Translations under genes and position numbers: made by a program
Notes under the pieces: generated by a model
Told to the model about the DNA's origin: nothing
The model's database searches: none
What the model saw: only the letters and a program-made list of their open reading frames with translations
Shown here: positions 1 through 64,000 of the stretch, piece by piece
Layout of the letters: the number at the start of each line of letters is the position of its first letter
Position numbering within the stretch: position 1 is the first letter of the stretch
Assembly (NCBI GenBank): GCA_052327205.1
Contig: CM126205.1
Location: 329,902,001-329,966,000, forward strand
Length of the DNA stretch: 64,000 nucleotides
Reading direction: 5' to 3'
Origin: Somniosus microcephalus
Lineage: Eukaryota

Positions 1-992
1 TAAAGAAGGAAAAAGATCTAATTTGCAGGCGAACTAATTTGAAACCCCAGCAAAAAAAAACAAACAAACAGGGATTTGGAAACTAGGGAAAGCTGTTGAG
101 TCACAGATTTAAAAAGGAAGGAAAAGATAAACTTAAAGCTTTACCAACATGGAAGTTATTAGCATCTGTACCAAGACAAGTAAAACACGAGGTTTGCTGA
201 GTGAAAGGAACCTTAGACATATGTTGGAATTACAGTTTGTATAAAAATGTGTGTGTGGATGTTTTCCTGATTAGGAATGTTTAAGAGGTTACAGTATTCC
301 TTTGTCTGAAAATCTGTCCGTTAAGAAAAAGAACTGTCTGCTGTGTGTTGTAGCCCCACCCACTTCTCTGTGTTAAAGAAAAAGCATTTAACCCCTTTGT
401 CTGGCCTTGGATTTTGGAAGTTTAAGAATGTGCAAATAAGATTGTGCCCTCAGAATGAAAAAAAAACCTATTACAATTTAAGTTAAGCTGGAGTGTAAAA
501 ACTGAGAAGAGCAACAAAAAGTTTGTTTAATGAAAGATTAAGTTTCAGTCTAAGATCTAACCTTGGAGTTATGAGGTAAATTAACCTATTAAAACCAGAC
601 TTTCATTGTGGCCACAGTGAAATTCTGGTTGATGTAAATTGGTGTAGTCCGAATTGAATAAGATAACTCCACTCCGCAAGAATATCTGATAGTGGCAGGT
701 CCCTCTACAATATTTAATTGACCATGGTACTGGAAGCCTTATAGAAGGCGGGACTAGAGTTAAACCTTAGAAAGGTATAGGTAGGGAAGGATGAAGTAGT
801 CGACCTAGGATACATAGTGACACAAGGGAAGAGACAAATGCCCAAAAACAGATGGGAGGGGCATTAGGACTGGCTGCGTGCTCTGATTGCTCGCAAGCTT
901 CTAGGGATGGCAACAGGAGGGGACCGCGCCAGAGAGGGGAGGGGGATCCGAGGATGTTTGTTGATGCATTGGTAGGGGGCCGACAGTGAAAA

Positions 993-1260
993 ATGTTAAT
1001 AGACACAGGAGCCACAATCTCATTGACAGACTTACCCTTGCCCCGAACGAAACTTTCAGTTAGTATAGCAGGAATCGGTGGACGAAGAATCAGGACTTAT
1101 AAGAGCGAAACAGTCTTACTAGAAATTGGATGTATAATAATACCTACACAGTTGTGGGTATGCGAGAACACCGAAGGAACAATCCTAGGGATAGATATAC
1201 TGCGAGAAGTAGGAGCTTTAGTCGACCCTAAAGCGAATGAAGTGTACTGGCCCCCAGATT
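993..1260 (+). pseudogene. pro: Retroviral aspartic protease
   Basis: MLIDTGATIS active site, SIAGIGG flap, ILGIDIL C-terminal motif in ORF 993..1340. Confidence 0.85.
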
Positions 1261-1334
1261 ATAAGTCAAACAAACAGGCAGGCCCGGGAAACAAAGTAGA
1301 AATGGCCCAGCCTATACAGGATTTGATCAAAAGG

Positions 1335-1600
1335 GGGTAGCCAAAGGAAAATGTGTAAACCTATATAGATAGTCGGAATGCCTTTGGGGTGGTGTCTGAT
1401 TACATGATAGCGGGAGTAGGCAGGGATATATGACACCAGGAGAAGACCCGTAAGAGACAAGAATATAATCAAGGAATGAGTAGGAACCTCTCTCCTACCC
1501 AAAGAGTGCATAATAATAAATTAAAGCACACAAGAGGATGGGCAGCTAAACGAGCAATTGAGAGAGGGAATCTGACCAATGAAGCCCAAATGTTCATGTT
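1335..1600 (+). pseudogene. pol: Retroviral RNase H remnant (frameshifted)
   Basis: Reconstructed AKGKCVNLYIDSRNAFGVVSDYM resembles the retroviral GKxVNIYTDSRYAFGVVHD motif; followed by K-H...RGN. Confidence 0.7.
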
Positions 1601-2009
1601 GAATCAAAGTGTGAAACCACAACTGTCTTTCAGTCAGGGATGTTTTTTTGGGTTGCGTGAAGTGACGCAATAATGTTTAGCTCCACCTTCAAAAGCCTGC
1701 GAAGGAGTTAACCCTTTCCACTGACAGCTGTTTGAGTTCACCAAGCAACAACTTCAGTATTACTGAATAGAATTTAAAGATATTGGACATTAATAAATGT
1801 AAATTTCTTAATGTTGAGTTAATATTTCCCCACAGTGATAGAAGGAAAATTAGGATTTGATAAATGGAAGTTATCTTATAAACTAATTGCAGCACCGTCT
1901 CAAACGGCAGGGAGACTGCTTGGGAAGCCGTCCTGTTACCCAAAGATAAATCTGGACAGATAGTTAGAGACATGAGGCCAAAGACCAACAGATTATACGG
2001 GATCGAGAA

Positions 2010-2215
2010 CAGGATACACGGGACGACCAGAAAGAGGTCTTAGCAATAGATAGCAAAGTGATAGCAGAAATAATACCAGCCAAACCAGGGCTAGCACCCA
2101 GATGGTCAGGACCTTATGAAGTATTAATGAATAATGACACATGTGCTCATGTAGATGGGTCTGGAACGGGTAAAGGAAGGTGGAAACACTGGACTCAGTT
2201 AAAAATATATAAGAA
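2010..2215 (+). pseudogene. pol: Integrase C-terminal (GPY/F) remnant
   Basis: APRWSGPYEVLMNNDTCAHV...GRWKHWTQLK reads across ~2095-2210. Confidence 0.7.
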
Positions 2216-2430
2216 AGACAATGAGTAAACCAGAGATGGTGCCCTTTTTGACAGAGGGAGGAGTATACTAGAAGATATAAAGAATGGGAAGGGGAGTTAC
2301 TACATATATCAATGATAGGGCTGTGTATGATGATAATATTATATGCCATAGTTTGCATCTTCAGGTATGTCTGGGGACAGAGCCACAGAACAAGAAATGA
2401 ACCAGATGTACAGCATTTTGAACTGATAAA

Positions 2431-4127
2431 ATGGATAAGAGCAGAATAATTCTAACTGGCTGGTGACGACCAGCCCCCTTTTTGTAATTACAGGAACATT
2501 GGACGTCCGGAATGAGATGGAGCGTCCTCGCCTTGATTCTAGGGATAAATATAAGTATTGCCATTATCGAGGGGGATTAGTAATAAGGAGAACACAGGAT
2601 GAGGTGTATTTTAGTGTAGCACGTAGAGTTACTAAGCTTGCCATTAATATGAGTACTTTTGAGATACAAAACAAACCTGGAACTCCCTGTGGGTAAAACA
2701 ATTAGAGGATCCACAGGAAAAATCTGTCTTACAAAGATGTAAGAAACGGGGAGTATTGGAAACGACCGGAGCAGGGTATGCGGCCGGGTTAGCAACAGTT
2801 AATAGCTTGGACATAGAAGGAGTAAACGAAGGAGTAGAAGAATTACAAGCAAAAATAGAGAAGTTACTAAAACAAGCTACTGGAAATAGCCAGCAATTGA
2901 CACTGGCAGGGAAACCAAACAATAATGCAATTGTCGGGGGTGGAAGAGATAGTAGCCCCCCATGCAGAAACAATCAATACAATTATTGATAGACTTAATA
3001 ATGCTTCTCACCAAACCGATAAGGAACTAATATGTGCCACGTAGGGCTCATGGATATTGTCGAATGCTCAGCATAACATGAGGCAAATAAATAATGGACA
3101 GATCCATGATTGGATTACTAATAAGGATCTGGAACCTTGGATTGACACAAATAAAAGCCTATGTAAGGAGTGTAAAATGGGACAAGTACACCGGGCAGGC
3201 GATTGTCTGACCCCATGGACTACGATGATTGGCTTTGTACTGGCCATCCCACAATTCCCAGAAGGGGGACAACCCCGATACGATGTGATTAATATAGGAG
3301 AAGTACAAAGGGAAAGTGGGTTAAATATCATGATGTCCCTACCAAGGCGCTTTGGGAAAGGGATGAAGATAATAAACAGAAGAATGAAACCTAAAGGGGG
3401 GTGGTAGTGGACGGGTGCCACCACAAGGGAAGGACATGGGTGTGCACACACCCCCCCACCGAGGGAGACACATCCGAGTACGGATTTACGAAAATTACCA
3501 ATTGCACCCTTGAGGTTCACCCAAGGGGATACACTGGACCTGGGTAGCATCAAGGAACAATGGGACCTGTTGTGTCACCACAATTGAACAGAAATATGAA
3601 TATCAAGATATGGCTTATACCATTCCCTAACCAAACCGTTGTATTGGTCTAAAGATACCTATACAGATAGGAAAACCTGGTCATTTGATAATATGAGACT
3701 TACTAAAAAGGGTTGAAACTAATGTCATACCAGAGCCCAAGGCAATTCCTAAGTTAGAGGAAGCTTGCCAGAAGTTACGGCAGGAAACGAAGGAAATTTT
3801 AAAGTACTATCATAAAATAGAAGAAGGCTTAAAGAAACAACAAAAAGACATTAGTACAACATTAGAGGAAACTCACCCACTTCCTCATATTTTGATAATT
3901 GGGGATCAGGATGGTCGGGGACTTTGGGCGCCTCGGTGGTACAAGGCATAATGATATTCCTCTTGATTGTTATTCTGATATATTGTGTATTTTTATTTCT
4001 CCAGTGCCTTTGTGCCAGAATGAGTAAGGCCGAAATTGGTGCGGTGAAAGAAGTAGAGCCTGAGGAGGGGCAGGTAGCGATGTTAAGAATGGACAACTCC
4101 CCCGCCTCTCCAAGGCAAATGGTGTAA
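2431..4127 (+). pseudogene. env: Envelope/fusion glycoprotein, multiply frameshifted
   Basis: Signal-like start at ATG 2431; basic site RCKKR at 2735-2749; fusion peptide GVLETTGAGYAAGLATVNSLDIE; heptad VEELQAKIEKLL; Cys-containing ectodomain; TM IMIFLLIVILIYCVFLFL; cytoplasmic tail to stop at 4127. Confidence 0.8.
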
Positions 4128-4598
4128 GACACGATGGGAAGCCCTGAAATTATATGGGATTAATTGGGCATGGTAATTAATGACCGGGCCGGCCAACCGT
4201 AAGATGGAGGTGGCAGAAGGAGGGTGGCAGAAGGAGGGTGGTGAATGAGGACTGGTGTGTGATGACAGTCTCGAATTGGCACGTCACACACCCCACGTGG
4301 GAATGAGGGACAGGCTTGAGCAGAAAAGCCTCAACCATTAGTGCAGGGTCTAAGGGGCCCCGGGAATGGTTACACCGGACGGAGTGCATAAAGGAAAGCC
4401 CACCCTAAAGGAAAGACCACCGTAAAGGAAAGACCACCATACCACAGAGGGGGAAGTCGGCCTCCAAATTGATAAGATATATATACGTATAACGTAAACT
4501 GGTAGAAGGCCAGGGAGTGCACGCTCTGGCAGACACCAGGAAGTGGAAATACATGTTGACCTGTTTGGAGCAATTGTCCAAAGGTCAAAAGGGGGGAC

Positions 4599-5411
4599 TG
4601 AAGTAAGATATTAAAAAATTGGATTTAATAAGGTAAAACAAACCAGGATTCATCTGTAACACCAATATACAAAATGGAGGGAATAGGTTAATTCGTGCTC
4701 TGAGTTGAACAATAGAAGTCTGTAAAAGTTGTATAAACCCAGATAAGGTTTAAACAGGACTACGGGTTAACTGCTGAGAGATTAAAACTGTCAAAACAAC
4801 CCCTTAGAAAGAGGGAGAGATATATGGGTTCGGCCACGCGAGTCGACACCTATGCACTTGAAGGGTTTGTTAGTGTGAAGCTCAACAGGGTTCTATTCTT
4901 TAAACTAACTAAAGTGTTTTTGCTCTGTAGAAATAATTCAAGAGAGAGAGACAGAAAGTCTGCGGATTGCCCGCTTTGGAAAGATCTACTATCTTAGAGA
5001 AATACTTAAAAAGACCAAGCCATCTGACAACAGCAAATGGACGATCATAAAGTAATAAAGTTGAGGCCCGGGGTCATGAGAAAGTAACAGGACCAACTGA
5101 TAACGAAATGTGAGATTTGTAAGCGACTGGAAGAATGGAATGTCACGGTTTTATAATTACAATTTAACTATAATTCTGTATATGCTAATAAGCTTATCCC
5201 CGCCTTTAGGGCAGGGCCTTAATTTTTGTATAATTGTGTGAACCTCAAGAGATTCGGTGGAGTTGGAGCCTTGTGTTGGGACGCAAGAGCCATAGCTCCC
5301 CAGGCCTGAATAAACCGTTTTTACTTCAATTATTGGGTCTGTCTTTCTTACATCAAGCCAGTGTTGTCGACTTTGTATATCACTTAGTCCACACTTTGGG
5401 GTCTTACATCA
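4599..5411 (+). repeat. ERV 3' LTR (~813 bp)
   Basis: Directly after PPT 4587-4598; starts TGAAGTAAGA and ends TCTTACATCA (terminal inverted repeat, 1 mismatch); AATAAA near 5308; an alternative end at 5355 has the same 10-mer. Confidence 0.8.
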
Positions 5412-6164
5412 CCAACTAGAACAGGCACTGAGTTAAGATGAGAGGAACTGGCTGGGTTTGGTTCTGAGGGTGGGGCTATGGGCCAGAGGCAGGTCTGAAA
5501 TGTTTGGGACACCGGAAGGCCAGCATGGAGCAGGAATAGGGCATGGTGGGCCAGGAATGGACCATGGCAGTTTTAGGGGTGGGCCAGGACAGGTTGGGAA
5601 GCAGTCAAGCTGGCGGAGAGAGGGCGGCAGTGTGGCAGGACTCATGGGAGGCAAGGACAGGATTGTTAAAAGGGAAGCAGACCTCCCATATCATTGCTCG
5701 GGGCTACTCCAGGGGGTGGAGAAAGTTGCCAGAGGAGGAAAGTAGTCACGGCCTCAGCAAACCTCAGGGCAAAATTTAATAGGCATATTTCTGAGAGGAG
5801 TTGAGCAATTTTATGGGTAAATTGATTTTTTTTGTTGAAATTTCTTTACATTTTTATGTTTGCTATCGTATAAATTTGCATTTTTTTTTTAAACGTGTGT
5901 GTTGGTTCACGCTCCAACAACAGCATGAGCCTTGTCAATAAAAACTAGGTGCACTAAAGTTTATTTTGTGAGTTTTCTTGTACCCTCTGATGCATTTTGT
6001 TGGTTGGTTTTGCTGGGTAGTCAGCCGCTTCTGCATTTTTGTTTATTCATTCCCCTGCCATTACTTCAATCCGTTGTTCCTGGTTGTTGCTGGGAGGTGG
6101 GCAAGCCTCAGTGTGTTCTGAATGCATTACATAATTGAGAGGAAGAGGAGGAGTTGGTGAGGGG

Positions 6165-6393
6165 TGTTATAAATCTCATCGTCGTAAAGAATCTACTCAT
6201 GAAATAATGCTGGACGGCCAGCTGGTGGCGCCGTCCAAGGAGTATAAATACTCGGGCGTGGGCCCAGCTTGCTCAGGGACATTTTGTAAGACAGGAACTA
6301 GTGAAGTATAACTAGACCTCCATGTTCTGAAACAAGTTGATTAAAGCCTTGCTTTATACTCAAACCAAGTGCGTAGTGAGTTTTATTACGTCA
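6165..6393 (+). mobile_element. Solo LTR (229 bp)
   Basis: TG...CA termini, 5-bp TSD AGGGG on both sides, TATAAATA at ~6243, ATTAAA at ~6340. Confidence 0.8.
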
Positions 6394-6519
6394 AGGGGCC
6401 CAGCAAATTCTGGTGCATTGACCTCTCTGGACTTGTGGCCACACCCAAGGAGCCGCCACAGGCACGATGGGCCGAATGGCCTCCTTCTGTGCTGTATCAT
6501 TCTATGACAGGCTGCTGCA

Positions 6520-6830
6520 TAATATCCTGCATGCAACATCTGCTCAGAGACTGCTCATTCTGTAGAAGTAAAAAGCGGTCACGGCATGAGGCTTTCACGC
6601 TAATGCATCCTTCCAAGCCACCTCAGGGGACATCCGCCACATCAGGCGATCTGCATTACACACATCAAGACAGTGACCACACCCACGTTTCCAAGGGACT
6701 GTGTCTTAATCACTTTTCCTGCGGAAAGGAAACATCTGCTGGACATAACGCACAGCTGTCACCAGGCGGCTGGGTTCCCTCACGTACATGATACCCATGT
6801 GGGCATTAGGGTTCTTCAGGCTAACCTCAT
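6520..6830 (+). pseudogene. Degenerate PIF/Harbinger (HARBI1-like) transposase fragment
   Basis: Translates to FHANASFQATSGDI and ITFP...AAGFPHV..THVGIR, matching the same motifs in the transposases at 41799-43014 and 48770-49310. Confidence 0.6.
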
Positions 6831-6841
6831 TACAAAGTATT

Positions 6842-7145
6842 TACAGCACAGAAACAGGCCATTCGGCCCAACTGGTCCATGCGGTGTTTATGCTCCACAC
6901 GAGCCTCCTCCCACCCTACTTCATCTAACCCCAATCAACATATCCTTCTATTCCTTTCTCCCTCATTTGCTTATCTAGCTTCCCCTTGAATGCATCTATG
7001 CTATTTACCTCAACTATTCCTTGTGGTGGCGCATTGGACATTCTAACCACACTGAGTTGTTGTGATCTGGAATGCACTGCCTGAAAGGGTGGTGGAAACA
7101 GATTCAATAGTAGCTTTCAAAAGGGAATTGGATAGATAACTGAAA
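6842..7145. mobile_element. CR1 LINE 3'-end fragments (minus-strand tail plus a short plus-strand piece)
   Basis: VEVNSIDAFKGKLDKQMREKGIEGY ORF2 C-terminus and CR1 3' UTR. Confidence 0.75.
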
Positions 7146-7687
7146 CGTTCATGAAAAGAAAGGGTTTGCACTCAATTAATGTTCAAGTGGTATCTGACCA
7201 CAGAAACATCATCATAGATGACAGTGGCCGTTATCCAGCAAGCAGCCATCATGGAACATTGTTTAAAAGACACTGAATAATTGGCTGTTAGGAGAAGAGC
7301 AATATCCTCTGCATTCATTGCTGCTGACCCCATTGAGAAACCCCCTAACAGCAAAGGAACACACCAACCTTTCTAGATAAACATACGGTGTTGGCGTAAT
7401 GCACTATTTCACAACAAAACTCTCAAATTTCTGCATTTACTGCATGTTACACAGTTTGCAATTTATGCAATTTTGCATACAAAATTCTAGAGATAGTAAA
7501 AAGGCTAATTTCTGAGCGAATATGAGTGTTGCAAAATCACTCGATGCAACAAATAACTTGCACTAACCACAGTTTGCAAGTTTTTTTATGGTACAACGTA
7601 TATGTTCCTAACCCTTGATGTTCATGGCTGAAATATTTCATCGAGCACCATTGGACTGTTTCTGTCATGGATGAGAATGGTAGTGGG

Positions 7688-8050
7688 ATGTGGGCGTCAC
7701 TGGCAAGGCCAGCATTTATTGCCCATCCCTAGTTGCCCTTGAGAAGGTGGTGGTGAGCTGCCTTCTTGAACCGCTGCAGTCCGTGTGGTGAAGGTACCCC
7801 CACAGTGCTGTTAGGGAGGGAGTCCCAGGATTTTGACCCAGTGACGATGAAGGATCAGCGATATATTTCCAAGTCAGGATGGTGTGTGTGACTTGGAGGG
7901 GAACTTGGAGGTGGTGGTGTTCCCATGCGCCTGCTGCCCTTGTCCTTCTAGGTGGTAGAGGTCGAGGGTTTGGGAGGTGCTGCCAAAGAAGCCTTGGCGA
8001 GTTGCTGCAGTGCATCTTGTAGATGGTACACACTGCAGACACGGTGTGCC
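7688..8050 (-). mobile_element. 3' end of a second LINE family (CR1-group)
   Basis: Reverse complement of the 63215-63636 copy (IYKMHCSNSPRLL..HLPNPRPLPPRRTR). Confidence 0.75.
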
Positions 8051-8149
8051 ATCAGAATTTGACAACAGACTATCAGATAAAAATGGACCTAATCACAATT
8101 CTGTCATGATCACTGGGACAGTGTGTGGGCATGACAGGTGAGTGAAGAA

Positions 8150-8525
8150 GGTTGAGGGGTGATCTAATTGAGGTATTTAAAATGATAAATTGATAGTATA
8201 GTTACAGAGAGACGATTTCCTCCGCAGGGTGAAATCAAGAACGGGGGGGCTTGATCTCAAAATTAGAGCTGGGCCATTTGGGAGAGAAATCAGGAGGCAC
8301 TTTTTCACACAAAGGGTAGTGAAAATCTGGATCTCCCTCCCCCAAAAGGCTGTGGGTGCTGGGTCAATTGAAATTTTCAGGACTGAGATCGATGTATTTT
8401 TTTTAGGTAAAGGCATCAAGAGATATGGAACAAAGGCAAGTGAATGAGGTTGAGGTACAGATGTGCCACGATCTAATTGGTTGGAGGAAGAGACTCGAGG
8501 GGCTGAGTAGTGTTTGTTTCTATGT
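8150..8525 (+). mobile_element. CR1 LINE 3' fragment
   Basis: RGDLIEVFK...RRHFFTQRVVKIW CR1 ORF2 C-terminus. Confidence 0.8.
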
Positions 8526-8833
8526 GTAGAATCCTAGCTTCATTGAATGTTTGCACATGCTCCAATAGGGATTACTGGATATGGATTAGAACCAGGGACC
8601 CCCACCGTTTTTCCTTTCCTTAACAAGTAGCACCGAGACCAACTGAATTGCCCCTACTGCTGGCCCAGTTGAGACCCGCTAATTTAGCAAACCTGTGACA
8701 TTTCTGGTCTGCAGATACCACTGATTAAACTCTCTGAACCATTAATGGAGCCCTTAAGGTGTCTATTTTAGTTGTATATGGTTAATATTCCAGCTCTAAA
8801 CCAACTCCTGATAATTGAATGTTTTCTTTTTAA

Positions 8834-9280
8834 GAACATAAGAACATAAGAAATAAGAGCTGGAGTAGGCCATTTGGCCCTTCGAGCTTGCTCCGCCATT
8901 CAATAAGATCTTGGCTGATCTTCCAACTCATCTCCACCTTGCCGCACTATCCCCATATCCCTTAATTCACTTAGTTAATTTCCCAAAAATTTAGTGACTT
9001 CTGTCTTGAATATACTCAGCGACTGAGCATCCACTGCCCTCTGAGGGAGAGAATTCCAAAGATTCACAACCCTCTCCTCATCTCAGTCCTAAATGGCCGA
9101 CCCATTATTCTGAGATTGTGACCCCCAGTTCTGGATTTCCCAGCCAGGGGAAACATTTTCTTAGCATTAACCCTGTCAAGCCACTTAAGAATTTTGTATG
9201 TTTCAATTAGATCACCTCTCATTCTTCTAAACTCTAGGGAATATAGGCCTAGTCTACTCAATTTCTCCTCATAGGGCAAT
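8834..9280 (-). mobile_element. CR1 LINE 3' fragment with tail repeats
   Basis: AAGAACAT tail repeats; YEEKLSRLGLYSLEFRRMRGDLIETYK. Confidence 0.85.
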
Positions 9281-9299
9281 CCTATGCATGGAAGCAGAG

Positions 9300-11347
9300 G
9301 GTATGGCTGAGGTACTAAATGAGCACTTTGCATCTGCCTTCACCAAGGAAGAGGATGCTGCCACAGACATAGTATAGTAATCTGGGATGTAATGTTCAAG
9401 TTATCCACCAGATGGAGGCAAATATTAAGGGTTCACATTCACCAGTTTTTAAGGTAATGGGTCATATATTCAAAGTCCTGGTACACCAGTTTATACGGCA
9501 ATGTGGCATTGCATTATGGGTATGACTCAGAGGTGAATCCTCCATCTTGCCATCGTGCAGTAAGAATTGTGTGCTTTGCTTGCAGCCAGTAAGAGATGTT
9601 TCTCTGCTAAACCGGGTAAATAAACAGTTGGGTTTTGTTCCTAATATCTCGCTTCTCTCAGTTTCTGACCTTACCACTCGGATATCACACATAGTAAATG
9701 AGGAGGTGCTGGAGATACTTGATAAGATAAACATTGATAAAGAGGAGGTATTAGAAAGGCTGGCTGTACTTAAAGTAGATAAATCACCAGGAGCGGATGG
9801 GATGCATCCTAAAATGCTGAGGGAATTAAGGGAGGAAATCGCGGAGGTACTGGCCATAATATTCCAATCCTCCTTAGATACGGGGTTGGTGCCAGAGGAC
9901 TGGAGAATTGCAAATGTTACACCATTGTTCAAAAAAGGGTGTAAAGATAAACCCAGCAACTACAGGCCAGTCAGTTTGACCCCGGTAGTGGGGAAGCTTT
10001 TAGAAACAGTAATCAGGGACAACATTTACAGTCACTTGGACAAGTGTAGATTAATTAAGGAAAGCCAGCACGGATTTGTTAAAGGCAAATTGTGTTTAAC
10101 TAACTTGATTGAGTTCTTTGATGAGGTAACAGAGAGGGTTGACGAGGGCAATGCGGTTGATGTAGTGTACATGGATTTCCAAGAGACATTCGACAAAGTG
10201 CCACATAATAGGCTTGCCAGCAAAGTTGAAGCCCATGGAATAAAAGGGACAGTGGCAGCATCGATACGAAATTGGCTAAGTGACAGGAAACAGAGAGTAG
10301 TGGTGAACGGTTGTTTTTCGGACTGGAGGAAGGTATACAGTGGTGTTCCCCAGGGATCGGTTCTAGGACCACTGCTTTTCTTGATATATATTAATGACTT
10401 GGACGTGGGTGTACACGGCACAATTTCTAAATTTGCAGATGAAACAAAACTTGGAAGTACAGTAAAAAGTGAGGAGGAGAGTGATAGACTTCAGGAATAC
10501 ATAGACAGGCTGGTGAAGTGGGCAGACATGTGACAGATGAAATTTAACGCAGATACATTTTGGTAGAAAGAATGAGGAGAGGACATATAAAGTAAATGGT
10601 ACAATCCTGAAGGGGGTGCATGGACAGAGAGACCTGGGGGTATGTGTTCACAAATTGTTGAAGCTGGTAGGGCAGGTTGAGAAAGCAGTTAAAAAGGCTT
10701 ACGGGATCCTGGGCTTCATAAATAGATAAAGGTATAGAGTACAAAAGTGTGGAAATTATGATGAAGCTGTATAAAACACTGGTTCGGTCACAACTGGAGT
10801 ACTGTGTCCAATTCTGGGCACCACACTTTAGGAAGGATGTAAAGGCCTTAGAGAGGGTGCAGAAAAGATTTACGAGAATGATTCCAGGAATGAGGGACTT
10901 CAGTTACGTTGATAGACTAGAGAAGCTGGGGTTGTTCTCCTTGGAGCAGAGAAGATTGAGAGGAGATTTGATAGAGGTGTTTAAAATCATGAGGGCTCTG
11001 GACAGAATAGATAGAGGGAAACTGTTCCCTTTGGGAGAAGGGTCGAGAACCAGATGACACAGATTTAAGGTGATTAGCAAAAGAACCAATGTAAGAAAAA
11101 AACTTTTTTACGCAGCGAGTGGTTAAGATCTGGAATGCACTGCCTGAAAGGGTGGTGGAGGCAGATTCAATCATGGCTTTCAAAAGGGAGTTGGATAAGT
11201 ATCTGAAGGAAATAAATTTGCAGGGCTCCGGGGAAAGGGCGGGGGAGTAGCTGAAGTGCGCTTGCAGAGAGCCGGCACAGGCTCGACGGGCTGAATGGTC
11301 TTCTTCCATGCTGTAACCATTCTATGATTCCATTCTGTGATTCTATG
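9300..11347 (+). mobile_element. 5'-truncated CR1 LINE (ORF2 RT to 3' tail), interrupted by a solo LTR
   Basis: RT motifs KSPGADG, NYRPVSLT, QHGF, GVPQGSVLGP, FADE (YADD-equivalent mutated); ends in ATTCTATG tail repeats. Confidence 0.92.
9373..9689 (+). mobile_element. Solo LTR (317 bp) inserted in CR1 ORF2
   Basis: 5-bp TSD CATAG (9368-9372 and 9690-9694); termini TA(probably from TG)...CA; AATAAA near 9618; CR1 sequence is continuous when it is removed. Confidence 0.75.
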
Positions 11348-11695
11348 AATCCCCTCATCCCAGGAACCAGTCTAGTGAACCTTTGTTGCACTCCCTCTAA
11401 GGCAAGTATGTCTTTCCTTAGGTAAGGAGACCAGAACTGTACATAGTATTCTAACGTTTGGCCTCACTAATGCCCTGTATAATTGTAGTAAGACGTCTTT
11501 CCTTTTATAATCTAATCCTTTTGTAACAAAGGCTAACATACCATTTGTTTTCCTAATTGCTTGCTGTACCTGCCTGTTAACTTTCTGTGATTCATGTACA
11601 AGGACATCCAGGTCCCTCTGAATGCAAACATTTCCCAGTCTCTCACCATTCAAAAAATATTCTGCTTTTTTGTTTCTCCTACCAAAGTGGATAAC
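11348..11695 (-). mobile_element. CR1 LINE ORF2 fragment, opposite orientation, abutting the previous tail
   Basis: QRDLDVLVHESQKV..QVQQAIRKTNGML...QQRFTRLVPG. Confidence 0.8.
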
Positions 11696-12838
11696 TTAAT
11701 TAACTCTAACTATTAGTGTTTTTTTTTTACAATGCTAAATGGGGTTTAATTTCCACGGGGTCTTTCCCAATTTTACGCTGTAACTTCGGCGTAAGATTGG
11801 CAGAAACCCAGGAGGAATGGACATACTGGAAGAACCCCTGCGGGAATTCACCACCACTGTGTGGCCTGAGAAACGATATGGCTCAGAGGCACTGTCGTTG
11901 TTCTGGAACTACCGGCATCCTAAGTGGCAATTGTGGTGCGGAGAGGACTTATTTTAGCGTAGCGTGAGGTATGCGGGGAGGAAGCAGTTCCGTGTGGCAT
12001 GCTGAGATTTCTTTCACTGGATGAGTGTAAACAGAGGAGGAATCTGTTAGTCGTTATGCATGAGGATTTGTAGGCTGTCGGGAGATTTTAAAATGGTGGA
12101 GCTTCACGCATTTTATTGGTCACATGGAGAAAAGAGAATTCCAGCGAGAGAATCTCATCTTTGTGTGATTTCATGCATGAGGTCCAAGCGCGAAATAACG
12201 TTTCATTTCAATGGTTCTTTCCCCACCCGAGTGGTGAAAAACAATGACCCAGTTCAGATAGGAAAGTATACATACGATATATCATATTGTTTCTCTGATA
12301 CTGTCAATCATCATTGATGCCACACAACAAATTGGATTGTCACTTTTCCAATTCTACCTGTAAATGATAAATAAGTTCACTTTTAGATTCTCGAGGTGCC
12401 ATTCTTATTGCATGATCCCAATACGTTGACATGCTAATTTTTATTTTAAATCGCTTGAGTTAAAGAATCTAGGAAATAAATAGAAATGTATCAGTTTTGC
12501 ATTTGTATGAATTTGTCACCAATTTAGTGTATTATGACAGGGGTCAGGTTGTGTGGGAGGACTTTTGTGCAAGGAACTCCTACGTCTATCGAGAGGACGT
12601 AATGTAATTACTAAACAACTTTTTATGCGGCTAGTTATTTTTCTGTTAAGAATTTAGTTTGCAGACAAGTTCGGTAGGTGCCTGTTTTGGCAAAGACTTC
12701 TAGTTTCAGCTGTCATTTGTTCTGTCTTTTTAGTCTGGTTCAGAGTTGATGGACAAGGCCCCTGCTTGGCTTCCTGAAATATCTGGGGAGAAGACAACAA
12801 AACCTACTCCTACATTAACCCGTTGTTAGTTGGAAATA

Positions 12839-13172
12839 CAGGAAACTTTGGCTTATCCGGAGGTTGTATGTCCGGAAACCTCGATCTAACGGCAGAAATC
12901 AGCAGCCGTTTTGGTTAGGTTTTTTTCCTCCTCCTAGCATTTTTTTGACAGTCAGGCTCTGGAAAGCGTCTCTGTAGCTTAGCAACAGCTTCAGAGATGC
13001 TTCCAAGGTACGGGCCGAGTGTTTACAAGCTGTTGCTAAGCAACAGTGTTTGTTGTCAGATATGGAGATGAAAACCTCCATATCCTTCAACATTAGCGCT
13101 GGTCTATCCGGGAGTTTTGATAGATCGGCAGCAGCTCGGTCCCGTCGGTGCCGGATATTGCGAAGTTTCCTG
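12839..13172. mobile_element. Tc1/mariner (Tigger/pogo-type) MITE
   Basis: TIRs CAGGAAACTT.G...TATCCGG / CCGGATA...CGAAGTTTCCTG flanked by TA TSD. Confidence 0.8.
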
Positions 13173-13449
13173 TAGTTATATCCTCTACTGCTTCTAGCTT
13201 CCACATATTTGAGTATACATTTTTATCTGCCAGCTATATTTTATGTCTGAAATGTTAAATAGCTTCAGAAGGCAAGGGAGGAAGGGATATCTGGGTCTTC
13301 AGGCTGGAATTAATTTGACAGAAACATCCCCAAAACCTCCCATTCCAGAAATCTATACTGATGTCTGCATTGGTGACATAACAGCTGTGTGGCTGATTTA
13401 CGAAAGAAAAAGCTTACATTTTTACAGCATATTCAGGATGTCCCATAAA

Positions 13450-14167
13450 CAGTGGTGCCACACAGCCAGCTGGGCCAGACTGCCCCAGCACACGGCGAGA
13501 TACTGCAGTCAGCAGCCGGGCCCTCAAGACCCACAACTGCTTGAGGGCGCCCAACGCGGCCATCTGACGATCCTCAATGGAAGCTCAGTAGTCCTCTACC
13601 TCTCTTGAACCTCCCAAGCTGTAGCCACTGGGGAAGCACCTCGTAGGAGCACCAGGATAGTAAAACGAGCGCACAAGACAGGCACTAAGGGCTCGCGTAA
13701 GGGTGATTAGTCATTTTCTTTTGTCAATGCTGATAGGATTTGTTTGATAAATTTATTTTTGTGTTGTATTTGTCTTTGTGGTGAAGTGAGACCCATAAGT
13801 TGGAGCGAAGGAAGGCAATCGGGTATTGGCTGTAAGAAGAGTTGTAAGGTTTGGAGCACTGTTGGCGAATGGGGAATGAGAAGGCCAATTTAGTTGAAGC
13901 GCTCTTTGTTGAGCTTGTCTCTGAAAGCTCGGGCAGACAGGAGATCTGGTCGTCATTGCCTCGCCGCCTCCTCATCCTCCTCCTGCACTGCTGCTGGTGT
14001 TGGCTTGTGCTCCTGCTGCCAGTGTGCCGCCTCCTAGGACCAAAATTGCGGGCAGCACCCTTCCAGCCAGAAATGTGCGCGCGCTTCCTGTCCCGCTTCT
14101 TATTGGAGGCTTAGTCGGCCGCTTAGCACCCGGAAAAAGGGCGCTGTGCGACCAAATTTATAGGCCA
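13450..14167 (+). mobile_element. PIF/Harbinger remnant (end of Myb-like gene plus terminus)
   Basis: GCTGTAGCCACTGGGGAAGCACCTCGTAGGAGCAC is near-identical to ~41461-41495 in the full Harbinger; ends AAATTTATAGGCC, a TIR-like sequence. Confidence 0.55.
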
Positions 14168-14682
14168 GTATATTTACTGGGTTTTAAGAAGCAGAACTGA
14201 ATAGAGAAATGCTTGAAAAGCATCACTACAGCCAATTGTATAATGGAGTCTTAGCTGTATTTCTGCAAATACACTAAAAACAAAAGATGAATTTCACAGA
14301 TGGGAAAGTCCAGTGTAAAAAAAATAACATAACTATTATGTGACCCTTTTTATCTCTAAGATTACACAAGATTCACTGCTCCAGGTACTGCACCTTGCTG
14401 TTCCTCAAGGCAGTGTCAAAGTATGAATGTTGAACCAGGCACCTTTGATAGCAGAGTCACATTCTTCTAGATAGCTTTTATAATTGCTTGTTTTTTTTGG
14501 GGGTTTGTTGCTGACCGTGGGCATGATGACCATTTATCGAACAGGACTGACTGGAATTACACTATCTATGAAAGGTTATTTTTGGTAGAAATAGATTGTT
14601 TTTTCCTGTAGCACAGCAAGGAGAAGTGTGTAAACCTCAGCAGCCCACAAATTCTGATCTTCGGCACAACATTAGGTTTTGG

Positions 14683-15280
14683 AATAACAACAGAAGATGC
14701 TGGAAAAACTCAGTAGGCCAGGCAACATCCGTGGAGAGAGAAATAGAGTCAATGTTTCAGGTCAAAACCCTTCGTCAGAACTGAGAAAAAAAGGCAGGAA
14801 ATGAAACAGATTAAAAGGCAGTTTGGGGGCTGGGAAATGGGGGAGGGGATGAAAGAAGAGATATTAAGAGATATTCAAGGTGAGACGAGATGGTAATAGG
14901 ACAGGTAAAGAAACAAACAATGGCTCTAGATGAAGTGTGTAATGCGCTGGCAGAGTGAACAAGGTTGAAGAGACAAATGGAGATCCCGTCGAAGAGAAGA
15001 GCAGAACATCTTCAAGGTAGGCATTCCTAGAAGAGGTGTGGCAGTGAACCAAACACTAATACGATAGCAAAATAGTGCGGATGCTGGAAATCCGAAATAA
15101 CAACAGAAGACACTGGAAAAACTCAGCAGGCCAGGCAACATCCGTGGAGAGAGAAATAGAGTCAACGTTTCAAGTCAAAACCCTTCTTCAGAACTGAGAA
15201 AAAAAGGCAGGACATGAAACAGATTAAAAGGCAGTTTGGGGGCTGGGAAATGGGGGAAGGGATGAAAGAAGATACATTAA
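14683..15280. repeat. Two ~185-bp direct repeats (14683-14868, 15096-15280), Penelope-like terminal repeat
   Basis: Near-identical copies of AATAACAACAGAAGA..CTGGAAAAACTCAG..GGCAACATCCGTGGAGAGAGAAATAGAGTCAA; family assignment from recollection of shark repeats. Confidence 0.6.
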
Positions 15281-16083
15281 GGGCCAGATTTTCAGTGTGC
15301 CGTGAGGCGGGCTTTTAGGCATGCGGGGGGCTAAAATCCTGAATTCGGGGATCCTGACACGATCCCGCCCAAAACCCGCCTCCATGTAAGTTTCAAGGGA
15401 GGCGAGTACCCGCGCCGCACTGGAACCTGCCGACCCGAGGCGGGAAGGGATTAGTGCCAATTAACTGTCTGTTAACAGGTAGTTAACAGGCAGTTTTTAG
15501 CCTAAACCCTATTTTGAGGGGTGTCGTGTGGGATTCCCGACGGCTCCAAACCACGCCAGGTTAGAGAAGGCGGGCCATCGGGTTGAAGGACTTGGAGGGG
15601 TCGAGATGTCAGTGTTCAGGTGAGTGATGGGTGCATGAGTGCAAAGTGTGTTTGGTGTGTCTAAAGTGTGTAAAGAAGTTTTACTTACCTGTACTTACCT
15701 TAACAGCCTTTCTTCCTCTAGGCGCTGGCAGTCCATCACTCAGCCGGAACTGAAAGCTGAATGGCCGCGATCTGTCAAAAGTGACAGCCTTCAGCTTTCA
15801 GTGCCAGTGACAGTTCTTACTGAGTCTGCGTAGAAGGACTCATGTTAGAAGTCAAACTGTCAGTGTTTGACAGCTTCAAACAGCTGTTAAACACTGATAT
15901 TTCATCTGTCAAAAACTCTTGACAGATGAAATTTCAGTCTGTGACATCACCTGTTGCCGGGTGGCCCTTAATTGGCCTGCTGAGCCCGCTGGGCGGGCTC
16001 AACAAGGTCAATCAAGGGAAAATTACGTCGATTGGCTGGACGTCGATGGAGGCGGGACTACAACCCGAAAGTTGTAGTCCCGC

Positions 16084-16499
16084 TGTAGTGGCGCTTCTTA
16101 GTTTCCAAACAGGCAGGCCACTGAGCTGTGGGGCCTTTAACAACGAGTAGACGCGTGTCGAAATAAAACGTTCCCAAACGTAGCTTTGTCTTTTAAACTG
16201 TTTACTATAACACTTAACAAACAGAATTACAAACGAACACGGTCAAAAACTGTACTGCTCCAAACCTCACAGCTTCTGCCTCTTTCACCACGTGCAGTTT
16301 AAAACTGTAAGATGGCTGCACCCATGTGTGGCTTAGGGACTGTTCCACTGTGGCAAGAATGAAGGGGGTGTCGGACTATACTACTGGAGCAAGAAAATAG
16401 GGGGTTTCTTAATACAATAAGTCGTTCAGGTAAATTAACTGTATTATGCCATTTAGCCACTATTTTAAAGTATTTTCTTAAGCTTTTATGGCTCTTACA
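16084..16499 (-). repeat. BEL 3' LTR (416 bp)
   Basis: Direct repeat of 23002-23432; by eye differs by one 15-bp indel and 2 substitutions. Confidence 0.95.
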
Positions 16500-16624
16500 T
16501 TCCGGCCCCTAATTGACTAGGCACATGAAGCATATCAATTACTCAAACATTAAGAGTCATAAACTAATGAGTTCAACATATTTACAATACAAGTGTCCAC
16601 TTTTTTCTTTCGTTCAGGAGCTTT

Positions 16625-19600
16625 TCACGCTGCTTCTTGTAGCAGGCAGAGCTTTGTGATCGGTCTCTCCAGGGTACTGGTCTTGGTTTGCAAACAGACG
16701 CGACGAACGACGCCTCTGGAGTCTGGCATGGTCTTAATTATTTTTCCCATCAACCAAGAATTTCTAGGGGCTTAATCATCCACAATTAAGACAATGTCTC
16801 CGACGATGAAGTTCCTCTTTATTTTGGACCATTTTTGACGCTCCTGTAGCAGAGGTAAGTATTCTCTTGTCCATCTGGTCCAGAAGAGGTCTGACATATA
16901 CTGAACTTGCCTCCACTTCCGACGGGCATACAGATCTTCCTTTTTGAAGACTCCCGGGGGCATGGCTGGCTGTGTTTTCAACAACAACAGGTGGTTCGGA
17001 GTCAGGGCTTCGAGGTCATTGGGATCATCTGATGTCTTAGTTATCGGTCGGTCATTAATGATGGCTTCGACCTCACACAGAACGGTTTGGAGTCCCTCGT
17101 CGTCCAGCGCTTGCTGCTTCAGTACAGAACTGAGTAGTTTTCTTACGGTGCGTATCTGTCTTTCCCAGACACCTCCGTGGTGGGATGCAGCCGGAGGATT
17201 GAAGATCCACTTAATTCCTGTTTGCATCATGGCTTCCTGTATTTTAAGCTGATTCCAACCTTCAATAGCTTCCCGTAGTTCTCTCTCTGCTCCGATGAAA
17301 TTAGTGCCATTATCAGAACGCATAATGGACACCTGTCCTCTTCTACAGACAAAGCGCCGCAAGGCGTTAATACAGGAATCAGTGTCAAGCGTGTGTGCCA
17401 CCTCAATATGAACTGCTCTGATGCTCTCAAACAAGTGAAAAGCACACCATATCTCTTGACAAGGCTCCGTCCTCGCTTTACCTCGAAAGGCCCGAAATAG
17501 TCCACCCCTATGTTTGTAAATGGGGGCTTGTCTGGTAACAAACGGTCTTCAGGCAGGTCTGCCATTTTCTGCTCCCCAGCTCTAGCGTGTAACCGTCTGC
17601 AAACAATACATTCAGAGAGTATTTTTCTTATTACGGAATTAGCTCCTGGAATCCAGTATCTTTGTCTTAGCTTCGCAAGCACGTGATTCCTCCCACTGTG
17701 TCCAATACTCTGGTGTATATGCTGAAGAATGAGATTAGCAACCCGGAGGTCCTTAGAAAGGATAGCAGGATGCTTGGCCTCCTCTGGCATAGCAGATTTG
17801 TTTAGTCTCCCTCCCACCCTCAGTACTCCATCTTGCAGTGTAGGGTCCAGCTTGTAGATATGACTACCTTTCTTGATTGGAGTATTTTGCTGTAGAGCTT
17901 CGGTTTCTTCTGGGTATCTTTGTCTTTGACTGAAGCAAACTATCTCCTTCTCAGCCTTGGCCAAATCCTCCACGGTCAATGAATTCTTGCTCAATGTGGT
18001 CTTGTGCTGATGCATATGCTGCTGTAGAAGCATTCTCTGCTTATCAGGGTTACTTTCAGACTGACTGATAGTGGCTCGGTACTCTTTTCTCTTACCGCTC
18101 AGGTGTAGCAGCAACTCTTTCAACCTTAGAAACCATGCAACTGCTTTCCTCAACTGGTGCCATCCTGAGAAATGGTTAACAAGCTTGTTCACTGTGTCAA
18201 AGTTCTCTTTCGTAGTTATGAAATTTACTGTGACTGATCTCTTGACTTCGACGTCGTCTTCAGTAATCTGACTTGGCATATCTGGTCTTTCTGGCCATGA
18301 TCTCTCTGTTTCCAGCAGATAACTTGGGCCTTGTATCCAAGTTTCACTCCTCATGAAGTTTTCAGCCTTCAATCCCCGTGAGGCTTGATCTGCTGTGTTT
18401 AATGAGGTGTTTACATACCTCCATTGAGATGGTTGTGTAGCTTCTCTAATGGATGAGATTCTGTTTGCTACGAAGGTCTTGAAGCGTATCTTCTCACTCT
18501 CTATATACTTCAGCACCGTCGTGCTATCTGTCCAGAAGACAGATTCTTCTAATGGGAGCTGTAACTCTTTACGCATCACCTGGTCAACTTTAACTGCAAC
18601 AACCGCTGCCGTCAATTCCAGTCTCGGGATGGTGACCTGCTTCAGCGGAGCCACCCTGGATTTTCCCATGAGGAAGGCACAATGTTTCTGGCCCTGTTGA
18701 TTTGTCAGCAAGAGGTAGGTAGCCGTGCCATAGCCGTCCTCACTGGCGTCCGAGAAATGATGTAGTTGAGCCGTCTTTGTAACTCCAAAACTCGCGGGCT
18801 TGATGCATCTACTGACGTTGAAGCTAGAAAGTTGTTGCAAATCTGTCAGCCATCTGTGCCATCTCTGAGCTTGACCTTCTGGGATATCTTCATCCCATCC
18901 TCTCTTGTCTCTACACAGCTCTCGTAGCATCAGCTTCACCGGCAGAATGAGTGGTGCCAGGAATCCGAGAGGGTCGTAGATGGAACTGACCACGGAGAGA
19001 ATCCCTCGTCTTGTGGATGGTCTTTCGTTCACCATTATCCTGAAGTTGAACGTGTCTGACTCAATGCACCATTGTACACCAAGAGCTCTCTCGATAGGAA
19101 GGACATCGTGGCTCAGGTCCAGATCTTTGACTTCAGTGGCTCTTTCCTTTTCTGGGATAGAAGCTAGAACTGCCCTGCTGTTGCTTATCCACTTAGTCAG
19201 ATGGAATCCTCCATTCGAACACAGAGTTCTAAGGTCTCTTGACAGTGCGATGGCATCGTCTTCTGTTGACACGGACTTCAGACAGTCATCGACATAAAAG
19301 TTTCTGAAGATTGTCTCCACAGCCTCGGATGGTGCTTTGCCCTTGCCATCTTCTGCAGTTTTTCTGAGAGCGTAGCTTGCACAGCTGGGAGATGATGTGG
19401 CTCCAAACAGGTGTACGGCCATTCTACATTCCACCATCGCTTCACTAACGTCGCCATCTGGCCACCAAAGGAAACGCAGAAGATCAGCATCTTCGTCAGG
19501 GATTCTGACTTGGTAGAACATTGATTCTATGTCTGCCATCATGGCAACGAGCTCTTGTCTAAACCTAGTCAAGACGCCAATGAGGGTATTAGTAAGATCA

Positions 19601-22600
19601 GGACCTTGAAGCAGCTGGTCATTCAATGAAGTTCCTCTGAATGAGGCGGCGCAGTCAAACACTACACGGATCTTTTTCTTCTTTGGGTGATACACCCCGT
19701 GATGAGGAATGTACCAGACCCTTCCATCGTCTCTGTTCAACTGTTCTTCGGGCACTTTTACAGCATAGCCTTTCGCTATGATGTTTCTCATGAAGTCTTT
19801 GTAGTCTTCGTGAAAGTCGGGGTTCTTGTTCAGCTTTCTCTTTAGACAGATGGCGCGTTGCTCTGCTATGCAGCGATTGTTCGGCATCTTCGCGGTCTGT
19901 CTTCTCAGTGGCAAACCAATGTGATAGTGGCCATCAATGAACTGTGTAGACCTTGTCATCAAACCCATGAACTGATGGTCTTCTTGTGACATCTCTGTCT
20001 TTTCCTCACAGCTGCGTTCTGAGAAGTCTGCGTTGAACTGCTGTATCAACAGCTCTTCAATGCTTGCGATAGAGATGCGATTAACTGTGACGTTTTGTCG
20101 TTCCTCCTTGTTCGACTTGTGGCCATCGTCTCTCCTTACCGGTCCATTGATTACCCATCCAAGGGCTGTCCTGACGGCGTAGGGTCCGTCATCCTTGCTG
20201 TTTATCACCTGCCATGGCTCCATAGTTTTGTAGGCATTGGTTCCAATTAATAGGCCAATTTCTGCTTCAATGTATGGGAGACGCACCTTTTCTAGGTAGG
20301 GCCATCTATCCACATCCTTCTGCAGGGCTAGGTTCCCTATTCTAACAGGAATCTCCCTCTGTGTGAAAACATTAGGCAGGTCTATGAAGTCCTTCTCTTC
20401 AAGTCCACACACTTCTAGGTCTGACAGGATATAACTTTGCATTGACTTCTCATGACCCATGGTGCGTAATAGGATTTCTGTTCTTCTGCCTCTAACGTTC
20501 AGCTGTCGCATGAGTGATTCTGTGCAGAACGTTGCTGAACTACCTGGATCCATGAAGGCATAAGTCTCCACAACCTTCTCACTCCTCTTAGACTTGATCC
20601 TTACTGGTACGATGGCAAGAATACAGTCACTGTCACCGGCCCCAGTGAGTCCACAAGTCTCTGGTTCTAGCGACACCAGAACACTTGAAACAACCTTCTC
20701 GTCGGTATTGTTTTCATCACTCTTCTTAGAGACTTGTTCTTCTTTATGGATATGCAGCAGACTGGGATGTTTCCGAGTGCACTCTCTGCATGTTGTTCTT
20801 TGCTTACAGTTTCTACTCAGGTGCCCCTGAGAGAGACATCCAAAACATAGGCCGTTGTACTTCAGGAATTCGATTCTGTCCTTATGTGGCTGTGCTTTGA
20901 TGTCGCTGCAGAAATCCAATGTATGATTCTTCTGGCAGAATAAGCATGGCTTCTGAAAGGCATTAGCAGGCGTCACTGTGCTGCTCTTTTTGGGAGATGA
21001 GTTCTGGGGCCTTTCTTCCTCGGCCTGAGTGACGATAGTTGCAAAGCTGCTTCCCCTGGAACCACCTTTCCTGAGAGTCTTTGATTCAGCAGGCTTGGTT
21101 TTCACTCTTCCATCGGTGGTCGGGCTGACATCCTGGATGTTTCCAAACAATGGGTCCCTAGCAATTTTAGCCTGTTTGTCTATGAAATTCACTAAGTCTG
21201 CAAACCTGGCTCTACTTTTCCGTCTCTCCATTATCTCAAAGGCTGTTCTTCTCCATTGTTCTCTCATCCTGTAAGGAAGCTTAGAGATGACGATTCTCAT
21301 AGTCGTCGGATTGTCCATCTCTTCCATGAATTCAACATCCTCCATGGTGTTGCGACATCCTATGAGGAAGAGAACATATGCGTTCAATGCCTCTCCGTCT
21401 TCCGATCTGATCTGTGGCCACTTGGTAGCCTTTTCGATATATGCAGTGGCTATCTTCAGCTCGTTACCATAGTGCTCCTGCAGCAACTTCCTGGCTTCTA
21501 TGTATCCCCGGTCCGGTCTCATGTGTTCACAGCTTCTGACCAGGTCTTGTGGTTTACCACTGGTGTACTGTCCCAGGTAGTACAACTTATCACTGCTGCT
21601 CTCTGTCTTGGAGTCAATGGCTTGTTCAAAGGATCTGATGAAGGGCTTATACTTGAGTGGGTTGCCTTGGAACACTGGTATGTCTCTTTGAGGGAGTCGA
21701 AACAGATTCTGTTGTTTTACAAGCATCTCTGTAATTTCGTTCTGACGTTGCATCACTCGGTATAGGCTTCTCCCTGTGTCTTCAGGCCTCTGGTGGTCAT
21801 CAGCAGGGTCTAGTCTAGACCGTCTGACGTCTGGGGTAGCATCACGTGCTCCTGTTAGTGGAGAGGCCACTCTTCCACGCTGTAATGCCGGGGAATTGCT
21901 TTCGGGCTCTGTTGTAACTCTTGAAGGTGCCCTGGATCCAACTCTATGTGGCAACATTGACTGGCAGTGGCTCCCGCCGTCCCGTGAGCCTTCATAATCT
22001 TCGTACGCACTCAACCTGGCATCTGAGACCTCGATAGCTGTTTTCATCTCCAGCCGTTCTTTCTTTGCCTGCACCTGGGCCCGCTGGGCCTGCACTTGGG
22101 CCTGTTGGGCCTGCACTTGGGCCTGCAGTTGGGCCTGTTGGGCCTGCAGTTGAGCCTGCAGTTGGGCCTGCAGTTGGGCCTGCAGTTGGGCCTCTTGGAC
22201 CTGCAGTTGGGCCTCTTCCCGTTCAAGAGCTTGCTTCTCATCTAAAGATGCTGCGCGCGCCATCAACGTCGCCCGTTCAGCCTCCGCTCTCATGCGTCGC
22301 GCCGAGCTTGTGGTAGAAGCGACTGACCTGCGTCCAGAAACAGAGCTACCTTCTTTTCGATTTTTGCTCGGTCTGGCGGAAGTCTCTGAAATGCTATCGT
22401 CTGGTCCGACTTCATCGTCAACCTTATCTTTCTCTGCTGTATCAGCATCTTGACGAATTTTTAACATCCACTGCTCCGTGGCCTTGATATAGTCCTTAAT
22501 GCTGGTTGATTTAAGATCAAACCAGTCGTGCTGATCAGTGTTTCCCTCTTCTTCAGACAGAAGTGCTAATACATCTTCATTGAGTATATTAAATTCTTCA

Positions 22601-22839
22601 TGCAGCTTGGAGAAATCGTAATACATCATGTCTTCAGCTTTCTTAATATTAGCATTATCTTCCATGAGACGATCAATTATCTTCATTTTTCCAGTTATCT
22701 GAACTAATTTAGCCTTCCTTGCACCTATGCTTCTATGTAACTTCTCTTCCCTTGCCTTTGGGGTGAGCTTTATTTCCCTCTTTTGGCCAGCAATCCTTCT
22801 GGCTGGGGGAAGCTCCTGGCTCCTTAAGGCCTCGGCCAT
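16625..22839 (-). CDS. BEL/Pao Gag-Pol polyprotein (Zn knuckles, protease, RT, Pao RNase H/peptidase A17, integrase) with one frameshift and one premature stop
   Basis: 1870-aa ORF: CLFC..H..C, CFGC..H..C, DPGS protease, RVVFDCAA, YVDD, HHFSDAS, TIPRLEL, HHCC; integrase DDE part in the 17434-16772 frame; the frame continues past TAA as APRNSW...LERPITKL to TGA at 16625. Confidence 0.93.
22065..22215 (-). repeat. Coding tandem repeat (QAQL/QAQV units) in BEL Gag
   Basis: Repeated CTGCAGTTGGGC / CTGCACTTGGGC 12- and 9-mers, all in frame. Confidence 0.9.
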
Positions 22840-23001
22840 TTTACCCGCAGCTCTTATTTAGCTTCTCAACAGAATGAACAAAGCAAGTAACAGTCACTGT
22901 ACCTTCGCTTTCTTAAATTGTCGTCTGGCTCCGTGACCATTCATGTATACGTTCGCCGACGATTCCGTCCCTTCCTTCTTAGGGAGCTAGTTTTTGACTA
23001 A

Positions 23002-23432
23002 TGTAGTGGCGCTTCTTAGTTTCCAAACAGGCAGGCCACTGAGCTGTGGGGCCTTTAACAACGAGTAGACGCGTGTCGAAATAAAACGTTCCCAAACGTA
23101 GCTTTGTCTTTTAAACTGTTTACTATAACACTTAACAAACAGAATTACAAAGCAAACACGTATAAACGAATACGGTCAAAAACTGTACTGCTCCAAACCT
23201 CACAGCTTCTGCCTCTTTCACCACGTGCAGTTTAAAACTGTAAGATGGCTGCACCCATGTGTGGCTTAGGGACTGTTCCATTGTGGCAAGAATGAAGGGG
23301 GTGTCGGACTATACTACTGGAGCAAGAAAATAGGGGGTTTCTTAATACAATAAGTCGTTCAGGTAAATTAACTGTATTATGCCATTTAGCCACTATTTTA
23401 AAGTATTTTCTTAAGCTTTTATGGCTCTTACA
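23002..23432 (-). repeat. BEL 5' LTR (431 bp)
   Basis: Direct repeat of 16084-16499; followed on the minus strand by TAGTCAAAAAC. Confidence 0.95.
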
Positions 23433-23672
23433 CCCGCCTCCTTCCCGACAGCTTAATGAAAATCCAGCCCTAAGAGTTTTGGCCTGCATTTTGAGCCAAT
23501 ATAAAAGTAGATTTACAATCAAACAGCCAGAATTTTTTTTTTCAATTAGTCCGGTTGAATGTCATTGTGTTCATAAATATAGTGCATCTCATAGTAAATT
23601 CCAAACTAATACACTGTTTAGTTTATTACTTAAATTGTCATTGCTGCTGGTGTAGGGATACATGTCCTGTAA

Positions 23673-23738
23673 AAGCTGACATTGATAAATGTATCATTCC
23701 TTATCAAGCTGACATTGATAAATGTATCATTCCTTATC
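23673..23738. repeat. Perfect 33-bp tandem duplication
   Basis: AAGCTGACATTGATAAATGTATCATTCCTTATC x2. Confidence 0.9.
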
Positions 23739-24074
23739 ACACACATCATGGGAACTGTTCACATTTGTATTTATACAACTGCTGTACCTATTTCCCTTCC
23801 TCGAAACAGTTTGTCATGTTCTGAAATATTTAGTTCCACTGCTACTGTGAGGTTATCGCGTTTACAACATATATGTACTGTAGTTATAGATAAACCATAC
23901 AAAAGGCTTTCAGTACCAGGTGTAAGTGAATTGTCTGCTTTTGGCCAGCGTGTATTAAAAATGTGATTCGCATCTAGCCCGACGCAACCCTGACAAGCTA
24001 AGGCCGTAATCTGTGAAGCTCTTAAATTATTGACCTGGCTCATGGGTCAAATTGCAGGAATAGTTAGAAAGAGA

Positions 24075-24900
24075 AAACAAAACAACAATTTGTATTTATA
24101 TAGCGCCTTTAACATAGTAAAATGTCCAAGGTGCTTCACAGGAGCATTATCAGACAACAATTGACACTGAGTCACATGAGGAAATATTAAGGCAGAGAAG
24201 TAGGTTTTTAGTGAATGTCTTAAAGGAGGAAAGAGAGGTATTGTTCTGGACTTATGGACATTTTACATGCAGATAGCACCCTCTGGTGGTGGTTATGTGT
24301 TAGCAGTGTTTGTGTGCAGTAGTGGTCATTTGACCTTTCTACCTTTCTTCCTGTGTGAGAGGTCATTTGACCTTTCTACCTTTCTTCCTGTAGGACCCAG
24401 GAAGTAGAATCCCAGGAAGTAGAATTCCAGGAAGAACCTGACTTGAGTAATGGAGAATTCCATGAGGGATTCGCAATCCAATGTAATCTGATCTCATATG
24501 TTAGGCCAGGCGCAATATCTGTGAGTATCTTTGTCTATTAGCATGATAGCAACTTTGTCAGTGTAGTATTTTGATAACACAATGTTATAAAAGGTTAATA
24601 TTTGATAGTTACAGAAGCTAGTCCAAATGTTAGTTAGTTATACAATTAGTCTATTCTACTGTTGTAAATATGTTTATATCTTATGTAATATCGAATGTAT
24701 AGTACTCAGTTTATGTACAAAACATACTTTGTCTTTGTTTACAGTTTCACAAATTTGTTCAAGTAAAGCTTCAAAACAGCAAAAGGCTTCACGAGGAATT
24801 ATTTGAATGAGTGTTTAACTTGCTGGATAACTAGATAGGAGCACGTCTAGCGAGGCCAGTACAGGTATCGAGGCAGAGAGGTTTAGGGAGGGAATTTCAA
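24075..24900 (-). mobile_element. L2-type LINE 3' end, interrupted by a solo LTR
   Basis: AACAA.TTGTATTTATATAGCGCC tail; colinear with 62180-62490 once 24242-24863 is removed. Confidence 0.7.
24242..24863. mobile_element. Solo LTR (622 bp), possibly BEL-type
   Basis: TGTTCTGG...CCAGTACA inverted termini, 5-bp TSD GGTAT; internal repeats GGTCATTTGACCTTTCTACCTTTCTTCCTGT x2 and CCAGGAAG(TAGAAT) x3. Confidence 0.85.
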
Positions 24901-26394
24901 GTGCGATTATTAGTTTAAGGTCATTTTTGGGTGACTGAATCTGGATGGTTTCAGTTATTAAAATGGTTGCCGACTATTCACATCAGTTTTCCCTTTCTCT
25001 TTACATATAAACTCTGTTGTAAATAAATTATTTGTAAAACAAAAATCAGTTCCATTTATTTGGAGGTTAATAACCTCGAACAATCTGGATCATAATTTCA
25101 CTTGCATAAATCATGAGCATGATAAGGGTTAAATGACATGTTGCTACCAAACAATTATTTGCATACTGGAAGGGCCCATTTTAGAATTTGCCTCTGTTAA
25201 CATTATTGTTATATTTCCAGGGTTACTTCAGTCCGCTTAAAAAAAAATGACTTGTTCTCAGAACTGAGCAATGGGACCATGGCGATAGAGCCAGTGGATA
25301 TTTTAGTTGTAAAACTTAAAAATCATTCATTGTTTTGATCTCTCTCCCGTCTACTAAGTCTGAAATTGTCTCTCAAGAGGTTGAAGGCAGTGGTTTAGTT
25401 CTATGTACCAAATAGTTCTTAAGGCTTTAGCCTGAGGCTGTATTGAGGTATAACAAAAAAAATTACAAAATGCAATGGAAATTTAATTAATGTTTATCCC
25501 TACCCAGCCCCTGCACAAAATCATTCAATATTATCCACTGGGGATACACAACACAGGTATGATTGCATATTTATAGCAGTCTCGTAGAGCTACACATAAC
25601 CCAAGTTTGTATTGAGGTTCCGCCAAAATATTCACCTTGTTCACATCTAGTAGCAATGTAGTTCAGCTGATCTTCGAGCTTGGGAAAAGCGGGACTTAAA
25701 ATCATCAACTGAGGTGTAGCTTGACTGGATCAATGCTTATGCCCTTCATTGCCCCCACCCCCCAAAAAAACAGGTCTGCATCACAAATGTCTCTCTTCCA
25801 GGTTTAACCTTTGGGCCCCAATACATTTCTCCCCATTCCAGCTTCAGGTCTCAATCCTCATTACATTCCTCCCAATTGGGTCTCAGCACCTGTTGCGCTC
25901 TGTCCTTTTTTGTTTTACAGTTTTAGGCCTTGGCCTGCATCCCAGGCCCAGTTTTGAATCCTACTACTTCCTCACTCCAGGTTCCGGATCACCACTTCCA
26001 CCCACAGCCCCAGATTCTCCATCACCCACCTATCTTAAGCATGACTTAACCAACTCAACTGGTTGCTCAATGAAGGTGATCTGGTTTGCCCATGTGTAGT
26101 TGGGCTCTGTTGGAACATGGCGGCTGTGCAGAGATATCGTCAGCCAGGGTTGGACCATGTAGTTCATATCTTTGAGGGCCCAGGCGCCAATTTTTCCTCT
26201 CCTTCCAGGAGCTGTGTTATTTTTGATTGCGTCAGAATGAAACCATATTGTGTGTTCCTGGGAAGCGTATCAATTTTTGGTGATGGGCGCAGATCATTTG
26301 CATATTGATGGGTAATATCCCTTCCTGTTTCGGTTTGTTGCAAAATTTTTGGAAGGTGTGAAAGTGGTTACATGCATACAGTCAACCATGCCCT

Positions 26395-26510
26395 ATACAT
26401 AAGAACATAAGAAATAGGAGCAGGAGTAGGCCATTCGGCCTTTCGAGCCTGTTCCGTCATTCAATAAGATCATAGCTGATCTTTTAACTCAACTCCACTT
26501 TCCCGCACTT
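26395..26510 (-). mobile_element. CR1 3' tail fragment
   Basis: CATAAGAACATAAGAAATAGGAGCAGGAGTAGGCC, same as 8834 and 49923. Confidence 0.75.
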
Positions 26511-26839
26511 CGAGAATGAGCAAATTGGAAGTGTTGTAGTTACGTTTGCTATTGTAGTACCTCCTGACGTGTATGTAGGTGGGCGCATGCTGAATTAGAG
26601 CTTCAATTACCTTTTTAATACACAGTGACTGACTATTGCGATATCCTGTATGGGTGTTTGGATGGAGCCAGTGGCATCAAAGTTGAGGTCAGTGGTGGCC
26701 TTCACTGGTAATGAAGTGTTGATTGTTGATTGTCTTCACTGGTCATTGTAGACCAGGTGACAGCCCTCAGTCACAGACCCCTGCTGCACACTGAGCTGCA
26801 TCTGTGGTGGTGGATCCATTCTGTGCCATAGTGTCCCCT

Positions 26840-27255
26840 AGTCCCACTCCAGAGACTTGAGCACCAAAACTTCCAGCTGACACTCCAGTGCAGTACTAAA
26901 AGAGTGCTGCACTGTCGGGGGTGCCGTCTTTCGGATGAGGCGTTAAACTGAGGCCCTGTCTGCTTTCCAAGGCGGACGTAAAAGATCCCATGGCACTATT
27001 TCGAACGAGAGCAGGGGAGTTATCCCCAGTGCTCTGGCCAATATTTATCCCTCAATCAACATCATGAAAAAAACAGATTATCCGGTCATTTATCACATTG
27101 CTGTTTGTGGGAGCTTGCTGTGCACAAACTGGCTGCCGCGTTTCCTACATTACAACAGTGACTACATTTCAAAAAGCACTTAGTTGGCTGTAAAGCATTT
27201 TGGGATGTCCTGAGGTTGTGAAAGGCACTATATAAATGCAAGTCTTTCTTTCTTT
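26840..27255 (+). mobile_element. Deu-domain SINE (SacSINE1-like), 5' head truncated
   Basis: GCTGACACTCCAGTGCAGTACT...GGTGCCGTCTTTCGGATGAG...AAAGATCCCATGGCACTATT...GCTTGCTGTGC core with a TATATAAATGCAAGTCTTTCTT tail. Confidence 0.8.
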
Positions 27256-29499
27256 ATCCTCCCAGGGCTTCCCCTTTCCCCCAGCTCCTGCTACACTACT
27301 ACACTACCACATAATTGGCAATTGCTACTTCAGCCATGCTTGGGAATGAAAACCCTGCTCTGCCATTCACTTCTGTCAGTGCTGTGGTGAAATTAGCCCT
27401 TCCTTTTTGAAACTAGCTGACAGGCCTGTATACGAGCTCTGAACTGAATTTATGTTTTCATGTACCGCCACCACACCCCTCCCCAACCCAGTTTATGATT
27501 GGTCTATAAACATGCCCGTAATCAGAATGTTTTAAACTGAATTTTCCTAAACACATTTTCGCATGAGAGCGGAACTCAAAAGCAGTGGTTCGAAAGGGAG
27601 AAAAATATGTGGCAGCTTTGCTCATCTCATCTCAACTTTTCTGTAAAAAAACGAACACAAAATGGAGAACATGATTCTTTATTCTGTATGACTGATTATT
27701 GAAGCTCAAAGTTGTACTAGGGTATCTAATTAGAGGTTTAGTTCAATGTCCTTATTAAGGTATAAACTAAATGATATAAAAATATAGTTTTGCTCTACTC
27801 AGGTGCAACCTCACAATTATAACTGCATGAAGTTTCCAAGTAACATGTACATTGATTCAGGGCTACTATCTATTACTTTGTAAATTTGCAGTATGGCGCC
27901 TCGCTTTAAGTCTAGTCAATATTAATTAATTCTCAATATAGCAACGTACAGCAACATGCCATGAAGATATAAGGGTAGGAATAATTGTTAGCTATGTTAT
28001 TGTCTGAGTACTTAATGCGTAACATAAATGGGTTAATCTTCCGTTAAATAGCAGAAAGGAGAATTTGATTAGAGTACATTAAACATTTACATGACAGCAC
28101 CATCAGCAGTAATTTTTACCCATTCCAGCCCTTACAACAATGAACTGATATGTCAAAGGATCTGTTTCAAAGTTAAATAACGAAAACACTTATTTGGACA
28201 GGAACGGTTTTCAAAACTTTGCGTTCATTCCTCAAAGTCCCTTAAATCTTTCCATACGAACCTGTTTGGAAGGCTATTCCCCTTCTGCTATGAAAGATGG
28301 ATGGTTTGAACAGCAGACTATTTCACCTCTACAGCAATGTTAGCAGATTAGGTGACAAAGCATATTCCTACAACAAGGTGAGCTTACTCTGCTCACATTC
28401 TTCTCCACTCGGAGGAAGAACAATTTGTGTCTGGTCTTGTGTGGGAGTTGGCTTTGGAACGAGGATAATCAGGCTGTGATGGTGATAGTCCACGATGTGT
28501 TCGGATGTTACTTGGCCAGCTGTGCAGCTGGGCTGTTGCTGGTGTCACTTTGGGAGGGGGATAGATCAGAAACGTATCAAGACGTTTTTGAACCCATGAT
28601 CTGTGTAAAGTAATTTACTTTATTAGAGCATGGAATGTTTCTCACACAGGGGGCAGTTGACAAAGAGATTATCGCATCTTTTAATGGAAAAGTGGATCAA
28701 TATTTAAAGGAGGAGAAGAGAAGCTATGGAGAGAGTAGGGCAGTGGAATTAGTTTTAGATTTAAAAAGCTGGCATGAAAATGACAGGCCTAGTGGTTTCC
28801 TGTGCTGTAAACTTATTTGGTTTGGGGGAGTTAGCTGAAACACAAACATCATTACAGCAACCGTGAGCTTATTCCTTTCTGAATGTTTCAATGATTTACA
28901 TTGAGTTTTAGGTTACCAGTCAGAAATATTATATTGGAAGACCAACTACTTTTAATAATAAAGTCATTTTATTGTGCTAAAAATGGAATTAATCAATAAT
29001 TTGAACGAAGTGACTGAATTAAGAGTAGACTGTAGAATATTTTTTCCATGTTATCCCCTCCCCCTATTGTGAGCACCATGCACTTTCAGATCAGGTAGAG
29101 TATGAGTTAGATGTTACCCCAGCAAGCTTCAGAAAAGTACCTGTTACTGCAAACATATGGCATTTACATTTCCCACACCAGCACTTTATCTTACAGTCCA
29201 GTCCATTTTTTTTTGCTTGGAGCTGCTAGGAGATGGCGTTCCTCCAAATTCATATCACATGGGACTCCTGCAGCCAGCTAGAGAAGAAGCTTTCATCCCA
29301 TCAGCCTGGACTGGAATCTAATTCAACTCTCAGAGGTGAAAAGAAAGTTTACCTCACTGTGCTGCCCAGTTCACACAAATATTAATATCTCTCACGTCGC
29401 TCTCGAGAAGCTGCTATTTCATTTCAGAATTCCTAAGCAGGAATTTTGTCGTTTAAGAATGAAACAGCACTGGATGTTTTAAACAGATTATTAAAGCAT

Positions 29500-29678
29500 C
29501 GAGGTGAATTTTTGCCTCTTCATTTACTGAGCGGAGTGGATTGACCACCTGTCGTGGAACTCATCCGATTTTAATTCTACTGAAATCAAATGGAATTAAA
29601 ATCTCACGGCTTCTAGAACAGACGGGCGATCCTTCAGTAAGATTATCACCCATGTAGGGGAGACAAAAACTTGCCCCA
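29500..29678. mobile_element. Palindromic MITE (old, Harbinger-like ends)
   Basis: GGTGAATTTTTGCCTC...GAGACAAAAACTTGCCCC ends; central hairpin GATTTTAATTC...GAATTAAAATC. Confidence 0.55.
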
Positions 29679-30296
29679 TCATCATGAGAAGCAGTTTCAT
29701 AATACAGTAATGTTTCTCTCTTCTAGGACATAATAAAGAAGTGAGTGAAAAGTAGAACATGGTCTTAAAAAGTTATTAAGTTTCAGGGAAAGAACAATAA
29801 CGGAGAACCAAACACAACCAAGTGACAGTCTAGAAATTGAATTTACATTTTCATTACAAAAGATTTATTATAAAGTATGCCTTCGTATGCTGCCATATAG
29901 ATCAAGGAAGGTTATGGTTTTATTGTTTTTTGTGAGTTTTAGGAAAAGGTAAAGTCTCATAAATCAAATATTTTACTTTCATAAAAAATAGCACATTTGG
30001 GAAATTAAAAGGTTGAGCTTTATTTCACCACAGCATTTGCACATATTGCTGTCTGTTAAGAGTTATAGAACCTCAGGCAAAATCAATGCATGGTATCCTG
30101 TGCAGGCTCACAAAGCCTTTCCCCCTCACTCCACAATGCACGTACACAACCAGGGAGGGAGCAACAGTTCCCAACATCTTTTCACTAATAGTAGAACACG
30201 AGACCGGAAGGAGCGGACCTGGCCTGGAGGGAACACAGCGAGAGCGGATCAGTTAAAAGGAGCGGCAGCAACTCAACAGAGGCAGTTTTTGAAAAG

Positions 30297-30519
30297 TGAC
30301 GTCAGAGTAAAAAAGTGACATCAGCACAACGGAAGGAGCTGATTGGTGAGTAGCTGGTGAGTGTATTTTATTTTTAAGTTGATAAGTTTATTTCTGCTAA
30401 GTTAGTTAATAGCCTATTAAATAGAGGGTAAGAGCTGATTGGTGAGTAGCTGGGGAGTGTTATTTGTTAAGTTTTAAGTTTATTTCTGCTGGGTTAGTTC
30501 TTTGTCTATTAAATAGAGG
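30297..30519 (+). promoter_or_regulatory. CR1 5' UTR internal-promoter region
   Basis: Perfect CRE palindrome TGACGTCA at 30297; two ~90-bp tandem units (30336-30428, 30432-30519), each starting GAGCTGATTGGTGAGTAGCTGG (inverted CCAAT plus splice-donor-like GTGAGT). Confidence 0.5.
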
Positions 30520-30722
30520 CTAGGCAGGGCAACTCAGTCCCATGGAGTGTACATCCTGTGTCATGTGGGAAGTCCTAGACGCTTCGCTTAGCCTGGATGA
30601 CCACATGTGCAGGAAGTGTCGCCGGCTACATCAACTCGAGCTCCGGGTTTTGGAGCTTGAGCGGCAGTTGGAGTCACTGCGGTGCATCCACGAGGCTGAG
30701 AGTTACGTGGCTAGCACATTTC

Positions 30723-33700
30723 TGTTAGATCCGTGATTCTGAGAGTATGATGTTTTTCAATAACCACACGGATGCTGTAACTTAACAATCAACAGGTATT
30801 TACTGGAGTAGGGTAGTCTCAAGACTGGGGGTACAGAGGCATGCTCAAGGCTGATATACAGGTGTGGTCACTGCCGGTACTACAGTATACAGGAGCTGTA
30901 AAAGTAGTTCTCTCTTAAAGAAACATACACTACAATTCCTCCCCTTTTAGATTAGCAGTACCCATAATATTCAAATAACAATTAACACTTTAACATGTAC
31001 ATTAAACAACAATAGTCCATTTATAGATTCAGTCTTTGGGGCGGCTTCCTGATCCTTTCGGGATAGTGCCTTTCCTGAGGTTCTTGTTCTTGGTGCGGAG
31101 GCGATTCTGACCCCTTTTCGTCGGTTAGTTCATTGGTTTCCACTGCTGCTGGTTCTGAGGTAGATGCTACCGGTATGTCGGGTTCATCCCCAGGTACTCA
31201 AGACATGGGGTTGACTCGTTCCTGTGACGCTAAGATCTGATCGACGTGGCATCTCACAATGTTCTCCCCGACATCCACTGTGTACATTAATGGCCCCTGC
31301 CTTGTGCATATCGTTCCGGGTTGCCATTTCTCTGTTCGGTAGTCATGGGCCAAGACTGGTTGTCCTACATTGAAGCTCCTTGTCGGCTTCTCATTGATGT
31401 GCTGGAATTGTTTATCCTCAACATTTCTTCGCACATTTGGTCTGAGCAAATCCAGACGAGATCTCAACCTTCGGTTAAAGAACATCATGGCTGGGGTCTG
31501 GTTGGTGACTGCATGTGTTGCTTTTCTGTAGGCTAATAGGAAACTGTCCACCTTATGCTGTAGTGGAATTTCATCATTGCACATGGCCTTTATCGCCTTT
31601 TTAAAGGTTTGTACGAACCTCTCAGCCAATCCATTTGTGGCTGGATGATACGGGGCGGATGTGTAATGCCTGACCCCATTCCTTCTCATAAATTTCTGAA
31701 CTCTTCGGACACAAACTGTGGTCCATTATCAGAGCAAATCTGCTCTGGTAAGCCGTTCCTGGCAAATATGGTCTGTAGGACTGCAATCGTTTTCTCTGTA
31801 GTGGTTGAGGACATTTTTATCACCTCAGGCCATTGCGAGTGAGCATCCACTGCTATTAAGAACATTGAGTCCATGAATGGACCAGCAAAATCAATGTGCA
31901 CCCATTGCCATGGAGAGGAGGGCCTCTCCCATGGGTGTAGAGGGGCATGTGGTGGTGCATTTTGGAACTTCTGGCATCCTGAGCAGCTCTTGGTTAGGTC
32001 CTCGATTTGTTGATCGATCCCCGGCCACCACACATAAGCCCTAGCAAGGCTTTTCATTTTCACCCCTCCCAGATGACCTTCATGAAGCTCATTTAGCAGT
32101 CTCTCCCTTAACTTGGGTGGAATCACCACTCGGGATCCACACATCACTGTCCCCTGGCATACTGACAGCTGTTCTCTTCTGGATGAGAATGCTGGCAACA
32201 GTGAGTCGCCATGTGTTGGCCATCCCCTCACCATCAAATCATATACCCGAGACAGTGTCGGATCATTGCGGGTCTCCTTCTCTATATCCGTGTTCGTTAC
32301 TGGCAATCGTTCAATTATTGACGAATAAAATATCTCGATAGGGTCCACTGCTGGTGCTTCCTCCACAGTAGGCAGTGGCAGGCGTGATAGCCCATCAGTG
32401 TTTCCATGCTGTTTCGTGCCTTTATATTCTATTTCATATTGATTCGCCCCTAGAAACAGGGACCATCTTTGTAACCATTGTGCAGTCATCACTGGAACGC
32501 CCTTCTTAGGATTAAAGATGGAGGCAAGTGGTTGGTGGTCAGTCAGCAAGGTGAACTTCTGCCCATGCAGATAGTGGTTGAATTTTTTTACTCCCCATAC
32601 TAGGCTGAGGGCCTCCCTGTCAATCTGGGCGTAGTTGCGCTCGGCTGAGGTTAGTGACTGAGACGCAAAGGCTACTGGCCTCTCCAACCCGTCTGGGAAT
32701 TTGTGCGACAGCACCACTCCAATACCATAGGGTGATGCATCACATGCCAAACGAATTGGTAGCGCTGGGTTGAAATGGGCCAACACCTCTTTTGATGTGA
32801 GCAATTCTTTACACTTCTGGAAAGCTCGTCTACGTTCGTCATTCCACTTCCATGGTACCCCTGTTTGCAGTAGGGTGTTCAGTGGAATACCGTGGACAAA
32901 TTTGGTAAAAACTTATGGTAGTAGTTTACCAGCCTGAGGAACGACCTCAGTTGTGACACATTTTCCGGTGCTGGAGCCTTGACTACTGCCTCAATCTTTT
33001 CACGGGACTTATGTAACCCCTCTTCATCGATGACGTGGCCACAATACGAGATCTGCTTCTGGAAAAACTCGCACTTGTGGCGATTAGCTCGTAGCCCATA
33101 TTCCTTTAATCTGGTGAGCACCTTCTCCAAGTTGGCGAGGTGATCACTGTCATTTTCGCCCGTGACCAGGATGTCGTCCAAATAACACTGGGTCCCTGGA
33201 ATCCCTTGCAGGACTTGATCCATCGCCCTTTGCCAAATAGCCAGAGCCGATGCTACCCCGAACACCAGACGGTTGTATTGATAGAGACCTTTATGAGTGT
33301 TGATCGTGAGGTATTGTTTCGAGGCTTCTTCTACCTCCATTTGCCAGTACGCCTGAGCTAGATCAATTTTGGTGAAGCGTTTACCTCCAGATAGCGAGGC
33401 GAAAATATCCTCAAGTCGTGGAAGCGGATATTGTACCGTGTGAAGGACTGGGTTCACTGTCAACTTAAAATCCCCACAGATGCGGACCTTCTTTGGTTCC
33501 CCAGGCATATTACTCAATGTCCTCTTCATTACAGGAATGATGGGTGTAGCCCACTCGCTCCAGTCTACTTTGGACAGTACTCCTGAACGTTCCAACCCTT
33601 CCAGCTCTGCTTCGACGGCTGGTCTGATCGCATAAGGCACTGGTCTGGCCTTAAGAAACTTTGGGCTTGCATTTTCCTCTATTTTAATCATTGCTGTTAT

Positions 33701-35871
33701 GCCTTTTAGTGTTCTGAGTCCCTTCTGGAACACTTCTTTTGCGTCGGTTAGCATTTTTGACAGTCGTCCAGGTGTGACGTCGTCATCCTTTTTGGCCTCA
33801 ACCTGCAGTGCCTGTATGGAATGCCAATCTAATTGTATCTTCCGGATCCATTCACGTCCTAGCAGTGGTGGTCCTCCATCTGGCAATACATATAAGTCCA
33901 TTTTAGGTATTTCCTGGCCTTTGTATATCACTTTCACCCTTATTTTTCCTTTGGGGTAGACTTTTTGCCCCGTGTGCGTCTTCAAGACAATCTCTGTAGC
34001 TTTCAAGGGTATATGTGAAAATAGCCGCTTGTAGTCCCTTTGGTTTATGACTGTTAGGGCTGATCCTGTGTCCAATTCCATTTTCACTTGGACTCCGTCT
34101 ATCTTGAGTGTAACCCAGATAGTCTGGTGATCCTCCATTTTGGTTACCTTATGTAGTTTCAGACAACCCAGCTCCTTGCTTCCGGAGTCTGTGTCACTTT
34201 TCTGTTCGTCTGAACTACTGTCCATCAGCTTGTGTACCTTTTTGTACTTCTCCTGTGGAGATTTCTTGCTGTTGGTTTTCTTCCCAGACCTGCAGACTCT
34301 TGCTATGTGTCCTGCTTTTCCACACTGTCTGCACACTTGGTCCTTGAACCAACAATTCTTCTGGTCATGTGTTGTTCTGCCGCAGCGATAACACTTCCCT
34401 GTTCCATAGGACATTTCATTGGTGCCATATTCTTGCGGTCTCTGTTGTATCTCTGCAGCGCCCCTTGCGGCTGCTTCATGTGATACTGCCATACTGAAAG
34501 CCTTGTCCAGCGTAAGATCCTTTTCTGATAGAAACCGTTTCTGGGTTCCTTCACTTTGAAGCCCACACACAAACTTGTCCCTTAAAGTATCTGCTAGTCC
34601 CACTCCAAACTGGCAGTGTTTCGATAGCTTGCGCAGTTCCGTTAAGTACTCAGCATTGCTTTCGTCTTTGTGTTGGTTCCTTTTATGGAACTTAAATCGT
34701 TCTGCTATCAGCAGCGGTGTGGGGTTTAAGTGGTCCTGTAGGATTTCTACTATGCTTTCAAAATTCTTATTCACAGGCTTCTCTGGGGTTATTAGGTTTC
34801 ACAGTAACCCATAAGTTTTTGCACCCATGGAATTGGACAAAACCAGTGCTTTCCTAGCATCTGGCACTTCATTCGCCCTGCAGTACACCTCAATACGTTC
34901 CACATATGTCGCCCAATCTTCGACTTCATTGTCGAACGTAGAGATACTGCCACTCTTCGGCATCCCTGGGTGTGATTTAACTGTCAAAAATGGCGTCTCC
35001 CGTGCTTTCCCTTCTTCTCCGCTGGCACAAAATGGCGTCTCCCGCGTTTTCCTTTCTTCCCGCGCTCGCCCTTCTTCTCCGCTGTGGCTTCTAAAAATGG
35101 TGTCTCCCGCGCTCTTCCTTCTTCTCTGCAGCTCAATGGCATCTCCCGTGCTCTCCCTTCTCCCCGCGGACACTGTTCAGCCCTTGAGCCCTGGCTGCGC
35201 TCTGCGCGTTTTTTTTTCTGTGCGCCTTTCCTGTTTCCGCCGCTCGGTCCTGAACCCGGCTGCTGCTTTACCCTCTCTCTCTCCGTTTTGTTTTTCCTCG
35301 ACAATGCTCGGTTTTCAACCCCCGGCTGCGCCCTGTGCGCTTCACCCTCTATCTTACCCCGTCGACACTGCTCGGCTTTTTCTCTGCCGTCGGCCGGCTA
35401 CAGCCGCCGCTGTCCGGGAAGGGTCTGCGCTGTACCTGGTACCTGTCGTCAGTCTGTTGCTGACCGTCGTGGCTGGGGAACCAAGCCCGGCTCTCCACAG
35501 CCTCCCCTGCGATGTTCACTCTCTGCCGGACGACTGGGCGGTTGCTCGTGGTCGACGCCCATGTTTCTGGCCTCGACTTTCTTCCACCGCCCTCCCGGAG
35601 CGAATCCTCGAAGGGAAATGCAGAGTTGCAGGTAGATTCGAATCGACACTCGTCGCCACTGTTAGATCCGTGATTCTGAGAGTATGATGTTTTTCAGTAA
35701 CCACACGGATGCTGTAACTTAACAATCAACAGTTATTTACTGGAGTAGGGTAGTCTCAAGACTGGGGGTACAGAGGCATGCTCAAGGCTTATATACAGGT
35801 GTGGTCACTGCCGGTACTACAGTATACAGGAGCTGTAAAAGTAGTTCTCTCTTAAAAGTACATCCACTACA
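30723..35871 (-). mobile_element. Full-length Ty3/Gypsy LTR retrotransposon (Mag/K02A2.6-like), frameshifted
   Basis: 212-bp LTRs 30723-30934 and 35660-35871, TSD ATTTC/GTTTC, PBS TGGCGACGAG, PPT AAAAGGGGAGGAA. Confidence 0.95.
31021..34964 (-). pseudogene. Gypsy Gag-Pol (2x CCHC, protease DTGS, RT YLDD, RNase H, integrase), broken by frameshifts
   Basis: ORF pieces 34799-35173, 32879-34774, 31686-32804 and 31198-31689 are colinear with the intact ORF at 53613-57608. Confidence 0.92.
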
Positions 35872-36789
35872 GTTTCTAGAGCAGGTCACCCTGCAGCTTC
35901 AGAGTATGCAGGCAGAGAGGGCATGGGTGACCGCCAGACAGAAGAGGAGGACCAGGCAGGTAGTGCAGGAGTCCCCGCAGTGCATCGCGCTCTCCAACCA
36001 GTATTCTGTTCAGAGTACTGATGAGGGCGATGGTTCCTCTGGGGAGTGCAGCCAGAATCAAGTCCATGGCACCACGGGTGGCTCAGCTGCACGGTGGGGG
36101 GGGAGCAAAAAGAGTGGAAGAGCAATAGTGATAGGGGATTCGATAGTTAGGGGAGCAGACAGGCGTTTCTGCAGCCGTAGACGTGACTCCAGGATGGTAT
36201 GTTGCCTCCCTGGTGCCAGGGTCAAGGATGTCACTGAGTGACTGCAGGACACTCTGAGTGGGGAGGGTGAACAGCCAGAGGTCATTGTCCATATCGGTAC
36301 CAACGACATAGGCAGAAAGAGGGATGACATCCTGTAGGCAAAGTTTACAGAGCTAGGAGAGAGATTAAAAAGCAGGATCTCAAAGGTAGTAATCTCCGGA
36401 TTACTCCCGGTGCCACATGCTAGTGAGTACAGAAATAGGAGGATAGAACAGATGAATGTGTGGCTGGAGAGATGGTGCAGGAGGGAGGGCTTTAGCTTCC
36501 TGAGGCATTGGGACCATTTCTGGGGAAGTTGGGACCTGTACAAGCCGGACGGGTTATACCTCAACAGAGCCGGGACCAATATTCTCGCGGGGAGGTTTGT
36601 TAGTGTTGTTGGGGAAGGTTTAAATTAACTTAGTAGGGGGATGGGCACCAGCATATAGGAGTAGAAAAGAGGAATAAGGTGCATAAAAGAGTGAGTGTGT
36701 TGGATAGTACTAGAGAAGATAGTACTAGGGGTGGTAGTAGTACCATATTAGATAGGAGCAGACTAAGAAAGACTACGAAAAATTCAAAA

Positions 36790-39583
36790 ATGGGTTTATA
36801 ATGCATGTGCATAAATGCACAAAGTGTGGTGAATAAGGTTGGTGAGCTACAAGAACAGTTAGCCGTGTGGCAATATGATGTTGTGGCAATAACGTACACG
36901 TAGCTTAAAATCGGTGAGGACTGGGCACTTAATATTCAAGGGTACAAGGTGTTCAGAACAGATAAGGAAAGAAAAAAGGGAGGTGGGGTGACAGTGCTGA
37001 TTAAGGAAGACATTATAGTGTTGGAAAGGGAGGATGTTCTTGAGGGGACAAGGACAGAATCCATTTGGTTAGAGTTGAGGAACAAAAAGGATATGATCAC
37101 GCTATTGGGGGTATTCTATAGGCCTCCAAATAGTGAGAGGGAGGTAGACCAGCAAATCTGCAGGGAAATCGCAGAGATATGCAAGAGCTATAGAGTGGTG
37201 ATATTGGGGGACTTTAATTACCCAAATATCGATTGGGATAATGCTAGGGTAAAGGAAAAGGAGGAAGAGGAATTTCTGAAATCTGTTCAGGAGAATTTCC
37301 TTGACCAATATATTCTTGGCCCAACTAGGAAGGAGGCATTGCTGGATCTGCTGCTGGGGAATGAGGTGGGCCAGGTCGACCAAGTGTCTGTGGGAGAACA
37401 CTTGGGTACAAGTGATCATCGTATCATAAGATTTAGATTAGCAATGGAGAGGAGCAAGGAACAATCTAGAGTGGAACTTCTAAATTGGAATAGGGCTAAC
37501 TTCAATGGGATGCAAAAGGATCTAGCCAGGGTAAAATGGAACCAAAGACTGATAGGAAAAACTGTAACAGAACAATGGGTGATCTTTAAGGAGGAGATGT
37601 TCCAAGTACAGGCTAGGTACATTCCAACAAGAGGGAAGTGTAAGGCAACCAATGCAAGGGCTCCTTGAATGATGAGCGAGATAGAGAAGATGATGAAACA
37701 AAAAAAGAGGGTGTATAATGCATGTCAGGTGAATTCTTCAAGGGAGATAAAATAAGTTGAGAGGGGAGGTGAAGATGAAAATAGGAGTGGCAAAGAGAGA
37801 GTATGAGAGTAGAATGGCGGTTAGCATAAAAGGGAACCCAAAAATCTTCTACCGGCATGTAAACAGTAAGCGGGTAGTAAGAGGCAGGGTGGGCCTATTA
37901 GAGACAAAGAAGGTGATATATACTTAGAGGTGCAGGGCAAGGCTAGAATACTCAATGAGTACTTTGTATCGGCGTTTACTAAGGAGGTGGATGCTGACAA
38001 AATATCGATAGAAGTGGATCAGTTAGAGGCAATGGAAGGTGTGAAAATTGATAGACAGGATGTACTAGAAAGGCTGGGTATGCTTACAGTGGACAAGTCG
38101 CCTGGTCCAGATGGCTTGCATCCCAGGTTGCTAAGGGATTTGGGGGAGGAGATAGCAGAAGGGCTTGCCATAATTTTCCAATCTTCCCTAGATGCAGGGG
38201 AGGTGCCTGAGGATTGGAAAGTGGTAAACGTGACACTATTGTTCAAGAAGGGGTGTAAGGACAATCCTAGTAACTACAGGCCGGTCAGTTTAACATCTGT
38301 GGTGGGTAAAGTTTTAGAAACAATAATCAAGAAAAATATTAACGGGCATTTGGAGAGGTTTAAGTTAATTAGGAAGAGCCAACATGGGTTTGTAAAAGGA
38401 AGATCGTGTTTGACTAATCTAATTAAATTTTTTGATGAATTAACAGAGAGAATTGATGACGGGAATGCAATGGATGTTGTCTACATGGACTTTCGGAAGG
38501 CGTTTGACAAAGTACCACATAGAAGGCTGGTTAACAAAATTGAGACTCATGGAATAGGTGGGTCAGTGGCAGCTTGGAATAGGAATTGGCTTAAGGACAG
38601 AAAACAGCGAGTTGTGGTAAATGGCTGTTTTTCAGACTGAAGGATGGTAGACAGTGGTGTTCTCCAAGGGTCAGTGCTGAGACCACTGTTTTTTTTGATA
38701 TATATAAATGACCTGGATATTGGAATATAGTTTAGAATTTCTAAATTTGCCGATGACACCAAACTTGGGGGTGTGGCAAACAGTGATGATGATATCAATC
38801 GACTGTAACAGGACATAGAAAGGCTAGCAGAATGGACAGACAAGTGGCAGATGGAATTTAATACAGAGAAGTGTGAGGTGATGCATTTTAGCAGAAGGAA
38901 CAGGGAGAGGCAATATATACTTAATGGCACCGTTTTAAAGAGTGTGCAGGGACAGAGGGACCTGGGAGTTAATGTGTATAGGTCCCTGAAGGTGGCGGGA
39001 CATATTGAGAGAGTGGTTAACAAAGCATATGAGATCTTGGGCTTCATAAATAGAGGTGTTGAGTACAAAAGTAGAGAGGTTATGCTGAACCTTTATAAAC
39101 ACTGGTTAGGCCACAACTGGAGTATTGCGTCCAGTTCTGGTCACCGCACTTTAGGAAGGATGTGAAGGCTCTTGAGAGGGTGCAGAGGAGATTTACCAGA
39201 ATGGTTCCGGGGATGGGGGATCTTAGCTACAAGGACAGGTTGGAGAAGCTGGATTTGTTTTCATTAGAGCAAAGGATTTGGAGGGGTGATTTGATAGAGG
39301 TGTACAAGATTATGACGGGTTTGGATAGGCTAGATGTGGAAAGGCTGTTCGCACTAATTGATGGTACAAGGACTAGGGGCACAGATTTAAAGTTTTGGGC
39401 AAGAGATACAGGGGTGATGAGAGGAAAAGCTTTATTACACAGCGAGTGGTGATGACCTGGAATTCGCTGCCGACGGAAGTGGTGGGAGCGGAGACACACA
39501 ATGTTTTCAAGGGGAGACTGGATAGGCACTTGAGGGAAATAAACTTGCAGGATTACAGGAATAGAGCAGGGGAATGGGACTGA
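36790..39583 (+). pseudogene. CR1 ORF2 (APE endonuclease + reverse transcriptase), with stops and frameshifts
   Basis: ORF pieces 36949-37668, 37930-38640, 38851-39165, 39162-39452 and 39395-39583; FADD motif near 38745. Confidence 0.92.
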
Positions 39584-39932
39584 CTGGATTGCTCTACATG
39601 GACTCGATAGGCTGAATGGCCTCTTGCTGTGCCGTTATGACTCTATGGCCGTGATTTTACTAATGGAGGCGGGAGCGGGAACTGCCGACCACCTGACCTG
39701 CACCAAACCCGCCTCCACTGTCAGGCGGGATAAATTTGCGATTTCTGCCCTAATTGGGCAATTGATTCCCTGCGTCTGCGCTCCCCTGGCTCAATTAGCC
39801 TTTTGGGTCTGAAGCTCGCCTCTGCTGACGTCATTTATCGATCTGCTTTTAAGGGCTCCAAGCAGCATTGGTTCATTTTCTACCTCTGTACTTCCAGAGT
39901 GAATACTTTGATAATTGTTTGATACTCCTGAA

Positions 39933-41523
39933 ATGTCTAGCTCAAGGCCCAAGGCCTCACCTCGCTTTGATGATGACTCCCTCCATGCTCTGGTGGAGGG
40001 AGCCAGAGCTCAAAAAAGGAGGTGCTCTTTCCTTCCTCTGGGAGGACAAACCTCCCCAGCAGACCAAAGCTGTGTGGCTGCAACTGGCACAGGAGGTAAG
40101 CTCCAGATCGTTGTGCAGCAGAACCTGGCTGCAGTTCTGAAAGAGATTCAATGACCTTGTCCGCACAGGAAAAGTGAGTAGACCATCACCTTTACCCTCA
40201 TTCTGCTCCCCATCTCCTCTCAGCATTGTCATCCTACTCCTACACATCCCACTTTACCCTTACATCCCTTGCACCCTTAACCATCCCTCTCTCTCTATGT
40301 ACGCAATCACTTAACTATTCGACTATGTTGCCCTCACACTCCCTATCACTGTGATGCTATGTCAACAACTAACAACACACAGGGAGGGCCCTTGGTATTG
40401 GGATCTCACTCCATCTTTGTCTCCTTCTAAGCATTTATGCTATGGATTCTCTACACTCACTCCATCATTCTCATCCAAACTCTACTTGTATCCCTTATTG
40501 CAGGAAAAAGAGAGCCCAGAATAAGAGGGCAAAGGCGAAGACAGAAGAAGGGCCACCCTCAATAGCCCATCTCACCAGCACTGAGGAGGCGGCCCTAGAG
40601 ATCGTTGGAGCCGAGGAGGGTGTGCAAGTGGGGGACTGACAGTCGGGCACATCAGAGCAAGCAGGTGACAGAGTAGTTTTGCATCTCTCTCATTTACATT
40701 GCCTGAGTGACTGATATGGCTTCTGATGCTCATACAGATTGACTTATGATCATCTGCACAAGTCCATTTGCATGCTACGTTAATATCACATGTCTAACTC
40801 ATGACATTACTCCCCCCACAGGACCATCGACAGCCCGCCACCCCACTGTCCAGGAGGAAGAGCCTGAGCCTGAAGACTCCTCCGAGGAACCTGCAACCTC
40901 TGAGGGCCTTTGTGGAGGCAGTGGCGCATGAACACACCACCACGGAAAGGATGGCAACCTCCATGGAAAGGCTGGCTATGGCCATGGAGGAAATAAATCG
41001 CCAGAATCAGGAAAACATGGTGACTGTTCAGAATAGTCTGACGTCTTTGGAGGAGCGATGGGCAGCTATTGAGCAGAGAAACCAGAGTGTCATTGAAGTA
41101 CTTTTGGATAGGACTGCCAGTGCAGATACAGGTCCTCATGGCCCCCCTAATGTGCAGCAAGGTGCTGTCAAGCCACTTGCTAGCACTGAAGTGGGGCTGA
41201 CCCATGAGAGGGATGTTGGTGGCAGGCAACAAGAAAGTGGGGGCTCCTCTCCAAGCACTCACACGCCCATGCCACTGAGTAGCTCTCGGTCAGAGTCCCA
41301 CCAGAGTCCTCACCCAACTGAGATGGGCGTCTCAGTCCCTACACAGACGCAGGAGAAGCAGACTGTTGACGAGCCCTCACAGGCTCGCAAACCCAGAGGA
41401 CGCCTGCCAAAGGTATCGAAGCAGGAGCAGCATGAAAGTGCGCAAGGTGCCTCCACATCTGCTGAAGCCACAGGGGAAGCATCACGTAGGAGCACGTGTA
41501 AGAGTAAGATAAAGCGCAAGTAG
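39933..41523 (+). pseudogene. Harbinger Myb/SANT-like DNA-binding protein, 3 exons (39933-40173, 40504-40664, 40822-41523)
   Basis: MSSSRPKASPRFDDDSLHALVE...W..LAQEVSS....RTW.Q..KRFNDL; canonical GT/AG junctions; frameshifts and stops present. Confidence 0.8.
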
Positions 41524-41798
41524 TCACAAGGGTAGTCACTTGGGTGTTCTGTTCTGTTTTCTTTTGTTTTCTTTAATATTTGACATTGTCATCCTTTTGT
41601 GAATGGGTTAAACAGAAGTGATGTCAAACAGTTGAAGTTCTGGCCTATGTGATCTCGGAAATGGAAGTTCCACATTGAGGGCTCAGGGCGACTTGCATTT
41701 ATAATGATGGTGGTCAGACTGATAGAAACCCACGGGTTCTTGTACATTGTGTATGGTGTGTTAAGAAGATACCAGCCACATTTATTTGATTCGTCTGC

Positions 41799-43014
41799 TT
41801 AAGTGAATCTGGCAAAGATTAGTGCATCCCTTGCATCATGGACAGCAATGTGCTTGCGTGCTGCTGGAACTGGCGCATCAGCCTCTGCAAGATTTTCCTC
41901 CTCCTCCTCCTCCTCCACCTCATCTGTGGAGGCTATGCGCTGAGCCACTTGTTCCTCGGGCAGCTGCAAGCCACGATGCTGTGCGATGTTGTGAAGTGCA
42001 CAGCAGATCACGACGATTCTGAAGACCCTGGCTGCTGAATACTGTAGGGCTCCACCTGATCTATCAAGGCATCTGAATCGCATCTTCAGCAAGCCGATGG
42101 TTGGCTTGATAATGGATCTATTGGAAATGTGGCTAGCATTGCAGCATTCCTCAGCTTCGTTTGATGGCCTCCTCAATGGCGTCATCAGCCACGTCTTCAG
42201 GGGATAGCCCTTGTCTCCAAGTAACCACCTGGAAAGTTGGTTTGGCGGATTGAAGAGCGGAGGCACACTAGACTGCTGCAGGATGAATAAGTCATGACAA
42301 CTGCCAGGGTACTTCACGCAAGCATGCAAAATGTCCTTCCTGTGGTTACACACCAGCTGCACATTGAGAGAGTGGAAGCCCTTGCGGTTGACAAAAACAG
42401 CTGGGTTGTGATGGGGTGCCCTAAGGGCCACATGTGTGCAGTCTACGACGCCCTGCACCCTTGGCAAGCCTGCCATATTTGCAAAGCCAAACGCACGCGC
42501 GGTGACACTTGCTTGATCCCTCGAGAAGTGGATGTAATTGTGCTCCTTTGCAAAGAGGGCATCGGTAACCTGCGTGATGCAAGTGTGTGCAGCCAACTGG
42601 GAGATGCTGCTGATGATCCCTGGAAGGAAACTGAAGCAAAAAAATTGAGTGTGGTGGTGATTTTGACAGCCACTGGTAAGGGGTTTCCACCCGTTCCTCT
42701 GGGCTCCAGGTGTTGGTGCAGCATTGCGCAGATGTCACCCACTACCTCTCGCGAATGTCTCAGCCTCCTTTGGCACTGCAGCTCAGTCATGTTGAGGAAG
42801 GTCATCCTCGGCCTGTATACCCTGTGTTGGGGGTATCTCCTGCGGCGCGTGCATCCCTGCGCTGACACCTTCTGCCCTGTGCACCATCAGCTGGCTGAGC
42901 AGGAGGTTGGCGCTCCTGTTGTTGCTGCTGCTGTTGTGCCTGGTTCTGCTGCTGCCGCGGCTGCTCGTCCTCTGAATCTGAAGACCAGGATGAAAGGAAA
43001 TAAATGATGCCCAT
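41799..43014 (-). pseudogene. HARBI1-like DDE transposase
   Basis: [30 protein letters not shown]; the catalytic Glu position reads K (IIKPTIG); frameshifts in the 5' part. Confidence 0.9.
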
Positions 43015-43552
43015 GCTGCTGGTAGATATCTCAGTTGAAGAAGCGCTCAGTCAATGTGGGGAGAGTATTTTCCCAGGAGGTGAGAGTGGAGATGGATCTC
43101 AGCTTCACCACTTCCTAGATCAGTAGACCGGCAAAAGGTTTTCCAAGGCCTGAAAAAACAAAGTTCTGCCACCTGCAACTGAGCCTTGTTGAGAGCTCCG
43201 TTTTTATGCTGGAGCTGCAGCTGTCAAAAAGGCCGCCGCTTGTGAACCTGACACAATCAGCTGGCGTGGTTTCGGAACGATGTGGAACATCCTGAAAATG
43301 TGGTAAAATTTAAAAGGGCAGGCAAAATAGGATTACAGAGGCAGTTACCAACCAGTTAACTGCCTTAAGGGCCTATCCCGCTGCATGGTGACGGGACCGA
43401 ACGGGAGTCTGCAAGCCCGCCTTTGGCAAAGTTGCACAGATGCGGGTTGACGGCAGGATCGGAACCCGTCGGCATTTACAGCCATTTTACCACCTGACCC
43501 GCCTCCAAACCCACCTCCTCAGGGCTGGTAAAATCGAGCCCTATGTCTCTAC

Positions 43553-44396
43553 GGGCTGGATTTTGTGAATGGAGACGTGCTGGAGGCGGGACTGCTGCTA
43601 GTCGGGTCTAAGTCCCGCCTCCATCATGTTCTGACCAACCAGAGTGATTTTCCCCTGATTGACCTTGTTAAGCCCGCCCTGCGGGCTCAGCAGGCCAATT
43701 AGGGAGGAAGTCACTGACAGAGCATGTCAACATCTGACGTGCCATCTGTGAAGACTTCTTGAAAGAAGAAATGTTAGCCTTTGACAGCTCTGTGAAGCTG
43801 TCAAACACTGACATTCTGTGTATTTTGATGAGTCCTTGTGTTCAGGACTCATCAAACCTTTCAACTTTGTAGAAAGCAGATGACTGTTGGTCGGAGGGTG
43901 GAACAGCCAGTCTGTGAAATCTACAATGATTATGTCGGGACCCTGGAACCACCGCGGCGGAAGGCTGTAGGCAGAAACAAAGGTAAGTGAACATTTTATA
44001 ACACTTAACACTCACCTCACATAATTACCACTCCACACTTGCACCCATCACTCACCTCTACATCTCACTTTCAGGCCCCTCCCAACCCGCAGACCTCCTA
44101 CTCGACTCCTCCAACCCGGCGTGGTTCTCTGAGGTCGGGAAGCCTTCACCTGAAAAGGTAAAATGGCACTAATCCTTTTTTCTGCCTGTTAACTACCTGC
44201 TAACAGGCAGTTAAAAGGATTTCATCCCTTTCCCACCTCGAGGAGACGGGACCCAAAGCAGGAGATCTTCCTGCCTCCTGGAAAAAGGGCACAGAGGCGG
44301 GATGGGGGCAGCTTTGCAATCCGCCCCCACTTTCTGCAACTTTACCGGCTGTCCCGTCTCCATACTCGCCTCCTCGGGGCTGACAAAATCCGGCCC
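43553..44396. mobile_element. Non-autonomous PIF/Harbinger element
   Basis: TIRs GGGCTGGATTTTGT / ACAAAATCCGGCCC; internal sequence is the reverse complement of parts of 15281-16083; no clean TSD. Confidence 0.75.
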
Positions 44397-44399
44397 ACT

Positions 44400-44645
44400 G
44401 ACTTATGAGCAAAAGCAAGGAAGCTATGCTGATCCTGAATAAATCATTAGTTAGGCCTCAGCGAGAGTATAGCGTCCAATTCTGGGCACTACACGCTAGG
44501 ACGTCAAGGCCTTGGGGAGGATGCATGGGAGATTTACCAGAACGATATCAGGGATGAGGGACTTCAGTTATGTTGAGAGACTAGAGAAGCTGGGATTGAT
44601 CTCCTTAGAGCAGAGAAGGTTAAGGGGAGATTTATTGGAGGCTTC
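44400..44645 (+). mobile_element. CR1 ORF2 fragment
   Basis: RFTRTISGMRDFSYVERLEKLGLISLEQRRLRGDL. Confidence 0.8.
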
Positions 44646-45431
44646 TGATTTCTGGCACTGCACCCATGTCCTGGAGATGATGCTTTTGGCATTCACCTAT
44701 TCATATTTTTTTTTTTCCTGGCCTTCTGCAGCATCTGTCTGGGAACCCGTCTGCCATCTGAGGGGTACAGCCTCTCACCTGCTTAACCAGGACCTCCACC
44801 GTAGTGTCAGTTAATCGCAGTGCCCTGGCAGGAAACATCTAACCCAAAGTTTTGAACTTTGCGGGAGAAATAAGTGACGAGTTAGAAGACATCCCTCTTT
44901 TTAAGAGGTTTAAGTTCGCTTTAAATAGGCATCAGATCTGCAAGAGACCCGCCCTCCAAATCGTCGTGCTGCCAATCAGCGCTGTAAATGCACGGACAGC
45001 CTTGCCTATGAGATTTAAATGAGGCCTGGCCATTTGGCTCCTGCCTCTCACTGGTACCATCGAGCAGGCATTTCGATCGTTGCACACATCCCCCATCCGA
45101 TGTGCACCACACGTCAAAAGTGTCCACAATATTATGTCAAAATATCATGCGGATGTAAGTAGAAAGAACAAATGATCAATCTAGACTGTAGAGATCTGAT
45201 CACCCGAGCCTAGTGAATAACGGATATTGAGCGTGCCAGGTCCACACCTGTAAAGGAGCCAACCCCAACTTCCTCTATTAGCCACAAATGCAATAAATAA
45301 CCCCGCTCCCCCTTAATTATTATCCAGTGGCCATTATTGGAAAGTATGCAAGTATGGATGTCAACTGAGGCTGGGATTAATTATGATTCCCATCAGAGTG
45401 CAACAGCCTGGCACCTCCCACCCTTTTCGTC

Positions 45432-45733
45432 GTTTAGAATAAGGGGCTGCGCTTTCAAAACTGAGATGAGGAGAAACTTCTTCACTCAGAGGGTGGTAAA
45501 TCTATGGAATTTGCTACCTCAGAGAGCTGTGGAAGCTGCGACATTAAATAAATTTAAAATGGAGATAGACAGTTTCCTAGCTGATAAGGGAATTAGGGGT
45601 TACGGGGAGTGGGCAGGGATGTGGACGTGAGTCTAGGTTCGGATCAGCCATGATCCTATTGAATGGCGGAGCAGGCCCGAGGGGCCGTATGGCCTACTCC
45701 TGCTCCTACTTCTTATGTTCTTATGTTATGTTC
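45432..45733 (+). mobile_element. CR1 3' end with tail
   Basis: FKTEMRRNFFTQRVVNLWN; tail TTCTTATG repeats. Confidence 0.85.
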
Positions 45734-45884
45734 TGGGGTTTCTGTTGATCTTCCACAAAGTTATAGTGGGAAATCAGTGGAACATCCATGGCTATTGCTG
45801 GTGAATATCTCCTTTTGTAAATACAGCACTCATGTAACCTCAATTCAGTCTTATCCTTAACAAAGACTTTGAAATAGGAAAAGA

Positions 45885-46206
45885 AACAAACAAAAGACTT
45901 GCATTTCCATAGTGCTTTTCACGACCACTGAACGACTCAAAGCGCTTTACTGCCAATGAAGTACTTTTTTTAAGTGTAGTCACTGTTGTAATATAGGAAA
46001 TGCAGCAGCTAATTTGCACACAGCAAGGTCCCGCAGGCAACAATTTGATAATAATCAGATAATCTATTTTTTAATTTTGATTGAGGGATAAATATTGGCC
46101 AGGACACCGGGGATAACTCCCCTGCTCTTCTTCGAAATAGTGCCATGAGATCTTTTACATCTACTTGAGTAGACGGGGCCTCGGTTAAATGTCTCATCCG
46201 AAAGAA
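45885..46206 (-). mobile_element. Deu-domain SINE
   Basis: Reverse complement of 26930-27255. Confidence 0.8.
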
Positions 46207-46214
46207 GAGAGATG

Positions 46215-46950
46215 GGGGGAAAAATTTGGTTGCTTTGTGCCTCCCTAAGAAGGCGCTAACGGGGCGCAAAGCAACTAGCGCCTGGGCCCGTCACCGCCAA
46301 CGCCTCCTGCGAAATTCAGCGGGAGGTTAGCGGCGGCGGTAACCGTTAGTGTCCCGTGGTGCTGAGCCGCCGGTGATGACGTCATCGCCGTGCGCAGCGC
46401 CCTGCTCACGCCTGAGCCGCGATCATCAGTAGCACCCCCTGACTTACCGCCGGACGCTATGTCTGATGGGGTCAGGGGGGCCTACCTGCGGCCGGGGTGG
46501 CGCTATTTAAAGGCGAGGTGCCGGGCAGCCATTTTTGTTTCTGGCCACCTGCCAGCACATACCTCCGCTGCTGTCCCCGGCCTCCTGACCCGTTCCCCCC
46601 CCGCCCGCCCCCGCGGAGCGCCGGGCTCTTTTGCCGGCACTCCGATCCCCGGTGGCCCAGCTGGGCCCCGAGACGCGCTGTGCAAGGCCCGTCCCCTTTA
46701 AGAAGGGGAGGAAAGCCTGCAATACCGCAGCATGATGTGCCACAGTGCATGGCGCTACGGCACATAGTGCTGCGATATTCCCTCGCAGCGCCCCAAGAGG
46801 GAGGCGGGGCGCTTCCAGTAGCGCCCCGCTTCTCTCTTGGGGCACTACCACTCAATTTCGGCCGCAGGGGCGCTAATTTTTCTGGGGTGCTAAAAGTAGT
46901 GCCCCGGTGAAGTTAGCGCCCCAAAGGGGGCGCGACTCAATTTTTCCCCC
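46215..46950. mobile_element. GC-rich Harbinger MITE
   Basis: Perfect 12-bp TIR GGGGGAAAAATT / AATTTTTCCCCC with 3-bp TSD ATG; many subterminal GCGCC/GGCGC motifs. Confidence 0.85.
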
Positions 46951-47457
46951 ATGGTGCTGTACCTCAACAGCAATATGAGGCATTCATAACAACCCCAGCT
47001 TCTCTCGTCTCTCCACACAACTGAAGTCGCTCATCCCTGGTATTATTCCTTGCATTTGTAATACTTAAAACGGTCACTAAAGGCTTGAGACAATTAGGGG
47101 GAGAAATTAAGTATCGCCCCATTTGGGGCGCCATTATTGGCCGGGCGCAAAGTTTAGCGCCTGGCGCTGATTATCGCCTCCGACTGCAAACTTGGCTTTT
47201 ATCGCCCCTGGAGGTGATTGGAGCGTTAAATCAGGCGATGCACACCTGTCTTAAGGCGCAAAGGCCGAGGAGCGAGGCGCTAACTCAGAGCGCGGGCGCA
47301 GCGCAGGTGATGTCAGTTAGCGATGGAACACAGACACACTGGCGCCGGACAGTTCTTAAAGGGGAGGGTCGATCTTGCTCTCCAGCCACACCCTGCTCAT
47401 TGGAGCCTTGAATCTCGGCCTGGAGAGACCTGTGACTACATTTTCCAGCCAAGGACT

Positions 47458-48768
47458 ATGGAGAGGGTGAGAGAATGAGCTCAGCGCTTCAGCGAGTGGG
47501 CCTTGGAGGCTCTGGTTGGCACGGTGGAGCGCAGAAGATATATACTTTACCTTGAGAGTGGCAGGAGGCCTTTGCTGCGCGAGTACAGAAGAGTGTGGAG
47601 GGAGGTGGCTCAGCACATCTCCTCCAGGAGCATGGTGACCAGGACCCATACTCAATGTAGCAAAAAGTTCAACGACCTCACTCGGGTCGTCAGGGTGAGT
47701 GGCTTTTTTTCAATACCTCTCCATCCCTCCATCTCAACCTCACTCTATGGGCCGAGGGTCTTAAAACCCCAATGCCCAACACTCATCCAACACCTATGGC
47801 CCTCTCATGAAACACACACGTACATTCCACACCTTGCATACAGTAAGGGCTATTCAACTATGGGAGGCACATCAGGCAAGACCATGGCTGTATATTTACT
47901 CAAGATGCCATCCTTTTTCTTGCAGGCCAAGCTATCTCATAATAGGAGACAGCAACAACGGATGGGTGGAGGGCGGCCTCAGCTGCAACCCCTCAGCGAT
48001 CTTGAGGCATGCGTCCACAGCCCCTGGAGAGATCGACCCCATTCGGGACCGCAATGGTAAGGTCATCAGCTTTCTCTCCACTCTCATTCCACTTGTCCCT
48101 CACAACACCAGCCTTTGACACTTTCAATCCAACTTACTAAATCGATGCACTCCTTCCTCCCTTACTGTCCCCTGTCCGCACGCTAAAGCCACTCTTGTAC
48201 CTCCCTGCTTTCAGATGGTGATTCACCAGCTGAGGAGACGGGCCCTGAAGCTGCCAGTGGGAGTGAAGCTGCAGGCGAGGAGGAAGAGGAAGCCAGAGCA
48301 GCAGCACCACCCTCTCCCGAGGAAGCCCATGCCCACACTGGGAACACGCCTTCCCTGGAGGGGAGCAGGGGGGAAGGGTCTGATGAAGGTGATGCTCCGG
48401 GACCCAGTGGGCTGCAGCAACGCGATGTGGCTAGGGAAGTTTGGAGGCCTTCTCCCCGGAGGGAGAGCAGGCCAGCGAGTCCTGCTGCACTGGACGTAGA
48501 GGAGGAGCGGCTCATCGCTGAAATGAACACCCAGGTGGTGGACATGCACACTCAGCTCATGGGTGCAGTGGGAAGGGTGCCCGAATGCATTGAAGCACTG
48601 GCAAGGAGCGTGGAGCACTTTGCTGCAGCACAGGTGGATGCCACGCTAAATCTTAGTGCTGCAATTCAGTCACTGGCTGCCGTGATCCCATCTCAGACTG
48701 CTCTCATGCAGGCTCAGATTGAGGCCACACAAGCACTGACTGCTGCCATTGTTGCTGGTTCGGACACA
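47458..48768 (+). pseudogene. Harbinger Myb/SANT-like gene, 3 exons (47458-47694, 47926-48056, 48215-~48768), 3'-truncated
   Basis: FSEWALEALV...VWREVAQHISS..RTHTQCSKKFNDL; GTGAGT/CAG junctions at the same positions as in the 39933 copy. Confidence 0.8.
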
Positions 48769-48769
48769 T

Positions 48770-49310
48770 TTCCCCGGGACAATGCCGCATGTGTGCAGTC
48801 AATGGTGCCCTGCACCATGGGGAAGCCCGCTATCCTCGCAAAGCCCAATGCGCATTCATGCTGTTTGGCCCGGGTCATCGGGAAAGAGATGTACTGGCGT
48901 CTCCTTTTATAGAGGGCATTTGTGACCTGACGGATACAGCAATGGACTGCGAACTGGGAGATATTGGCAATGTCCCCAGTAGCTGCTTGAAAGGAGCCGG
49001 TGGCATAAAAGTTCAGAGCCACTGTGACCTTCACTGCCACCGACAGAGACGTCCTGGTCCTCAGTAGAGGCTGCAGATCTGGCTGCAGCAGGTGGCAAAC
49101 CTCAGTGACCACCTCATTGCTGAAGCGCAGCCTGCGCAAACACTGCTCCTCAGACAAATTAATGTAGGAGAATTGTTGCCGAATTACCCTGGGAGGGTAA
49201 GGCCTCCTGTACAGAGGCCTGTTGGCCCTCCTCTGTCTGGCCATGATTGCCACTCTCTCTCTACGTCTCTATGGCCTCCGATTCTGCAGGCGCAGGACGA
49301 CGCCCCGAAT
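48770..49310 (-). pseudogene. HARBI1-like transposase N-terminal half
   Basis: CLRRLRF, VAVKVTVALNFYATGSFQ, AGFPMVQGTIDCTH, then truncated. Confidence 0.88.
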
Positions 49311-49922
49311 CAGTGCAGCCCCCACAGTCTCTTGGTAATCGAATTAATGAAGGTCAAATCCAAAAGTACCTGTAAAGTGATGCTCAGTAGTCAAAACTAC
49401 TTCACACAGCGTTGACTCTATGCAGAAGTCTCTCTCTCTCTCTCAGAATCTCTCTCTCACTCAGAATGAGTGGTGTAAAAATGTCTACCACAGAAAAAGC
49501 CAGGAAGAGGCCGCCTTTAAATAGCGCCCCCCGAGCCCCACTCTGACTGGGAAACGTTCCAGTCTCCCTGTCGTTGCTTGCGGCAGGCGGAAAGGAGGGG
49601 GCGCCACTCAATATCCGGTCCGGGGCGCCACAAGGACGTTGCACACTCGACTAATGTCAAGATCTGCGGGCGCTGGAGATTGGGGCGGTAGTGTTTAGCG
49701 CCGCCGCAAAATGTCTGGTCAATTTCGCGAGCGGCGCAGACATCGCCGCGCCCGGGCGCTAGTTGATTTGTTCCCATTAGCACCCTCTTAAGGTACTAAT
49801 GGGAGGTGCAAACCAACCGAATTTTTCTCCCAAAATATTTATGGGGCAATAATTTGATTCTGTTCTGCGGAGTGGGAGCCTCATCTGTCAAGAATGGGTG
49901 TTGGAAATTCCAACGCATGTTG

Positions 49923-50225
49923 TAAGAACATAAGAAATAGGAGCAGGAGTAGGCCGTATGGCCCCTCGAGCCAGCACCGCAACTCAATAAGATCATGGCT
50001 GATCTTCGAGCTCAACTCCACTTTCCCGCCCGATCCCAATATCCTTTGATTACCTTATACTCAGTGACTGAGCCTCCACAGCCCTCTGGGGTAGAGAATT
50101 CCAAAGATTCACCATGCTCTGAGTGAAGAAATTTCTTCTCATCTCAGTCCTAAATGGCCGACCCGTTATCCTGAGACTTTGACCCCCTAGCTCTAGACTC
50201 TCCGGACAGGGGAAACAACTTCTCA
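49923..50225 (-). mobile_element. CR1 3' end
   Basis: AAGAACATAAGAAATAGGAGCAGG tail; similar to 8834-9150. Confidence 0.8.
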
Positions 50226-51782
50226 ACAAGCTTTCGTATCATTAATCGGCTGGAAAGTTGTGCACAGCACATGGCAGAATTTCCAGCAAGCACTCTCAGC
50301 AGGCAGTGCTATATACCCCTAATATATTAAATAGTCATTGGCCCAGTCAACAGCCAGAGAGAAAACTGAGCATCGATACTGGGGTACCTATAGGTACTGT
50401 GAGAGGCTCCCTGATCTCCTGCTGTAACTTCGGGTGGAAGATCAGGGAAAAGCCCAAAGAAACGGCATAAACAGCCATTTCTCCAGAGTTTCTGACTAAT
50501 CTTCCGCCAACGTCACTGCAGAAAATAGGAAGAACCCCCTGCGGAAACTCCAGGTGCCTGTTCGCACTCAAATTTCCACCATTTTGCAGCTCGTAAGGTG
50601 TGGACAACTTTACCGAGTCCCCATGAGTTACAGCAAACCATGAAGCCCTAAAATAAGCTCCGTGTTAATAGCTGATTACTCTCCTGATAATGGAGCCTTA
50701 TTGCTCTGCTCACTCCCCTGTCAAACTACAGACTATATTATTGCTGTGCGTTGCTGCCCTTTATTAAAATGCTCTTAGTTAAACCCAGTCCTGCAGATTC
50801 AGTTATTCTGGCTTTCATTGTAAAATAAGCAATCACAGTATTATACAATTAATTATGCTTTTTGGCAGTTTGGTGTCAGGCTTTTCTGAACTGGACATCA
50901 TTTTTGCTAAAACTCTGAAGCTTCACATTAAAGATCGCTCTTGAAAACATTCATGTTAATGGGGGAGAGAAGGAAGACATAAAAGAAATGCAAATGGATA
51001 GCCTTTCCGCTTCGGTATATTTAATTTCTGGTGCAGAATCCTTAAATTAGTCGGTTGGCTGTCAATCTCTTATTTTACAAACGGAATTTGCAATCTTTAT
51101 ACTTTCTCTCTGTTCCAGAGCTTCTGATTTTTTTATTCTTTATTTTGAAAAGTTTCTTCCATTTTTTAATGAACAGCCAAGCACACATCATCTTACAGCC
51201 TCAATGTCATTTGTTTTGCTACAACAAGGAAACAGACACCAGTGCGCAGCTCAACATGATGACACCTTTATGGGAAACCATGCTTAGAACATGGGGTTTC
51301 AGTATTATGGCCGGACAGCTACAATTTGGAGCCATACCCGAGGGAATCGCAGGTCATAGAAATTTATGGCGCAGAAGGAGGCCATTCGGCCCATCGTGTC
51401 TGTACCTCCATCTGTCAAGATGGAGGGAACTTGCAGGAAAGTTGCCTTCAGTCATCCATAAATAAAAAAATAACTTTAAAATCAACTTGGAAAGTTTCTT
51501 CCACTACAATAAATACTTTTGCCCATGATGCCCCAAGTTGACATGGATGATTTCCCCAATTTGGTCAGATCTACAAGCCTCATAGAAATGAAGATGGTGC
51601 TCCTGTGAGTTTATGAGGAGACAACAATTGCATCCTGAGGCATTTGACCGCACCTTGGGACGTGCATTTATAAACCCTCCAAATGTACCTGGAGATGTCA
51701 GAGCCTTCACTGTCGTCACTTCATAAGGGAAATGTCTATAGTGTTATGCCATCTGTTGCACAATAACCTGTACATAACGTTC

Positions 51783-52544
51783 GGGCCAGAACTTTGGGTC
51801 CCCACGGGTGAGTACGCGCTGGGTACTCACGCAGAGGCCCAACGAAAGTGCCGGTTTTGTGCCTGCATTGCGCATGCGCGGGAAACCGGAACTTCCATTC
51901 CCTTAAAGGAAGGGGTTCACAGGTCGAACGCGTGCGCCGGAGAGGCAGCGCGTACGCCTGGAACTTTCAGTTTTTTTGCAGCTTTCTCCGGGAGGGTAAG
52001 TCTCCAGGAGCTACGCTTGTAAAAAGCAGTCGCAAGGCCTGCTTTTAACAAGGTAAGTGGTGAATTAAGTTAAATTAAAACATTTTTTCCACAGGTTTAT
52101 TGTTTTTAAATACTTTAAAGAAAGGTAAGTTTATTTTTAGCCCCGTTAGAAACTGTAATTAATTTTTTCAAAAATTTAAATTATTGTTTAAAATAGTTAT
52201 TTTATGTAATTTATAGTTATTTTAAAAATGTGATTTTTAAAAAATTTATTTGAAGTTTTAGTTATGTTTTGGGGCTGAATTGTATTCATAGATTTGACAG
52301 GTCTTCCTGTCAAATCTATGAATACAGATTCCCTGCTACCATTGGCTCTCCATGGCCCACGTGATCCCAGGGGACGCTTCGAACTAACTGCGCCCCTGGG
52401 ATACGCAAGCACTGCGCGCCGGCAGTTGGAGCAGGCCCAGGATCGGAATCCCACGCGGGCCCACCGCACAACGGCCGGCGCGCTAGGTAAGTGCAGGTCG
52501 GAGGCTTGCACCCGCGGGAAGCCCCCGACCCGAATTTCTGGGCC
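51783..52544. mobile_element. Harbinger-type MITE with AT-rich core
   Basis: TIRs GGGCCAGAACTTTGGG / CCCGAATTTCTGGGCC; GC-rich arms around an AT-rich centre; TSD not evident. Confidence 0.7.
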
Positions 52545-53306
52545 AACATCTGGATCAAAGATTGCCCTTTCTGTAAAAGTGACGGGTACCACAGTATGTA
52601 TGAAGCGTTCATCCTACTGCATCCTTCCTGGTCTCCTCTGGAGACATTTACCACATCATGCAGCTTGATTGTCAGGACAGCAACAGGCGTGCTCAAACGC
52701 CTCAGCTATTGTTACCCCTCAACTATTGTTACACCTGCATTTGTTGGCCCCTCCCAAACTCCTCTTCCTCATCTCAGTTATAGGAGGAGAAAACACACCC
52801 ATGTTTTGGGTGTAAAACAAACTCTCTCCAAGAGCCGGCACAGGCACAGTGGACCAAATGGCCTCCTTCTGTGCTGTAAGATTCGATGGGATGAAAAGGA
52901 ATGACTTCAAGAGAATCAATGAGTGCATTTAAATTCAGATTATTAGGTTAGACTGGCTCAGAAAAGCTCGCATTTTAGCAATATCAAGAGAAGATTCACT
53001 TGGCTTGCCGCCTCATCTTAATTTCCTCAGCAAGACTTCAAATCAATCTTAATGGAGCAAGTAATACTTTCAAAGATAAAGAACCCAGTTTGCTATTTCT
53101 CAGCTGGGCATAGTAAAACTAGAGGCCATCAATATAAGATAGTCACCAAGAAATTAAACAGCGAATTTAGAAGAAACCTCTTTACCCAGAGAGTGATGAG
53201 AATGTGGAACTCGCCACCGCAGGGAGTAGCTGAAGCGAATAGTATAGAAGCATTTAAGGGGAGGCTGGACAAGCATATGAGGGAGAAGGGAATAGAGGGT
53301 TATGCT

Positions 53307-56300
53307 TGTAAAGTCTGTGGGTTATATGGTGAATTAATACACAGACTACAAGAGTAACTTTAACAGGACTTTACTATTCGAAGGTCAGGGCGAATCTGCC
53401 CAATAAATCCTTACACAGCACTTATATACCGGTGTGGTCACCACCGGTACTAGAGTATACAGTAGCCAAGATAAAGTAGTGCAACCCTTAAAATAGTTCT
53501 CTTAAAGGTGGAACGTTACATACACTACAATCCTCCCTTTTTAGGTTAACAATATATACATATTCCCATTAATATAACATCTTAACATATATACAACTTT
53601 ATGTGAAACAGTTCACAGATTCAGTCTCTCTGGAGGCTTCCGGACTCTGTCCGGATAACGCCTCGGTGGTGTAGTCGTTTTCGGTGGTGTAGTAGGTTCT
53701 TCTGGCAAGGTCGATTCGGCTTGAAGGACCGTTTCAGGTTCATCGGATTCCAGTATTACCGGATCGGAGGTAGATGCTCTGGGTATCTCTGCTTCAACAT
53801 TAGACGTATAGAGTTGTGGAGTAGGTTGGGCCTTTGTGGATGATTCTATGATCTGGTCAACATGGCGCCTTATTATGCTTTCACCAATGTCCACGGTATA
53901 CATCAATGGTCCTAGCCTTTTTCCAATAGTTCCCGGCTGCCATTTCTCGGTACGGTAGTCTCGGGCCAAAACTTGTTGACCTATCTGAAAGGATCTAGTT
54001 GGCCTTTCATTCATGCCTTGAAATTGCCAGTTCTCTACGTCCCTTCTGACGTTTGGCTTAATCAAATCCAGCCGGCATCTTATTCTTCTATTGAAAAACA
54101 TCATGGCGGGAGTTTGGTTTGTGACCGCATGTGTTGCATTCCTGTACGCCAACAAGAAGTTATCTACCTTATGTTGTAGATTTATGTCTTCATTACCCAT
54201 GGCCTTTATGGCCTTCTTGAAGGTCTGGACAAACCTTTCAGCTAATCCATTGGTGGCGGGATGGTATGGGGCGGACGTATAGTGCTTGACCCCATTGCTT
54301 TTTAAGAACTTCCTGAATTCTTCGGACACAAATTGCGGTCCATTATCAGAACAGATCTGTTCCGGCAGCCCATTCCTGGCAAATATGGTCCTTAATACTG
54401 TGATGGTTTTTTCCGTGGTGGTGGAGGACATTTTTATTACCTCCGGCCACTTGGAGTGTGCATCCGCCGCGATTAAAAACATTGAGTCCATAAATGGACC
54501 AGCAAAGTCGATATGTACCCTTTGCCATGGAGATGAGGGCCACTCCCATGGATGCAGAGGAGCTTGTGGTGGCGCGTTTTGGACCTTCTGGCATCCTAGA
54601 CAGCTCTTGGTTATTTCTTCGATGTCTCCATCAATACCTGGCCACCACACAAACGCTCTGGCTAGGTTCTTCATTTTCACTCCACCCAGATGCCCCTCGT
54701 GAAGCTCCTTTAGTACTTTCTGCTGGAGTTTGGGTGGAATCACCACTCTAGCTCCACACACCAAGGTTCCTCGGCACACTGACAGCTGTTCTCTTCTGTG
54801 CGAAAATGCTGGCAGCATTGGTTCGCCATGTACTGGCCATCCCTCCACCATTAAATCGTAGACTCGTGAGAGAGTCGGGTCATTTCTTGTTTCCTTTTCG
54901 ATCATGGAATTTGTTACTGGTAGACATTCCATTATGGTTGAGTGGAACATCTCCACTGGGTCCACTGTAGTCGCCTCTTCTTCCACTGGCAACGGTAGGC
55001 GCGATAACCCATCAGCATTTCCATGCTGTTTGGACCTTTTGTATTCGATGTCATATTGGTGTGCCCCTAGTAGAACGGACCACCTCTGTAGCCTTTGTGC
55101 TGTCATAGTGGAAACGGCCTTGTTAGGGTTGAATATGGACACCAACGGCTGGTGGTCTGTCAGCAATGTAAACTTCTTGCCCTGCAGGTAATGATTGAAT
55201 TTCTTTACTCCCCACACAAGGCTGAGAGCCTCCCTATCTATCTGAGCATAATTTCGCTCAGCGGAGGTCAATGATCGGGACGCAAATGCAACTGGCCTTT
55301 CCGAGCCATTTGGTAACTTGTGTGAGAGTACAGCTCCAATACCATAAGGGGAAGCATCACAAGCTAGACGAAGAGGTAGCGTTGGGTTGAAGTGAGCCAA
55401 CACTTCCTCAGAGGTAATCAACGCCTTGCTTCTGCGAAAGGCCTTCTTGCAGTCCTCGCTCCACTTCCATGGTACTTCTTTCCGCAACAGAGCATTCAGC
55501 GGATGCAGCACCGTGGATAGATTTGGCAGAAACTTATGGTAATAATTAATCAACCCCAGAAACGACCTCAACTGTGATACATTTTCTGGAGCGGGGGCCT
55601 TCACGACCGCTTCGATCTTGTCAGGTGACTTGTGCAGCCCCTCTTGGTCAATGACATGACCGCAGTACGAGATCCGTTTCTGGAAGAACTCACATTTCTG
55701 GCGATTAACTCGAAGGCCATATTCCTTCAACCTGGTGAGCACCAGTTTCAAATTTGTGAGGTGTTCCTCCTCGTCTTCTCCCGTAATCAGGATATTGTCC
55801 AAGTAAAACTGAGTGCTTGGAATACCCTGTAAGACCTGCTCCATGGCCCTCTGCCAAATTGCTGGAGCCGAAGCTACTCCAAAAACCAGTCTATTATATC
55901 GATACAAGCCTCTGTGCGTGTTGATTGTGAGATACTGGCGTGACTCTTCCTCGACCTCCATCTGTAAATATGCTTGTGCCAGGTCTATCTTGGTGAAGTG
56001 TTTCCCGCCAGACAATGAAGCAAAGATATCCTCAATCCGCGGAAGCGGGTATTGTACCGTGTGAAGCACCGGATTAACTGTGATCTTGAAGTCTCCGCAG
56101 ATGCGGACCTTCCCCGGTCCCCCTGGCTTGCTACTTGATGAAGACTTCATGACGGGAACAATGGGCGTGGCCCACTCACTCCAGTCCACCTTTGACAGTA
56201 CCCCTGCACGTTCAAGCTCTTCCAGTTCTGCCTCCACAGCAGGTCGTATCGCGTAAGGTACCGATCTGGCTTTGAAAAATTTTGGGGTTGCATGTTCTGC

Positions 56301-58824
56301 AATCTTGATTTTTGCCTTAATTCCTCTCAGTGTTCCCAGTCCCTGCTGGAATACCTCTTTAGCCTCGTCCAATATTCTGGACAACCGTTCAGGTTTGACA
56401 TCTTTCTTTCCGAAATCTACCGTCATTGTGTTTAGTGAGTGCCAGTCTATCTTTATTTTCCTGATCCACTCCCATCCCAGAAGTGGTGGACCTCCCTCGG
56501 GTAGTACATATAAGTCCATTCCTTGGTGATCTTTGCCCTTGTGTCTCACCTTGACTTTTATCTTTCCGATGGGGTATACTTTATGCCCCGTGTATGTCTG
56601 CAATACTATCTCCATATCCCGTAGGGGAATATGTTTGAATAACTTTTTGTAATCTTGTTTATTCATGACCGTCAACGCCGATCTGGTGTCCACTTCCATC
56701 TTCACTTGGACTTTTGCAATCTGCAGTGTGACCCAGATAGTTTGTCGGTCAGCTTCTTTACTCACATTGTGAATCCTCAGACTACCCAGTTCCTTGCTGT
56801 TGGGGTCTGAATCCAAATTCAGTTCATCTGGACTCTTCACAGTCACCTTATGTACCTTTCTGTACTTCTTCTGCGGTGACTTATTGTTGCTGGTCTTCTT
56901 TCCTGACCGGCATACTTTAGCTATGTGACCAAGTTTGCCACATTTTCTACATTCCTGGTTTTTAAACCAGCATTGGTTCTGGTCGTGTGTTGTCTTCCCA
57001 CAACGGTAACATTTCGTTGTACCCGAAGTCATTTGATCCACACTGAGTACCGCTGTCTTCAGCTGCATTTCCGCTGTGCCTCTCGCTGCGGCTTCGTGCG
57101 ATGCTGCAATAAGGACAGCCTTATCAAGTGTAAGATCGTTCTCTTCGAGCAGTCGCTTTTGCGTTCCTTCCTTCGACATCCCGCACACGAACTTGTCTCT
57201 CAGTGCCTCTGTCAGATTTACCCCAAACTGGCAGTCTTTTGCTAGCCTACGCAGTTCAACCAGGTACTCCGCGTTGCTTTCCTCCTTTAGTTGCGTTCTC
57301 CCGTAAAATTTAGTTTGTTCTGCTAACATCAGCGGTGTGGGGTTCACATGATCCTTCAGGACAGCAACAATATTAGTGAAAGACTGATCCGCCGGTTTAG
57401 CTGGTGATAGAAGATGCTTCAATAACCCGTATGTCTTCGCACCCATTGAGTTTAGTAAGGTTAGAGCTTTATCATAATTTGCTATCTTATTGACCTTACA
57501 ATATATCTCGATGCGTTCTACATATGTGGTCCAATCTTCCACATCAGAATCGAATTCGTTGATGTTGCCACGCTTAGGCATCTTCACAATCTTCCTGAGA
57601 AACAACAACGAAATTTTTCTTTAACTTTTTTTTTTCCAAAAATGGCGGTTTCCCGCACTTGTCTTCTTCCCCCGCCCACTTTCAAAATGGCGGTTTCCCG
57701 CTCCTGTCTTCTTCTCCGCCTACTGGTGGGAGGGGTAAGCTTTTCCCTCGGGCGACGACCGTTGGCTTTCGGGGTTCGCAGCCTGCGCGCCGGCTTCAGT
57801 GCATTCTTTGTTCCCTTTTCTCGGCAGGGCAACCGGCGCTGGGGACAACCCGTTGACGGCGAACAGTTCCAGCCACTGGCTGAATCTCCTCGGTCTCCCT
57901 CGCTCGGCTCTGTCTCTCCCGCTCGCTCGGGCTCTGTCTCTCCCGCAGCGGCTTCCAATCGCGCCTCCCAGCCCTCTCGCAGTCCGGTCCTTTCCTCCCC
58001 CGGCTGCGGCTGAGTTCCCCGCGGTTTCTTATTTTTATTTCTTCCCGCGCCTTACGATCCCGGTCGCAGCGCCTCGCGGCCTCGGTAGCTGCCTGGCCTT
58101 TCGCCGGTCGCGGTCGAGCTGTCTCACGACGCTGTTGCGTCTCCCAGCCCGCTTGTAGCCCGGTCTCTCACACCGGCTGCGTTCCCGCTGGTAGCCCGGT
58201 CTCTCACACCGGCTGCGTTCCCGCTTGCACCACGGCTTCCGTGCCCCACGCTGCCCCAGTCTCATCGCCTCTGGGCCCGACTTCTGTCCGGCTCCTTTCC
58301 CCCCCGACCGTGGTCGAGTTCACCGCCCTTCCTCCGTTCTTTTTTTTTATTTTCCCCCTACTCACAGTCAACGTGGCCGACTTGCTTCTCGTGGCTGATC
58401 GGCTCACTCACCACCGTGGCAGAAGGGACGATCACTGCCTGTTGCTGATGGAAGGCTTCATGTCTGAATTCTTCCTTCTTCCTTGCTCTGCAGACTCGAG
58501 TCTTCTCTCAGCAGAATGACGAGGGCGGGTGCCTCCTCTCGACGCTCGTTAACTGCTTCGGATGTATCGCTGCCGCAGGGTAAGATCGAACTCGTCGCCA
58601 CTGTAAAGTCTGTGGGTTATATGGTGAATTAATACACAGACTACAAGAGTAACTTTAACAGGACTTTACTATTCGAAGGTCAGGGCGAATCTGCCCAATA
58701 AATCCTTACACAGCACTTATATACCGGTGTGGTCACCACCGGTATTACAGTATACAGTAGCCAAGATAAAGTAGTGCAACCCTTAAAATAGTTCTCTTAA
58801 AGGTGGAACGTTACATACACTACA
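53307..58824 (-). mobile_element. Full-length, young Ty3/Gypsy LTR retrotransposon (Mag/K02A2.6-like)
   Basis: 223-bp LTRs 53307-53529 and 58602-58824 (2 differences by eye), perfect 5-bp TSD ATGCT, PBS TGGCGACGAG, PPT AAAAAGGGAGGA. Confidence 0.97.
53613..57608 (-). CDS. Gypsy Gag-Pol polyprotein, uninterrupted (likely start MPKRG at ~57581), catalytic motifs mutated
   Basis: 1331-aa ORF: two CCHC knuckles, protease DTRS, RT YLDN, RNase H CDAS..DREAL..TDH, integrase HHCC + DDE. Confidence 0.95.
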   Translation of the reverse strand: MLFLRKIVKMPKRGNINEFDSDVEDWTTYVERIEIYCKVNKIANYDKALTLLNSMGAKTYGLLKHLLSPAKPADQSFTNIVAVLKDHVNPTPLMLAEQTKFYGRTQLKEESNAEYLVELRRLAKDCQFGVNLTEALRDKFVCGMSKEGTQKRLLEENDLTLDKAVLIAASHEAAARGTAEMQLKTAVLSVDQMTSGTTKCYRCGKTTHDQNQCWFKNQECRKCGKLGHIAKVCRSGKKTSNNKSPQKKYRKVHKVTVKSPDELNLDSDPNSKELGSLRIHNVSKEADRQTIWVTLQIAKVQVKMEVDTRSALTVMNKQDYKKLFKHIPLRDMEIVLQTYTGHKVYPIGKIKVKVRHKGKDHQGMDLYVLPEGGPPLLGWEWIRKIKIDWHSLNTMTVDFGKKDVKPERLSRILDEAKEVFQQGLGTLRGIKAKIKIAEHATPKFFKARSVPYAIRPAVEAELEELERAGVLSKVDWSEWATPIVPVMKSSSSSKPGGPGKVRICGDFKITVNPVLHTVQYPLPRIEDIFASLSGGKHFTKIDLAQAYLQMEVEEESRQYLTINTHRGLYRYNRLVFGVASAPAIWQRAMEQVLQGIPSTQFYLDNILITGEDEEEHLTNLKLVLTRLKEYGLRVNRQKCEFFQKRISYCGHVIDQEGLHKSPDKIEAVVKAPAPENVSQLRSFLGLINYYHKFLPNLSTVLHPLNALLRKEVPWKWSEDCKKAFRRSKALITSEEVLAHFNPTLPLRLACDASPYGIGAVLSHKLPNGSERPVAFASRSLTSAERNYAQIDREALSLVWGVKKFNHYLQGKKFTLLTDHQPLVSIFNPNKAVSTMTAQRLQRWSVLLGAHQYDIEYKRSKQHGNADGLSRLPLPVEEEATTVDPVEMFHSTIMECLPVTNSMIEKETRNDPTLSRVYDLMVEGWPVHGEPMLPAFSHRREQLSVCRGTLVCGARVVIPPKLQQKVLKELHEGHLGGVKMKNLARAFVWWPGIDGDIEEITKSCLGCQKVQNAPPQAPLHPWEWPSSPWQRVHIDFAGPFMDSMFLIAADAHSKWPEVIKMSSTTTEKTITVLRTIFARNGLPEQICSDNGPQFVSEEFRKFLKSNGVKHYTSAPYHPATNGLAERFVQTFKKAIKAMGNEDINLQHKVDNFLLAYRNATHAVTNQTPAMMFFNRRIRCRLDLIKPNVRRDVENWQFQGMNERPTRSFQIGQQVLARDYRTEKWQPGTIGKRLGPLMYTVDIGESIIRRHVDQIIESSTKAQPTPQLYTSNVEAEIPRASTSDPVILESDEPETVLQAESTLPEEPTTPPKTTTPPRRYPDRVRKPPERLNL

Positions 58825-59639
58825 ATGCTGACAGATTTAGATGAGGAAAGACGGGAGGAGGCCCGAGTGGAGCATAAACACCGACATGGACTGGTTGGGC
58901 TGAATGGCCTGTTTCTGTGCTGTACATTCCATGTGATTCTATGCAGTATCAAGTTTGAAAGTTTAAGATGATGCTACAATGTTTTTGGCTGGTGGTCTTG
59001 TGAAGATTAGTGCCGAGGGTAGGTTGCAGACTGACAAAAATGAGGAGCAGGCGAAGTTCACTCCCTTCCCTCCCAACTCCCTTCCTTTCTTTTGCCACCT
59101 AATACAAATGACCTCTTCTTTTCATGATATATTAATAAAATAAATTGTGAAACCATTAACAAAATAAACACCCTTACATTCTATATCACAGTATATCATC
59201 ACTATTAATTAAAACTGATACAGGTGAGATTATTCACTGCAGTGAATGTGTAAATCCTTGGGCGATGGTACCTCAATGATGAGAAGATTAGATCTATTTT
59301 CACTGTAGAAGACAGTCCACAGAAGCAGTTCATTAACTTAGAGAGTTATATGTCATTATATTGTATCATTGCTGGTTGTTGTCTATCAATCAGATTCGCT
59401 AGCAATGGATTAAACTTGCAGTGTTAGACAGGTGGGTCGAATGGATATTAGGAGTGATCAAATATTTCAAATAGCGACAGTTCAAGAATTAATAACCACA
59501 AAGATGCTTATTGAAAAAAATGTAACTTAAGTTTTCTATTGGCTATCAAAACCCACCAACAGCGCAGAATTGATGCAAAAGTTAACTTTGTCATCATAAA
59601 ATATAAAGTGCATTAATCATCCAATTAATTAGAACAAAA

Positions 59640-60228
59640 CACTGTCCTTTTGAAGAGAAAGCAGCTCTCAAATAATTTATTTTGTAGGAAAGCAGATCAA
59701 CTGTTGCTAGGAGCAGAGACAGCCACAGAGGCTCCAATGGCTGGTTGGCCTGAACTGTTTCTGGATGATTCCGCAAACCAGCATCCTTTGCCACAGTGCT
59801 CTTCTCCAACACAGGAAGTCATAGAGACTGTTCCACCTGTGCAAACTCCTGACTTTCGATTGACACAGGCACCTTCTCTATCTAGGCCTGTGTCAATGCC
59901 TACTGCTGTGGAAGCCAGCGATGACCGCCGGTATCCTGTCAGAGAGCGGCAGCTTCCAAGACGCTTGGATCAGTAGGCTTAGTGGCTTACCCACAAGACT
60001 GGGGCAGAATAAACCCCAGGGTAAAGTCAGGGTTTGAGGCAGTCTACCTCTACCTTTGGTTAGTTAAGTGCATTGAAAGTAAATTGCCTGTTGAGGAATA
60101 ATGTGGACCTTTCATTTAAGTGGGGAGGAATATGTTATGGATTGTGTGTTCTCCTCCCACCTGTGGTGGCACTGTCACAGCAGATACATGGCTGGGTGTT
60201 CTCTTGGTTAAGTTTAGCTCTCTTTGTT
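59640..60228 (+). mobile_element. Gypsy 3' end (integrase tail, PPT, first ~96 bp of LTR) in plus orientation
   Basis: RRYPVRERQLPRRLDQ* C-terminus, PPT AAGTGGGGAGGAA, LTR start TGTTATGG at 60133. Confidence 0.85.
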
Positions 60229-62179
60229 TTGTCATCGACATGCATTTGTAGATAAGCCTGGCATAAGTCTATTTTGCTGAAATTTTGCCCTCCGGCCAGG
60301 CCCGTAAAAAGATCATCAATGAGGGGAAGAGAGTACTGTTCCGCAGACAGCACCGGGTTAATAGTCACTTCAAAATCCCTGCAGATTCGAACAGATCCAT
60401 CCTTTTTCAGAACAGGAACAATGGGTGTGGCCCATTTGCTCACGCTCACAGGCTCCAGGACTCCATTCTCGACTAAGACCTCCAAGTTAGCCTCAACTTT
60501 TGGCCTAATTGCATAGGGTACAGGTCAGGATTTGTGAAACTTCGGCTTGCTGTCAGGTTTAATGTCCAGTCTCACGCTGATCTTTTTCATGTTCCCAAGT
60601 TCCCCATTGAAGAGTTCTGCATGTTTGTTTAACATTGCAGTCAGACCTGACTCCCCTTTTGACATCATGCGGACTGCAGGCCAGTCCAGCGTGATTTTCT
60701 CTAGCCACGCACGTCCCAGTAGCGATGGGTAATTTCCCTTTTCCACATATAGTGGCAGTTTCGCAGTCTGTCCATTCAATTTAACTGTCACCTCAATGGC
60801 GCCTCTCATGGCCACAGGTTCGCCGGTATCCGTCTTTAGCACAATGTTTGTTGGCTGAAGGGTAAGATGCTTTAGCATTTTGTTGTAGACAGTGTCTGAA
60901 ACAAGGGACATAGCCGCGCCTGTGTCCACCTCCATCCGCACTGATTGTCCCTCCACCAGTGGTGACACCCAGTAGCCATTTGAGCCACCTGCAACCATCA
61001 GTATGTGCACCTCTTCCTCCTCAGAGGTGTCGCTCCCCTCTGTTTTGCTTGTTCCATCATACTGCACTGAATGAACACTCTTTTTCCTCTCTTGTCCAAA
61101 TACAGACATTTTGCTTTCATGCTTCCCAGCTCTGTCTGTTCTTTTTTTACCTCTACAGGTGTGTTCAATGTGACCCTTTTTGCCATAATTTCGGAATTCC
61201 AGCTCCGTACACCAGCAGTCATTAGCGTGATGGCCCGTTTTCCCACAACGGTAACATGTGCCGTTCCGCGCACCTTTAGGCTCAGACGACACCTTGTGAA
61301 CTCTCCCTGTTGAACTCAACTGGTGAGCCTCCTTTTCCACCATCTCCATGGAGACACTAACTTCAATGGCCTTTTCAAGAGTAAGGTTGTCCTCAGTAAG
61401 AAGGCGCTTCTGTGTGGCTGCACTTTGCAGACCACACACAAGTCTGTCTCTAATGGTGTCATTCAGCACCTCCTTGAACTCGCAGTGTTCTGACAACCTT
61501 TTTAAAGCAGCAATAAACATCGTCACGGATTCCCCCTCCTCTTGATTCCGTTTGTGAAATCTAAATCTCTCAACAATAACCAGAGGTTTTGGTGAAAAAT
61601 GTGCTCCAAGAATTTCCACTAGTTGCTTATATGTTTTAGTTCCTGGCTTACCTGGCTGCACAAGGCTGCAAAGTAAATTGAATGTCTTCGGCCCCATTAC
61701 ACTCAAAAAGGTAGGCATGACCTTTTCGTTTGCCACCGCATTCGCCAATACAAAATAGTCAAAACGTTCCATATAAGCGCTCCATTGCTCCACATTTTCA
61801 TCAAAATCACTGATGTTTCCTAATATAGTAGCCATCTCACGTTTCAAATTAAAATTTCTGTTTACTCACTGCACCCATAACGTTAATGTGATGCTGCAAT
61901 CCCTGTTCCGAGTGTTTTGTGGTCGAAAACAAGAAAGTTCCCACAACGCAGATTCATCCGATCCTCGTTGCCACTTTGTTGTGTCGGTACCTTTCTACCT
62001 AGATACAATTAGAACTCAGAACCCAGAGATTCAAACATGAAGTGCTTTATTCAGGAAGGAATGGAAAGTTCTGGAGAGTTCCGAACAAAGAGAACTAAAC
62101 TTAACCAAGAGAACACCCAACCATGTATCTGCTGTGACAGCGCCACCACAGGTGGGAGGAGGACACACAATACATAACA
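60229..62179 (-). mobile_element. Gypsy 5' half (5' LTR 61977-62179, PBS, gag, protease, start of RT)
   Basis: 440-aa ORF MATILGNI..CYRCG..DTGA, then WATPIVPV..KIDLCQAYLQM; PBS TGGCAACGAG; TG...CA LTR. Confidence 0.9.
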
Positions 62180-62490
62180 ACAACTTGTATTTATATAGCG
62201 CCGTTAACGTAGTAAGACGTCCTAAGGTGCCTCACAGGAGTATTATAAGACACAAAATTTGACACCGAGCCACATAAGGACAAATGATTAGGGCAGATGA
62301 CCAAAAGCTTGGTCAAAGAGGTAGGTTTTAAGGAGCATCATAAAGGAGGAAAGAGAGGTAGCGAGGCAGAGAAGTTTAGGGAGGAAATTCCAGAGCTTAG
62401 GGCCTAGGCAGCTGAAAGCAAGGCCACCAATGGTGGAGCGATTCAAATCAGGGATGCTCAAGAGGGCAGAATTAAAGGAGCGCAGACATC
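62180..62490 (-). mobile_element. L2-type LINE 3' end
   Basis: ACAACTTGTATTTATATAGCGCC tail; same family as 24075. Confidence 0.75.
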
Positions 62491-63214
62491 ATATCTTGCT
62501 GTGTGATATTAATCAAAGGTGCATTAATGCTTTTAAATAAAATTCTTCTGTTCATTATTTTTAAAAAAGAATGCACAAATCTATTTACAATGACCCAGCT
62601 GGTGCTTTCTTTAAGATAGTGTACTGAGGAATGTCATTCAAATGCACCATTACTAATATTGTAAATTATGTACTTTTGGTTCGCAAGAAAATAATCTGCA
62701 GTGATGGGGAAGATGTATTGTGAAAGAGAAATTGGGAGTTAAAAAAAATAATTTGTCATCTCCATGCACTAAATCACTCGGATTTCTAATCCTAATAACT
62801 CTTGTAAAAGACACAGGTTTCCTACTGTTGTGGGCAGAGGCATTAGTCAAGTACCAGATATGTTTTTGTATAAACTCCCACATTGAGCTATTCCTACAAT
62901 TGGACCACCAAAAATTAGTGGATAACATGAATAAAAAATAAAATGTTAAGATCTGATTATTCTGGAACCCTAATGAATAGCCATCAGCCATCATTCTGTT
63001 TTCACAACTGTTAATCTCTAAAGAACTCATTAAAAAGGCTAAGAGGGAGCAAAATGAAGGTCATGCCTCGCGTTTTATAGAATCATAGAATGGTACGGCG
63101 CAAAAGGAGGCCATTCGGCTCTTTCTTCTATCACAGAACCACTTGAAATTGGAAAGTTTGTGTTACTTTCCTTTGTTGTTTAAAGAATAAATAGTAAAAA
63201 AAAAAATTATTTGG

Positions 63215-63636
63215 CACCCCATCCACCACCTTAAACATTCACTCCCTCCACCACCGGCGTACCGTGGCTGCAGTGTGTACCATCCACAAGTTGCACTGCA
63301 GCAACTCGCCAAGGCTTCTTCGGCAGCACCTCCCAAACCCGCGACCTCTTCCACCTAGAAGGACAAGGGCAGCAGATGCATGGGAACACCACCACCTCCA
63401 AGTTCCCCTCCAAGTCACACGCCATCCTGACTTAGAAATATATCGCAGATCCTTCATCATCACTGGGTCAAAATCCTGGAACTCCCTCCCTAACAGCACT
63501 GTGGGAGTACCTTCACCACACGGACTGCAGCGGTTCAAGAAGGCAGCTCACCACCACCTTCTCAAGGGCAATTAGAGACGGGCAATAAATGCTGGCCTTG
63601 CCAGCGATGCCCAGATCCCATAAACGAAAAAAAAAG
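63215..63636 (+). mobile_element. LINE 3' end (CR1-group) with A-rich tail
   Basis: ORF ending KSWNSLP...GLQRFKKAAHHHLLKGN*, AATAAA, then an A-run. Confidence 0.78.
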
Positions 63637-63764
63637 GTTCAGTAAGTTCCCTTATTACACTAAAAGGCTGTTTTTAAAAAATATTTTAGAAATATGGAAC
63701 AAAATGCCATACAAAACTAACTATAAATTTAAACTAATAGCTTAATGTATAAATGTTCATAGAA

Positions 63765-63890
63765 TAATAGAATTGTACATCACAGAAGGAGGCCATTTGG
63801 CACATCATGTCTGTACTGACTCTTTGAAAGAGCTGACCAATTATTCCCACTCCACTGCTCTTTCCCCACAGCCCTGCACATGTTTCCATT
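63765..63890 (-). mobile_element. CR1-type 3' tail fragment
   Basis: CACAGAAGGAGGCCATT tail motif, also seen at ~51355 and ~63080. Confidence 0.6.
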
Positions 63891-64000
63891 CCAAGCTGGT
63901 GGGATCCTCTTTAGACATGCGGATCATGTCATCGAGGCCCGATCTGCTATTTTAATCTGAGGCCTGTGCAGAGGGGCAATGGATGTATAGGCATAGGGGA

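What the first reader, a model, noticed from the sequence alone, without database searches (positions are those of the whole stretch)
2431..4127. Retroviral env with a paramyxovirus/pneumovirus-F-like layout in a shark-like genome
Seen: the furin site RCKKR lies only ~105 codons after the putative start. It is followed by a Gly/Ala fusion peptide (GVLETTGAGYAAGLATVNSLDIE), a heptad repeat, and ~400 codons of ectodomain before the TM anchor. I see no CX6CC or immunosuppressive-domain motif. Established: gamma/epsilon-type Env has a long SU and a short TM ectodomain, whereas a short-F2/long-F1 layout typifies Mononegavirales F and has been reported for lokiretrovirus Env. Inference: this may be a lokiretrovirus-like ERV, or a retrovirus that captured an F-type fusogen, in a cartilaginous fish.
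Basis: partly seen in the sequence, partly recalled or inferred. Interest (0 to 1): 0.72.

Follow-up and report, generated by a model that had tools for sequence, protein, structure and literature searches.

The report
Shark retrovirus fossil, F-type envelope
This is a dead, much-copied retrovirus fossil in a shark-like genome whose envelope gene is predicted to fold like the fusion protein of measles- and RSV-type viruses, while its polymerase likely belongs to ordinary fish retroviruses and not to lokiretroviruses, which suggests that this entry protein is more widespread among retroviruses than published work says.

Summary
The env is real. It lies in a 7.2-kb LTR provirus (LTRs 99.1% alike, 4-bp target duplication), is in pieces, and has at least 190 close copies. 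No CX6CC was found, and cleavage site to membrane anchor is about 400 codons, here and in 5 of 5 relatives measured. Two low-confidence models (pLDDT 40, 49) and a language-model search point to the paramyxo/pneumovirus F and foamy Env fold. (1) The short front part is derived: RT-bearing relatives carry about 640 more bases there, an extra N-terminal domain on a Pro/Thr stalk. (2) It is not a lokiretrovirus: the RT of relatives lacks the Loki motif and falls between snakehead retrovirus and class I (gamma/epsilon) retroviruses. Walleye epsilonretrovirus Env models were among the best fold matches, so their unexplained Env may be F-type too. The envelope is spread across sharks (at least 7 lineages in this genome). 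I found no paper describing it, but this scan reached much the same reading twice before on other genomes. New variant of a known kind.

The parts
760..860 (+). remnant of the RT palm/thumb, out of normal order (upstream of the protease)
   Evidence: three-frame reading of window and older copies; compared by eye with RT of L122
990..1337 (+). retroviral aspartyl protease remnant
   Evidence: Pfam RVP E 2.8e-5, above cut-off; 94.5% nt to L122
1340..1600 (+). RNase H remnant in pieces; most of RT and the integrase core are missing
   Evidence: three-frame reading; gaps against L122/L123
1968..2225 (+). integrase C-terminal part with GPY motif
   Evidence: Pfam MLVIN_C E 0.0035, below cut-off; same motif in IN of L122/L123
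2221..2449 (+). small single-TM reading frame between integrase and env (broken here), possible accessory gene
   Evidence: hydropathy 2.7 at 2306; present in L112, L113, L122, L123
2431..4127 (+). broken env of F type
2547..2734 (+). F2-like part (strand plus helix of the predicted domain III)
   Evidence: maps to residues 1-~70 of the folded natural frame; model residues 24-242 align to F/foamy Env
2735..2818 (+). degenerate basic cleavage site and Gly/Ala fusion-peptide-like stretch
2804..2899 (+). heptad repeat A
   Evidence: 8 of 9 a/d places hydrophobic
3748..3873 (+). heptad repeat B
   Evidence: 7 of 12 a/d places hydrophobic; long helix in both models
3945..4001 (+). membrane anchor
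   Evidence: mean hydropathy 3.2
4587..4597 (+). polypurine tract
   Evidence: sequence
4599..5411 (+). 3' LTR (TG...CA); the 5' LTR lies just before the window (L031:8212-9024), followed by a primer-binding site
   Evidence: 813 bases, 99.1% alike, 7 differences, K2P 0.0087
5412..5415 (+). 4-bp target-site duplication, matching L031:8208-8211

Best explanation
This is a dead, high-copy endogenous retrovirus of a shark-like host, likely from a lineage between snakehead retrovirus and the class I (gamma/epsilon) retroviruses, whose envelope is predicted to be an F-type (class Ib) fusion protein. In the parent virus the Env would be made with a signal peptide, a variable N-terminal domain on a Pro/Thr stalk (the likely receptor binder), and an F-like core; a furin-type cut would free the Gly/Ala fusion peptide, and the two heptads would zip into a six-helix bundle to fuse membranes (inferred from F and foamy Env). 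The window's subfamily lost most of the N-terminal domain, most of RT and the integrase core, and its env broke; it then spread to hundreds of places, probably copied in trans by enzymes of a working relative, since the copies share their breaks.
Confidence: 0.75

Rival explanations
1. A lokiretrovirus in a cartilaginous fish, a host class where none was reported.
For: Env layout (signal peptide, basic site, fusion peptide, coiled coil, TM) and F likeness are as described for Loki (PMC7947760, text parts 1-3); the RT shares W-P-V-x-K-P, L-T-I-D-Y and N-G-F-W with Loki rows, but SnRV has them too.
Against: 21 of 21 named Loki RT rows in supplement part 71 have P-F-G where L122 and L131 have P-Q-G-F, as SnRV, MuLV and WDSV do. 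The paper gives the Loki tether as closer to Ty3 (32%) than to MuLV (24%); here the connection region aligns with MLV throughout and with Ty3 only up to residue 184. Loki was found in 0 of 6 chondrichthyan genomes.
Confidence: 0.05
2. A foamy-like (spuma) virus whose Env lost its receptor-binding insert.
For: Foamy Env is the top structural match; best integrase matches in the PDB are foamy (but no gamma integrase appears in that list); a TM-bearing frame lies just upstream of env.
Against: RT-RH is closer to MLV; protease is RVP type, Gag has two CCHC knuckles; the extra domain sits at the N-terminus, not just before the cleavage site as in foamy Env (PMC11468914 section 9); other lineages start env with an ordinary signal peptide.
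Confidence: 0.05
3. Shark retroviruses took this envelope separately from a negative-strand RNA virus (a recent capture), unrelated to the Env of walleye, foamy or Loki viruses.
For: Lispivirus/arlivirus glycoproteins score as well as or better than any retroviral Env; no non-shark sequence relative was found.
Against: At least 7 lineages at 24-35% identity in one genome and relatives in distant sharks make it old; WDSV Env has the highest sequence identity (17%) among the 50 listed fold matches. Order of the matches is not reliable with such models.
Confidence: 0.25
4. The F likeness is an artefact of long helices in weak models; the Env is of some other or unknown fold.
Against: The F/foamy alignments span strands on both sides of the cleavage site (model 24-242), unlike the helical ties (91-460); the language-model search is independent of the models and agrees.
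Confidence: 0.1

Closest known systems
Snakehead retrovirus (SnRV) and SnRV-related ERVs, including CmiERV lineage I of elephant shark (PMC4422223, part 1 of 2 read)
   Same: RT motifs; P0043, whose RT reads like the published SnRV row, scores 294 bits to L131 against 250 for the best class I row; shark host.
   Different: For the L122 RT piece class I rows score higher (224 against 196); the tree does not join the shark group with the SnRV-like row; Gag has two zinc knuckles, SnRV one (PMC2717909 passages). SnRV Env could not be compared.
Epsilonretroviruses WDSV and WEHV
   Same: Env without gamma hallmarks (PMC9967133 passages); their predicted Env structures match my models: WEHV-1 rank 3, E 4.6e-7, WDSV rank 12; WDSV rank 3, E 4.6e-6.
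   Different: RT has SnRV-type motifs, not the class I ones; Env is 600-800 aa against 1159-1317; WEHV-1 is not in the top 50 for the second model.
Foamy virus Env (PDB 8rm0; PMC11468914)
   Same: F-like core with a long post-cleavage ectodomain and an added domain.
   Different: Added domain is N-terminal here; pol and gag are not spuma-like.
Lokiretroviruses (PMC7947760)
   Same: F-related Env with the same order of motifs.
   Different: RT motif and tether differ; no smc-like gene seen; not reported in Chondrichthyes.
Paramyxovirus/pneumovirus F and lispivirus glycoproteins
   Same: Predicted domain III topology, cleavage site, fusion peptide, two heptads, TM.
   Different: About 10-14% identity; fuller copies add an N-terminal domain; sits in an LTR provirus.

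Membership tests
Lokiretrovirus | RT sister to all other retroviruses, Loki-type RT sequence | tested here: not met
   P-F-G in 21 of 21 Loki rows, P-Q-G-F in L122/L131; tree joins shark RTs to the class I side 96/96, though without Loki rows
Lokiretrovirus | Tether closer to Ty3 RH than to MuLV tether | tested here: not met
   continuous alignment with MLV through the connection domain, Ty3 match ends before it
Lokiretrovirus | Env related to Mononegavirales F | tested here: met
   by fold and features only; Pfam PF00523 best E 0.02
Lokiretrovirus | Integrase closest to CGIN1 | not tested
   no reference sequences at hand
Foamy virus (Spumaretrovirinae) | Spuma-type RT/protease, Gag without zinc knuckles | tested here: not met
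Foamy virus (Spumaretrovirinae) | F-like Env with RBD inserted just before the cleavage site | tested here: not met
   extra domain lies before the F2-like part
Gamma-type Env | CX6CC and immunosuppressive domain, short TM ectodomain | tested here: not met
   no TLV_coat hit for 5 of 5 long env proteins; profile does not match a TLV_coat-bearing fish polyprotein, probability 0.2%
Epsilonretrovirus | RT inside class I with WDSV | tested here: not met
   outside the class I group (100/99); motifs differ from the WDSV row; WDSV itself not in the tree
Epsilonretrovirus | WDSV/WEHV-type Env | tested here: inconclusive
   fold matches from weak models, tied with RNA-virus glycoproteins
SnRV-like ERVs (clade III / Huo) | RT groups with SnRV | tested here: inconclusive
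   shared motifs and scores but no supported common branch
SnRV-like ERVs (clade III / Huo) | SnRV-type Env | not testable with these tools
   no SnRV Env came up in any search; the original paper could not be read (then the paper cap)
Class Ib fusion proteins (F, foamy Env) | Domain III core: strand from the N-terminal subunit paired with strands after HRA | tested here: met
Class Ib fusion proteins (F, foamy Env) | Domains I and II, trimer | tested here: inconclusive
   these parts have pLDDT mostly under 50-65 and were barely aligned

The most novel reading that the evidence does not exclude
The F-type envelope is the ancestral envelope of vertebrate retroviruses: kept in foamy viruses, lokiretroviruses, this shark lineage near the base of class I, and the walleye epsilonretroviruses, whose unexplained Env is an F protein; gamma-type Env replaced it later. 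In sharks it works as a fixed F core with a swappable N-terminal receptor-binding module.
Probability: 0.3. Interest if true: 0.8.

Novelty: new variant of a known kind. Interest (0 to 1): 0.55.

Why it matters
Published accounts place F-related Env in lokiretroviruses 'but not canonical retroviruses' (PMC9040795 passages) and, by structure, in foamy viruses (PMC11468914); the walleye Env is called distinct and a recent development (PMC9967133). An F-type Env on the orthoretrovirus side of the tree, old and abundant in sharks, bears directly on where retroviral envelopes came from, and it makes a clear test: fold the WDSV, WEHV and SnRV Env. It also means that ERV surveys keyed on gamma-type TM motifs would miss a large shark family.

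Tried and rejected
Window fragments alone found nothing: word search, Atlas, PDB sequences, Pfam (Baculo_F E 0.11 on the TM piece only). PF00523 against the own genome gave 0, with a warning that the search was cut short. Profile searches of the PDB gave only coiled-coil noise, including weak gp41 matches to HRB-TM. Viral contigs held no RT relative. Twenty more divergent copies of the subfamily showed no full RT; long frames in them were LINE or Gypsy insertions. The primer-binding site looks like tRNA-Ser(GCU) from memory only; 12 of 459 matching places were checked and none was a tRNA gene. The first, large RT tree finished only as a quick tree. Neither gamma-type Env nor SnRV Env was listed in any fold search; absence there is not a test. 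Literature: 10 searches found no paper on an F-type Env in shark ERVs or in WDSV/WEHV; subscription papers such as Calcraft 2024 (Cell, seen only as a reference) were not searched, and bioRxiv supplements are closed. Expression was not examined.

Full report
1. The element. The env lies in an LTR provirus of 7,200 bases: 5' LTR just before the window (L031:8212-9024), 3' LTR at 4599-5411, both TG...CA, 813 bases, 7 differences, K2P 0.0087, with a 4-bp target duplication, a primer-binding site two bases after the 5' LTR and a polypurine tract. With the two rates used in PMC4422223 (2.2e-9 and an assumed 2.2e-10) that is about 2 to 20 million years. The genome is 6.4 Gb and every named env relative is from a shark; I did not try to name the host. 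Inside are a protease (Pfam RVP), scraps of RT and RNase H, an integrase tail and the env; most of RT and the integrase core are gone.

2. The observation. The gene is in at least six stretches. The window's basic site is degenerate; a canonical one stands there in 8 of 89 loci. A 21-base stretch of the short env occurs exactly 190 times, control 0. In 21 of 21 close copies read on the right strand the longest env frame is 108-187 aa and 18 of 21 share one frame (9 of 30 dropped for a strand error), so the subfamily spread after the env broke. Copying in trans is my inference; PMC10435555 (passages) names it as a known route.

3. The short front part is derived. Between window 2497 and 2571, 86 of 91 loci have the window's spacing and 5 have 712-1314 bases instead of about 73, including both RT-bearing relatives (the loci were picked by likeness to the window and overlap in part). 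The extra part ends in a Pro/Thr-rich stretch before the conserved Cys...Gly-Gly-Leu start of the core. Other lineages show the same plan: signal peptide, variable Cys-rich domain, Pro/Thr stalk, core, with 235-330 residues before the cleavage site. These N-terminal domains show no likeness to that of the window's lineage. The post-cleavage part is constant: 397-415 residues in 5 of 5. So the long 'F1' is real and the very short 'F2' is this subfamily's loss of what is likely the receptor-binding domain.

5. Which retrovirus. L122 and L123, themselves broken, share the window's protease, integrase tail and env (85-95% nt) and keep RT. L122's RT-connection-RH scores 202 bits to MLV-type RT, 87 to foamy, 70 to Ty3; the fuller RT of a sister lineage, L131, 227-232, 187-194 and 110. 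Against the RT rows in the supplement of PMC7947760 (part 71 read; passages) the shark RTs have SnRV's set of motifs, lack the class I ones, and lack the P-F-G found in 21 of 21 Loki rows. Nearest database pols are from sharks and bony fish at 38-54%. In a 36-row tree the shark RTs form one group (99/98), sister to a minnow element (97/95), joined to the class I side (96/96); an SnRV-like row (P0043) lies outside on a weak branch (80/57). No Loki, foamy or WDSV row was available. The best reading is a lineage between SnRV and class I. Gag has two CCHC knuckles.

6. Spread. Env-like frames from this genome fall into 7 groups below 60% identity, 24-35% to the window's group (87 frames); three searches each returned 120-131 scored matches. 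Relatives are annotated only as uncharacterised proteins in Pristiophorus, Mustelus, Chiloscyllium and Heterodontus.

7. What is known. Read: PMC7947760 (text parts 1-3 of 4, supplement look-ups), PMC4422223 (part 1 of 2), PMC11468914 (passages, section 9); passages only: PMC9040795, PMC12440569, PMC10435555, PMC12583693, PMC9967133, PMC11521997, PMC2717909 and bioRxiv 2023.10.26.564294, 2023.10.17.562709, 2024.03.25.586437, 2021.11.23.469661, 2021.11.05.467493. Loki was found in 0 of 6 chondrichthyan genomes. SnRV-related shark ERVs are known, and most cartilaginous-fish ERV RTs were classed as clade III. Epsilon Env is described as neither gamma- nor beta-type, and its SU could not be modelled. 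Ten searches found no report of an F-type Env in shark ERVs or walleye viruses; the library lacks most subscription papers. After my own work I looked at the scan's notes: two follow-ups on other genomes reached much the same reading; they are not independent support, and the antibody-like tip domain named in one was not tested here.

8. Verdict. A real, dead ERV; F-type envelope likely; not Loki; short front part an internal loss. New variant of a known kind, interest 0.55. The bold reading, F-type Env as the ancestral retroviral envelope including the walleye viruses, has about 0.3.

Noticed in passing
window 2221-2449; L112, L113, L122, L123: A frame of about 75 codons with one strong TM stretch lies between integrase and env in this lineage only (not in L083, L124, L163, L173, L175). 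In L112 and L123 it runs on in frame from the integrase tail. Possibly an accessory membrane protein.
   Followed up: partly
window 700-1340; L062, L063, L064, L074, L079, L081: gag and pol scraps are out of order: an RT piece precedes the protease here, and older copies have capsid-like pieces between RT pieces and different LTR middles, a mosaic made by repeated recombination.
   Followed up: partly
BFVD hits Q9WHI8, A4GTG3: Predicted WEHV-1 and WDSV Env structures match F-type models; I found no paper that says so.
   Followed up: partly
L132-L161 and further places: Another lineage of the same envelope type has many copies with open frames of 600-840 aa, so it decayed much less or is younger.
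   Followed up: partly
L031:9220-9480: Tandem imperfect repeats of about 70 bases in the leader after the primer-binding site.
   Followed up: no
window 16084-23432, 30722-35877, 53307-58829: Three more direct-repeat pairs at 96-100% identity, 4.9-6.9 kb apart, likely other young LTR elements; two of them are 70-80% alike inside.
   Followed up: no
window 9526-11057: LINE-type RT frame (CR1-like by recalled motifs).
   Followed up: no
G000, 459 places: A tRNA-3'-end-like 21-mer, complementary to this element's primer site, occurs 459 times; 12 checked places are not tRNA genes and look like other elements with a longer tRNA-derived stretch.
   Followed up: partly
BFVD hits A0A2P1GML9, A0A145VUZ2: A fish filovirus glycoprotein and an abalone herpesvirus protein also match the F-type models.
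   Followed up: no
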